The notes beneath the pieces were generated by a model. It was not told the DNA's origin and made no database searches. It worked only from the letters and a program-made list of their open reading frames with translations. DNA of 64,000 nt, taken from Podarcis pityusensis (lineage: Eukaryota). The stretch lies in the NCBI GenBank assembly GCA_964106645.2, contig OZ067053.1. One strand, written 5' to 3'. This document shows, piece by piece, positions 1 to 64,000 of this stretch. Both the position numbers and the translations under genes were made by a program. Each line of letters begins with the position of its first letter. Positions within the stretch are counted from its first letter, which is position 1.

Positions 1-7
1 CTATTAA

Positions 8-175
<168 letters not shown>

Positions 176-957
176 TAGCTGTTTCCCTCCTCCAGCTGAT
201 TCTTGTGCCAGAATAAATCCAACCAATTAAATAGAAAGCCATAATTCTGTTTCCACACTACCGGCTCTTCAATTAAAGCACATCTGTAGTAAGGGTACAT
301 AGGGAAATAAAAGAGATTGGAGGTGGGGGTGGCAGGAAGGAAAAGGTATGGGAAAGGAACAAAGTGCTGAACGCCTGCACCTGCCTAATTACCAAAAGCC
401 AGGCTTGTTTCCAGGATGCCTGTTAGCCTCTATCTTTCTCCAAACTATTGAGGATTAGGAACTTTCCCCTCCTAAATCAGACTCCCTCAACATGGCGTCA
501 TTCAGATGTTTGGGGCTATAATTCTCATCTGCCCCAGCTAGTTTGGCTGTATGATTCCCAGGACTGGTGGGTAGTGCAAAGCATCTGGGGGGCACCAGGC
601 TGAGGGAGGCTGTTTTAAATGTAGGCTAAAAAAATCTGGACCACCGGCTTCTGGGTTGAATCCAATGATTTCTGCTCCCATAACGTAACTTCTCCCTCCT
701 GTACCCTCCCAGATCTGCTCCGGGGGAGGATAAGGGAACCCTCAGGGCATATATGGGGGGGAGTGCAAGGGGTATGCTGTGGGGAGGAGAGAATGTTCTG
801 CTGGATTCATGACTTCTTTGGCTGCAACCCTCTGTATCCAGTGCCAGATTCCTTTCTTGCAACTGCCCATTCCTGTGGATTCCCAGAATGCAGTACAAAC
901 TAGCTGCAAAAAGCATCCAGTTAACATGGTGCCTTTTCCAAACTCTTATTCTCTTAG

Positions 958-1031
958 CTGCACAATCGCTGCAGTCCTGGGGACTCTCGCTTGGGAGATG
1001 ACTACAATATACCACACTGGATAAACCACAG
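958..1031 (+). CDS. DEPDC5: DEPDC5 exon 2: [24 protein letters not shown]
   Basis: cttag|...ag|gtgcgt; phase 0 to 2. Confidence 0.95.
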
Positions 1032-1597
1032 GTGCGTGTTTGAAGTTGGAACTGTTGCAGCCAAGGCTCCACCTTGGGCAATGCTCACATGGGCCTGTCT
1101 TCCCTCTCTGCTTTTGGTACTTGGGACTTCTCTCTGCTCTCTCTCCCCTCTCAAACATCAGCCCTGGGCAGTCTTGTCCTCAGCCTCCACTGAGTCTGCT
1201 CTGGTGTTGCTTCGAATCCCTGTATTCCTGCATTGCTTTTCTCCTTAAAACATGGAAGGGGGGTAGTTTTGTTCCCCCCTAATCTCAGCTTGTCATTACA
1301 TGTGAATCGGAGATTGTGGGTTACAACAAACTGTGGCTAGTTTAACAAGCCAGATCCAGAAACCATGGTCTGAAGTTGAACTGTTTTGAACATAGTCAGT
1401 TTGTTGTAACCTGTAGCCTTTGGTTTATTAAGATCAGGTTGGAGATGAAATGCTACCACCGAGTCAGAAAGGAGATGGAGTGAATGTGCAAACCTGAGTC
1501 TCCCTTGGGCTTGATCCAGTTTGTGTGTGTAGTCGCCAAACCATGGTTTAGTGTTACATGCAAACAGAGCCATTGTCTTTCTTCTTCCCTTTTCCAG

Positions 1598-1667
1598 TTT
1601 CTACACCTCCAAAAGCCAGCTCCAGTGTAACAGCTTCACTCCACGGATCAAACTGGCTGCCAGGAAA
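1598..1667 (+). CDS. DEPDC5: DEPDC5 exon 3: [24 protein letters not shown]
   Basis: tttccag|...aaa|gtaagt. Confidence 0.95.
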
Positions 1668-2568
1668 GTAAGTGGGCTCTGTTAAGATGGGTCTGTCAAC
1701 CTTTTGGGGGGGGCAGTGGGCACATCAGGAAGTTGCACCAGTCACTAAACAGCTGTGTAAAAAAAAAGGATGAGCTAGGACAAGCAGGAAGAGCAAACCA
1801 TCTGCCATGCCTTGTTGATTTTTGAGGGGCTATTTACTGAGACCTTTTGTGGGCGCCATAGGAGGTACCGGTGGGCTTACTGACACCTGTGGGTCCTACT
1901 TTGGCAGTTCCTGATAGAAGAGCATTTTCCTTGACTCACTTCCTCTCCCCACACCCTTTAGCCAAGTCATGTTGTCATAGTGAGCAGCTTTATGAGTTCC
2001 GCATTGGTATGGGGGGGGGGGGGAACCTCAGCCATCAGGGGTGATCTTTATTCATTTGCTTTGGCTGATGCATGAAATGTAGCAGATGCTTCTCTGTTAA
2101 AATGCAGTCGCCACAGGCAATTTCAACCTTGCACAATTGAAAGCTGGCTGGTTGAAGCTGCATGAAATAATTGCATGCACGGTGGAGACCTTAAAAGCTC
2201 CATTTGCACCGGGTTTTCCCAGCACAGAAATTACTTTTAAGCTCTCCACTGAGCTTACTGGGCTCTAGGAGTCTCTTTCTCGACCTTGCTTGAAAAGTAA
2301 GGATAGTTGCATGGGGGTGGTTCATATATAACATGCCCCCCCTCCGGTTCATTTGTACTGTAGGCTTTTAAAACAGTAAGAGTTCACCAAGCACTTCAAT
2401 GTGAGATATTTGAGGGGGGGGTGTGCATTGGGTGACTGCATGACTTGTCAGAATATTCCTGGTCTGAATCTTATTGCTTGTAATGCAGTGACCGTTCCAT
2501 GGCCAAAACTAACTTAAGTTTCGAATGCTTTCTTTCCTTTGCCATTTTTCGGGCCGCTTGGATTCCAG

Positions 2569-2605
2569 CCGCAGAGTGAAAAACTGAAAAGCAGCAGGGA
2601 TGCCT
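2569..2605 (+). CDS. DEPDC5: DEPDC5 exon 4: PQSEKLKSSRDA
   Basis: ttccag|...t|gtgagt; 37 nt restores the phase; resembles human PASEKAKNGRDT. Confidence 0.88.
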
Positions 2606-3031
2606 GTGAGTAGTCATCCCAGGTTGTTATTGTCAAAGGGTCCTACCTCCATTGATCGTTGACAGATTGGGTTTATATCCTCCAAGGTGGCAGACACGTT
2701 TTTCCTCCTTCCCATTTTATCCTCACAACAATCCTGCAAGACAGATTCAGCTGAGAGGCAGTGAACCGGCCCAAGGTCACCCAGTGAGCTTTGTGGCTGA
2801 GTGGGGATTTGAACCCTGGTCTCCTAGGTCCCAGTCTGACACCCTAACCACTACTCCACGCTGGCTGTTAGAGGCAGTCAATGCCTCTGAGCACCCATTG
2901 CTGGGAATCCCAGGTGGGGAGATAGCTGCTGTTGCATTCAGGTCCTGTTTCCAAAGAGGCATCTGATTGGCCACTAGGAGAACAGGAAATTGGACCACAT
3001 AGGTCACCTTTCGTCTCTACCAGCAGGGGAA

Positions 3032-3792
3032 TTTTTTTTTAAATTAAAGATTTTCTTGATTTACAAAAGTGTGTGCAATGTCTCTCATATTTTTTTTCCC
3101 ATGTAACATTATTACAAATTAGTTTCTTTTTTTTAAAAAAAAAAATTTTATTGATACAACAAGAAAAAAACACACACAAATACCGAATTACACACAAGAA
3201 TAACCATAGACACATAATTTCCTTAGCAAACAATAAAACATATATTGGTCTTAACACTAAAGACCCAACCTCCCGTCTATTCCATATTTCAATATCATAT
3301 TACTTATTGCCAATACACGCTTTTATCATAATTAAACTTATTCTTAATATATCTAATTTCCTATATCTACCTTGCAACTATTACTGAAGTTCCTTGAATG
3401 CTGCAACAGAATTTTACAAATCAGTTTCATTTGTTGAGACATTAGGAAGAAAAGGGGAAAAGGGGGGAGGAAGATGGGTGGGGGTGGGTTCGGGTGGTGA
3501 TGTTTCTATTTTACCTACTATATGTAGGGTTTGGTGTCAGCGTTGCTTGTGCAGGTTCTTTGCTGTTCACTTGTGTTCCTTTGGTGGTGAGAGAGGTTGG
3601 GGTTGGACTAGGGTGTGGTTGTTCATTTGTGGTGGTCTTTGTTTTCATGTGTGAGTGGGGTGGGTGGGTGTTTTGGATCAGGTTAGCCATATTGATTTGT
3701 ATACTGTTGGTGGATTTTTGTCATTGTCTTGTTGGGCTGTGTATGTGATAAAGGGGAGCCGTACCGGGGTGAAGGCGTCGTCTTCTATTTGT
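3032..3792 (-). mobile_element. LINE 3' end with poly(A) (TSD cagcaggggaa), containing a second nested LINE tail at 3127-3413 (TSD ttacaaat(t/c)agtttc)
   Basis: TSDs at 3021-3031/3793-3803 and 3112-3126/3414-3428; poly-T leading edges. Confidence 0.75.
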
Positions 3793-3897
3793 CAGCAGGG
3801 GAAATTCTCACGCTGATATTATGCCGTTTTGCCCAAGAACAGAGACCAGGTTCTTAAAAGCTGCCCCAGTCAATAACGTGCTGTTACTGCCTTCCAG

Positions 3898-4018
3898 CTT
3901 TGGGAGCCCCGAAAGAGACAGAGAACGCTCTCCCCATCCAAGTGGATTACGATGGTTACGACGCCCAGGTTTTCCGTCTGCCGGGGCCGTCCAGAGCTCA
4001 GCGTTGTCCCATCTTCAG
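3898..4018 (+). CDS. DEPDC5: DEPDC5 exon 5: [40 protein letters not shown]
   Basis: ttccag|...ag|gtaaag. Confidence 0.95.
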
Positions 4019-4675
4019 GTAAAGAAGCTTGTGGGGCAACGAGCCAAATTGGATGGTGTGCTTGTTAGCCATTACCACAATATTACGAATCTGGAGCGCC
4101 TTTGCAGAGGGAGGGAGCGTAGATCAACACACACACACCCTTCTCCATCAGCTTCACATTTCTGCTGGGCTTCCAACCTGCATCTGCTGTTTTAACCATG
4201 AGCTCCATCAAAGCACACCTGGAAAATGGTTTCCCGCTGTAGCTTCCCATGGATTTTTTCCCCATTTCTTCTTCCTTTTTTTAAAAAAACCCTTCATAAT
4301 CAGCTTACTGTGATTGGTTAATTCAGGGGTGGGGAACCTTTTTTACTCTGAGGGCCACATTCCCTTCCGGGCAGCTTGCTGAGGGCCATGTGCAGAGAAG
4401 CAAATGCTACATTTGTCGATGTAGGCTTATTTCTGAACACTTAACACCATCAAAGTTTTCAGGAGCACATCTCAGCCAGGCAAAAATGCTTAGGAAGCAA
4501 ATCAGGGCCCGCGTGGCCTGGGGAGCGTTCCAAGGGCCAGGTAGAGATTCTCTGAGGGCCACATTTGGGCCCCAGGCCTGAGGTTCCCCACCCAAGTTAA
4601 GTGACAAAAGGTCTTTGTGACATGACTGGAGCTGGGCCTCTGCCCTCCCTTCCACCTGGTGCTTTTTGCCAGCAG

Positions 4676-4899
4676 GTCCATCCGGGAACGAGAGAGCCGC
4701 CCCCGGAAAAGCTCCAGCTCCTACGACGTCTCTTGCAGTCCTTCCCTGCAGAGCCGGCCTTTGCCCCCGGAAGAGGTGAGGAGCCAGGCGTCGGACGACA
4801 GCTCCCTGGGCAAGATCTCCAACATCCTGATGATCCCCCGCCAGCACCTCCACCTCCAGTATGAAGTCAGCAGCTCCTTGGGCTACACCAGCACCCGAG
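4676..4899 (+). CDS. DEPDC5: DEPDC5 exon 6: [15 protein letters not shown]...[13 protein letters not shown]
   Basis: CAGCAG acceptor, g|gtcagg donor; lies in ORF 4659..4946. Confidence 0.93.
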
Positions 4900-5409
4900 G
4901 TCAGGATGAGGCCCGATGTGAAGCGGGAGCATTTCATTCCTTTTGAACATATCGTCTCATTTCTTACTGTGGATTATTTCATTAGACATCGCCTGCGTGT
5001 CACCTCCCAAAACATACAGGTTTCAGAAAAAAGAACATATTTTTTAAGGCGGAAGGCGGCATTTGAAATAAAAAATTATACAGGCAATTCTCATTTTGCA
5101 CGGGGGTTACGTTCTGGACGTAACCCCCGTGTCGGCAGAGCAAGCGTAAGCCCACTCTGTCTCTTTTCGTGTCCTTATGAGGTTTTTGCGCTACTTCTGG
5201 GTTCAGCGCTGTGCACATGTGCACAATTGTGCATCATTCAGACATGCCTAAACCAGTCATTGCCTGTATTTGTTTTGGTTCAGATCATGGAACCCTTTAC
5301 AATGATCGATAACACATCCTTTCCCTCTTAGAATGCTTTATTATTAAATCAGTAAATTTCATAGTTGCACCCTGTATTTCTTTATTGGCGATTATTACAA
5401 CTTAACCTT

Positions 5410-5660
5410 TGTGGGTTAAACCACAGAGCCTAGGACCTGCCAATCAGAAGGTTGGCGGTTCGAATCCCCGCGACGGGGTGAGCTCCCATTGCTCAGTCCC
5501 TGCTCCTGCCAACCTAGCAGTTCAAAAGCATGTCAAAGTGCAAGTAGATAAATAGCTACTGCTCCGGTGGGAAGGTAAACGGCCAATAAAGCGAGATGAG
5601 TGTCGCAACCCCAGAGTCGGTCACGACTGGACCTAATGGTCAGGGGTCCCTTTACCTTTA
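5410..5660 (+). mobile_element. Sauria SINE, internally deleted
   Basis: aaaccacagagcctagg...ggttcgaatccc...caggggtccctttacctt; shared with three other copies. Confidence 0.88.
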
Positions 5661-5666
5661 CTTATC

Positions 5667-5704
<38 letters not shown>
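5667..5704. repeat. (CT)n(AT)n microsatellite
   Basis: Seen directly. Confidence 0.9.
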
Positions 5705-7381
5705 CCCTTACTTTTCCTTTCATTTCTCTCCCCCCCCCCGCCCCCAAAACCTGTTTGTAGATTGTTCTGAACTGTCCCCAGAGAGGCCTCCTCACTTCCT
5801 GAGCCAGCCTTCATCCCCTTGGCTCATGGTACCCCTCCTATCTCACCTGCTCCGTCTTAAGTGCCCTTGTCCTCCTTCTCCAAATAACAGCACGTGGAGT
5901 GGGCGGCCTACTTCTCTGGCCCACTTATCAAATCATTTAAGGAGGTCAGCATAGTTGGGGAGCCCCTTGGGACCCTCCCCCCCCCCTTACAGCCTCAAAC
6001 TGTGGAAAAATTAGCGGCTGTTTTCCCAAGTGGATTTATTGTCTAATCATAGCAGCTTCTTTTTTAGGATCTCCCTTTTAAAACATCCCTGTGAGGTCCA
6101 GCATTCTCAGGGGTTAGGTAGAGAGCTGGACTTGTCTAGAGGGACTTTAAGATTCAGGGGACCTTGAGCAGGTGGTTCTTTCTCAGCTTCAGGTACCTAA
6201 AGCCTCACCGTGGCATTTTGAAGGCAAAAATATATAGCAAGAAGAAGCTAAAGATCTTGTTTCTTGCTGCTGCTTTTAGTTTAATTGTTGATTATTGTAA
6301 TCTTGCATTTATTTTAATCTTTTGCAAGCTGATTTGGGTGGTTCCCTTTCGGAGGAGGTAAAACATTTGTGCATGCATACACATCGTCGTCTAATAACTG
6401 GCCTGAAATCAGAGATCTTTGATTGAAAAAGTCATCTGTGGACAGCCAAAGAACTGCCTGTGTTAAGACTGGTGCTTTCACTAAAATAATTCCGATTAAG
6501 TTAATTCACTGAATTGGTTCAAAAGTATCCGAATTGCCCCTGCGAGTAGTTCCTATGTTTTCCAGGTAAAGTGAACATGAAATAAGTTCCCTTTGCAGTG
6601 GACCTTTCTGTGATTTTAAATTCAATTTAGTTTTGTAGCCATTGCATTTACCATTTTTACCAGTTTGAAGAGTTATGCTGCTGTGTAAGCTTAAAGGTTG
6701 CAAGGAAAAATAAATACGACAATCATTCATGTTTAATAATAATAGGAAAAAAAGATGCTAAAGAGCACTAAGTAATTAAACAGCACCCTCTGGACTTAAT
6801 GATTTTTCTTATTTCATAAAATTGATTTAAAAAAAACTAAAACTTGGTTTGTTAAAAACAAACCAATCTCAAAGCGGTTTAAGATCATTAGTAAAAACAA
6901 TTTAAATGTTCAGAAAGTTAAAACCAGCAATAAACTGAAAGCACACCAGCCATTCTAGACATCTGGGTAGGCTCAATAGGCAGGGAGTTCCAAAGTGCAG
7001 GTGCCGCCATACTAAAACATAGATGAACTTGGGTATGTTGCCTTCAAGATGGGTCCTCCTCTCCCCCCACTTTTGCCTGGGCTGGTAGAGCAAAGATGTT
7101 TACATGCCTGAGTCAGAAACGCCTCCCCACCATTCCTGCCCCTCAATGGGGCACAATCTCCTTTGAAGCTGTTCAGAGTAAGCCTTGTTGGGGTTAGTGG
7201 GCGCTGCGCAAAAGCACCCTGTTTGTGCCCAGTGGATTCAGTCTGTCCGTTTCCCATTACAGTCCCACCCACCCAAAAAAATCTGTGTGGGGCATGTGTC
7301 TTAACTGGCTGCTTGGTAGGTTCCTTTTGTGCCTGTCGGATTCTCCCAATTGACGGGAAGTTTTTGTTGTCGTCATTTCAG

Positions 7382-7588
7382 ATGCCCTTGAGAATATGAT
7401 GGAGACCCAGCAGCGAGACTCCAGTGCCCCAGGGAGATTTCACGTTGGGAGTGCCGAGTCCATGCTGCACATCCGTTCTGCTGGGGGCTATGCGCCGCAG
7501 AGGGCCCTCATCAACCCCTTTGCCCCCTCCAGGATGCCCATGAAACTCACATCGAACCGGAGGCGCTGGATGCACACCTTCCCCGTGG
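7382..7588 (+). CDS. DEPDC5: DEPDC5 exon 7: [27 protein letters not shown]...[10 protein letters not shown]
   Basis: tttcag|...g|gtaagg; ORF 7396..7611. Confidence 0.95.
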
Positions 7589-7674
7589 GTAAGGAGACGG
7601 AAGGCTACTAGCCACTTATTGTGGCAGAATGGGTAAGGAGACGGAAGGCTACTAGCCACTTATTGTGGCAGAAT
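7587..7674 (+). repeat. Perfect 44-bp tandem duplication spanning a DEPDC5 donor site
   Basis: gggtaaggagacggaaggctactagccacttattgtggcagaat x2. Confidence 0.95.
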
Positions 7675-7882
7675 GATTATTTGGGACTGCAGCTTCCGCC
7701 GACTCTAGCCAGCATAGCCATGTTAGCTGAGGCTGATGGAAGTTTCAGCTCAGAACATCTGGAAGTTACTAGGCTTGGGGATGCTGGGCTGGATCAGGGT
7801 TTCCCAAACTTGGGTCTCGAGCTGTTTTTGAACTACAACTCCCATCATCCTTAGCTAGTGGTCAGGAATGATGGGAATTTTA

Positions 7883-8097
7883 CAGCGGTAGCTCGGGTTA
7901 CAGATGCTTCAGGTTACAGACTCTGCTAACCCAGAAATAGTACCTCGGGTTAAGAACTTTGCTTCAGGATGAGAACAGAAATCGTGCGGTGGCAGCGGGA
8001 GGCCCCATTAGCTAAAGTGGTGCTTCAGGTTAAGAACAGTTTCAGGTTAAGAACGGACCTCCAGAATGAATTAAGTTCTTAACCCGAGGTACCACTG
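7883..8097. mobile_element. Tc1/mariner-type MITE family A (TIR CAGTGGTACCTCGGGTTA, TA TSD)
   Basis: TA|cagcggtagctcgggtta...taacccgaggtaccactg|TA; inserted in a palindromic hAT-like MITE (about 7795-8127). Confidence 0.88.
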
Positions 8098-8230
8098 TAG
8101 TCCCAAAACAGCTGGAGACTGAGACCGTGGGTTAGATGAACTCTTTGCCTGGTCCAACAAGGTGCTTCTCATGTTTGGTTCAGGCTATTCATGTGAAAGA
8201 TTGCACCCCTTTGGCAAACTGCACATTTTT

Positions 8231-8680
<450 letters not shown>

Positions 8681-8805
8681 TGAGGCTGCCCAAAGGGAAC
8701 ACATAGGGGCGCTTTCCCCTAAACTTACAACCAAAAGTGGGTCTCATTGATAGAGCTTTCAGGTGTTAGGTCCATAGCAAGTCTGATTCCACCTCAAATT
8801 ACTCT

Positions 8806-9193
8806 TTTTGGGGGGGGCTATAGTTTTTTAATTTGATTTTTAAAAGTATAAACATACAACAAAAAACAGTTCCTAACCCAAATATTGAGATTGCTCTGAA
8901 TCTCCTGACTTCCCCCCATCCCTTCCATGGGTCCTAACGATATTTTTTTACAACTGCATATCAATACTTATCCAAATTTTTAATCCTTCTAAATTTACCA
9001 TACTTTCCATAACTTTACAAGTGTGGTTAAAATCCTGCTAATGTTTTAACCTGTTTACAAAGGTCTCGTAAATAAATTATAAACTTTTCCCATTCCTTGT
9101 TAAAGTTCTGGTCTTCTTGATTACTGAGCTTCCCAGTTAATTTTGCCATTTCGGCATAGTCCATCAACCTGGTTTGCCATTCTTCTCTGGTCG
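8806..9193 (-). mobile_element. L1-type LINE 3' end (ORF2 C-terminus REEWQTRLMDYAEMAKLTGKL...KEWEKFIIYL)
   Basis: 17-bp TSD ccacctcaaattactct at 8789-8805 and 9194-9210. Confidence 0.8.
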
Positions 9194-9477
9194 CCACCTC
9201 AAATTACTCTTCTCTTGGCCTTTGCCTACAAATGTTTGGGCTGCAGCTCATTCTGCATTAGTAAGAACTCAATCTTTCAAAATGGCAGCACATACACTTT
9301 GGAACTCCCTGCCTATTGATATCAGGTAGGAGGAGCCTTCACTGTACCTTTTTCAAACACCTGCTTAAAACCTTTTTTTAAAAAAACCCTTAAAAGCCTC
9401 TCCAGACACATAGATGTTGACATGCTTTAATCTTCTTTTACTGTTATCTTTAAAAGCTTTCCTTTCCTTCTCTCCAG

Positions 9478-9575
9478 GCATGGAGTTGCTCACCATCCAG
9501 ATGATGGCACTTCCTTCATGAGCTTCAGTGGCATGGAAGATTACTCTAACCAGCTCACTGGCAGCCATGCCACAG
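9478..9575 (+). CDS. DEPDC5: DEPDC5 exon 9: HGVAHHPDDGTSFMSFSGMEDYSNQLTGSHAT
   Basis: ctccag|...g|gtgata; phase 2 to 1 fits the neighbours; divergent but alignable to human GDGMSFLNFSGTEE. Confidence 0.85.
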
Positions 9576-10055
9576 GTGATAACGGTTGGCACAAGGCGGG
9601 TGGCAGGCGGGCTTCGGTGATGATGCAGGCCTGTTCCAAAACTGACCCATAACATACACCTGTCTGGGCATTCGTCATGGAAGAGCAAATTGCAGGGACC
9701 GTGAGCATTATGTCCCTGCAGTTAGTGCCCATGTGGTTAAACTGTGGAACTCACTCCCACAAGAACCAGTGATGGCCACCAACTTAAATTGCTTTAAAAG
9801 AGCATTAGACAAATCCATGGAGGAGAGGGCTATCAATGGCTACTAGCCATGACGGCCAAAGGCAGCATTGCTTCTGAATCCCAGTTGCTGGAAGCCTCAG
9901 TAGGGGAGAGGGCTCTTGTGCTTGAATCCTGCTTGCTGGCTTCTTCCCATTGGAGGATCTGTTTGGCCACTGTGGGAACACAAGGCTGGACTAGAAATGT
10001 TCTGTGGCTCACGAAAGCCCTCTCTGCACCTCCTGTCATGGCGAAGGTCTCTTTT

Positions 10056-10565
10056 GTCGGTGAATTTCTACTCAATATTGATCCAGAGTAGATTCCAACG
10101 TATAGTTAGCAAAGTAAAAACTTAAAACACGTTGCCGGATTCCCAAGAAAATAGACCAGAGGCAATTAATATTTCATCCAGCAGAGCTTTACTGCTACTG
10201 AAGGCAAATGTGCATAATGGTCACAAACCAGAAATCCAGTTGCAGCAGACTTAACTTAAACTTAACAATAACTAATAATAAGACTAAAACCTTAACACTA
10301 AGCGTACTATATACAGAACACCACACCAGAAGGAAAGAGAGCTAGAAAAGACTGAGACCCAGGCCTCACTATTATAGTCAGCATGACCTTGACAGAAAGA
10401 TAACAGAACCAGTTTAAACCAGCTGTGCTCTGCTTCTCTGGAGGAATAACCCAAACATCATGAACCTTCTGCTTGTTTTTTTCACACAGACGCTCCCAGA
10501 AGCTTCCAGAACCCTCTTGAATTATTAGAATAGGAAAGATCAATACTCTCTGTACTAAGAAATGC
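10056..10565. repeat. Interspersed repeat copy 1 (solo-LTR-like)
   Basis: Collinear with 19608-20252 over about 480 bp; boundaries approximate. Confidence 0.7.
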
Positions 10566-10592
10566 AAGCTGATATCTTTCCCCTTCTTTCAG

Positions 10593-10658
10593 GAATGAAT
10601 GCCCGAAGCCAGAACAAGGACTCCCTGGAGAGCGCCGTCTCTAACTCTCCAGATCCGA
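10593..10658 (+). CDS. DEPDC5: DEPDC5 exon 10: GMNARSQNKDSLESAVSNSPDP
   Basis: tttcag|...a|gtaaga. Confidence 0.92.
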
Positions 10659-12999
10659 GTAAGAGCAGTGATGACAGGGTTGGGGAGGAGGAGGTTGGTC
10701 TGTGTAGATGAGGGCAAAAGTGAGAGAAGCACTTCCAGAGTCCCAAGGGCTCCCGATCGCCTCCAGTTCCTTTTGCTCCCTCTCTCCAAAGTGGTAAGTT
10801 TTGGGATAGGGCTTTCCTTCCATCTGGGATTTTCCCATACAGAAGCTGTGGGGACACAGTCCCACAGAGGAAGGCTTCTGGTTGCTCAGTGACCGGATCT
10901 TCAGCTGTCTGGAACATCCCAGAATATTTGTCTGAGAGCGAGCAATACTAACCACAGCATTAAAATAAATCTGCCTGGGTAAGGGAACTGGTGCAAAGGG
11001 TTGTTTGACTGTCTCCTCATTTACTATCTGTGAACCACGAGCAGGGCAAATGTATTGTTAGACTAATGAATGTTGACCTGTGAGAAGTTGGGGGAGGCAG
11101 CATCCCCCTCCTGGGACCTTATCTTCCCCCCCGGCACCCCGTCTGGGTTGCTGGGTTCACCATGTCTTAATTCTAAGAACAGGGTGACATACTTAACTGG
11201 GTTTTGTGTTCCCACATACAGGAAAGCTTTCTCCTTGACACAATTGAGTGCCTTGATATTGAATCTTTTAGAAGGCAGATGTAATAAAGTTGCTGGACAG
11301 TCCTTGTAATAATGAAGAGGCAGTTTTACATCTCCTTTTCAAATGCAATTTTTATTGAGGAGGTTTGGAGGTGGATGGAGAAAACTGCTGTACCCTCTTG
11401 CACAGACTTTGCCAGGTTGCCCGTTCAGAGTCCTTTTTGGGACTGTTTTATCGAAGGGCTGCAATTCTTCAATCACAGAGTCAATTGCAAAATTCTTAAA
11501 TGGAAGGATTTTGCTTAGGCGGCCTATGATTGTTTTTTGCGTTTCCCCCTCAGAGAGCTGTGAGGCTCTTGCAAATTGCAGCCGTTCTGGGTGGAGACCA
11601 GAGCACAGTCTGTGCCCTGGGATGGAAAGAGGGAAGCTAGATTGCTCATCCTGTGGAACCTGAGTACAATTCCCACTCCACAGCGAAAAACTTTGGTCCT
11701 AGGGCTTGATCTGCCTGCCATTTAAAAGTTGGTCTCTGTGTAAATTTGCCTTCTGTTTGGATTTATTGTGCCCATCTTCTGTGATCAATAATATCTGCCA
11801 AGCCCAGAGTGTCTTGCGAGGCTCACTCCGATGCATGAATTTGCCCTTGATGGCTTAGCCTTGGGACATAGGTAGGACTTGAGGGAAGTGTTTCTCTGAG
11901 CATGTGTAGAGTGCTTTTACCACATGGATGTGGGAACCAGCCCAAGTAGCTGCTCTGACAACCCTTGTTAGCAGGAGATGAGCCCCAGGAACCCTCTCCC
12001 GGGTGCAGATGCCATTCTCCCCTTAGCTTGGCTTCTGTCAGTCATTCTGTTGAGCCAGACTTACACATCTCGAGTGTGGGAGAGGGCACTATGGGGAAAT
12101 GAGTCCCCCATCTTCGTCTCCTCCTTCTGCACCTGTCAGCTGGCTCGGAAGGTGCAAAGAATGTCCTGCCCTGGCCACTAGGCTGGGGATGCAGAGGGGC
12201 TTTTGGCCGAGAGGAGTCTCGATGCAGCCCATGCCCAGAGTGTGGAGCAACTGGCGGCTTTGATCCTGTGAGCTCTGCTTCCTTGGAAGCTGCTCCCCTT
12301 TAGGGGGAAATGGGGGGGGGGGCACTGCGCCACCAGCCATATCCTCCCATGTCTGCCTGCCTTCTTACTGGGTGGCTCTGCCTGCCTTTGGTCTGGGTGC
12401 CTCCTTCCGCCGGCCTCCCTGCCAGTTCCACCCACCGCCCCATTCCAGGCAAGGGTCACCCCAGCAAGATCCCCCTTTTCACTATTCCCCCAGATCCCTT
12501 CTTACCTCCCTGTGCTGCTCATTCTTTCCTTTTAAATTTTTTTTCCATGCTTCCTTTTCCTGCTGCTGCTGCTACTGCTGCTGCTCTAATGAGTGTGCAA
12601 CTTCTGCTGGGTGCCGGCCGCTCTGCTGCCCTCCCTTAGCCCTCCTCTCTTTCTCTGGCACTTTGACACAGGAGGGGAAGGGTCTTCACCCTCTCCTGTT
12701 CTGGGCTTGGAATACGGGTGTTGTCCTGCACTTCTTCATTCATTCGCCTCGGGATGCTTTTAATAGCTGTTGTTGTTTTTTAATTCCTGCAGCTGCTGTA
12801 TTGGTTCGAGTTTACAAATCGAAAGGCGAATTGAACTGTTAATTAACTTTATTTTTATTCCCAATTGCATGATGGGAGTGAATCGGCATGGCCACTGTGT
12901 TGTTTAACAAACTCTGTCTTTCTTTCCCTACCTTCCTCCCCTCTTCCTCGACCCCTCCTCTTACCTCATTTTCCCATCCTGAACAATTTTCATTCTCCT

Positions 13000-13177
13000 N
13001 NNNNNNNNNNNNNNNNNNNNNNNNNNNNNNNNNNNNNNNNNNNNNNNNNNNNNNNNNNNNNNNNNNNNNNNNNNNNNNNNNNNNNNNNNNNNNNNNNNNN
13101 NNNNNNNNNNNNNNNNNNNNNNNNNNNNNNNNNNNNNNNNNNNNNNNNNNNNNNNNNNNNNNNNNNNNNNNNNNNNN
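13000..13177. other. Assembly gap (178 N)
   Basis: Run of N. Confidence 1.
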
Positions 13178-13280
13178 TGGCACTTCATTCTCCTCCTCCT
13201 CCTCCTCTCTCTTTTTCTCTCTCTCTCCTTCCTCCCTCGCACTGATGCCCAACCCACCCCCATTGCCTTCCGCCCGGTGA

Positions 13281-13835
<555 letters not shown>

Positions 13836-13872
13836 TAGTCCTCTCCCCAACAAATTTGCCCAATCCTCTTTT

Positions 13873-14453
13873 TCCCCCAATTTTTTTTTTATTCATTTTC
13901 TAACACAAATAAACAATACAAATGTGAAGATTTTTGTGGTAAAAGTAAGTGTGATAAAGAGATGCGGGTGGTGCTGTGGATTAAACCACAGAGCCTAGGA
14001 CTTGCCAATCAGAAGGTCGGCGGTTCGAATCCCCGCAATGGGGTGAGCTCCCGTTGCTCGGTCCCTGCTCCTGCCCACCTAGCAGTTCGAAAGCACGTCA
14101 AAGTGCAAGTAGATAAAGAGGTACCGCTCCAGCGGGAAGGTAAACGGCGTTTCCATGCGCTGCTCTGGTTCGCCAGAAGCGGATTAGTCATGCTGGCCAC
14201 ATGACCCGGAAGCTGTACGCTGGCTCCCTCGGCCATTAAAGCGAGATGAGCACCGCAACCCCAGAGTCAGTCACAACTGGACCTAATGGTCAGGGGTCCC
14301 TTTACCCTTTAAGTGTGATAAAAAAAATGGTTAAAAATTATGATATATGAAACTGCTAAAGATGAGGTAAAATGAAAATCAGACGGGGGGACTTGGGGAA
14401 GCTCACCTAACAATGTTTAGAAAAAATAAGGATAAGACAAGAATTTGTTTGTA
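13873..14453 (-). mobile_element. LINE 3' insertion with apparent 5' inversion, hosting a Sauria SINE
   Basis: 16-bp TSD tgcccaatcctctttt at 13857-13872 and 14454-14469. Confidence 0.7.
13959..14309 (+). mobile_element. Sauria SINE, full length, 13-bp TSD taagtgtgataaa
   Basis: TSD at 13946-13958 and 14310-14322. Confidence 0.9.
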
Positions 14454-14681
14454 TGCCCAATCCTCTTTTAAAGCCATCCAAACTGGCGGCCATCACTGCC
14501 TCCTGTGGCAGCATGTTCCGCAGTCCAGCTATGCACTGTGTAAAGGGAGACTTCCTGAATCTTCCAGCCTCCCCCTTCATGGAGAAAGCCGTCTGGTTGG
14601 CTGCTGTGGGAAGAGGGTGGTGCCTGATTGGCTGCCTGAGGTAGGGACAACTAACTCACTGCCTGCCTTTTCCCTTCTCAG

Positions 14682-14842
14682 GAGGGACGAGGAAGGTGTG
14701 CAGATGACGGCCCAGCAAGTGTTTGAGGAGTTCATATGCCAGAGGCTTATGCAGGGCTACCAGCTCATCGTGCAAAGCAAGCCTCAGAAGCCGCCTGCAG
14801 CCGTCCAGCCGCCTCTCAGCAGCAGCCCCTTGTACAGCAGAG
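14682..14842 (+). CDS. DEPDC5: DEPDC5 exon 12: [27 protein letters not shown]...SSSPLYSR
   Basis: tctcag|...g|gtaagg. Confidence 0.95.
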
Positions 14843-15195
14843 GTAAGGGCCTGCCCAAGACCCTCTCTTCCTCCTCCTCCTCTTCCTCCATTTTAAGGAG
14901 GGAGATTAATGAGTTCAGATTAGCCCTTTGCTGACTTGGAAATGCAGTTGAGCAATGGTGGGAGACAAGCCCTCTTCCCAGGCTATGCCTGTGCAACACC
15001 CCTCACCAGCCTTGCTTTGCACCCTCCTGGAGTGTTTTTGCCTGGCTGCGATGTGTCATTGAACTCCGATTGTGTCTCTGGCTTGCCGGATGGAGGGGAG
15101 AGATGGTGGCGGTGCATGCATGTGTAGAAAGCAGCCTACTGTACAGAGTTAAAATGCTTCTGTGTTTTTATTGCTGCAAACCACTTTGATATATA

Positions 15196-15452
15196 CCGTA
15201 TTTTTCGCTCTATAAGATGCACCAGACCATAAGACGCACCTAGTTTTTGAAGGAGGAAAACAAGAAAAAAATAATTCTGAATCTCAGAAGCCAGAACAGC
15301 AAGAGGGATCGCTACGCAGTGAAAGCAGCAATCCCTCTTGATGTTCTGGCTTCTGTGATAGCCGCGCAGCCTGCATCCGCTCCATAAGACGCACACACAT
15401 TTCCCCTTACTTTTTAGGAGGGAAAAAGTGAGTCATAGAGCAAAAAATACGG
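15196..15452. mobile_element. Tigger/pogo-like MITE family C (TIR CCGTATTTTT)
   Basis: TA|ccgtatttttcgctctataagatgc...aaaaatacgg|TA. Confidence 0.82.
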
Positions 15453-15528
15453 TATATATATTTATTTACGATATATTTGATATTTATTTATTTATTTATT
15501 TATTTACGATACCCTTCCTACAAACCAG

Positions 15529-15646
15529 GCCTCGTGTCACGAATCCGGGCTGAAGAGGAGGACCAGTACTGGCTGAGCATGGGCCGCACCTTCCACAAAG
15601 TGGTATTGAAGGACAAAATCATTACCGTCACTCGGTATTTGCCAAA
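15529..15646 (+). CDS. DEPDC5: DEPDC5 exon 13: [40 protein letters not shown]
   Basis: accag|...aa|gtgagt. Confidence 0.95.
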
Positions 15647-16046
15647 GTGAGTAACTTCGGCAGCCTTAGGTCAGGAGTGAGGAACCCTTTTGGCTCTGTG
15701 GGCCAAAATCCATCCATTCTTCCTTCTTTTCTTCCTTCTGTCAAATCTGATTGAGAGGTGGGTTTTACCACCCACCCGTCAGAATCCCTTGCATGAGGTT
15801 TCCAGGTTTGGGAGCCATAGCGCAAGGGGCGTTGCCAGCCATACACTTTGCAAGCCTCGCACGCTTCTCCTTTCCACCTTGGATGATGGAACAAGTCCCT
15901 CTCCTACAAGGCACAGTGTTTGGTTTGTTATATATAGGGGGTGAGGTGATCTTCTGGGTATTGATCTTCAGATGGAACTCCAGGGCCAATGTGGACTAGC
16001 TGCTTGGCTTTAAAAAATATGAAAATAAAAAAGCTTGTGGGTTTGA

Positions 16047-16244
<198 letters not shown>

Positions 16245-17474
16245 TAAGTGCTGAGCAGCCTTCAATGACCTGGTGCTCTCCAGGCATGTTTGAAATTCAC
16301 CAGGCGCATTTTGCATCTGGCTATCGGCCACTTGCGACCAAGTGAAGATGCCTGAGTGCCAGGATGGTGCCTGACATCTCCACCATCTGGAGGTGCATGC
16401 CTGGGGATCCTTGGATTTTCCCTGTTTTCATCACATCCTATAGAATTCTACCTGTGATATTTTATCTGCATGATCGGAACAAATTTCAGGAGCCAAAAAG
16501 TTGCGTTGAAAAATATGACTTTTGAGCCGTCCGGCCACAAAATGGCAACAAGAACTTCTGTTTCGGCAACTGTAACCATGGTTTAAGGAGGCATTTGGTA
16601 CCTAGCTTATATATCTGAGTTTTTAACACTGATCTCCAGCTGTGTTTGATATCAGTTCTTCAGAAGAATAGGATGAACTCCTAAAGCAGCATAAAAGTGT
16701 TTCTTTTGATACTTTTAGACTTGTTTTCTCATAGTAATTTGGGCAATTTGTCTATGTCTGGCTGGCTGCTCCCTGTATTGCATGGAAATCTTACTTGTGT
16801 TGGATTTGTGTGTGTTCTGGTTGTGACTGCTCTGCATCTTTTTTAATGTAACAGACTTGTTTTGCTTTGTTTTGTTTTGTTTTTAAAAAAGAAGCCCACA
16901 ACTCTGGTCTCTGGAGTGTGGCAGCAACCCAGTACAGCCGCTGCAGCTCCTGCATCAAGCTTGAGAAGGAGATGCTTCGATGGGGATCTTCTTGTGTACA
17001 GGGGAGGGAGCCATGTCAACCTCTGGGCTGCAGGCTGGCCAGCAGCCCCTTGCCTGGTTGCCCCACGTGGCCAGGAAGCATCCCCTCCTGGCCCCCAAAC
17101 TCTGAAGTAGAATGAGAGTTTGGCTCCTCCTTTGCTGCCAGGCTGCAAGGGGTGAGCGCAGATGGGTAGGAAGAGGTGTAGAAATCTGTAAAATATGTTT
17201 GCAAGGTTGGTTGACTTGACACTTAACTCAAATTGAGCAGCTTGGCAGACGTTTGCCATACATGACACAGAATCGGAAAATTTTAGAATTGGGAAGGGTC
17301 ATCCTGCAAAGCAGGAATCACGGCCAAAGAATCCCTGACAGATGGCCATCCAACTTCTTGTTTAAAAACCTCCAGTGAAAGAGAGTCCACCACCTTCCAA
17401 GGGAGCCTGTTCCAGTGTCGAATGTCTCTTACCATCTGGAAGTTCTTCCTAATCTTTAGTTGGAATCTCCTTTA

Positions 17475-17942
17475 TAGTGGTACCTCGGGTTACAGACGCC
17501 AGTGTGGTGTAGTGGTTAAGAGCGGTAGACTCGTAATCTGGTGAACCGGGTTCGATTCCCCGCTCCTCCACATGCAGCTGCTGGGTGACCTTGGGCTAGT
17601 CACACTTCTCTGAAGTCTCTCAGCCCCACTCACCTCACAGAGTGTTTGTTGTGGGGGAGGAAGGGAAAGGAGAATGTTAGCCGCTTTGAGACTCCTTAGG
17701 GTAGGGATAAAGCGGGATATCAAATCCAAACTCTTCTCTTCTTCAGGTTACAGACTCCGCTAACCCAGAAATGGTACCTCGGGTTAAGAGCTTTGCTTCA
17801 GAATGAGAACAGAAATTGTGCTCTGGTGGTGCGGTGGCAGTGGGAGGCCCCATTAGCTAAAGTGGTACTTCAGGTTAAGAACAGTTTCAGGTTAAGAATG
17901 GACCTCCAGAACGAATTAAGTTCTTAACCCGAGGTACCACTG
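17475..17942. mobile_element. MITE family A interrupted by a tRNA-derived SINE
   Basis: TIRs at both ends; SINE at about 17498-17741. Confidence 0.88.
17498..17741 (+). mobile_element. tRNA-derived SINE (A box tggtgtagtgg, B box ggttcgattcc; ctctt tail)
   Basis: Pol III boxes plus a body shared with MIR-like squamate SINEs; splits MITE A. Confidence 0.8.
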
Positions 17943-18015
17943 TATTGTCCAAAGACACACGCACATTATGATTTCCATGTGTTTCTCCACCCCACCCCCC
18001 TTGGCTTCCCCCCAG

Positions 18016-18235
18016 TCTCATTGAGTCGCTGAAATTCTGGCGGACTCGCTTCCTGCTGCTGCCGGCCTGCATCAGTGCCACGAAGCGCATCATGGAGGGC
18101 GAGGCGCACTGCGACGTCTACGGGGGCAAGGCTCGCTCGGACGAGGAGGAGTGGCAGCTCCTGGATGGCTTCATCCGCTTTGTGGAGGGGCTGAACCGCA
18201 TCCGCAGGCGCCACCGGTCGGACCGGATGATCCGG
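18016..18235 (+). CDS. DEPDC5: DEPDC5 exon 15: [19 protein letters not shown]...[11 protein letters not shown]
   Basis: cccag|...cgg|gtgagc. Confidence 0.95.
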
Positions 18236-19194
18236 GTGAGCCGGTGACCTGAGCCAGCGCTCTTTGAATTTTTGTGGGCCCCTTCACACATTCTGCAAGG
18301 CGTATCGGGGCCTTGTGGCCTGCATGCTGACTTTTGGCAGGGAGCTGCTGCCAGCCCCTGCTCCCTTGCGAGCCTACCTGCTCGTGATGCTAGTCAGTCT
18401 TTGTACCACTCATGCTTTTTCTCCACACCTTTGCCAGATTTTAATTCTCATGGGAGTCAAACAGGTATAAAACTGATGTAACAATTTCCTAGTGGAGACT
18501 GAGCTGAGGAGGGATTTTTCTAATCACAGTCCTATAGTTGAAGAGCTACTGAAACGTCATGTGACTTAATACCTCTGGCTCCATGGTAGAGTACAGGCCT
18601 CTCCCCACAACATGGGAGTTACATTCCCAGGTAACACACATGTGCATGAAATTGTGTATAGTGGGGACAGCCTCTAAACATGCTCTAAACCTCTGGAAAC
18701 CCTTGAAAAAAACCCTTTTAAAAACCAGCAGCACTTACCAGACTGGCACAAATCACTCCCTACAAACCATTCTCAAACTCCCAACTCTCCACAGGCCTCA
18801 AAGGTCAGTGCAAAGGCTTATGGGGTTGAAGTTGCCAAGGCTAACCATCCTCCCGCTCTCTTTGCGCCATTTTGCAGTTTAAACCGATTAATGATTTCCC
18901 AGTGCTGCACGTATGCATGGCCGCATGCGAGTCAAACACACGTATCTGGGGAGACTTCTATACCGGCTCTGCATTCAGAAAGTCCCAGGTGCAGTCTCTG
19001 TTGGCATCGCCAGACTCCCTGCCTTAAAAACTAAGGAACCACTGCCAGCCAGTGTAGGGAGTACTGAGCTAGCCAGACCAATACTCTTGATTTAGTATAA
19101 GTCAGATTATGATGTTCTTGTGACCTGTTTGTTTTCTCTGTGTGTTTCCCCCTCTTCCCTTTCCATTGCCCCCCAATGATCCCTTTCTATTTAG

Positions 19195-19331
19195 AAAGGG
19201 ACCACTATGAAAGGCTTGCAGATGGCGGGTCCGCTTTCCGCTCATTCTTTGGAACCGTCCGGGCCTCCCCCTCTGGGTAAGAAGGGGACCTCTGCACTCT
19301 CGGCTCTGCTGGAGATGGAAGCCAGCCAAAA
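19195..19331 (+). CDS. DEPDC5: DEPDC5 exon 16: [20 protein letters not shown]...LLEMEASQK
   Basis: atttag|...aa|gtgagt. Confidence 0.95.
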
Positions 19332-19372
19332 GTGAGTTGGGACACTAAGCAGTGTGTTGAGTGTCATGAATT

Positions 19373-19604
19373 ATTATTTTTTTAAATAGTTTTTATTGAG
19401 AATTTCAACATAACAAATTATCAAAAACGTATCATCTTCATTTCCCGCCTCCCCAAGAAAAACCCACCCACCCCCAGACTTCCCTCAGCTTCTCTCTCCG
19501 GTTTTTCAACACATATAATTCTCTGCATATTATAAAATAGTAAAGATCCTTAAATTATTTATCTATTATGTTAACAATAATAAATTTATGTATGTTTATT
19601 CAAA
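19373..19604 (-). mobile_element. LINE 3' tail insertion
   Basis: 14-bp TSD gagtgtcatgaatt at 19359-19372 and 19605-19618. Confidence 0.75.
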
Positions 19605-19607
19605 GAG

Positions 19608-20252
19608 TGTCATGAATTCTACTCATATTGATCCAGAGCAAATTCCAGCATATAATTAGCAGAGTAAAATCTAAAACACGTTGCTGGATTCCCAAAGGCA
19701 TAGACTAGAGGCAATTAATATTCCATCCAGCAGACCTTTACTGCTACTGGAAGGCAAATGAGCATAACGGTCACAAATCCAATACATTCAGGATTAGCAC
19801 TGTTCATAAGAAATCCAGTTGCAGCAGGCTTGACTTAACAGTAACTTATAATAAGACTAAAACCTTAACACTAAGCATACTATATACAGAACATGACACC
19901 AGAAGGAAAGAGAGATAGAAAAGAGTGAAACCTAGACTCCTTCTGGCCTTATTATTATAGTCAGCATGACCTTGACTGAAGAGATAACAGAACCAGTTTA
20001 AGCCAGCTGTACTCAGCTTCTCTGAAGGAATAACCCAAACATCATGAACCTTCTGCTTGTTTCTAGGCAGAATAGGAACTTACGTGTCAGCTAGAAACTT
20101 CCAGCTTGCACCTGTTTGTATCACGCAGAGAAGCTTCCAGAGCCCTCTTGAATTAATTAGAATAGGAAAGATCTCTCCACATATAGGAAAGATCTCTCCA
20201 CATCAGATCAATAATTTCTGAACCAGAGCAACCGACGTGACTTTGTGCAACA
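19608..20252. repeat. Interspersed repeat copy 2 (solo-LTR-like, TG...CA), with a 21-bp tandem duplication at 20162-20203
   Basis: Same orientation as copy 1; boundaries approximate. Confidence 0.7.
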
Positions 20253-20385
20253 GGCCACATTCTGCGCAGAAACACACATGCAGGTTGAAAGGGTCGAGTG
20301 GGCAGCCAAACTGTTCTTGTGGTTACTTCCCGCAAATAAGAAGTGTGAGTTCATCCCTCTTTTCTGCCTACACTTTCTTCTCCAG

Positions 20386-20509
20386 GACTCTGGGAGAGCA
20401 GCAGGCGGCGGCAGCAGCAGCAGCACTTGCTGGGAAGAGCTCCAGCCAGCCAGCCGAGAACAGCAGCAGCATCGCCATGACACCGACATATGTGGACAGT
20501 CCACGCAAG
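20386..20509 (+). CDS. DEPDC5: DEPDC5 exon 17: TLGEQQAAAAAAALAGKSS...MTPTYVDSPRK
   Basis: ctccag|...aag|gtaagg. Confidence 0.94.
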
Positions 20510-20967
20510 GTAAGGACACGGCCTCTGGGGCTTGGTTTCAAAGAGGCCACGTTTGCCCCATGCATGTTGCTGGCATGGACCCATCTGCTAACTCTTCCGG
20601 CCGAGCTGTAGCCTCACTCGCTCCATGCGGGGTCATGACTCTGTTGTCTGTGTGAGGGAATTCCAGAGGGTTTGACCACACCGTCCGGGAAAACGTAAAG
20701 AGACACAATGAGGAATCTTGAGTGGTGTCTGTAACAGCTTCCGGTTTGGATGACTTTAAAAGCGGGGTTCGTCCCGTTCACTGAGGACAAGACCATCAGC
20801 GGCTGCAAGTCAGTGATAGCTGTGCTCTCCCTCCTCTGTCAGAAGCAGTACACTCAAGAACCACAAGTGGGGAGAGCACTGCTACGTTCAGGTCCTGCTT
20901 GTGGTTGTCTTCTCCTTGGACTAGATGGGCCATTGGCCTGATCCAGCAGGCTCTTCTTGTGTTCTTA

Positions 20968-21274
20968 CAGTGGTGCCTCGCAAGACGAAATTAATCCGTT
21001 CCGTGAGTCTCTTCGTCTTGCGGTTTTTTCGTCTTGCGAAGCACGGCTATTAGCGGCTTAGCAGCTATTAACGGCTATTAGCGGCTTAGCGGCTATTAAC
21101 GGCTTAGCGGCTTTAAGAAAAAGGAAACAAACTCGCAAGAACTCGCAAGACGTTTCGTCTTGCGAAGCAAGCCCATAGGGAAATTCGTCTTGCGGAACGA
21201 CTCGAAAAACGGAAAACTCTTTCGTCTTGCGCGTTTTTCGTCTTGCGAGGCATTCGTCTTGCGGGGCACCACTG
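20968..21274. mobile_element. MITE family B with internal gcggctattagcggctta-like tandem repeats
   Basis: TA|cagtggtgcctcgcaagacg...cgtcttgcggggcaccactg|TA. Confidence 0.88.
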
Positions 21275-21699
21275 TACATGTGTACGTAGCCTTGTGCAAA
21301 CGAGTGTCTGTGAGGAACTATTTGCAGCCCTTCCACTTCAGCAGAATCCATCCAGTCCCTTTGGCTTGGTCCAGCTGTTGTGTTTTTGTTTTGGTTTTAC
21401 ACTGGCTTCTTCAAAACTTAACAAAAACACGGGTGGACGAGGAGTTTCTCTGGGTCAGCCAAGCTACCTGGATTTGTGCATCCTTTAAAGGAGAGAGGGT
21501 GCAGGTGTGAAACAGGGAGCCGGTTTGGAAAGGATGTCGGACGGCCATCCTCCCAAGCCTTTGTAAATGTTCGCCATGCTGAAGGGCCTTTGCGTTGGTG
21601 TTTCAGTGTGATCTATCGGCTGTGCGGAGCAGTTAACCAGGTTGAAATTAAAATAAGCTGAATGCGCTGGCATTCTATGCCTTTTCTGATAACATCGTC

Positions 21700-21995
21700 G
21701 GCCTGGATAGCTCAGTTGGTTAGAGCGTGGTGGTGCCAGGGTTGCAGGTTCGATCCCCATATGGCAGTGGTGGCCAAACTTGGCCCTCCATCTGTTTTGG
21801 AACTACAGTTCCCATCATCCCTGGCCACTTGTCCTGTTAGCTAGGGATGATGGGAGTTGTAGTCCAAAAACAGCTGTAGGGCCAAGTTTGGCCACCACTG
21901 CCATATGGGTACAGCTGCATACTCCTGCAATACAGGGCATTGGACTAGATGATTCTCAGGGTCCCTTCCATTTCTACAATTCTGTGATTCTATGA
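21700..21995 (+). mobile_element. SINE with tRNA-Ile-like head and CR1-type 3' tail, split by the hAT MITE
   Basis: tagctcagttggttagagcgtggtg...ggttcgatccc head; gggtcccttcca...attctgtgattctatga tail. Confidence 0.8.
21765..21900. mobile_element. hAT-type palindromic MITE, 136 bp, 8-bp TSD CCATATGG
   Basis: TIR cagtggtggccaaacttggccct; TSD at 21757-21764 and 21901-21908. Confidence 0.9.
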
Positions 21996-23396
21996 AGGGC
22001 AGAGGATTGGAGCTCTTGGGAGTTCTAAAAGTGCATCGCATTATTATCCCAGTATTGCAGAGAATGGGCTGAAGCTGAAACCCAGTGCCTTGCTTCTGCT
22101 ACCAACTGGCAAAGTAGCCTCAGGCAAGGTTTAAGATGGAGTTGATGCAGTTCCCATGCTTAGTCACACCATGCTAGGAGTTACCTTGGCTATTAAGACC
22201 CAGGTTGCGTATCTAGGAAACTGCTGCACCAAGAAAGGCATTAGATGCACCATCATGGAGCAAAGGCCTCTCCTGATCACATGTGAAAAACCTGGAGAAA
22301 CTCCACCCTCCCAGTGAAACTGAGAAATAAAGTTATACATGGCAAGGAGAGATGCTGCAGCTCATGGACATACAGTGAAACTGAATGTTGGAGAATTCAG
22401 GATGGGTGAAAGAAAGTCCTTTTTCACACAAGAGTTAAACTTCCAGAGGCAATGATGGCCAACAGCTTATGAGAGTCTTTGAAAGAGGATTCAACAAATC
22501 GATGGAGGGGGATAAGGCTATGTTCTCACTCCACTGGTGGAGACAGTAAATGCCTCTGGATACCAGTTGCTAGAAACCACAGAAGGGGAGAGCGCTGTTG
22601 TTGTACTCAAGTCCTGCTTGTGGGTTTCCCTTGGCAACATACAGTAGACCTCCCCGCTCCAGGAAAGACACCCCCTTGCGCCCCTTCCCCATACTTTGAA
22701 TGGATGATGTGCTTGCAGGAAAGTGGGCGTGTTTTGCATGCCTTCCCATTGCTATGCAACCTTCGTTGCTTCTTGAAATTAAGAGCCCCCATGCTGTTAT
22801 GCTAGGACCTTGTGGTCAGGGCAGTGGAAAAGTCCAGAATGTGGACAGGGATTGAGCACAAAATTTGGTTTGCTTGGAATCTCAGCTTGCTTGCTTGCTT
22901 GCTTGTCCGTTTGTTTGAAGGGCAAGTTTCTAGCCCTCATGCCTGAGAGGAAAGCATGCGGGAGATGCCTGACGAAATCCCAGACACCAGAGGAATGGTG
23001 GAGTTAGATGTTTAATGCCTGCAAGAAGCATCTGCGTCATTTCGCTCTTCCCGTGGCAAGCAAAGCAGATTCAACATGTGGAGGTCACGCATGCTGCAGG
23101 CTCCTGCTTTCTTCAGTGCAGAATTTTGATTCCCAGGGTGCATGGATCCCTAATGACTTTGTTTTCAGGGTGTTGAAGCCCTCCTGGCCCGGCATGTGGT
23201 GCTTCAAAGTGCTTGCTCTTTTCACCCTGGGGGAGGCCCCTCTCTGGGTGCTGGAGGTGTTTCCTCCCCCTTCCTTGCCGCCTCCTTTGCCCTTCCTCCT
23301 CTTCCTGATGGTGACAGTTCTGCACAAACGTGTGTCTTCCTCCCCCATCTTGTTCCTGCTGCTGCCACCCACGGCTTTTTGCTCTGATGCCTTCAG

Positions 23397-23459
23397 GATG
23401 GGACCTTCTTTGTGGAGTATGTCCGGAGCCCACGCACAGCGTCTGCCTTCCACACGCAG
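23397..23459 (+). CDS. DEPDC5: DEPDC5 exon 18 (symmetric, probable cassette): [21 protein letters not shown]
   Basis: ttcag|...cag|gtcagt; 63 nt, phase 0/0; matches human [22 protein letters not shown]. Confidence 0.9.
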
Positions 23460-25364
23460 GTCAGTTTCCTGACAGGCCCCTGCTGTCCCTTGGTGCAGCT
23501 GGTCTTTTTAGCGGAGCCCCATTATCTCTCCCTCTGCTACCACTTCTGTTCTCCTCTTCCTGGGTTCTTATGGAACTCCCTCCCACTGGAGGCAGTGGTG
23601 CTGGGATTGCTTTAAAAGAGGGTCAGGCAAAACAACAGAGGAGAATAAGGATATTAGTGGCCACCAGCCATGACGGCTCTGCTCTGCCTCTATGGTTGGC
23701 AGCGATGGTTCTGAATGCCAGTTTCTGCAAACCACAGAAAGGGAGACTCGTCTTGCACTCATCCCCTGCTTGCAGGTTTCCCAGAAGAGGCAACTGGTTG
23801 GCCTCCTTGAGGAACTGGAGGCTGGACTAGATGGGCCACTAGCCTGATGTCCTCTCTCTTATTGGGCTCTGAGGGTTCTGCATCCCAGGAGGCTCACACC
23901 ATCTTCTGCGGCCAGGCAAGATCTTTTTTTCGGTGCGTGACCTGCTTCTAACAGTTTTGAGAGCAGAGGATGCTGGAATTGCAGGAGGTGGAGGGAGGAC
24001 GAAAGTGCCATTGGGAACATGCAGTACCGGTTAATATATAATGAGAGCTGTTCGTTCCTCTTCAGAGAAGGCTGGAGGGGATCCAGGGCGAGGCTGGCTC
24101 TGCAATTCCAAGCAGAGCATCTGTTCCTCCTGGCTGCTGAGACAGTGTCATGTAGGTGGTGAGGGGGGAGGGTGTGAGGGTGTGAAGTGCGGGGCAGCGG
24201 GGAGGTGTCACATAAGCTGGGCCTGCAGGAAGCCATCCGTCCCCAGGCGGGCAGGGGGCTGCAGTGACGCTATTTGTTCCTCTTTCCCCCACCCTCCCTT
24301 TTTAATCGTTTTTTGTTGCCTTCTTGCAAAGTGAAATAAGAGTCAATAGAACTTAAATAACTGCTTAAATAACCTGAAGAGGGTTTCTTGTGTTCAGAAA
24401 GATAATGAAGGTTGCAAATCACTCGACTGTGGTGTGAATTGAAACGCCTCTGGGAAAACAAAAAACAGATTGTCTCTCAACTCGGAACCCTGATTTAGAG
24501 ATGGTGGTGGAGGGTTTGGAAAGCGGCTGAGATTTTATTCATTTGTCGCCTTCATCTCCCACCTTTTTCTCCCAAGGAGCTCAAGGTGACGTACATGGTT
24601 CCCCCTTTCCTCATTGAATCCCCACAACACCTCTGTGAGGTAGGACAGGTAGGGACAGACCTGAGGCCAGGCCCAGTGAGCTTTGTCGTTGAGTGGGAAA
24701 TTGAGCCCTAGTCTCCCAGGTCCAAGTCGGATGCTCTACCACTGAACCACCCCTTCAAAGGAATTAGGAGGATGGTATCCGTTAACGATTGCTTATGAAA
24801 TTAGATGGAAGTTTTGCTCAGCGTCGGAACAGATCCATAGGTGCTCAAGACAATCATTAATTTTAAGACCTTAATTTGGACTGTGATGGCTCCCTCTCTT
24901 CCCTTAGCCCCGCTGCCGGCTGAGGCCTTCAGTGCTTCATTTGTGCGCATGCACCCCAGTGCCTCATCTACCAAAGCTTTGACATACTGTGTTGTTAGCA
25001 GCAGATGGGATCCGTTTTGGGGGCAGCTGGCCTCGTTTTGACGTGGAGGCTTTTGAGGCTCGCATTCCTTCCAGAAGGTTCTTTGTTGTTCATTCCACCG
25101 CAACTCCCAAGCCTTCCCTTGGATCGTCCCACTTTCCAGTCCTTGGGGGGGGGGATGTTCTGTGTCATCACACAAGCTGCAAGCCTGACTGGTCGGAGGA
25201 GAGGAGGAGGAGAACATCTCAGCTCCTCTCCCCTTCCCCAAAAACTCAAATTTTATGTTATTGCATTTCAAACCACCTTTTTTTCCTCCTAAGGAGCTCC
25301 AGGTGACGTACATGGTTCCTCCCCTCCTCATTTAACCCCCTCCCCCAAACAGCCCTGTGAGATA

Positions 25365-25675
25365 CCATATTTTTCGCTCTATAAGATGCACTTTCCCCCT
25401 CCTGAAACATAAGGGGAAATGTGTGTGTGTCTTATGGAGCGAATGCAGGCTGCGCAACTATCCCAGAAGCCAGAAGAGCAAGAGGGATCGGTGCGCAGTG
25501 GTGCTCTTGCTCTTCTAGCTTCAGGGATAGCCACGCAAAGCCTCTTGAGTGCAACTGGAGCGCTCCTCCCTCTTCGCTCAAGAGGCTTTGCGTTGCTTTC
25601 TTTTTTCTTGTTTTCCTCCTCTAAAAACTAGGTGCGTCTTATGGTCGGGTGCGTCTTGTGCAGTGAAAAATACGG
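25365..25675. mobile_element. MITE family C inserted in a - strand tRNA/MIR-like SINE
   Basis: TA|ccatatttttcgctctataag...aaaaatacgg|TA. Confidence 0.82.
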
Positions 25676-26697
25676 TAGCTTTGGCTACGAGGCAATGATT
25701 GGCCCATCCAAGGTCACACGCCTAGTGAACTTCATAGTTAAGTGGGGATTCGAACCCTGGTCTCCCACATCCTAGCTCCAACATACTAACCACTACACTG
25801 CACTGGCTCCCTTGAGGGCTTATCTTAAACAGAAGAGGCAACTCGTACAATTTCATAATCCAGGGTTCTGGTTTTTTTCAGTAAAGTTGTGAAATGCAAA
25901 ACACTTCCCATGAGCTGAGAGGAAGCAGTAAGTGTCCCAAGAAAGGAGCAAAACTGGAGGCAGCAGTGCTTTCTGGAGACCAGTTGCTGGAAACCTCAGG
26001 AGGGGAGAGGGCTCTGGTGCCTGGGTCCTGCTTCCAGGTTTCCAACCCCACAGGCATGTGGTTGGCCCCTGTGAGAACAGGGTGCTGGACAAGATGGTCT
26101 GTTGGCTTCATTCAGCTGGGCTCTTCTTAATGTTCTTCTGTGGACCCTGAACTCCGCTGCCAGATAGGTTGGCCTCTCATCACCTCGCGACAGGATTCCT
26201 CTCCAGGGAATGAGGAAGGGGCCACAGATCGGCCATTCCCAGCACCCTTAGCAAACCACAGTTCCCAGGATTCTTTGGGGGCAGCCATGTGCTTTCGATG
26301 ATGGTCTGGGGAATTGCGCTTGTGGTGCTGCGCTCTACAAAATACCACAGCGTGGTGACTCCAAAATGGGCATTTCCCAGCACTCTGAAATGCCTTCCTT
26401 CTACCATAGGCAAAGCATCATGTATTGGTTGCTCCAGGTGTCTTCTAAAGTCTAATCTTCCTGCCCAGGTTTTCCCTGATCCAGAAGACTGGAACCTGAA
26501 ATTACTGAATGTCTGTTTCTATAATACTGTTTTCATGTTTTGTATCTCTGAGGTTGTTGTTTTTTTAAAAAAAAATTATTGGGTTTTTATGTCGTATTTA
26601 TATATGGCTTTTCAATATCAGTCGGTTTATATTAATGCTGCTAAATTAAATAAATGAATTGTGCCCACAGAGGAGTTGCCTTTATTTTCCTCCTCAG

Positions 26698-26849
26698 GTC
26701 TCGATTGATCAGACAGCCCCTGCCACTCTTGAAGGCATTGCGCTGAGCAACGCAAGCCAGTCCACAGACAGGAGCATCAGCCAAGCCTTTGCCAGCTCCC
26801 AGAACTTAGGAGACCAGGGATCTGCCACATCTGGTTCCGTCGAGAACAG
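26698..26849 (+). CDS. DEPDC5: DEPDC5 exon 19: VSIDQTAPATLEGIALSNASQSTDR...SGSVEN
   Basis: cctcag|...ag|gtgagc. Confidence 0.92.
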
Positions 26850-27014
26850 GTGAGCCGGTTGCCACAGATAAGAAGGCTCGTTGTGGGCCTGTCTAGTCTG
26901 TATACCTACGAAATTACCTTTCCTCATACATTCCCACTCGGCCACTCTGATCAGCGGAACTGTGCCACATAACAACTGTTCCTCATTTGTAAGAAATAGA
27001 TTTTTTTTTTTTTA

Positions 27015-27153
27015 GTGTGGCAGCACCTAGACTTTGGAACTCCCTGCCACTTGAGATCAGGCAGAAACCTTCGCTATATTCTTTTTGGCACCTCTTAAAT
27101 ACATTTTTTGTTTAGACAAGCCTATCCAGATGTTTAGAGAGTCGGTGCAAGTT

Positions 27154-27189
<36 letters not shown>

Positions 27190-27360
27190 TCTTTATTGTC
27201 TGCTTTTTATTGTTATTTTAACTTTTTGAATGTTTTAAATTGTGGTTGTTTTTCTGATTGATAATTTGATCGTCTTTTTTGTAAACTGCTTTGAGAGGTT
27301 TAAAAACAAACAAATCAAGCAGTGTATAAATTTTATGAAATAAATGTAATAAAATAAATC
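27015..27360 (+). mobile_element. Degenerate L2-type 3' fragment with internal (TAA)n
   Basis: gtggcagcacctagactttggaactccctgcc motif. Confidence 0.6.
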
Positions 27361-27888
27361 TCCCGGGCTGTCCCAGACTTGAGATGACACAGCTATATTG
27401 TCTAGAGTTAACTTTTTGTAAAATCTGTACGGGCAGCAGAGCGACTGTACCTGAATTACAGAAGCTGGTAGATGTTTAGGCTCCTGCTTTCCGAAAGCCC
27501 TGGCATGGCCTTGAAAGGAGAACAGACTTTTGATAATGGAGAGAGACTTAAGGAAAGAGACAAAGGTAGAGAAAATCAAGTCTTGCTTCGTGCAGCAGAT
27601 AGCTAGTTAAACTATGGGACAGAAGACAGTGAAGTCCACAAACCTAGACTGGGTTTAAAAGCGGATTGCACAAATTCGTGGAGGAGAGGCTTACTGATGA
27701 CTACTAGCTATGATGGCTGTGCTGTGCCTCCATGTTTGTGAGGAGGGGAGGACGGACTCCCCACTCCACCCCCGCTTGGCCTGATCCAGCAGGTTTTTCT
27801 TACGCTCGAAGCAGCTGGAGGGCCTTAAGTAGTTAGGGAGCTGGTGGTTAAATATATTTATATAGTGTTGGTTTTTTTAACTTTGCAG

Positions 27889-27966
27889 CTCTCAGCCATC
27901 CTCAGCAAGTTCCCTGACCTCATCCTCTACTTTGATAGAGATCCTTGAAGCCATGAAGCACCCCAC
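27889..27966 (+). CDS. DEPDC5: DEPDC5 exon 20: SQPSSASSLTSSSTLIEILEAMKHP
   Basis: ttgcag|...ac|gtaagg. Confidence 0.93.
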
Positions 27967-29058
27967 GTAAGGGCAACCTCCCTCTCTCTCTCTCTCTCTC
28001 TCTCCTCTTAGGCAGTCAACATGAAGCTACCCCGTGCAGAGTCAGGTCATGGGTCCATCTAGCTCAGTATTGTCCACACTGGCTGGCAGAGACTCCAGGG
28101 TTTCAGATGGGGGGGGGGGTTGTCTCTCCCATTTCTACCTAGAGATGCTGTCAGAACTTTAACCTGGGGGCCTTCTGCTTGCAAAGCAGATGCTATGGCC
28201 CTGCCCCTAAAAATAAGGTTTCTAGTCCTCATGCTTCTGAATAAAGGGCCAGTGTAACTGGGAAGCGGCCTCAAACAGAGTGTCGCAGGAGCGTGCCAGT
28301 CAGTAATAAAGAGTTGGAGTTAACTCGTTATTACCAAAAGCACGAATTCCACAGACTTGGTTGAGTGTCAGGCCTAGTGAACAGAGCAGCTCATTCCTGC
28401 TGGTCTTACTCCATGAAATTCAGTTGCCAAGACTGAAAGTCCCTGCCTTCTCCCAGCCCATCTAAGTCCCCTCCTCTCCAGGGCTTTTCCCAAGCAATTG
28501 GAGACTGTGCCTGCGTGCATTCAACCAACCTCCTCTCTGCCCTTTTACTGCCTCTCCTGGTTCTGGGAGACAAGGCGGGAAGAGAGTTTGTTGCAGCAGG
28601 AGGGGAAGACACTCGTGACTCTTCGCCAGCCTGATTCAGCTTTACCTCTTGCTCCCCCCCCCCCCACTCTTTCCAGCCTCCTCTTCTGCCTCTGATTCTG
28701 GACTGCTCTCTGTCACAGACTCCTCCAGCTCACTAAGCTCTGACACCTTTTTCCAGTCTGTTCCCTCGGACTACTCATCATTGCCCCACCACCACTCCCT
28801 GAGCTTTGAGCATTCTTCCCTCAGTGGCTCCCCACCTGGTGCCTCCCACCACTCCTCTGCAGCCATCCGGTTCATGACACCAAGCTAGACCATTGGTTCA
28901 GCTTGTTCAGTGTTCGTCTACATGGACGGGCCGTGGCTCTCTGGATAGGAGTCTTTCTCCCAGCCCTACCTAGCAATGCCATTAGGGATTGAACTTGTGC
29001 ATGCAAAGCAGATGGTCTGCCACTGAGCTGCAGCCTTCCCCAGCCCAGATAGTCTTAG

Positions 29059-29343
<285 letters not shown>

Positions 29344-29703
29344 TGATACCCTGAACCAGCTGCAATTGAGACCTTTGCTTTACCAGGGTGCTAATGGGCA
29401 TGAAAAGTGCCTCCCTTGGGCAATAGGAAAGGCAACAGACTTCAGCGATGGGCAGAGGGGTCCCAGGCAGTGTTCAAGAGAAGAAGGTGGAGCCCCCCTC
29501 CCCCCGCCATATTTTCAGCTCTTCACTTCACCCCATAGTGCTGAATGCGTACATAAACACCCACTCAAGTCATAGGGGGGTGGAATACAAGGTGCAGTTG
29601 AGAGGACCCCTACTGGGATGGTGGGTGAGCCTGCCCCCTAGGCCCTGGAGACGACACGCCCTCCTGCCAGCCCTGGAGACCCTAACCCTGCTTCTGTCTG
29701 CAG

Positions 29704-29812
29704 AAAATGCTGGACGAGCAGCTCATCACCCATGCCTCAGGAGAGGCCCTTCGCACCTTCATCTATGGGTTTTACTTCTACAAGATCATGGAAGACAAGG
29801 AGCAGGAGCGAG
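29704..29812 (+). CDS. DEPDC5: DEPDC5 exon 22 (DEP domain): [36 protein letters not shown]
   Basis: ctgcag|...g|gtcagg. Confidence 0.95.
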
Positions 29813-29989
29813 GTCAGGCTATGTGTGGTGAAAGGCAACTTGCACCCCTTGCGGAGGCTTGGGTGGGTGTTTGGTGGGGGGGGCTTCCTCAGGGATGCTG
29901 GTCTTGCAATGGTAGCACTGGGCATCCTGTAGAGATGACGCAACACGCCATTTCACAGGGTCTCTCCTCCTTTTCTTCTCTTCCTGCAG

Positions 29990-30214
29990 TGGGAATCCAG
30001 CAGCCAGCCATGTGGCACACGGCCGCCAAGGACGACTTTTCTGCCTTCCAACGGAAGTGGTTTGAGGTGGCCTTCGTGGCCGAGGAGCTCCTCCACTCTG
30101 AGATCCCGGCTTTCCTTCTGCCTTGGCTACCCAGCCGCCCGGCCTCCTACGCCAGCAGGCACAGCTCCTTCAGCCGCAGCTTTGGAGGACGGAGCCAGGC
30201 AGCTGCGCTGTTAG
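29990..30214 (+). CDS. DEPDC5: DEPDC5 exon 23: [29 protein letters not shown]...GRSQAAALL
   Basis: ctgcag|...g|gtgaga. Confidence 0.95.
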
Positions 30215-30431
30215 GTGAGATGATGGCTGCAGGTGGTATGGGGAGAATTTAGCCCTTGCGGCTGTCAGAAACGCCACAGAGTTCATGATGTGTGCATAAG
30301 AGGAAGAGAGGGTTTAAACCAGGCACTGTTAAGCAGGCACCTTTCAGATGCTGGTTGGGGGCAGTAGCCCAGAACATCTCAAGGGCAGCAGGATCATTGT
30401 AGGGCTGGGTAATCTAAATCTAATTGCAATA

Positions 30432-30646
30432 CAGTGGTACCTTGGATTAAGAATTTAATTCCTTCTACAGGTCTGTTCTTAACCTGAAACTGTTCTTTAC
30501 CTGAGGTACCACTTTAGCTAATGGGGCCTCCCGCTGCCGCCATGAGATTTCTGTTCTCATCCTGAAGCAAAGTTCTTAACCCGAGGTACTATTTCTGGGT
30601 TAGCGGAGTCTGTAACCTGAAGCGTATGTAACCCAAGGTGCCACTG
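30432..30646. mobile_element. MITE family A
   Basis: TA|cagtggtacc...ggtgccactg|TA. Confidence 0.88.
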
Positions 30647-31281
30647 TATACTACTTCAACAAGTTTCCAGAGTGGGGCTGAGAAGCTGGAAGTTTAGATG
30701 GTCAAATACATCCTGTGGCCTCACTTTTCAAGACCACCAACAAATAGAGATAAGAATTAATCTCCGATTCGGGCAGAACGTGAAATATGACTTAACCAAA
30801 CTGTTCATCTTGCCACCATATAATATTGGGTGTAGTCCATCTCCAATGTTCTGATTCCCGCCCCCCAATAAAAATTGCATTAAATGGAGGGGGTAGAAAT
30901 GTAGGGTTGGAATGGTACCCACAAGGGTCCTTTAGTCCAATTGGCTGCGATGCAGGAATTACAGCTAAAAAATGGCTGACAGATGGCCATCCAACCTTCA
31001 TCTGAAAACCCCCAGCGAAGGAGAGCCTACCTTGTTCTGGGGGGTCCAGTTCACTGTTGGCAAAGGCTGGTTAAAACAGCTGCCCCTAAAACCAGCAACC
31101 CCCGCTGAGCATACATAGGAAGCTGCCTTATGTACTGAACCAGGCCCATTGCTGAGACCCTTCTGTATTGTATACTCAGAGATAAGTCCTGTTCAGCAAA
31201 GGTCCCTTGTGCCTTTCATTAGAAGCTTCCTCCTTGTAGTTCCCCCACTCTTAACGGCTTCCTGCTGTTCTGGTTCCCTGA

Positions 31282-31608
<327 letters not shown>

Positions 31609-31611
31609 TGA

Positions 31612-31947
<336 letters not shown>

Positions 31948-32606
31948 TGACTCAAGTGAGAGTGGAAGGTCTGCCCTGTCCCCCCCGGCATAAAGCCCAG
32001 CAGTGTTGCTCTGGGCTCTGGTTGGGTCCTGTGGAATCTGAAGTTGGATGCATGGGAAATTTCAGTCTTGTGGAACACTCTGCCGATAAAGATTCAGCGG
32101 GTGCCTTTTTTTCCAGCTTTGAAATGCCTGCTGAAAACTCTTCTATTCTGCCAGGCCAATGCTGACAATTAAGTGCACACTTCTTCAATGGTTTTAACTT
32201 TTTTGTGTCTGGTTTTATGCCTCTATTGCTGTAAACTGCTTTGATTTAATTTTTTGACCCAGCAGTATACATTTCCCCCCCAAATAAATCCTAATAATTA
32301 AATTTGGAAAGGTGTTGTTTGCACCTGCTGGTGACAGGAGAAGATTCCCTTTGCTCAGTTTCAAAACTCTGCTCACTGTGGCGCTTGGATTTGGGCAAGG
32401 AGGTAGTCAGTGCTCATGCATTCCTCATTTTCAGTCTCTCCCTCCTTCCTGCCCTGTCTCAGATTGGCATGGGAGACACTCACTTAAATTATTGTGTGTG
32501 TGTCCTAATTTCCCTGATAAGTTACCCATAGATTTGTTTAGGCTTCTCCTCCTTCTGGATCCTCCTCCAGTTTTAGTTCCTGCCTTCATCAAAAGCTAAT
32601 GGGTTT

Positions 32607-32639
32607 CCTCCTCCTCCTCCTCCTCCTCCTCCTCCTCCT
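32607..32639. repeat. (CCT)n microsatellite
   Basis: Seen directly. Confidence 0.9.
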
Positions 32640-33519
32640 GTCATCTGGTGTATGCGGGGTGTTTTTTTTGAGGTGCTGTATTTTCCCCCTCCTGGTTTAA
32701 AAATCTGAGCCTCTGTCCCTCTTGCACCGAGGACACAGCTGTCTGGCATGTAGGATCTGAGAGGATGATCTGCCTCCAGATCTGCCTCCTGCTCACCTGA
32801 CTAGAAGGAAGCCTAGGGCAGCAACTCATACAGAGGTGCAGCAGGTGCACTCCTCTAAGGGCAGATCATTCTACTGCAACTGGTGTGACTGATGCCATTT
32901 AAGTAGAGACAGAATCTCATTTTGGACTACACCTCCCATCAATCCCCAGCATCATAATGCTAGCTGGGGGTGATGGCAGTAGTCCAAAACTTCTAGAGAA
33001 CAGGAGGTTGGTGAAGACTGGAATTTGGCAGCTTCCAACACTCTAAGGGGAGTGGGGCGCTGTAGTCTCCCAAGAACCACAAATGGATTTCTTGTTCTAG
33101 CAATGACTGCGTTAAAGCAGTGTCCACCTCGCCATTTGAGACTTCATGATGAATGTCCTGCCAGGTGGTCACATCCCTCATTCCACCCACCCCCGCCTGC
33201 CTCCCCCTCCCCACACCCAATATGGAATGATCCAGACTTCTGCTGTGCAATTGCTTCCACTGTTACCATAGTTACCTCCCTCCCACCCCAAAATATTTCA
33301 GACTTAAGGTGCTTTCTGGGAACATGAAAGGAAGGGAACAGCCGGTGGCTTTTCCCTGTCCGGTGATGAGCCAAAAGACAGGAGGGGCTTCCTCGTCGCA
33401 AACAAGTGGCAAAGATCCCCAAAAAGGGGAATGCCCAGTTATGAAAGCTAATCTGCTTCATTTGTCTGTCTCCAACATGAGTCTTGCCAGCTCTTGGAAC
33501 TAGAACCTCTAAATATGGC

Positions 33520-33555
<36 letters not shown>

Positions 33556-33935
33556 TTTTTTTATTTATACCCCGCCCTCCCCAGCCAAGGCGCTAACAAG
33601 CAATAATAAAAACAAGTTGAATGAATACAACTTAAAAGCAAGATTAAAATATTGAAACATTAAAATATTAAAATGCAGCCTCATCACAGGAGGAGAAAGG
33701 AAAAAGAAAAAAGAAAGAGGGGGAGGGAATCAAATTGGCTCCAAGCCAAAGGCCAGGCAGAACAACTCTGTCTTACAGGCCCTGCTGAAAGATGTCAGAT
33801 CCTGCAGAGCCCTGGTCTCAAGAGACAGAGCGTTCCACCAGGCCGGAGCCAGTGTTGAAAAGGCCCTGGCTCTGGTTGAAGCCAATCTAACTTCCTTAGG
33901 GCCCGGGACCACTAGGGTGTTGCTATTTATGGACC
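33520..33935 (-). mobile_element. L2-type LINE 3' end with (TAA)n microsatellite tail
   Basis: LVVPGPKEVRLASTRARAFSTLAPAWWNALSLETRA...FSRACKTELF. Confidence 0.8.
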
Positions 33936-34158
33936 CTTTTCCTCCCTCCACCCAGTATTAATACTGTCTCCCCTGAGACCAGCAGCATCTCTGGAAGAGA
34001 AGGAGAGGGGTCTTTCCTATCCGCCCCTGCTGCTTTCTGACATGAGTTCCAGCACTAAGCTATGGCCCTCCCACATGCATGTGTTTTAAGGAAGGAGGGC
34101 TGGTGCAACAAACGGGCCCTCCTCCCTACACATCCAGACGTCTTTAGGTGCAATCTGA

Positions 34159-34269
<111 letters not shown>

Positions 34270-34888
34270 TAAGCCTAGAAGAGGGCAGGCTGAGGAGCGT
34301 CTGTTTAACCCTTGAGCCACGAGGACAATCATTTGTTGGGGGGCGGGGGAGAGTGATCAGGCATGGGGAAATGAGATCAATAAGGTTTTCTGCAGGAGTC
34401 TTCGCTTTTATACAACCTTCTGCAAACAAGCTGCCAGGTTCCTGCTCATGTGCAGAATGCAGTCATTCCTCTTGTCACTTAGGAACATAGGAAAAACCTG
34501 CCTTACTCTTTGTCAGAGCACTGTGTCTACCTAATTCAGTACGCCGACTGTCAGGAATTCTCTAGGGTTTCAGGCAAGGGGGTCTCACCTGGGGATGCCA
34601 AGGGAAAAACCCAGGACCTTCTGCAGACAAAGCAGATTATCTCTACCCCTGACCTACTGCCCTTGCCCTATCCTAGGAGGCTGCCTTGTCCTCCATTGGC
34701 CCATCTAGCTAAGCAGTGCTCCCACTGAGTGGCAAGACTGGCTCTCCAGGGTTTTAGGAAAGGAGTCATTCCCCAGCCCTACCTGAAGATGCTGCTGGGG
34801 ACTGAGTTTGGGACCCTTCTGCAGGAAAAGGTACAGCCCTTCCGTGATTCCTTGCTAATTTCCTTCTGCAACGTTTTCTTCTCTCTAG

Positions 34889-34971
34889 GTTTGGGTTTGT
34901 GCAAGATAAATATTCTGCCTCTGCATTCAACTTCCCTTCAGAGAACAAACCCCAGTACATTCATGTCACAG
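34889..34971 (+). CDS. DEPDC5: DEPDC5 exon 27: [28 protein letters not shown]
   Basis: ctctag|...g|gtgaat. Confidence 0.95.
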
Positions 34972-35190
34972 GTGAATACACTTTTTTTTCTTCTCCTTCT
35001 GGGCTTGTGACCCTCAAGACACAAAGCGTCCTGTGAGCAGCTGGCCTTGTATAAAACCACCAGAACATCCAGGAGAGAAATATGCTGAATGAGGAGATGA
35101 GTCAGCAAAAGGCCCCTAGCAAACAATAACTGCTTTATCATTGAAGGCAAAGCTTTGCAGCAGAGTAGTGGGCTAGGTCAGGGGTGGGCA

Positions 35191-35325
35191 CAGTGCTTTT
35201 TTAAAAAGGAGGCACTCAAGGGTACGCAGTACCAGCACCCCCCTTTTTTTGTTAAAAAGTGTGATACTTACAGTAACAACTTCATGGTGAGTACCGGCAC
35301 CTATTTTTCTAGGAAAAAAGCACTT
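35191..35325. mobile_element. hAT-like MITE (cagtgctttttt...aaaaaagcactt), TSD ggtgggca/ggagggca
   Basis: Imperfect TIRs and a 7/8 TSD. Confidence 0.65.
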
Positions 35326-35989
35326 GGAGGGCAGAAAGGAGACTGGCCAAGGGGAGGGGGTGCCAATCTGATTTGCAAGAGACTAGCAAGGGGTGCAGTT
35401 TCTCATACCAAGACTAGGCTTCTGAAATAAAGAATGCTTCAAAGTAGCCAGGATTGGACTTCTGACATCAATTCAATCCTGGTTCTGAAAACCACTTCCA
35501 AGGCTCAGAATGTGCTCAGAGGTACCCTTTTCTTCCATTCTAACTGCGTCTTTTGCTCTTGGCTCCAATTGGTCAGGGACTGGTTGGTAAGTGTGCTGTA
35601 GAGGAATCCCATAACACCCAAGTGCCTCGGCCAATTGAGTCCCCTACAGCCCGCCCACCAACCGGTCACCAAAGAGAGAAAATGAGTAAGTTGCTAGAGA
35701 GGACCCTGGAAGGCAGCTGGCAGGGGCTCTGTCCTTCTCCAGAGGGGAGTGAGCTTAGGGCGAGGTTTGCCTTGCCCTGGGGGCCCCACCCACTGGCTTT
35801 CCTTCGTCCAATGGCACAAGCTCTTTCTCAAAGTTCTGGCAACAGACTTGTGTTGCTGCATCTGATTTGCTCCTCAGCTGGAAGGGCCTATAGCAGTGGG
35901 GAAGGGAAAAGCAGCCTCGGCCATGTATACCTGAAGGAGTGTCTCTACCACCGTCATTCAGCCTAGATAGAATTCCAGCACCGTGGGCC

Positions 35990-36275
35990 TTCTTGCAGTT
36001 ACCTCACTGCAAGAAGTGAAGTTGCAGGGAACCAGGCAGAGGGCCTTATTAGTGGTGGCGCCCACCCTGTGGAACGCCCTCCCATCAGATGTCAAGGAAA
36101 TAAGTAACTATATAACCTTTAGAAGACAGCCCTATATAGGGTAGGCAACCCAGTATAGGGAAGTTGTTTAACCTTTAATGTTTTATTATGCTTTTATATG
36201 TCTTGGAAGCCACTCATAGTGGCTGGGGCTCCCCACTCAGGTGGGTGGGGTACTACTACTACTAATAATAATAAT
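35990..36275 (+). mobile_element. Degenerate L2-type LINE 3' end
   Basis: agggccttattagtggtggcgcccaccctgtggaacgccctccc motif; (TAC/TAA)n tail. Confidence 0.65.
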
Positions 36276-36657
36276 CAACGCAAGAAATATTATTAGAGTT
36301 CAAGGGTAGCCCAGTGAGGGGTGTGGCTCGGGGGGAGTTCAGAGTGCCTGATAGTGAGGCCTAAAGTTTTTGACTAGCCTTTCTGGTTTAAGTAATAAAA
36401 AATAATAAAATGCGATCACCAACCCTCCCTCTTTGAGCAAGCTTGTGGCAATAAGGTTGATTGAGAAGAGATGTTTTGCAAAAGCTGTACTGCTAGCTCA
36501 TGCTGGAGTTGGTTGCAAAAACCTCAGCAAAGCAGGTTTTACAAAGGAGGCAAGCTCTCATTTTAAGAACAGAACTAGCAGGCTTGCTAATTCTGCTGTA
36601 AGTTGACCAGGGTCCCAGTATGCATCATACACTGACATGTATCCATCACTAACCTAA

Positions 36658-37005
<348 letters not shown>

Positions 37006-37337
37006 AGAATCCCCACCAGCCACAGAAGTCAAATGTAGCTGCAGTTAGCTGTCCTGGAAGAGTGGGTGCAAGGAGCATCTTGAGAAATCCTGGGCAGGCT
37101 CCTGGGAGCAAGGTCTCAGGATGCCACAAATGGGCGCTTTTCACAGGTGCAAATGGATAAGTCTTACTATGGGAAGGCGACTTCCCGTCCGAATGGAGGA
37201 CAGCCTGATGGACATCAGACAGCAGTGGAAGAAGACCAGAAGCTTTTTCAAAAAAACGAGCATAACCTTTTTCATCTTCTGAAAATCCTCATTGGGAGTT
37301 TTTTGTGCATATGTAAAATGTTGTACAATATTTATGG

Positions 37338-37343
37338 AATAAA
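37338..37343 (+). terminator. Likely DEPDC5 polyadenylation signal AATAAA
   Basis: First AATAAA after the stop, about 330 nt downstream, preceded by TGTA elements. Confidence 0.65.
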
Positions 37344-37796
37344 AACACACAGTTCTCCTCCCATTGTTGGGGTGGCGTATTCATTGGCTCTCGCTGCTTG
37401 CATGTGGCTGCTGGCAGGCAGCAAAACAGAGCTGCAAATGGTTGGATCCAGCAACTAGATGATACAGTAGAAGCAGGAAAAGCACATTAAAGGGGAGTGG
37501 AAATAGCACCTCTTTAGGAACCTGGGTTTTACTGTTGCCTGGCGTGCAAACTCCTCACTTATCTATCTGACATCATTCATTGGCTAAAAACTGACTCAGG
37601 AGCAGCCAGGTTTGTTCATTTCACAGAAATTGCTTAGATGATTACCTACACTTTTTGCTTCATAACTGTTTAGCAGAGCTAGAGACTCTCTTCTTTTTTA
37701 AAAATGAGGGCTGACCACCCCCATTCCAGAGGGGAGGCGAGGACCAGTGGAGAGAAATCAAAGCATTGGACCTGGGCTAAAAATAATACAGTGGTA

Positions 37797-38146
37797 AAGA
37801 TCAAGGGACCCCTGACCATTAGGTCCAGTCATGACCGAGACTGGGGTTGTGGCGCTTATCTCGCTTTATTGGCCGAGGGAGCCGGCATACAGCTTCCGGG
37901 TCATGTGGCCAGCATGACTAAGCTGCTTCTGGCGAACCAGAGCAGCGCACGGAAACGCCGGTTACCTTTCTGCCGGAGTGGTATCTATTTATCTACTTGC
38001 ACTTTGACGTTCTTTTGAACTGCTAGGTTGGCAGGAGCTGGGACTGAGCAACAGGAGCTAAGCCCGTCGCAGGGATTCGAACTGCCAACCTTCTGATCGG
38101 CAAGTCCTAGGCTCTGTGGTTTAACCCACAGCGCCACCCGCATCCC
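37797..38146 (-). mobile_element. Sauria SINE, 12-bp TSD aatacagtggta
   Basis: Reverse complement of the other copies; TSD at 37785-37796 and 38151-38162. Confidence 0.9.
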
Positions 38147-38154
38147 TTACAATA

Positions 38155-38396
38155 CAGTGGTACCTCGGGTTAAGTACTTAATTAGTTCTGGAGGTCTGTT
38201 CTTAACCTGAAACTGTTCTTAACCTGAAGCACCACTTTAGCTAATGGGGCCTCCTGCTGCCGCCGCGCCGCCGGAGCACAATTTCTGTTCTCATCCTGAA
38301 GCAAAGTTCTTAACCTGAAGCACTATTTTTGGGTTAGCAGAGTCTGTAACCTGAAGCTTAAGTAACCTGAAGTGTATGTAACCCGAGGTACCACTG
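38155..38396. mobile_element. MITE family A
   Basis: TIRs cagtggtacctcgggtta, TA TSD. Confidence 0.9.
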
Positions 38397-39067
38397 TAAT
38401 AGAAAATATCTAAGGATAAGAGCTATTTGACAATGGAGAAGCCTGTCTCAGAAGGTGATGGATGGGTTATTCCTTAGCTGGTGGAGGCATTTAAGTAGAG
38501 GCTGGTTGGCCATTTGTCATTGTTGCTATGGCTGGATCCTGTATTATAAGACCCTGCACTGAGCAAAAAATTGGATTGGGGACCTTTCCAACATGATTCC
38601 TTGAAGCTAGATAAGCAAAACTGGAGGAGAGCGAGCGCATCTCATCTTTCTGCATCAGTGCATGTCCAAAAATTGAGTAGATCCATTTCCTCACATTCCC
38701 AAAACTACCTGGGACTGTCAGCAATTATGCATGAGTGATGATGGAGCTGCATTCTCACATCACCAAGCTCAATCCTTGCCTGACTTGTGTTACTCAGCGC
38801 TTTCCTTCAAAGTGGGTGGTTGCCATGCTGGGATGTGTGGCTGGCTTCCAAGAAGCTTCTGCTCAGAAAGGTGTGTGCAGAGAGACTGAATTTCTCTCTC
38901 TTATTTATTGCTTTTAATAAATCCCTTTTGCCAGGTGGGGAATCGGTTCACTTTCTCATGAGGTTGAAGGTTTGGAGGAGAGAGCCTTTCTGCAGGCTCC
39001 CTCTCCACAGACAAAGGTGCTTCAAAACCACAAAAAGTGCTCCAGCCCCCATGTAGCTTTCAAAATA

Positions 39068-39548
39068 CAGTGGTACCTCGGGTTAAGTACAGTGGTGCCC
39101 CGCAAGACGAATGCCTCGCAAGACGAAAAACTCGCTAGACGAAAGGGTTTTTCTGTTTTGCGTTGCTTCGCTAGACGAATTTCCCTATGGGCTTGCTTCA
39201 CAAGACAAAAACGTCTTGCGCTTTTTTTTTAAAGCCGCTTGAAGAGGCGCAGTTGCGACGGACCGTGCTTCGCAAGACGAAAAACATCGCAAGACGAAAA
39301 GGCTCGCGGAACGAATTATTTTCGTCTTGCGAGGCACCACTGTACTTAATTCGTTCCGGAGGTCCGTTCTTAACCTGAAACTGTTCTTAACCTGAAGCAA
39401 CACTTTAGCTAATGGGGCCTCCTGCTGCTGCCGCGCTGCCGGAGCCCTATTTCTGTTCTTACCCTGAAGCAAAGTTCTTAACCTGAAGCACTATTTCTGG
39501 GTTAGCAGAGTGTGTAACCTGAAGCGTATGTAACCCGAGGTACCACTG
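39068..39548. mobile_element. MITE family A with nested MITE family B
   Basis: TIRs at both ends; B inserted at an internal TA. Confidence 0.9.
39090..39342. mobile_element. Tc1/mariner-type MITE family B (TIR CAGTGGTGCC(C/T)CGCAAGACGAA)
   Basis: TA TSD at 39088-89 and 39343-44; repeated cgcaagacgaa motifs. Confidence 0.88.
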
Positions 39549-40052
39549 TATAACTGGGCTACTCAGAGAGATGTGGTTTGCTCTCCAGTTGATGAAGATT
39601 ACATTTATAGCTCACCTTTTCCTCCAGGTAGCTCAGGGTGGTAGACATGGTTCTCCAACTTCCCATTTTATCCTCACACAACAACCCTGGGAGGTAAGCT
39701 AGGCTAAGAGTGAGTGTCTGGCCCAAGATCAAACACTGAGCTACACGGCTGAGTGGGGTTTCGAACCCTTGTCTCCCAGTTCACAGGTCACCAACTAGCT
39801 CTGTCTAGTTGACATCTGCTTTATATACCGTTTGACTGCAGAAAACCACAAAGTGGTACTATGCACACACAGGAAACGCTGGGCTGCATGGGATGTGTTG
39901 GCAATGCCCCCCCATTCATTTATTATATATATATTATTATATATTGCTCTCATGCATTTATAAGCATTTTGCGGGGGGGGGTGTAGTCAGATAAATAACT
40001 TCATTGTTGTGGCTTAAGTGGGGCAGTCCACTGATCATGGGGATACACAATA

Positions 40053-40272
40053 CAGTGGTACCTTGGGTTAAGTACTTAATTCATTCCGGAGGTCCGTTCT
40101 TAACCTGAAACTGTTCTTAACCTGAAGCACCACTTTAAGCTAATGGGGCCTCCTGCTGCTGCCGCGAGCACGATTTCTGTTCTCATCCTGAAGCAAAGCT
40201 CTTAACCCGAGGTAATATTTCTGGGTCAGCGGAGTCTGTAACCTGAAGCGTATGTAACCCGAGGTACCACTG
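40053..40272. mobile_element. MITE family A
   Basis: TIRs plus TA TSD. Confidence 0.88.
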
Positions 40273-40485
40273 TATAGGGAATCCCCATTTATTTTGCGGT
40301 TCAGGGAGTATTATAAGCAGCTGCAGTAGGAGGAGAGGAAAGAGCATGAATAACAGCTGTGAGTGGAGAAGCCCTTTTCCCCAACCCTTTGAAACACCTG
40401 GGAAACTCCACGAACATGCTGCAGCTGGAACTGGGGGCAGCTGAATGGGACACAGCTGTGGGCCGCTTGAGAAAATACCATCCAC

Positions 40486-40597
40486 GGGGGCGGGGCGGGG
40501 GGTGGGCTGCCTATAAAATGGCGAGTCTTGCATGAGAGTCACTAAATGTTGGCTTTTTCCAGGCACGGCAACTCTTGTGGAGCTTCTGTAGGTGAGT
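40486..40597 (+). promoter_or_regulatory. Candidate core promoter: GC boxes, TATAAAA (40512), Inr-like TCA (40541) and a 5' splice site (40591/40592)
   Basis: ggggcggggcggggg...ctataaaatggcg...gtcact...tag|gtgagt. Confidence 0.45.
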
Positions 40598-40700
40598 TGA
40601 GAGTTTTCTGGACCCTGTGTGAGATCCCAGAGGCTGAGTGGGTGGGTGTATCAGAAGGAAAATGGATATTGTCTCCTATGCATTAGTAACTTTGTACTGC

Positions 40701-40831
40701 ATCTGAAGCAGTGTGCATGCACACGAAAGCTTATACCCAGAACAAACTTAGTTGGTCTCTAAAGTGCTACTGGATAATTTTCTAATGTATTTATTCCGAC
40801 TGCGCCAGACCAACACGGCTACCTACCTGAA
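40701..40831 (+). mobile_element. Penelope-like element 3' fragment
   Basis: cacgaaagcttatacc...ttagttggtctctaaagtgctac...caacacggctacc; 10-bp TSD tttgtactgc at 40691-40700 and 40832-40841. Confidence 0.7.
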
Positions 40832-43800
40832 TTTGTACTGCGTGTAAACTGTATTTTTGCAATGTTTTTATTTAAGCCGTCTGTTGTCGCTTCATTATTA
40901 TTTTTTGTACATCGCTTACAAATATTTTTAAAAGATATTACAGAAACGAAAAAATCAATCGGCATAGATTTCTGGAGCTGAGGTCTTTGTAATAAAGAAC
41001 TGGGAACAAATCACCACCTTTAGGACCTTCTGCTGCCCCCTTAGCTGTATCCCTTGGAGAACCCCCCCCCCACCTCAAAGCCCCCGCCCCTGGCCTTGCC
41101 ACGTGCGCTCCGACCCCCCCCCCTTTGCAATTGCAAACGGGCTGAGCGACCCCACCCACGTGCTCGGGTCCTTCCTTGGGGCGGGGCTGATCCTGCATCT
41201 TTCTCGGCGTGTGCGGGGGGAGTGAGGCCGGCGCGCCCCAGGACGCCTTCCTGTTGCCAGCGGGGTGGGGGGGGGCTGCTACTAATAAGAGAAACGGGTG
41301 CCGCTGGTGAGTTGCCCAGGAACGGGTCGACTTATTTGTGTTTGCTGAATTTATACCCCATCTTTTCCCTCCAAGGGGCCCGGAGTGGCACACCTGAGGC
41401 TCTCAGTCCTCGGTTCATCATCACCACAAGAGTAAACTTTCTGAGAGGTCATGATTGAGGTGTGGTTTTAAATGAAAACCTCATTTTTTCCCCAATTTGG
41501 AGCCTGCAATTTGCAGAGAGGAGCTGGCTAGAGACCCCAGACTCTAGTCTAGACAATCCTTTTAGCCATGGTAATGGTCAGTAACTTTTCTTCCAGGGAC
41601 TTGTCTAATTTCTCACACCAGAGAAAGTTTTGTCTCTCCGCCCCCTAATTTCCTGATTGTGCTAGTATAAAACAAACCACCTTGGTGCTGCTCCACCCTA
41701 CCAAATAATTTGTCAGAAGCTGAGATTTGAACCCAAGGCCAGAATTCTATTACTCGCTGGTGCCTGTACTTTTGTTCCTGTCTGCCCTTCCTAGTATTGA
41801 TATAAAATAAAAAGGGACCCAAACAAACCACATTTTAAAAACAGTAGTTTCAAGGACCACGCTTCATTCAGATAATTCTGTTGGCAATTTCCATCTTCAG
41901 AGCCACAGTCTGATTTACTAGATAGTCCATTTTATTTAAAATGGTTAAAAAAAACCTAGGAGTTCAAGCATGGTGTGAAGAAAGCAGACAGAAATAAGCT
42001 TTTCTCCCTTTTCTCACAGTGCAGGAACTTAGAATCATCTTCTCTCTTTTGCACACATACCCAGAGAAAGAAAGAGAACGAGAACCAGTTATGGCACTAG
42101 GACCTGGGAGACATGGGTTCAAATTCCCATTCTGCCATGAAACTCACTGGTTAACCTTGGGGCAGTCATTCTCAGCCTGACATACCTACCTCACAGGGTT
42201 GTTGCAGAGATTAATGGTTCCTTGTTCCCCACAGAAGAGGCCACGCGTGGACCAAAAAGGTGAAGTGGTTCACAGCCCTGCTGAAGAGGAACGCAGAGCC
42301 ATGAAGCAGGAAAGCTTTTCAAGCTCTCCAGCAATCCCCTTGGGGCCTGGCAAGACTGGCAGGTACTTGGGGGGGGGCGGTCCCTCCTCACAGCATCTAC
42401 ATCCTTGCGAGAATCAGCTTTTAATGTTTAATAGGTTATTGTATTTTAGTGTTCTGTTGGAAGCCGCCCATAGTGGCTGGGGAAACCCAGCCAGATGGGC
42501 GGGGTGTAAATAATAAATTATTATTATTATTATTATTATCATGCCAACTTCTGGAGGCAGGAATATGACTCAACTTTTTTTTGCAGAGAATACAGCTGGG
42601 GAACTGAAAATTGCCTAGCCTAGGCCAAAGAGGGTGTGCACTCCTAAGCTTCTGAGAATGTTTTGGTTTTTTTTTACTTTTTAAAAAAACCATTAAGTGG
42701 TATATAAATCTTACAAACTGGTTTACAAAGAGAATAAGACACAAAAATTATCAGTAAAAGCAACTCTTTAAAAGCAACATTCAAAAGATGTGCTGTTGAG
42801 GTGTCTTTGTAAACAGTACTGTGTTTTTTTGGTTCATATACCACCTTACAGATATTTTACGTGGAAGTGTGGTTTATAAGTATTCAGACAACCAGATAAC
42901 CGTGTGTGGGGGGGTTGCTTCAATGCAGGTTGTGCCAGGATGCCTCCAGGTGCGTCAGGTCAGAGACAGTCAGTGAGCAGGACTTGGAGAAAGATGGCCT
43001 GGTGCTTAGATAAAAGGAGTGATGGTGGCCCTGGTCAACTCGCCTGCCCTGCAGCAGGTAAGGAGAAAGGAGTCTGGTGGAAGAATGTGGGATTCCTCAT
43101 GGAGCAGCTGCAGATCCATGAACCTGTAGCCTCAGAGGAGCAACTGTGTCAGGTTCCCGCCCTGCACCATTGAGGCAGTGGCACCACCTGACGCCATGCT
43201 GATTGGACTTGAGCACCAGGAAACGGAGGGTGCTTCCAAACAGATGCTTATTATGGGTGGGTGTTCCTCTCACACGCACATTTTTCACATGACGTAAGCA
43301 ACAAAAAAGCCAACTCGTATTACACCCTCCCCCCAAAATAATAATCCAGATTTACCCTTTCCAGGGAAAATCCAAACAGTTAAAAAAGCCTGTTGACTAG
43401 TCACCCAATCACAGAATTATAGAGTTGGAAGGGACTCCCAAAGATCCTCTAGTCCAACCCCTTACAATGAACCGCAGCTAATATTTCTCCCTCCCCTCCT
43501 CAGCTCTTCTATCACTGTGCTTGGCCAACCTCGATGCTGCCCCTGTCCTGCTCAGAGAATAGCCCTGCCTTGGCACAACAGCAGGTAAGGACTAGTTTCT
43601 TCTTATTTGCATTGACGTGCCCCCTTTTTTTGCCAAAGAGCACAAGGTGATGTACATTGTTTTCCCATTTTATCCCCACAACAAGGTAGGTTAGGCTAAG
43701 AGAGGCATTGACTGGCCCCATGATATGGTAGGTGTTCTAGCTTATAGAATGGCTGTAGCCGGGGGTGGAGGGGAGGCTTTTCAGCCCAAGAGCCACATTC

Positions 43801-46793
43801 CTCTTAGGGTAACTTACCGGAGGCCAAATGTAGGGGGAGGAAAGAATGCAAACGTTACTTTTCTACTAGTTTAGACACAGACACACCCACACCTTTCTCC
43901 AGCTTTGGATCCCGAGATCTGCAGATGAAGAGCGCTGTGCAAATGTAATAAAAAATAAAAATAAAATCCAGGCACACGAGAGTCCACGGTCACCTCCCAG
44001 CCAGGCAAAAGCACTCAAGGGGGTGAAGCAAGGCTGGGATTGGACTTGGGATCTTGCACCTGGGTCTGGTTGGCAGTTTGTGGGGTCCTAGCAAAAAAAA
44101 CCAACACCCCAAAGTTGATCCAACAAGCCTGAATCCTGCCCCGCCCTGCTGGACTGGCGCAACTCATTTTCTGCAGTGTGTTGGGTGGGAGGAAGGAGGC
44201 TTGCGCCACTCAGCCAGATGGTGGTGGGGCTGCTCCTTCTCGAAAGGGCTCTCTGTCCATGTTCTACCTGACGGCACTCTTCTTCTTCGTCTTGGAATGT
44301 GGCCCTCTCAGCGGCCATTAGCAGAGCAGGAATGCTTTTAAGGACATCAATAATGAATGTGCTACCTCTGTGCACTCTGGGCTGCTGCTTTAGTGTAGCT
44401 CTGGCATCTTTTTGCCACATTGGCTGGTGGAAAACGAGGAAAGTTGGCTGTGCTGGGTAGCTTAGGGCAGTTGCCTCCCACGCTGGGGGCTCGCAGGAAG
44501 GGCCACTCCCTATGTCTGGATCACGAAGAACAGGGAGGTAGGTAGGTGGCAAGGGAGCCCGCTGTCAGTGCCACGTTTCCTTGGGGTAACAGCAGCACCC
44601 ACATGGCACGCAGCCCAGGTGAATCTGGTGGATCACACAGATCCAGCCCCTCCAGGGGTTCAGAGCCCACCAACTTCACAAGGCGGTTGCCATCTTGCAA
44701 AGTGGCTCGTAAGTCAGGCAACGAGGGGCGGCATTTCTCGAGTTTTAAAAGAACAAAGCTTGAGGCTGTTGTGAGTGCTAAGCTACGGGCCCGCTGTACA
44801 AGCTCGTGGGGACGGGTTATCTGTGGAAGGGGTGCCCGTAAGATAGCATAGGATATGAGAAAAGGGGGAGCAGATTTCATCACGCAGGGTGTCGTTTAAA
44901 CTCTGGAATTTGGTCATTTGAACATGCTTGCATACTTACCTTCCCCATTTTCTCATCTGTTTTTCCTAGGAAGTGAAAAGAAAAGGGCGGCGATGGAGGG
45001 GAGATCTTCCTTTTTAATAGGCCTTCCATTGATCCCTTCCTGCCTCCCCTTGTGCTGGATCCGAAACGTACTATGTGCTGCAGTTGCGAAGACCCACATT
45101 CTCCATCCGTTGCATCTGTGGAAAACAGTGCCAGGGAACACTTTTCAGGTGGTTCATAGTCTAAACAGAACCACTTTCGACATTGGGGTCTGCTAAGGAC
45201 TCCAAGATTTCTTGTAACTATTTTGCAGAGTTTGTTTGCAGAGGAAGGGTTTGATAAGGCCGTTTGATAAGCTGTCAAGTTTCAGCTCTCATTGATGGGC
45301 ATCTGCTCAGCTGCCTTCAGAGGTTCCACCTGGACAGAGGTGTATTCCAAGCCTCACAGGAGGAGAACAAGACCAACATACATTGCTTTCCTTAAAGAAT
45401 CTTGGGAACTGTAGGTTCCCTATTGTAGCTGTGTGGGTAAACTACAGTTCCCAGGATTCCCTGGGGGAAATAATGTGATTTCAGTGTATGGTGTGCCCAG
45501 CAGTTAGCATGCCCCAAGCCACTCTGCTCTCTTTCCTGTTGTGGAACTTCTCCTGTGAGCTGAAATAATGGAAATGGTGTCTCTTTGGAGGCAAGAGAAA
45601 GGGAGGGGCATTTGCCACATGCCAGAGACCATAGAAGTGTAAGATTGTTATATGGCCTTTGCAGTCATTTTATCAAATTGTTTACTTTTTAAGCAGGATT
45701 CCAGATCATGAGTCCATTGAGGGTTTTATTTGCTTAACTCAAATGTGAGGCCCTCCAGATGTTCTGGGCTACATCTCCGATCATCCTGGATCGCTGGCCT
45801 TGCTGCTTTGGGCTGGTGGGACACCAACATCTGGAGGGCCAGCAGTTTCAACTTAACTGTTTCTCTTTTAATATATTTTTTTGTAACTTTCAGTTATATA
45901 CATTTCAATAGTTTTAGTAATTTAAATGTTTCAAGACTCGACTTCCTCGTCTTTCTGTGGTCCCTCCGGTAATTTTCACCATCTTAAATGTTTCTCAATG
46001 GGATATTTGCCTCCTGCGTGGACCTTCTGTTATAAAGGAATAATTACGAATAAAATTTATTTGAAAATGGCTGCCTCTCTTTGCATGGGTGGTATCGTGG
46101 TTGCTGCTGTTGGTTGGGAACTGAGCCTGGGTGTCTTTTGCACCAAACGCTGGGTTTTTTTGCCCTTTCCCTTCCCTTAATTTTTTAAAACTTTGCTAGG
46201 ACTAGGCTTGGATGCCTTGTAAAATATATTGCTGATGACACACACACACACACACACCTTAATTTGCCCAGAGATGCCTACACATAGAAATTAGTCAATG
46301 CAAATTTTAATGTGAAGGTGATTTTTAAAAATTGCCCTCCTTTCAAACCTATAATTGGAGACACAGAGAGACTTCATGCAAATTGTCTTAAGGACATATG
46401 TAGCAGGGAAAACATGAATGGAACAGTATTCAACCTGCTTAAAAAAAATTTTAGGGGGTGCCATTTTAATGGAAACCTAATTCTCATTTCCCCAACAGAG
46501 GTCCTTTGAAATTTGTACTCTGGATTTAGGTCTCCAACAACAGTGTGTATAAAAGTTATATGTTAGAGGAAATGACATACAAAAAATGCATTTTATTACA
46601 GCAGATTATTTGCAAGAACAAAAAAGTATACAGTATTAGGCAACATGCCCCCTGAAATGCTGACAAATTTTTGTGAGGACTTGAAAATGGTAATTGCAAA
46701 CTATTTTGCAGTGTATTTATCCAAAATACACTGCAATGTGTACACTGTATGCATACAGGCAACAATGCATGCCTGTATGTGATTCCCCTAATA

Positions 46794-47035
46794 CAGTGGT
46801 ACCTTGGGTTACAGATGCTTCAGGTTACAGAAGCTTCAAGTTACAGACTTCGCTAACCCAGAAATAGTGCTTCAGGTTAAGAACTTTGCTTCAGGATAAG
46901 AACAGAAATCGTGCTCTGGGGGCGCAGCGGCAGGAGGAGGCCCCATTAGCTAAAGTGGTGCTTCAGGTTAAGAACAGTTTCAGGTTAAGAACGGACCTCC
47001 GGAACGAATTAGGTACTTAACCCGAGGTACCACTG
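46794..47035. mobile_element. MITE family A
   Basis: TIRs plus TA TSD. Confidence 0.88.
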
Positions 47036-47761
47036 TATATGAATTGTTTTAGTGGAAATTGTGAATTTGAGGATTTGAACAAAAATTATAAACTGATGTA
47101 GAGGGTTGGGAAAATGGGAAACAGAGGAAAAAACCCCCAAAAGGGGCTGATTATTCTCCTTCCTCCTTAAACCATCATCTTCTAGCAAAAAAAGAACTGG
47201 GGGCGGAGAACAGCCCTCCCCAGAGACAACCCCTATGATGACGATATATAAGAACGTGCAGACTTAGTCCCACCAGAGAGCTGATGTTGCACACATAGTC
47301 CTGCTCCTGCTCTGCGGATAGGCTGGTCTGCCTCCTTTGCCTTTAGCAACCGGAGACAAATATATCCATCTTTTCTCCCTTCCTCCTGAACCATGGCAAC
47401 AGATGGGGGTGACTCTTCTCCTGGCTCAGGCTGCAGCCCCGACGTCTGAGTGCCAGGGAGAAGGAGGAATGGGCACTTAGAGACAAGCTGTGCATTAATA
47501 AGTCATGCTTTCCCGGCAAATGAAAGGAGAAAAAAATCAAGTGTGCAAGCCAGGCGGAGGCAAGTTGGAGGCTCGGAACTCACTTCACTCAGGATCATGG
47601 GGGAACATTGAGCCCAATATCTGCCTCCCAACCTGCTGCCCTTAAATGTCACAAACACCCTTTCACGTTTCCTCATGTCCTCAAGACGTTTTGGACTCTA
47701 GGCCCCATCAGGCTGGGCAGGTGGGAGTCCTAGTTCAAAATAGCTGAAAGGCAAAGCTTGT

Positions 47762-48101
47762 GGCACTGTGGGTTAAACCACAGAGCCTAGGACTTGCCGA
47801 TCAGAAGGTCGGCGGTTCGAATCCCCGCGACGGGGTGAGCTCCCGTTGCTCGGTCCCAGCTCCTGCCCACCTAGCAGTTTGAAAGCACATCAAAGTGCAA
47901 GTAGATAAATAGGTACCACTCCGGCGGGAAGGTAAACGGCGTTTCTGTGTGCTGCTCTGGTTCGCCAGAAGCGGCTTAGTCATGCTGGCCACATGACCCG
48001 GAAGCTGTACGCCGGCTCCCTTGGCCAATAAAGCGAGATGAGCGCTGCAACCCCAGAGTCGGTCGCGACTGGACCTAATGGTCAGGGGTCCCTTTACCTT
48101 T
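47762..48101 (+). mobile_element. Sauria SINE, TSD aaagcttgt
   Basis: TSD at 47753-47761 and 48102-48110. Confidence 0.9.
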
Positions 48102-49070
48102 AAAGCTTGTTTACCCTCTAAAAGGCTCTTGCCACCTTTGCAAGGAAGGGCTTCTCTCTGCAGAAGAGAACAGACAATGTCCTGTGAAAGGCACTCCCGA
48201 AAAAGCCCACCTCCCAGCAAACTTAGAAGAGAACATTTCAAATCCTACGCTTCTTTCAGCGAGCTCTTCCCGCCGCAATTTCACACTCGCAACAACAACC
48301 CTGCGAGGTAGGTCAGGCTGAGACCACTGAGCATCACGACCGAGGAAGAGATTTTTTGAGGAGGTGTTAGGGAGGTCAGTCTCCAGATCTACCAACCCTC
48401 CTCGTGGGACGCCTCCCTCCTCCTCCGCCCTGCCTCCCTCCGCAATGCCCGCCCACCCCTTTTGCAATGCAGCACGGCTACCGCGCATGCTCCGGTCTCC
48501 CTCTCCCCGCCCCGCGCACTCCCGCGTCCAGCGCCGCGGAGCTATTTATAGCCGATGACGTCAGCTAGAAATAGAACGCCGGGGCCAGCCGCGGCTCAGG
48601 CGCGTGACTGATGGGCTGACGCACGGGCACGCGCCCTCCGCAACCCCTCCCTTCCCTTGCGGTCTTCTTGGCTCCGCCCACTTCGCCCACTTTTTTTACT
48701 ATAAGGGGAATGCCTCGTCAAGCGTGCGCATGCGCAGCTTTTTTTTTGCTTTTTTTAATATATAATATCGCAGCGAGGAATCCAACTTGCCCTCCTTTCC
48801 CTTGAGCGGCGGCGCTTTCCTCTCTGACGCATGCGCACAGTGTCATGCAGTGAGCGTGTGTATGTATGTAGGTGGGTGAGTCTCTGTCGGGCGCTGGCCG
48901 GTGTGTGGAGCGCGCACGCGCGAGAGCGAGGGAGTAGACGTTTGAAGCTGCGCGTGCGCGAAGCAGCCAGTCGGTCCAGTCAGTCACAGAGTGCGCGCGC
49001 TCTCTCGCCTGAGGTAAAAAAGAGGCGAAGGAGGGAGAGCCGTTGCTGCTACTGCTGCTGCTTCTGAGGC

Positions 49071-49094
49071 GCCGCCGCCGCCGCCGCCGCCGCC
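49071..49094 (+). repeat. (GCC)8 trinucleotide repeat in the probable YWHAH 5' UTR
   Basis: Seen directly. Confidence 0.95.
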
Positions 49095-49219
49095 TCAGTC
49101 TCGCTCTGTCTTTGGCCGGCCCTGAAAGGAGCTTCGCCTCGGAAGGGCGCGCACAGCCCCAGCCCAGAGACCCCACCGCCACCTCGAGCCTCCGCCTCAG
49201 CCCCCGGACAACGACGACG

Positions 49220-49306
49220 ATGAGCGACCGCGAGCAGCTGCTGCAGCGAGCCCGCCTGGCCGAGCAGGCGGAGCGATACGACGACATGGCTTCGGCCATG
49301 AAAGCG
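49220..49306 (+). CDS. YWHAH: 14-3-3 protein eta, exon 1: [29 protein letters not shown]
   Basis: ATG at 49220, gcg|gtgagt donor; eta-type N-terminus. Confidence 0.97.
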
Positions 49307-52300
49307 GTGAGTGGACCGAGCGAGGGGAGCCAAGAAGAAGAAGAAGGGGCTGCTGCTGCTGACCCACCGCCAGACCCACCCACGGGGAGGATGAGGATGG
49401 CGGCCGCCCCCCTGGAGGAGGAAAGGGGGTCGGCGATGGTGACCAAGACTTCTCGCTCCAAATGTGTCCCCCCCCCCTTTCTCACCTCCCTTTTCCTCAG
49501 TCCCCCTAACCCTTAAGGCGGATGCCTTGCAATACCTGTCTCTTTTAGGTTCTTGTTATTCTGAGGCTGCCCCCCCCCCTTTATTTCTATTAAGTGATCT
49601 TAATAGGGTATTGTGGAAGCCTTTCTGGGGGAGGAGGGTTTCTTCTTCTTTTCTGTAGTTGGAGCTGGGAAGAGGCTGGGAGGGGGGAGTTCAGAGGGGG
49701 TGGGTGCTATCCATTGAATCAGCTGCTGTGGCCCCTTTCTCTCAGGCCTGGTCTAGGTGTCCCCCACCCTCTCTCAGCCCTCCCTCTGAAAGTAGAAGTT
49801 GGGGTGTGGGTGGGGATCCTCTGTAAAAGAATGAACTGGTTCTAGCCAGTGAACAGATCTCTCCTCTCAGCCTCCCTTCTAAGGCATGCTGCCTGTTAGT
49901 CTCCATCCTCTGGGAATGAGCTGGGAAAGGGGAAGGGTCTTTTAGCCCCTTTTAGTCTTCTCACCACACCACACACACATATGTTGTGACTAGGCAAGAC
50001 AGGAGTGTGTGTGGCTTTCTTGAGGTGGGGTTAGTCAGATTATTTTATCATTTCCCTCCCTGTCTGCTTATCAGCTGACATGGGCATTGTCAACGATGGA
50101 GTGGGTGTATGTAGTGCACTAAGGGAGTGCCCTTTAACAGCTTGGCGTGTCTGTGTGTGCCAGAAGCTGAGGACAAGCCCTGAGCCATGCGGCAAGGTGG
50201 AGCAATGGGGATGTGGGCACTGTTTGAGTGGGATGGAGACTGATTTGAGCCATGGGGCAGATCTGGCTGGGAAGCTCTTCTCTGCAAGGTTTGTCAAAGG
50301 GTTCTATTTCATGTGGCTTTTGTTGGAGAGCTTCCTAACAGTTTGTCCCTCATGCTAATGAGGCTCTGCTTCTAAAACATCTTGAACCACTTTGAAAAAG
50401 GGCCTTTTGGCCATACTGCTATCCATCTCCCTTATTTCCAGCAGCCCCCTTTTGCATTTATATAGTACTTGCCTCAATAACCTTCCAAATAACTGGTTCA
50501 GAATTTTATTTTTGCCTTTTGTTGTTGTCATTTCAATATTCAGCAGCATAAAAAGGATTAAAATCTAATTAAGTTTTGATAGTATTCTATAACATAACAT
50601 GATTCTAATACAAGTCTGTTTTTCTTATTGCCACTGGACAGGCTTCTTTTTATTTGGCCCACCAAAAAAAATACCAGATTGCATGTAAATGCAGGGCATG
50701 TCAGTTTTCTTCTGTGTGATCCAGGTGGTCAGCATTCATCCTCGCTCTGCTATCTTGCTCTAGTGAGTATCAAATCCAAGGGACCAAAATCAACTGACAG
50801 AGTTCTTTGGAGGGTTTCCCCTCATACGTTGGCATTACGAGTTTTCCATGAAAGTATGCTGACTGAATAGTATTTATGACTACCCAGTTTCCCCATTTTT
50901 GCTTGCAGGGGGATTTTGCACACTCACCCCCTCCTCCCTGCTTCCTGTCTGTTAACACTCTTGATTCTACCTCAGATTCTTTCCTCTGCACAACCTTGGA
51001 GATAGTCGCAGTGCTGGATGATTATGTTTCTGCCCATCTGTCTTGCCGCATGCTGACTCTGAGCCTGAGCTACTGTAGCACAAGCACACCCTACTGCTCT
51101 GAGGCAGGCTTCAGTAGCAGTGGGGATTCAGTCTTTAAAACAGCTACTTTTGGATACTTTTGCTTCAAGATCCATTTGTCAGTCTGAGCAATAGTCTGAC
51201 ATGTAAATGGTGCAGCTCTGGGGCATCTTGTGGGGTTGGATTGCTGTTTATTCCTGTCTGCTTTTGACCTACTTTTGAAATTCCCACCATAAAAAGAGCA
51301 ATTTCATAATTCCAGAATGACTACACATGTATAGTAGTGCACATGCATACCTGGATGACATGTGTTAGGATCTTTACCCAAGGGTTGCAGTGCATCACAG
51401 CAAACATGTTTTCTGAAGGGGAATTATCTTCAAGACAACAGTGTAGTTTTGGAGTAATTGAATATGCAGTTTACTACAAAAAGGGTAGTAAAAAACACCC
51501 ATATCACTTGAAGCATTGTGGGGTAACTTACTTAAGAGTTAGAGAGGCAAGAAAGGAAACAGGGAGGGAAAAGAGATCAGTGTGGATACCTGTCCCAAGG
51601 CAAAAGATATAGGAAATGACTCTTTCAAAGGCATCTGCCTTAAATCTGGAGGTTGTCAATTGCACTAGATTTGCATTAGTTATTCTTTACATATACTAAA
51701 ATGATTAGACACCCTGACTCTTAATAACAAGGGGCACCATACAGAACATTCCTAGGTAAAGGCTGTGAAGGAAGAACACAAATGTTGGCAAGCTGTAGGT
51801 TCCTTTGGAACCCTTTTAAAACCAAGTGCAAAAATAAAATAAATGGAGGAGGAGGAAAGAGAAGGATTGGGGGAGGGGGAGTTAGGGCTATCTGTAAAAG
51901 AAAGAACCTCCGCTAGGGATTTCTCTTATAGGCTATGTTATGCGAGGGAGGAAAAGGGTATTGATAGTGCACCTTTGATGAATGTAAAGGTCAGGGTGTG
52001 TGCAAGAGGGGTCCCTTGTATACATGGTTTGGGAGGAAGTCCCTAATCTTAATGTGTGGCTTAGTTATTTGCACTATCATTCTCCAGTGCTTCCTGCTTT
52101 CCCTCTCCAGGGCCCTGCAGTGCGAATCACTAGGTGCACTGCAAGGAAGCAGGGTGTGCACATACTCCAGAGGTCTCTGGCCTGCTGCATAGAGGGTGTC
52201 AACACCCTGTGGTTTGTGTTAATGGTGACAGCCAGCACATGCTTGCTCCTTTCTTGCCCTGGGTGTCTAAGCCTCTGCTGAGGAATACATTTTCAGGCAA

Positions 52301-55300
52301 AATTTAGATTTTGGAGCCATGGTGATTAGAGAAGTATATAAAATGGGGACAGGGCTTGCATGTTTGTTAATAGAAGGGATGGCTTGTCTCACTCTACAAA
52401 ATACAGTACCTGGCAATGTCATCTTTGTTGTTGGCATAATTTTCCATTTATGTGATGGGCTCAAACTATTATTGTAGGACTGTGAAATGGTTATAACATC
52501 ATTCCTTTCAACTGCTCATTTGATTCTGCCTTACTCTGGCCTCATCTTTTTGGAGACTAGAAGTGATGGGAGTCTTTACCACAATTCTGCATACTAATTA
52601 TTGGTTTTAGAACAGATTCAACATTGTATAACATGGTTTGATACGCTAGGGTAAGGACATCCATTTAGAACTGTTTCTTGCTGAAATCAGTGCTACTAGT
52701 TCAGGTGCAGCCATATTTAACCATGCTAGTAACCTTAATGCTTTCTGCATGTCTAAACAGGATCATCTTGCTGGTGGTGGGGTGGGGTTTGAACATTTTC
52801 CCCATTTGAAATTATATTGGTTGATGTTTCACAAGGGAATTTATATTGCCTCTTATATTGCTGTCTGCTACATATTCTTCCCTATTTCATGAGAAATTGA
52901 GATGCTGATCCTAATAAACAGTGAAATTAGAACATGCTGCCACTCCAAAGAGAAATATAGAGAACTTGCACATTCTTATCAGTGTTGTGTAAAAGCCAGC
53001 CCCATCTTGTATGCAAGCCCCTGCCCTACCTCTGGGTAGAGAGGGGGGTAGCATGCTAGGTCAGAGTGAAGGTGTTTGGAGGATTTCTGAGTGCTTTTGA
53101 GCAGTGTTGCCCAATGGGCACCTGCATGAGAATAGGTGGTTGGGCAACACTAGTCAGAGGTAGTGGCACCTCCAAGCAATGTTGCCCATCAGGAGAGTGG
53201 TTTGGCATAGCTTCAGGCTGCTGTGTCCAGTCTTCTGCACCCTTCTTTCCTGCTCCAGAACAAGAAAGGACAGCAAGGGGCAGAGGTTTACCTTTTTAGC
53301 TTGCATTGCTGGCTGTGTGTCATGCTTATCAGAGAACACCACACTTGCCATGGTAAGCAGGTTTGCAGAGGCTTGGTTCTCATGTACAAACTTCAGTCAA
53401 AGGTTTTCAGCTTAAGACTCTTTGCCTTATGGTGAGGATTTTTGTCTCAAGAAAGCATGCATAGTATTGTGTGGAGAGCTGTCCAATTTACTTTAATGTG
53501 ACCCATATTGCCTACATTTAGTAGGCAAGAAGTGAGCCATACTGTGAAAGTGGAGCTGTATCTATCCTTTCAGAAGACAAATGGACAGTAACAGGTAGGG
53601 GCAGGATTCCCTTAATCAAGACACCCTCCTGTCTAACTAGTTCCTAACCCTTACCCCTGTGGTAAAGGAGCTGTGGAGCAGTATTCTGTTAGAATGAAAG
53701 GTGCAATGAGTTATAAATGTGAATAGGAATAAATGAATTTTATTTGGTAAAAAGTGCATTATTCCTCCAGTGGGGTTACTATTTGCTTGTCATTGAGCCT
53801 CTTGCAGTGCTCTGAAAGGAGAAGTGCTTTGGGTTTTTTGGGGTTTTTTTGGCCTGAGCTAGATTTTAGTACAGGGTGTTCCATTGGTCCCGTACACACA
53901 TATGGCTAGCTATTTATACTAGAGACATAGGTAGAATTATTTGTTAGTGGACAGGACTGCCACATGCCACGTAACTTGTGACGTAGACAATGAGTTCATA
54001 TCTACATTTCCAAGATGAGGACTCTGTTCATTTCCAGATTCCTTATATAGGGAATTTCATATAGCTGTAATTTAGGAGACGGAAATGAAAGAAAATCAAT
54101 TTTAATAATACAGATGTTTTTAATTCTTCTTATGAAAGCTTTAGGAAAATCACATGCATTTTTGTATACAAAATTTCCTCATTTATATTTCTTCCTCAAA
54201 TTGAGTTAAATGTAGTAGAAAAACTGTGATGTTACTTCTTGGTTTGCACATTTGTAGCTGGTTGATTGTTGCATTAATTATGTCTCACACTGAGTAAGGT
54301 TTGCACCTCCCTTTGTTGGTCACTTATAGCACTCAAACCCTTCTAATTTTTTTCTTTGTGGAAGTTGCAATATCTTCTTCCCACAACAGGATGGCTTTGG
54401 GCTAATTTGCCTTCCACACTTCCACAGTGGATGCTGGGGAGCTAGAAGATATTTCTCTTTGCTCTACTCCTGCTTCCTACTGCATGCTGCCTCCAGTTTT
54501 CAGCAGGGCAGTTTCCATTGTCTTAGCAGCCAGATCATTCCTTCCCTAAGCAGTCACAGACTCAGGGAAGTTATAGCTGCATTTCTGATTCTCAGCTGAT
54601 GTGACTCTATGCAATGCAGGGATCCTTTTTCTCAGCCTGTGAAAGATGAATCAACTGGGGCTGTATATGTGTTCCAAGGTGCTAGGATTATGTTTTTATG
54701 AGCAATCACTGAAAAAGGGCTCAGAGGACATCCACAAATCCTCTGCCTCAGTAAATCTGATGGGCCTTAGGTCCCGTTCTTTAACGGCATTTATTTATTT
54801 ATTTCATAGCAAACTAACACAGCTGCTATTCTAGCCTCTTTTGAAGGCATAAAAATTGAAGGTGGCAGATCTGTGTAGGAATAAACATTATAAATTCTTA
54901 GTCACCCACACCTTAATTTTAAGTGCAAGAGAATTTTCCAGCCCTGTAATCTGTCATTATTATTGATGTTGCTTTGCGCTTATGATATGAATGTTGTCCT
55001 CTCAATACATAATGTAAAATCATTCCGCTTCTGCCTGAGGGTGGAGATACACTTGAATCATTGTCTGCTTCCTACGGTGTCCTTACTATGTTCATCAATG
55101 CAAGGCAGAGTTACTTTAAACCTCCAAATGGCTGATGAGGTGAAAAACTGTTGTTCATGTGTTCCATGTTCAGAGAGCATAGAGAGGTCTTTTGTCCTTC
55201 TATTGATTAATGGAATGGAAGTTCCAATGTTGAAAGACTAGTTTCTCTGCAACCATAAGGGCCCAGAGAGTCTTTTGGCTTTTGTAATAGATATGGGTGA

Positions 55301-55381
55301 AACTTGTACATATGGTATGGTTTGGAGGATGGTATATTTGGCCCCCAAAACTTGTCTTAATATCTCTATGTGCATTTGCAG

Positions 55382-56038
55382 GTGACTGAGCTGAATGAGC
55401 CCCTCTCAAATGAAGACAGGAACCTGCTGTCTGTAGCATACAAGAATGTAGTTGGTGCCAGGCGATCTTCCTGGCGAGTCATCAGCAGCATAGAGCAGAA
55501 AACCATGGCTGATGGGAATGAGAAGAAGCTGGAAAAGGTTAAAGCATACAGGGAGAAGATTGAAAAGGAGTTGGAGACAGTGTGCAATGATGTTTTGGCC
55601 CTGCTAGACAAGTTCTTGATCAAGAACTGCAGTGACATTCAATATGAGAGCAAGGTCTTCTACCTGAAAATGAAAGGTGATTACTACCGCTATTTGGCAG
55701 AAGTCGCTGCAGGTGAGAAGAAGAACAGCGTTGTGGAAGCATCAGAGGCTGCCTACAAAGAAGCCTTTGAAATCAGCAAAGAGCACATGCAGCCCACGCA
55801 CCCAATCAGGCTGGGGCTGGCACTCAACTTCTCCGTCTTCTACTATGAAATCCAGAATGCCCCTGAGCAGGCCTGCCTTCTAGCCAAACAAGCCTTTGAT
55901 GATGCCATTGCGGAGCTGGACACACTCAACGAAGATTCCTACAAGGACTCCACGCTTATCATGCAGCTCCTTCGAGACAACCTCACTCTCTGGACAAGTG
56001 ACCAGCAGGATGAGGAGGCAGGGGAAGGCAACAATTGA
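55382..56038 (+). CDS. YWHAH: 14-3-3 protein eta, exon 2: [32 protein letters not shown]...EEAGEGNN* (247 aa in total)
   Basis: ttgcag| acceptor; ORF 55370..56038; two-exon structure and DEPDC5 synteny fit YWHAH. Confidence 0.98.
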
Positions 56039-56717
56039 AGAGCTCCCCAGATCACGGCTTCCCATCAACCACCACCTCATCACCATCACCAATACTTCTT
56101 TGCCACGATCACACTATGTATTTAGTGCTAAGCATAAATGTATTGTTGGCACAGCTGTGAGGTCTGCCAGATGCTGCTTCAGATGGGGCTTCATGGGCAT
56201 TGCTGGACTAAATGGTGTATCAGCCCTGTTTATCATAGTGGCATATTGTGCAGGAAGAAACTTAAAATGAGGCATTTTAGTTTCATTTGATTCATATTAT
56301 ATGGGTTAATAAAAGAATGGAAATGATTTAGGAGAATTGATCGAAAATTGAATCTTTAAATTTTCTGCTTGGAGTGGATTATGTCAGTTCAGCAGTACAT
56401 CTTATACATGCAAAACATGGAAGTGGCTCTAAGCAGATGTGAACTGATTTTGTCCTGTTCATCAATTTTAAAATGTGAGGTTCTATAACAATCTGTGTTT
56501 CACTCTTTATGTGCACAGACTTGGTTTCAGGCAATGCATCTTGAGGTTTTGATTTTGATACTTGTAAGCTTTTTTTGCAGTTTTGAAGAATCATGATTTA
56601 TTTTTTGTAAATTCTTTGGCTGTTCAGTTGCCTGTGTATTCTGACAGCGCAGTGTCAATGTTAGCCGATGTTAAGATGGATGATGAGATGCCAGACTTCT
56701 AAATTAAGTGTTTTGGA

Positions 56718-56732
56718 ATTAAAGAAAATAAA
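56718..56732 (+). terminator. YWHAH polyadenylation signals ATTAAA / AATAAA
   Basis: About 680 nt after the stop, with GT-rich sequence downstream (56763-56780). Confidence 0.7.
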
Positions 56733-58272
56733 CTGCTGCTTGGGGGAGATAAGTTGTAAGAAGTTGTGTGTTTGTTTGAGAGTATTTAAACCCACCCACT
56801 AACCAAAGTTCTCAAGGTGACTTACAAAGTACAATGAAATAGGAATTTCTAGAGAGGGGCAAAGGTATATTCAGATTTACCTGCATTCCTCAGATGTTCC
56901 TTTTGCTGCTGCTGAATCTCTGGGCCACAGCATGTCTCAGAGGAAATCGCCATCACCTCAAAAAGGATGTTAGCCTCTCAAAAAACGGGCTTCTTAGTGA
57001 TTTGTCACAGCTTCTGCTGGCAGATACAAGATGGAGCAAATAAATTTACAAGATTCAGTTCTCAAATATTTACAAAATAATACTTCCAAGGTGTGTAATT
57101 ATAGGAATTAAATAAGCTCGTTAAACCTGCAAGCCCCTTCTCACTGATTAGCTGGGTTCCAGTAACAGGGAAATGCAGAGTGAATATTTTGCCCCAGTTG
57201 CAATGAATGCCTGACTGATTTTACTGCTTGTGGATGAGGCATGAGGTTTTCTTCTGTCCCATGGGTGCCATAGAACTCTGCTGGTATGCCAACCTTACAC
57301 AGCTTCACTTTAAAGTATGACCAATTGCATAAGATCCCACCCTTCTTTTTGACCTAGTTACCTACTGGAGTATCACATTCTGGAAGTTAAGGGCAGATTC
57401 CTGGAACATTCCTTTGTTGGGAACAAGAGATAATAATATAAAAGTCAGTTCCTTATCATACATGTCACACGTGCACTTCAGAGGTGGAGCTCTCCCAGGC
57501 TGCAGAGAGATCTGGCCCGACACAATTGGAGTATCATGAGGAGGCTAGCATAGCAACAAGAAATGAGAATCTGCCCAATGAGGCTGCCTGAAGACTGAGC
57601 AGACATAAATTCCTCCTCCTAGCCTGGGATATTCCTAGTGCCCTTCACATGAGGTCTTTCCTGAATTTAGTCCACCTCTACCATTGCCAAATCAGGTCCT
57701 ATTGGTGGTGGTGGGGACTCTTGATTTGAACTGGGGGTGGTTAGTTTTTTTAGAATGCTGCTCAAGTGTTTTAAGACATGAGACACAACCATTCTGCCAT
57801 AATAATTGTTATTATTATTATTTATTGAATTTATATACCACCCTATACCCGCAGGCCTCAGGGCAGTTCACAGAATAAAATCAGAATATAAAACCACTAA
57901 ATAAAACATAATAAAGATAAAAACAACAAGCCAATCCCCCCAGCACATTTTAAAAGGGCATAGGCTACAGAAGCCCAGTCCTTAATTTCTGACAAGTGGA
58001 TATGAAGGGGTTTGGGGCCATATGTTTAGAGTTGCAACAATTCCACTGCATGCTTAAAAAGGCCCCAATGCAGCCTGGCTGTGACAGGAGTTGTAGTCCA
58101 CAACATATTGAGGGGACCCAGTTGAGGAAGGCTTCCCAAAATTTTGGAAGCAAAGCTTTATTGGTTTAAAATGTTGAGTTACCATAAAAAGTCTGAGTCT
58201 GAAGCTCTGGGAACTGCATTCGGGCTGACTTGGGGAAAGGGCTGTAACTGTCATGGAGCACCTGCTCTGCAT

Positions 58273-58787
58273 GTTTGTTGTTGTTTAGTCGTTTAGTCGT
58301 GTCTGACTCTTCGTGACCCCATGGACCAGAGCACACCAGGCACTCCTGTCTTCCACTGCCTCCCGCAGTTTGGTCAAACTCATGCTAGTAGCTTCAAGAA
58401 CACTATCCAACCATCTCGTCCTCTGTCGTCCCCTTCTCCTTGTGCCCTCCATCTTTCCCAACATCAGGGTCTTTTCCAGGGAGTCTTCTCTTCTCATGAG
58501 GTAGCCAAAGTATTGGAGCCTCAGCTTCAGGATCTGTCCTTCCAGTGAGCACTCAGGGCTGATTTCATTAAGAATGGATAGATTTGATCATCTTGCAGTC
58601 CATGGGACACTCAAGAGTGTCCTGCACCACCATAATTCAAAAGCATCAATTCTTCAGCAACCAGCCTTCTTTATGGTCCAGCTCTCACTTCCATACATCA
58701 CTACTGGGAAAACCATAGCTTTAACTATAAGGACCTTTGTTGGCAAGGTGATATCTGTTTTTTAAGATGCTGTCTAGGTTTGTCATG
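58273..58787 (-). mobile_element. BovB (RTE) LINE 3' fragment
   Basis: RREDSLEKTLMLGKMEGTRRRGRQRTRWLD...HGVTKSQTRL; (CAA)n tail. Confidence 0.9.
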
Positions 58788-61700
58788 GTCCCACATCCAA
58801 TCTGCAGACAGGGCTGGGAGAGAACCCATCTGAAACTTGGGTGATCTGCTGCCAGTCAGTGTAGACAATACCGAAGTAAATGGACCAAATATAAAGCAGC
58901 TTCCTGTGTTCCTAAGACAATGCTGTTGCTCAATAAATAGGAAACCTGCTTTTCATTTTCCATCTCTTTGGCCTGAGCAGAGCAGGAATCAGGAGTGGAA
59001 TGTTAATTTCCTAGGAGAAAAACACTCTCTTTAATGAAGGAAAAGCAAAACCTTCAGCAGAGGTTATTGATTGGTGTTAAATCTTTTACAACGGCTTGTT
59101 AGCTAAAATAAGTCAATGCTATCTCACCCTATTTTGAGGTTATTTAAAAAAATCTCAAGTAGTAACATAATTTTTGGGGTGGGGGGGGATCTCTTTGCCA
59201 CAACCAGAAAGGTTTTCATTGTTGTCTAAAGACAGAAAGGCAGGTATGTCTGGGACTTATGGTACTATGGATAGTCATGGGACAAACCCACCTTTTGGTC
59301 AGAGTTCATTGCATGGCAAATCGTGTTCTTGATTTTAATGCTTCTGAATTCCACTCAGTGGCGAAGAAGCTTTCATAGAGTCATGTTGCTGGTACGTAAG
59401 GATGAATGAATGCCCATAACTTTTTTCATTAGTTTGATGAGCACCCTAGGCAGGCAGTTAAATATCCCTCCTAGAATGGGTGGGGTTATGTTTGCACCAT
59501 TCCTCTGGGCATTAATGCACAGTCTTCTGAGTTCTGGTCAATGTCTGCAGGAGAAGCACAAGCACATCTCAGCAACTGGTCCTGAAGATCCTTCCTGGCC
59601 CCTAGGAGTAGAGGCAAAGTGGAAGTGAGAGGGTTGGGGTTGAGCCAGGGGAGACCATGATGGCTAGGTTTGGAGAGACCAACAGATTCCAGAGTTTTCA
59701 TAGACCCCAGGCATGAACATCTGAGATAGATTGTGGTTTTGTTGGTGTGACCGAAAAATACTACCAGGCTAGTAACTACCCTGCTGGACTATGGAGGTTC
59801 TGGTGAGCGAGGAGTAGAAAGAACCTCTCGACTCTGCAGCTAAACACCTAATTCTAACAGTGCTCTTGCTTATGCGCTCAGCAGGTTCCCACAGGCTTCC
59901 AGTTGCCTCCCGGTGCTAATCAAAATTCATCCCTTAAGTTTTGCCCATTAATTTATGTATTAAACTTGTTTGGTATGTGAAGCATGTAATATATTCTTCT
60001 GGATGTTACTGAACCAGCTGTAGAGAAAACCAGCCTTCAGGGTGTGCTGCAAGTGAGCAAGTATTCCCAAACACAATTGCTTAGAGAACAACAACAACAA
60101 TTATGGAAATTACAGAGGGCAGGAAGAGGACATTTGTTTCAAAACCAAACAGGGCCGCACAATGATTAATTCTTCAGCCGGGCCAAGGGATATGTTAATT
60201 CCTCCTGGCAAAGATGCATGATGATCCTTCCCTCTTGATGCCTTACAAACCTTGTTTGTTAGCTCTTCTTCATCCTCCCTTTCCCTGTTTCCATCTCTCC
60301 CCCTCCCCTCCACATCAGTCCCTATTTACTTTAGAGTATATTTTCCCCTTGACTTTCATGGAGCATCTCCATGGCAACACCATGATGTCATTGCACTAGC
60401 AACTGTTGCCTTGGAGACAGCATGACGTGGTTGCACTGAGGAGTGTTGCTAGGGTTACGGAGCCAGCTTGCTGAGGAAGTAATGATATCCAACCCGTGTC
60501 CAGAGATGTTCCTGTTCCACGGGGGGGGGGGGGGAGGAGATGCACACAACAGAAATAAATCATTTGATGTAGGAGGGACCTGTCAAAAAATTTTAATTGC
60601 CTATTCTGTCTCCTTTAGACTGCTCACGCTATGTGTAGAGAAAGACTGGCTGTTCTAAAGCAGCAGCCATCCGCAGTGTTGGATAGCAGATTCTGTTTGA
60701 GATGAGATGGTTCCTTATGGTGGTGGCTTTCAAACCACCTTTCTTTGCCTAGTTTTTTCCGTCAAGGATGAATCTCAAACTGGATTGTGTACATCTCTAT
60801 TGGTGATAAATTAGATGCCAGCTGGACATTCTACATGGAACATTGTACACTCTGCTCCATGTTACAGAGGCCTGGCTGGTCTCAGCTGGAAGCTGGGCAT
60901 TGAATGCCACTGGTCCCATGCTATGGAACACTCTTCCAACAGAGATGCAGCAGTCATCCTCACTTTTAACTTTCAGGTGCCTCAAAGGCTATTTTAAAAG
61001 CCAACAGGCCTTTGCAGCAGTTTAATTTTTATTTTCAATTAGTCCATCACCTTAATGATTAACTGTATTTAATTGTTTTATAAAAGTGGTGCTTTATGTT
61101 TTAACATGGTACACTGCCCTGATATTATAGGATTTGGTGGTACGAAATAATTTTTATTTAAGCATCTTGGCGTCCTCCTGAACCCAAAATATTTACATCT
61201 TGCAATTCCCCAGTGACTCTGCTGGAGGCAGTAAACCCTTGCAGATGGAGGATGCTCTTGCCTGTGGAGTTTCTAAAAGAAGCAGCAAAGTGGTTTGCAA
61301 TCTTAAGATCTTTCCATTTCCCTGTGAAAGCATATCACTGCCTTGTCTTTGTTGGGGAGAGGGTGAGCTGCCGGCCAGTTTAATGCAACTTCTCTGTTTA
61401 AATCTTCTTTTTTCTTGCTTTAAACACTTCTAAACCATGCCAGGTAACATGTCATCATTCACCATGTCTTAAGAACTCCCAAAGAGCCTGGAGATAGGTG
61501 AAGCTGAATAGTGCGGCCATTCTGTCCTGAACTGTCTTGCTGTGGCCCAGATGCCACTTCTTCCAAGCCCACACAAACAAGCCCTCTCCCACTTGTGATT
61601 CTCACCAGCTGGTATTCAAAGGCATACTGCCTCTGAGGCAGAGGTAGAAAGTAGCCACTGTGGTTAGTAGCCAATGGCTAGTAGCCATTGATAGCTAAGA

Positions 61701-61828
61701 GCAATTGTGCTGGATAAGATCAGTGGCCCATCTAGTCCAGTATCCTGTTCTTACAGTGGCCAACCAGATGCACCCTCTCCTCCTGTGGCTTCCAGCAATT
61801 GGTACTGCCTCTGACCCGATGCCTTTCT

Positions 61829-61973
61829 TCCAATTGAACTGCAGAAGGATTAAAGATGATCTCTGCTCCATTCAGACTGTACATGAGCCAATTGAGGGGA
61901 TGATGTCGCCCATAGCAAATGTTTACGGCAATCTTCCCAAACTGAGTCTGGAACACCGGGTGCCCCATGTCCC
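61829..61973 (-). pseudogene. UPB1: UPB1 (beta-ureidopropionase) coding fragment [44 protein letters not shown], without splice sites
   Basis: ORF 61732..61968; near-identical to recalled UPB1 sequence around the catalytic Cys (NICYGRHHP); truncated at both ends and abutting an RTE LINE. Confidence 0.85.
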
Positions 61974-62677
61974 AGTGTTTGAGGACCAGGACATTTGCAG
62001 GGAAACCAAAATGCTTGTTTACAAAGCTATTGTCTTACCAACCTTACTGTATGCTTGTGAAACATGAACCACTTATAAACACCATTTCCTCCTCGAAAGA
62101 TTCCATCAACGGTGTCTTCGAAAAATGTTACACATCACCTGGGAAGACAGGCGAACTAATACCAGTGTACTGGAAGAAGCAAAGATCACCAGTGTTGAAG
62201 CAATGATTATTCAACATCAACTTCGTTGGTCTGGTCAGGTTGTGTGGATGCCTGATTATCGTCTTCCAAAGCAACTACTCTATCCCCAACTTAAAAATGG
62301 AAAGCGTAATGCTGGTGGTCAACAAAAGAGGTTTAAAGACTGTCTCAAGGCAAATTTTAAAAAATGTAGTATAAACACCAACAATTGGGAAACACTTGCC
62401 TGCAAGCACTCCAACTGCAGAACAGCCTTTACCAAAGGTGTCATGGGCTTTGAAGACACTCAAACTCAGGACGCAAGGAGGAAACGTGCTAAGAGGAAGG
62501 CACGCTTGGCAAATCTACACCATGGTCAACTCCCACCCAGAAACCAATGTCTCCACTGTGGAAGGATGTGTGGATCCAGAACTGGCCTCCACAGTCATTT
62601 ACGGACTCATTGTTAAAACTGTGTTTATGGAAGACAATCTTACTCAGCTACGAGTGATCGCCAAAGAAGAAGAAGAA
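61974..62677 (+). mobile_element. 5'-truncated RTE-clade LINE (RTE-1-like), ORF C-terminus with Cys/His finger and (GAA)n tail
   Basis: ...[14 protein letters not shown]...RWSGQVVWMPDYRLPKQLLY...CLHCGRMCGSRTGLHSHLRTHC; gaagaagaagaa tail. Confidence 0.9.
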
Positions 62678-63434
62678 AGGTATATTGTGTACACAGCTTC
62701 AGCTTATTACTAGGACAAAAGTGGAAATAGCTAGAGGTGGAGAGTCTACTGCTGTGGTAGACACCTCTCCACATTTGGTTCCATAAACTCGTCTCCAGTG
62801 CCCTCTACCGTAAAAAAGCATTATTCAGAATAGTTATTTGCACAACCTACTAAGAAAGATAACACAATAAAATTCAGCAAAGAGTATTGCATGAAAATTA
62901 TTTTTACACATTCTTATTAATGAAAACATAAGAGCGAAGAACTTATCTCTATCACTATTTACGAAACATGCAGAAACCTTCACCTACCACAAATGTGCAT
63001 CAACTAATTTATAAGAAAATCAATAGCTATTACTAATAATTGGCTATCTTGTGACAACCCAGAATTGTAAATGCAAACAGATATGACCAAAGGAAATAAC
63101 TTGGAAAGAGATAAGAGCAATAAAACTATAAATAAAAGCAAGAAAGGTGTTTTGCTCTAGGCTGTAGCCTGGTCAATTAAAAAAGAGCGATCAAACATGC
63201 TTGGAGGGCTCCGGTCTACTGACTGCTGTACAGGCTAAGATGTGGGGCATAAGAGGTTCAGCAGGGCCACAAGGGACACCTGAGATGCACCGGGGGGGGG
63301 TGTGCTTGGATGCAAACAAGTGCATATTTATTTAAATAAATCTCCCAGTTACTTTGGTTACAGTATTATTATTTTTTTAATTTTTACAAACAGCAATAAT
63401 GTTGTGGGTGGCTTCATATCTGTGGACTTGGAAC

Positions 63435-63838
63435 TCATACCATTAAACTGATCAAAGTACTCTCAGAGTAGCACAGAATGTCCTGGCATTCCCCTCCTTT
63501 CAAGTCAACCTCATGATCTCTTTCCAGATTGTGGCCATTGCTGAACAGGAAGGGCAACTTTATATGGGAAGCCTCCGACTTAAGGTGGCTACCAAATTTC
63601 TCCTTTGGGAGCAACACAGAAGCTGGGAAATGGTGGTGCCGGCCACAGCATCCTTCTGGCAAAAGCCTGGAGAGTCCGGGACAGGGTGCTCCCTTGCAGC
63701 GGTGGGGAATATCTCTGGCCAATCTCCAGATGTTGTTGTACTCTAGGTACCAGCAGCCAGCATGGCTAATGTCCAGGGATGAGGGCGGGAATTGCAGACT
63801 AACAGCATCTAAAGAGCCACAGCTTAGTCCCTCTGGTT
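63435..63838 (-). CDS. Candidate terminal coding exon of an unidentified - strand gene (EPEGLSCGSLDAV...CYSESTLISLMV*)
   Basis: Strong acceptor cctactccctttctaccactttctgttgccatag|; 133 open codons to TGA; AATAAA on - at 63327-63332. Confidence 0.5.
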
Positions 63839-64000
63839 CTATGGCAACAGAAAGTGGTAGAAAGGGAGTAGGCATCATGGATTTTTAAAACAGTCCCATC
63901 CCATAGTGCAGTTATGCACAAGAAAGGTTCTTGACATGCTCTTACCAGGTCAACCAGGGTGAAAGCCTTGTTGCTTGCTTGCTTTCCTGGCAAGGCCCCA

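Follow-up and report, generated by a model that had tools for sequence, protein, structure and literature searches.

A UPB1 exon fragment flush with a truncated RTE LINE in Podarcis pityusensis: probably a later templated repair patch

Introduction

An exact copy of 133 bases from the catalytic-cysteine exon of UPB1 lies in antisense orientation, directly against the 5' end of a truncated RTE-type LINE, in the window analysed here (the whole stretch of 64,000 nucleotides from Podarcis pityusensis). We consider it probable, at roughly 0.6, that this piece is a DNA-templated repair patch, that is, a class 2 templated insertion, which was added later and replaced the 5' end of the LINE. Its likely template was the UPB1 gene, situated on the same chromosome, and we predict that the patch has no function. 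Co-insertion of the two parts is unlikely, because they differ in age, because a related organism (C) has the RTE junction with apparently one UPB1 copy, and because no target-site duplication (TSD) is present. The event itself is likely ordinary and of a known kind. The features on which the argument draws are as follows.

61841..61973, minus strand: part of the UPB1 catalytic-Cys exon, exact copy of 133 bases (exon nucleotides about 20-152; human residues 214-258), with no intron and no exon junction
61828..61836, minus strand: block fitting the UPB1 codons T-I-G-K (lacertid proteins read TIGKLS; exon bases 155-163)
61974..62677, plus strand: 5'-truncated RTE-type LINE, with the C-terminal part of the ORF, a short 3' UTR and four GAA units at 62666-62677
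62413..62422, plus strand: RTE stretch of 10 nt repeated at the left junction (61837-61846)
61818..61840, no strand assigned: scrambled left junction, which may derive from short local templates overlapping by 3-6 nt
61822..61830, minus strand: left arm of an inverted repeat, 9 nt, an inverted match to the end of the RTE tail
62672..62680, plus strand: right arm of the inverted repeat, 9 nt, made of the last 6 tail bases and the first 3 flank bases
61697..61817, minus strand: old copy of a high-copy repeat in the left flank, with an internal deletion and 75-90% identity to 6 other matches in the window
61587..61695, minus strand: second, adjacent remnant of the left-flank repeat, with contig joints to 61587-61589

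Identity and extent of the UPB1 piece

Read on the minus strand, positions 61971-61840 encode 44 residues without a stop. An earlier, sequence-only reading had assigned this antisense frame to UPB1, and the assignment held: the peptide matches human beta-ureidopropionase residues 214-259 (E 4e-25) as well as Pfam CN_hydrolase, and is identical at 44 of 44 positions to UPB1 of Lacerta agilis (P0002) and Zootoca vivipara (P0001), with 2-4 differences from the other 17 of the 19 UPB1 proteins listed. At the nucleotide level, 61841-61973 agrees at all 133 bases with organism C's parent exon contig, and likewise with the shared contig that both runs of organism A contain. The parent exon spans S208 to S264, with gene calls from relatives reading into the introns, and c.792 of UPB1 has been assigned to exon 7 (PMC7464968). 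Native splice sites are absent because the piece starts and ends inside the exon (19 nt inside it at the beginning and 5-7 nt inside it at the end); their absence, like that of any other UPB1 exon from the window, had been noticed from the letters and agrees with the exon limits and with tblastn. The same reading had recognized T-I-G codons ('ca att gga') after a short indel. This too is confirmed, as lacertid proteins continue T-I-G-K: the block reaches the first base of the K codon and is preceded by a 4-for-2 base replacement at 61840-61837. Its codons fit an origin from UPB1, and 61830-61837 matches 61888-61895 within the piece as well.

A tblastn search with full-length lacertid UPB1 returned one match in the 64-kb window, the piece itself, and no further UPB1 exons. 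A functional or decayed gene copy, the latter having been raised earlier as an alternative, is ruled out, since no other exons lie in order and the splice sites fall outside the piece. The tblastn match also ran on weakly over the left repeat, adding about 7 identities in 43 columns; this part was dismissed as spurious. No A tract that could represent a poly(A) tail was found in the sequence.

The frame containing the piece remains open for 100 codons (62034-61735, minus strand) through RTE antisense and left-repeat sequence, with a weak AG at 62014 in frame with the piece and a weak GT at 61839; we know of no host transcript on the minus strand there. The parent-derived span, 61828-61973, measures about 144-146 nt. 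This is near the length of the nucleosome core, about 147 nt, and a protected nucleosomal DNA fragment as donor can be offered as speculation.

Surroundings of the locus and probable position of the donor gene

The window opens in DEPDC5, for which 26 tblastn matches with the Lacerta protein (residues 361-1600) extend over 47-37002 on the plus strand; the last DEPDC5 exon in the window is 100% identical to Podarcis and Lacerta proteins. A 14-3-3 gene on the plus strand follows, with two coding exons (about 49140-49230, and 55361-56035 with a Pfam 14-3-3 match). Its first exon begins MSDRE, and by its neighbourhood the gene is YWHAH. The UPB1/RTE locus lies about 5.8 kb beyond the stop of this gene. 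Several AATAAA signals occur downstream of it at 56308-60554, and read-through from YWHAH, if any, would include a 133-nt perfect antisense to UPB1 mRNA.

Other repeats surround these genes. A second LINE 3' piece of another family, presumably BovB-like, lies at 58288-58755 on the minus strand; over 58755-58447 it shows 32% identity with P0122, an Anolis LINE protein, across 104 residues, and its 100-residue frame alone was unmatched. A dispersed family of about 350 nt, presumably Sauria SINE-like, has copies 88-93% alike at 5403-5702, 13968-14267, 37795-38148 and 47760-48102. Another of about 250 nt with inverted ends, presumably MITE-like, has copies about 90% alike at 7881-8100, 17741-17948, 30422-30650, 38147-38402, 39315-39553, 40045-40276 and 46787-47045. 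DEPDC5 introns contain a direct repeat of about 360-400 nt with 88-95% identity (10117-10478 and 19666-20062, 9.6 kb apart) and an assembly gap of 178 N at 13000-13177. A perfect 44-nt tandem duplication occupies 7586-7675, its first unit overlapping the end of the DEPDC5 exon match at 7381-7605.

The donor gene probably shares the chromosome of the locus. UPB1 and DEPDC5 proteins are assigned to contigs of the same size in 4/4 squamates listed with both (Lacerta agilis, with 40,056,199; Eublepharis; Ahaetulla; Rhineura), so that in all four of the squamates checkable the donor would lie on the same chromosome as the locus; the remaining squamates were listed for one of the two proteins only or without a length. 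On chicken chromosome 15, UPB1 is found in the 8-9 Mb interval, and YWHAH and DEPDC5 in the 9-10 Mb interval (PMC7402339). The Podarcis muralis genome measures roughly 1500 Mb (PMC13295347), of which the donor chromosome would account for about 40 Mb. A donor on the same small chromosome would be easier to reconcile with a nuclear template close by than with an mRNA free to diffuse.

The RTE element and the age of the two parts

The element at 61974-62677, which we take to be RTE by its general features, retains an ORF that ends at 62613 and is interrupted by a stop (62065-62067) and by a gap of one codon near 62085. It is 63-64% identical to the Anolis endonuclease and reverse transcriptase ORF (P0122). 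The truncated copy itself gave no Pfam match; its relatives, of 1063-1162 amino acids, carry PF03372 and PF00078 and thus display the ORF with apurinic-type endonuclease and reverse transcriptase that marks the RTE clade. PDB matches for the LINE were to L1 and R2 only. A further trait of the clade is the short 3' UTR ending in microsatellite-like repeats, which follows the stop after 62613 and closes with GAA x4; RTE-clade elements are described as bearing repeat tails (PMC13295347). The family is high-copy, and its contigs depart from the window at 62673-62677.

The two halves of the unit differ in age. In the RTE copy, at least 24 of 704 bases (3.4%) are private changes, one of them creating a stop, against 0 of 133 bases for the UPB1 piece compared with the parent exon of organism C (binomial P 0.010, Fisher P 0.015). 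The count of at least 24 combines 22 sites at which, among the matches listed, at least 75% of family depth differs with 2 changes obtained by protein parsimony. The corresponding amino-acid test, 0/44 vs 7/89, gives P 0.027 by the binomial and 0.055 by Fisher, the latter not significant. Part of the RTE changes may have been inherited from a rare source element. CpG decay failed as an age marker, only 1 of the 22 listed RTE changes being CpG-type. The sequence-only reading had judged the UPB1 piece recent, with which 0/133 agrees; its further proposal, that the piece arrived together with the RTE, is not supported, given at least 24/704 vs 0/133.

Junctions of the unit

The boundaries given earlier for the unit, including a join at 61973/61974 without spacer, hold in the window, and the join is unbridged among the contigs listed. 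It shows no microhomology and, judging from the codons, looks blunt. Equally correct was the description of a 9-bp inverted repeat (61822-61830 / 62672-62680) without a direct TSD. Among 5000 random 36-mers, 0.7% match the right end over 9 nt. The repeat was rejected as a transposon terminal repeat, because one arm is mostly LINE tail. No direct TSD adjoins the UPB1/RTE unit, the longest direct match between the end regions being 4 nt; a 10-nt direct match at 60784/62684, more than 1 kb from the junction, was taken as chance. By comparison, TSDs are reported for about 80% of RTE-clade Bov-B copies of one snake (PMC13295347).

The left junction can be tiled with short matches. Positions 61819-61826 match 61618-61625 in inverted orientation, 61822-61830 match the RTE tail, again inverted, 61828-61836 fit UPB1 T-I-G-K, and 61837-61846 match RTE 62413-62422 directly. 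Two non-overlapping matches of the junction to the RTE copy were found in 2 of 3943 random stretches, by a statistic defined post hoc, whereas single matches are common (5% of random 707-nt stretches for the 10-nt one, and 16% of random stretches for the other). Within 62413-62422, positions 62415 and 62418 are private bases of this RTE copy, and their presence in the junction would mean that the template was already mutated RTE DNA. These matches are suggestive of a left junction stitched from short local templates, the RTE copy among them; slippage on UPB1 could also yield the left-junction bases.

To the left of the junction lies the old repeat copy at 61697-61817, which we assume to be a CR1-type 3' end on the minus strand. 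Contigs of its family contain 26-37 extra letters after 61762-61771. The left-flank contig of organism C leaves the window sequence at 61692, with 26 letters unaligned, and the second repeat remnant may be rearranged relative to organism C near 61692-61697.

Contig evidence from organisms A, B and C

The stretch is partly present in 20 of the 24 sequencing runs listed, and contigs were compared from four of them: X1 and X2 (organism A, two studies), X3 (organism B) and X8 (organism C). The window itself may come from either of the A runs. The left junction is bridged in three of the four runs and in two organisms, A and B. X1 and X2 each have a 126-nt contig (61745-61870) that crosses it with 0 differences, and X3 a contig (61745-61973) with 3 differences in 229. 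Misassembly at this end, an earlier concern, can therefore be set aside. No bridge over 61973/61974 was found among the contigs listed from X1, X2, X3 and X8.

In organism A, the graph branches at 61841-61870. A second contig begins at 61841 and runs through 133 exact bases into 252 other letters; past 61973, the contigs of X1, X2 and X3 alike continue into 252-263 other letters. These are the parent's own upstream sequence, because the parent contig of organism C also ends 258 letters on. Branching and depth together imply one more contig in A (depth 21 and 24), representing the parent's other, downstream arm. The shared contig has depths of 24 and 31, where 26 and 35 are expected for 133 shared bases and 38 and 62 for 385. 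Branch and depth in A therefore indicate two copies of the exon segment, of which the copy leaves the parent near 61973. In X3, whose depth is about 6, the parent has no arm of its own. Joints of the kind linking 61760 with 61998 were set aside as other loci, being present in A and C alike.

Organism C differs from the window in 19 of 964 flanking bases. One of its contigs runs from the RTE tail at 62653 colinearly into the right flank, with 25 letters on the RTE side (27 in the A contigs) against a bar of 31 for bridging; the RTE therefore likely predates the A/C split. Its UPB1 exon forms one unbranched 2264-nt contig, and the bin depth of 10.4 equals that contig alone. Organism C thus likely has no second UPB1 exon copy, though assembly cleaning, filtering or secondary loss could mimic such an absence. 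A relative with the RTE and without the UPB1 piece had been named beforehand as evidence against a joint origin: the RTE 3' junction is indeed present in C, and the absence of the piece is likely rather than proven.

Alternative explanations

The sequence-only reading favoured a switch of the RTE reverse transcriptase to a UPB1 template, or a joining of its 5' end with one, during integration. A template-switch chimera of the U6/L1 type needs the orientation of the LINE, and so would a plain switch to mRNA; here UPB1 is on the minus strand and the RTE on the plus strand, and this form was rejected. The antisense layout therefore needs twin priming (PMC4476161), and the workable form of the idea is a single event in which the RTE underwent target-primed reverse transcription while the second DNA end was primed on UPB1 mRNA in trans, so that the 5'-truncated LINE became attached to an inverted stretch of mRNA sequence. 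The layout equals that of the inverted U5/L1 chimeras (PMC4476161), the join is flush without spacer, and 18 bp of GPD2 mRNA at an L1 5' end are on record (PMC1920257). The antisense piece does lie 5' of a truncated LINE, but the single TSD that encloses the known inverted chimeras is missing, and the two parts are equal neither in age (0/133 vs at least 24/704) nor in distribution, organism C having the RTE junction apparently without a second UPB1 copy. Moreover, junction bases match the already mutated sequence of the RTE copy, and the donor is on the same chromosome. Twin priming would further require that the piece underwent gene conversion or that the source element was divergent, together with loss or non-assembly in C, and we regard it as decidedly unlikely.

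A less distant alternative keeps the later event and takes UPB1 RNA as its template: a LINE reverse transcriptase or a repair polymerase, primed from the broken left end, would have stuttered at initiation, and end-joining would have attached the cDNA to the aged RTE. Such priming would begin where the left end has its short repeats, and experimental templated insertions are enriched in transcribed sequence and cut more than three-fold by RT inhibitors (PMC5110952). Both ends of the UPB1 piece fall within one exon, which would suit RNA; this does not separate a DNA from an RNA template, because a reader spots only those scraps that are coding, and a scrap of mRNA need not include a junction. 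On the other hand, the piece contains neither an exon-exon junction nor a poly(A) tail, the donor shares a chromosome of about 40 Mb in a genome of roughly 1500 Mb, and human UPB1 activity resides mainly in liver and kidney (PMC7464968). An RNA template is in our judgement unlikely, though worth keeping in mind. Very unlikely is a remnant of a larger inverted or dispersed duplication of the UPB1 region, trimmed on both sides by later deletions. The donor on the same chromosome would suit it, as would the departure of the left flank of C at 61692, by which 61693-61840 may be rearranged too; several events would, however, be needed within less than about 1% divergence, no other UPB1 exon lies in the window, and by depth only about 133 bases are common to the parent. 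It is barely credible that the piece and the left repeat at 61697-61817 together make up a same-strand template-switch chimera, with the piece as its 5' part and the RTE a bystander: the strands agree if the assumed CR1 orientation holds, and the layout would be classical, but the remnant is old (75-90% identity, internally deleted) and the piece has 0 changes.

An assembly error at the UPB1/RTE join is highly improbable, even though 61973/61974 is unbridged among the contigs listed and X1, X2 and X3 run into 252-263 other letters there. Those letters are parental, as the C contig ending 258 letters on indicates, depth places the departure of the copy near 61973, and there is support for the left junction as well as for the 3' junction of the RTE. 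Sequence belonging to this particular RTE copy is likewise missing among the listed contigs, as would be expected if cleaning had removed a path of low depth through a repeat of high copy number.

A probable later templated repair patch

The repair patch is the reading that we prefer. Counted in its favour are the age mismatch, organism C, the depth in organism A, the missing TSD, the shared chromosome of donor and locus, the junction matches and the size of the piece; counted against it are the bridge over 61973/61974 absent among the listed contigs, the post hoc nature of the junction statistic and the right join without microhomology. The RTE would have come first, inserting ahead of the split between A and C, and would then have aged. 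A later break close to its 5' end, in the lineage ancestral to A and B, may have been resected; the original 5' junction would have gone, and with it the left copy of the TSD, in a putative target deletion. The left 3' end would have served as primer for brief rounds of copying from neighbouring DNA (RTE tail, RTE interior) before switching to the UPB1 exon through a few bases of microhomology and copying about 144 nt, and the new strand would have been joined blunt to the RTE at 61974. Theta-type polymerase activity and replicative template switching are candidates for such synthesis.

If this is correct, the locus is a single dated germline templated insertion in a reptile, of a class described mainly in human cells. 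It also carries a caution, in that a gene scrap lying flush with a truncated LINE does not show co-insertion, which a comparison of the ages of the parts can test. Twin priming, if true, would mean that RTE machinery is able to capture host mRNA at the second DNA end.

Comparison with known systems

A literature search, with most subscription papers outside its reach, turned up nothing that deals with this locus or reports an mRNA/RTE chimera in inverted form. The inverted U5/U1/U2-L1 chimeras ascribed to twin priming (PMC4476161) resemble the unit in that a 3'-truncated cellular sequence lies in opposite orientation directly 5' of a 5'-truncated LINE. They differ in joining an snRNA to L1 or SVA within one TSD in a single event, whereas here an exon of an mRNA adjoins an RTE, without TSD and with parts of different age. 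In the accessible text of that snRNA survey, RTE and L2 chimeras are of the template-switch type only, and the inverted form is confined to L1 and SVA (PMC4476161). Non-classical, endonuclease-independent L1 insertions (PMC1920257) likewise lack a TSD, delete target sequence and contain 4-312 bp of extra non-LINE DNA, but the LINE pieces in the part of that report at hand are 3'-truncated and tailless, and the RTE copy keeps its 3' end and tail.

Closer likenesses are found among repair products. MMB-TI/MMBIR events (PMC8421209) comprise inverted short copies of nearby sequence, have multi-template junctions that can include a distant template, and turn up among germline variants. Within the accessible portion of that work, however, templates were sought within 100 bp, and the candidates here are 8-10 nt long and 200-850 bp away. 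Class 2 templated sequence insertions (PMC5110952) are known from human material, as far as the available text describes them, whereas this one is common to two lizard organisms, has a coding exon of the same chromosome as donor and one breakpoint in a LINE. They nevertheless share with the UPB1 piece several features: a short copy of a distant locus whose donor is intact, neither TSD nor poly(A), altered bases at the junction, heritability, and a size within the experimental range of 73-414 bp (median 191; PMC5110952).
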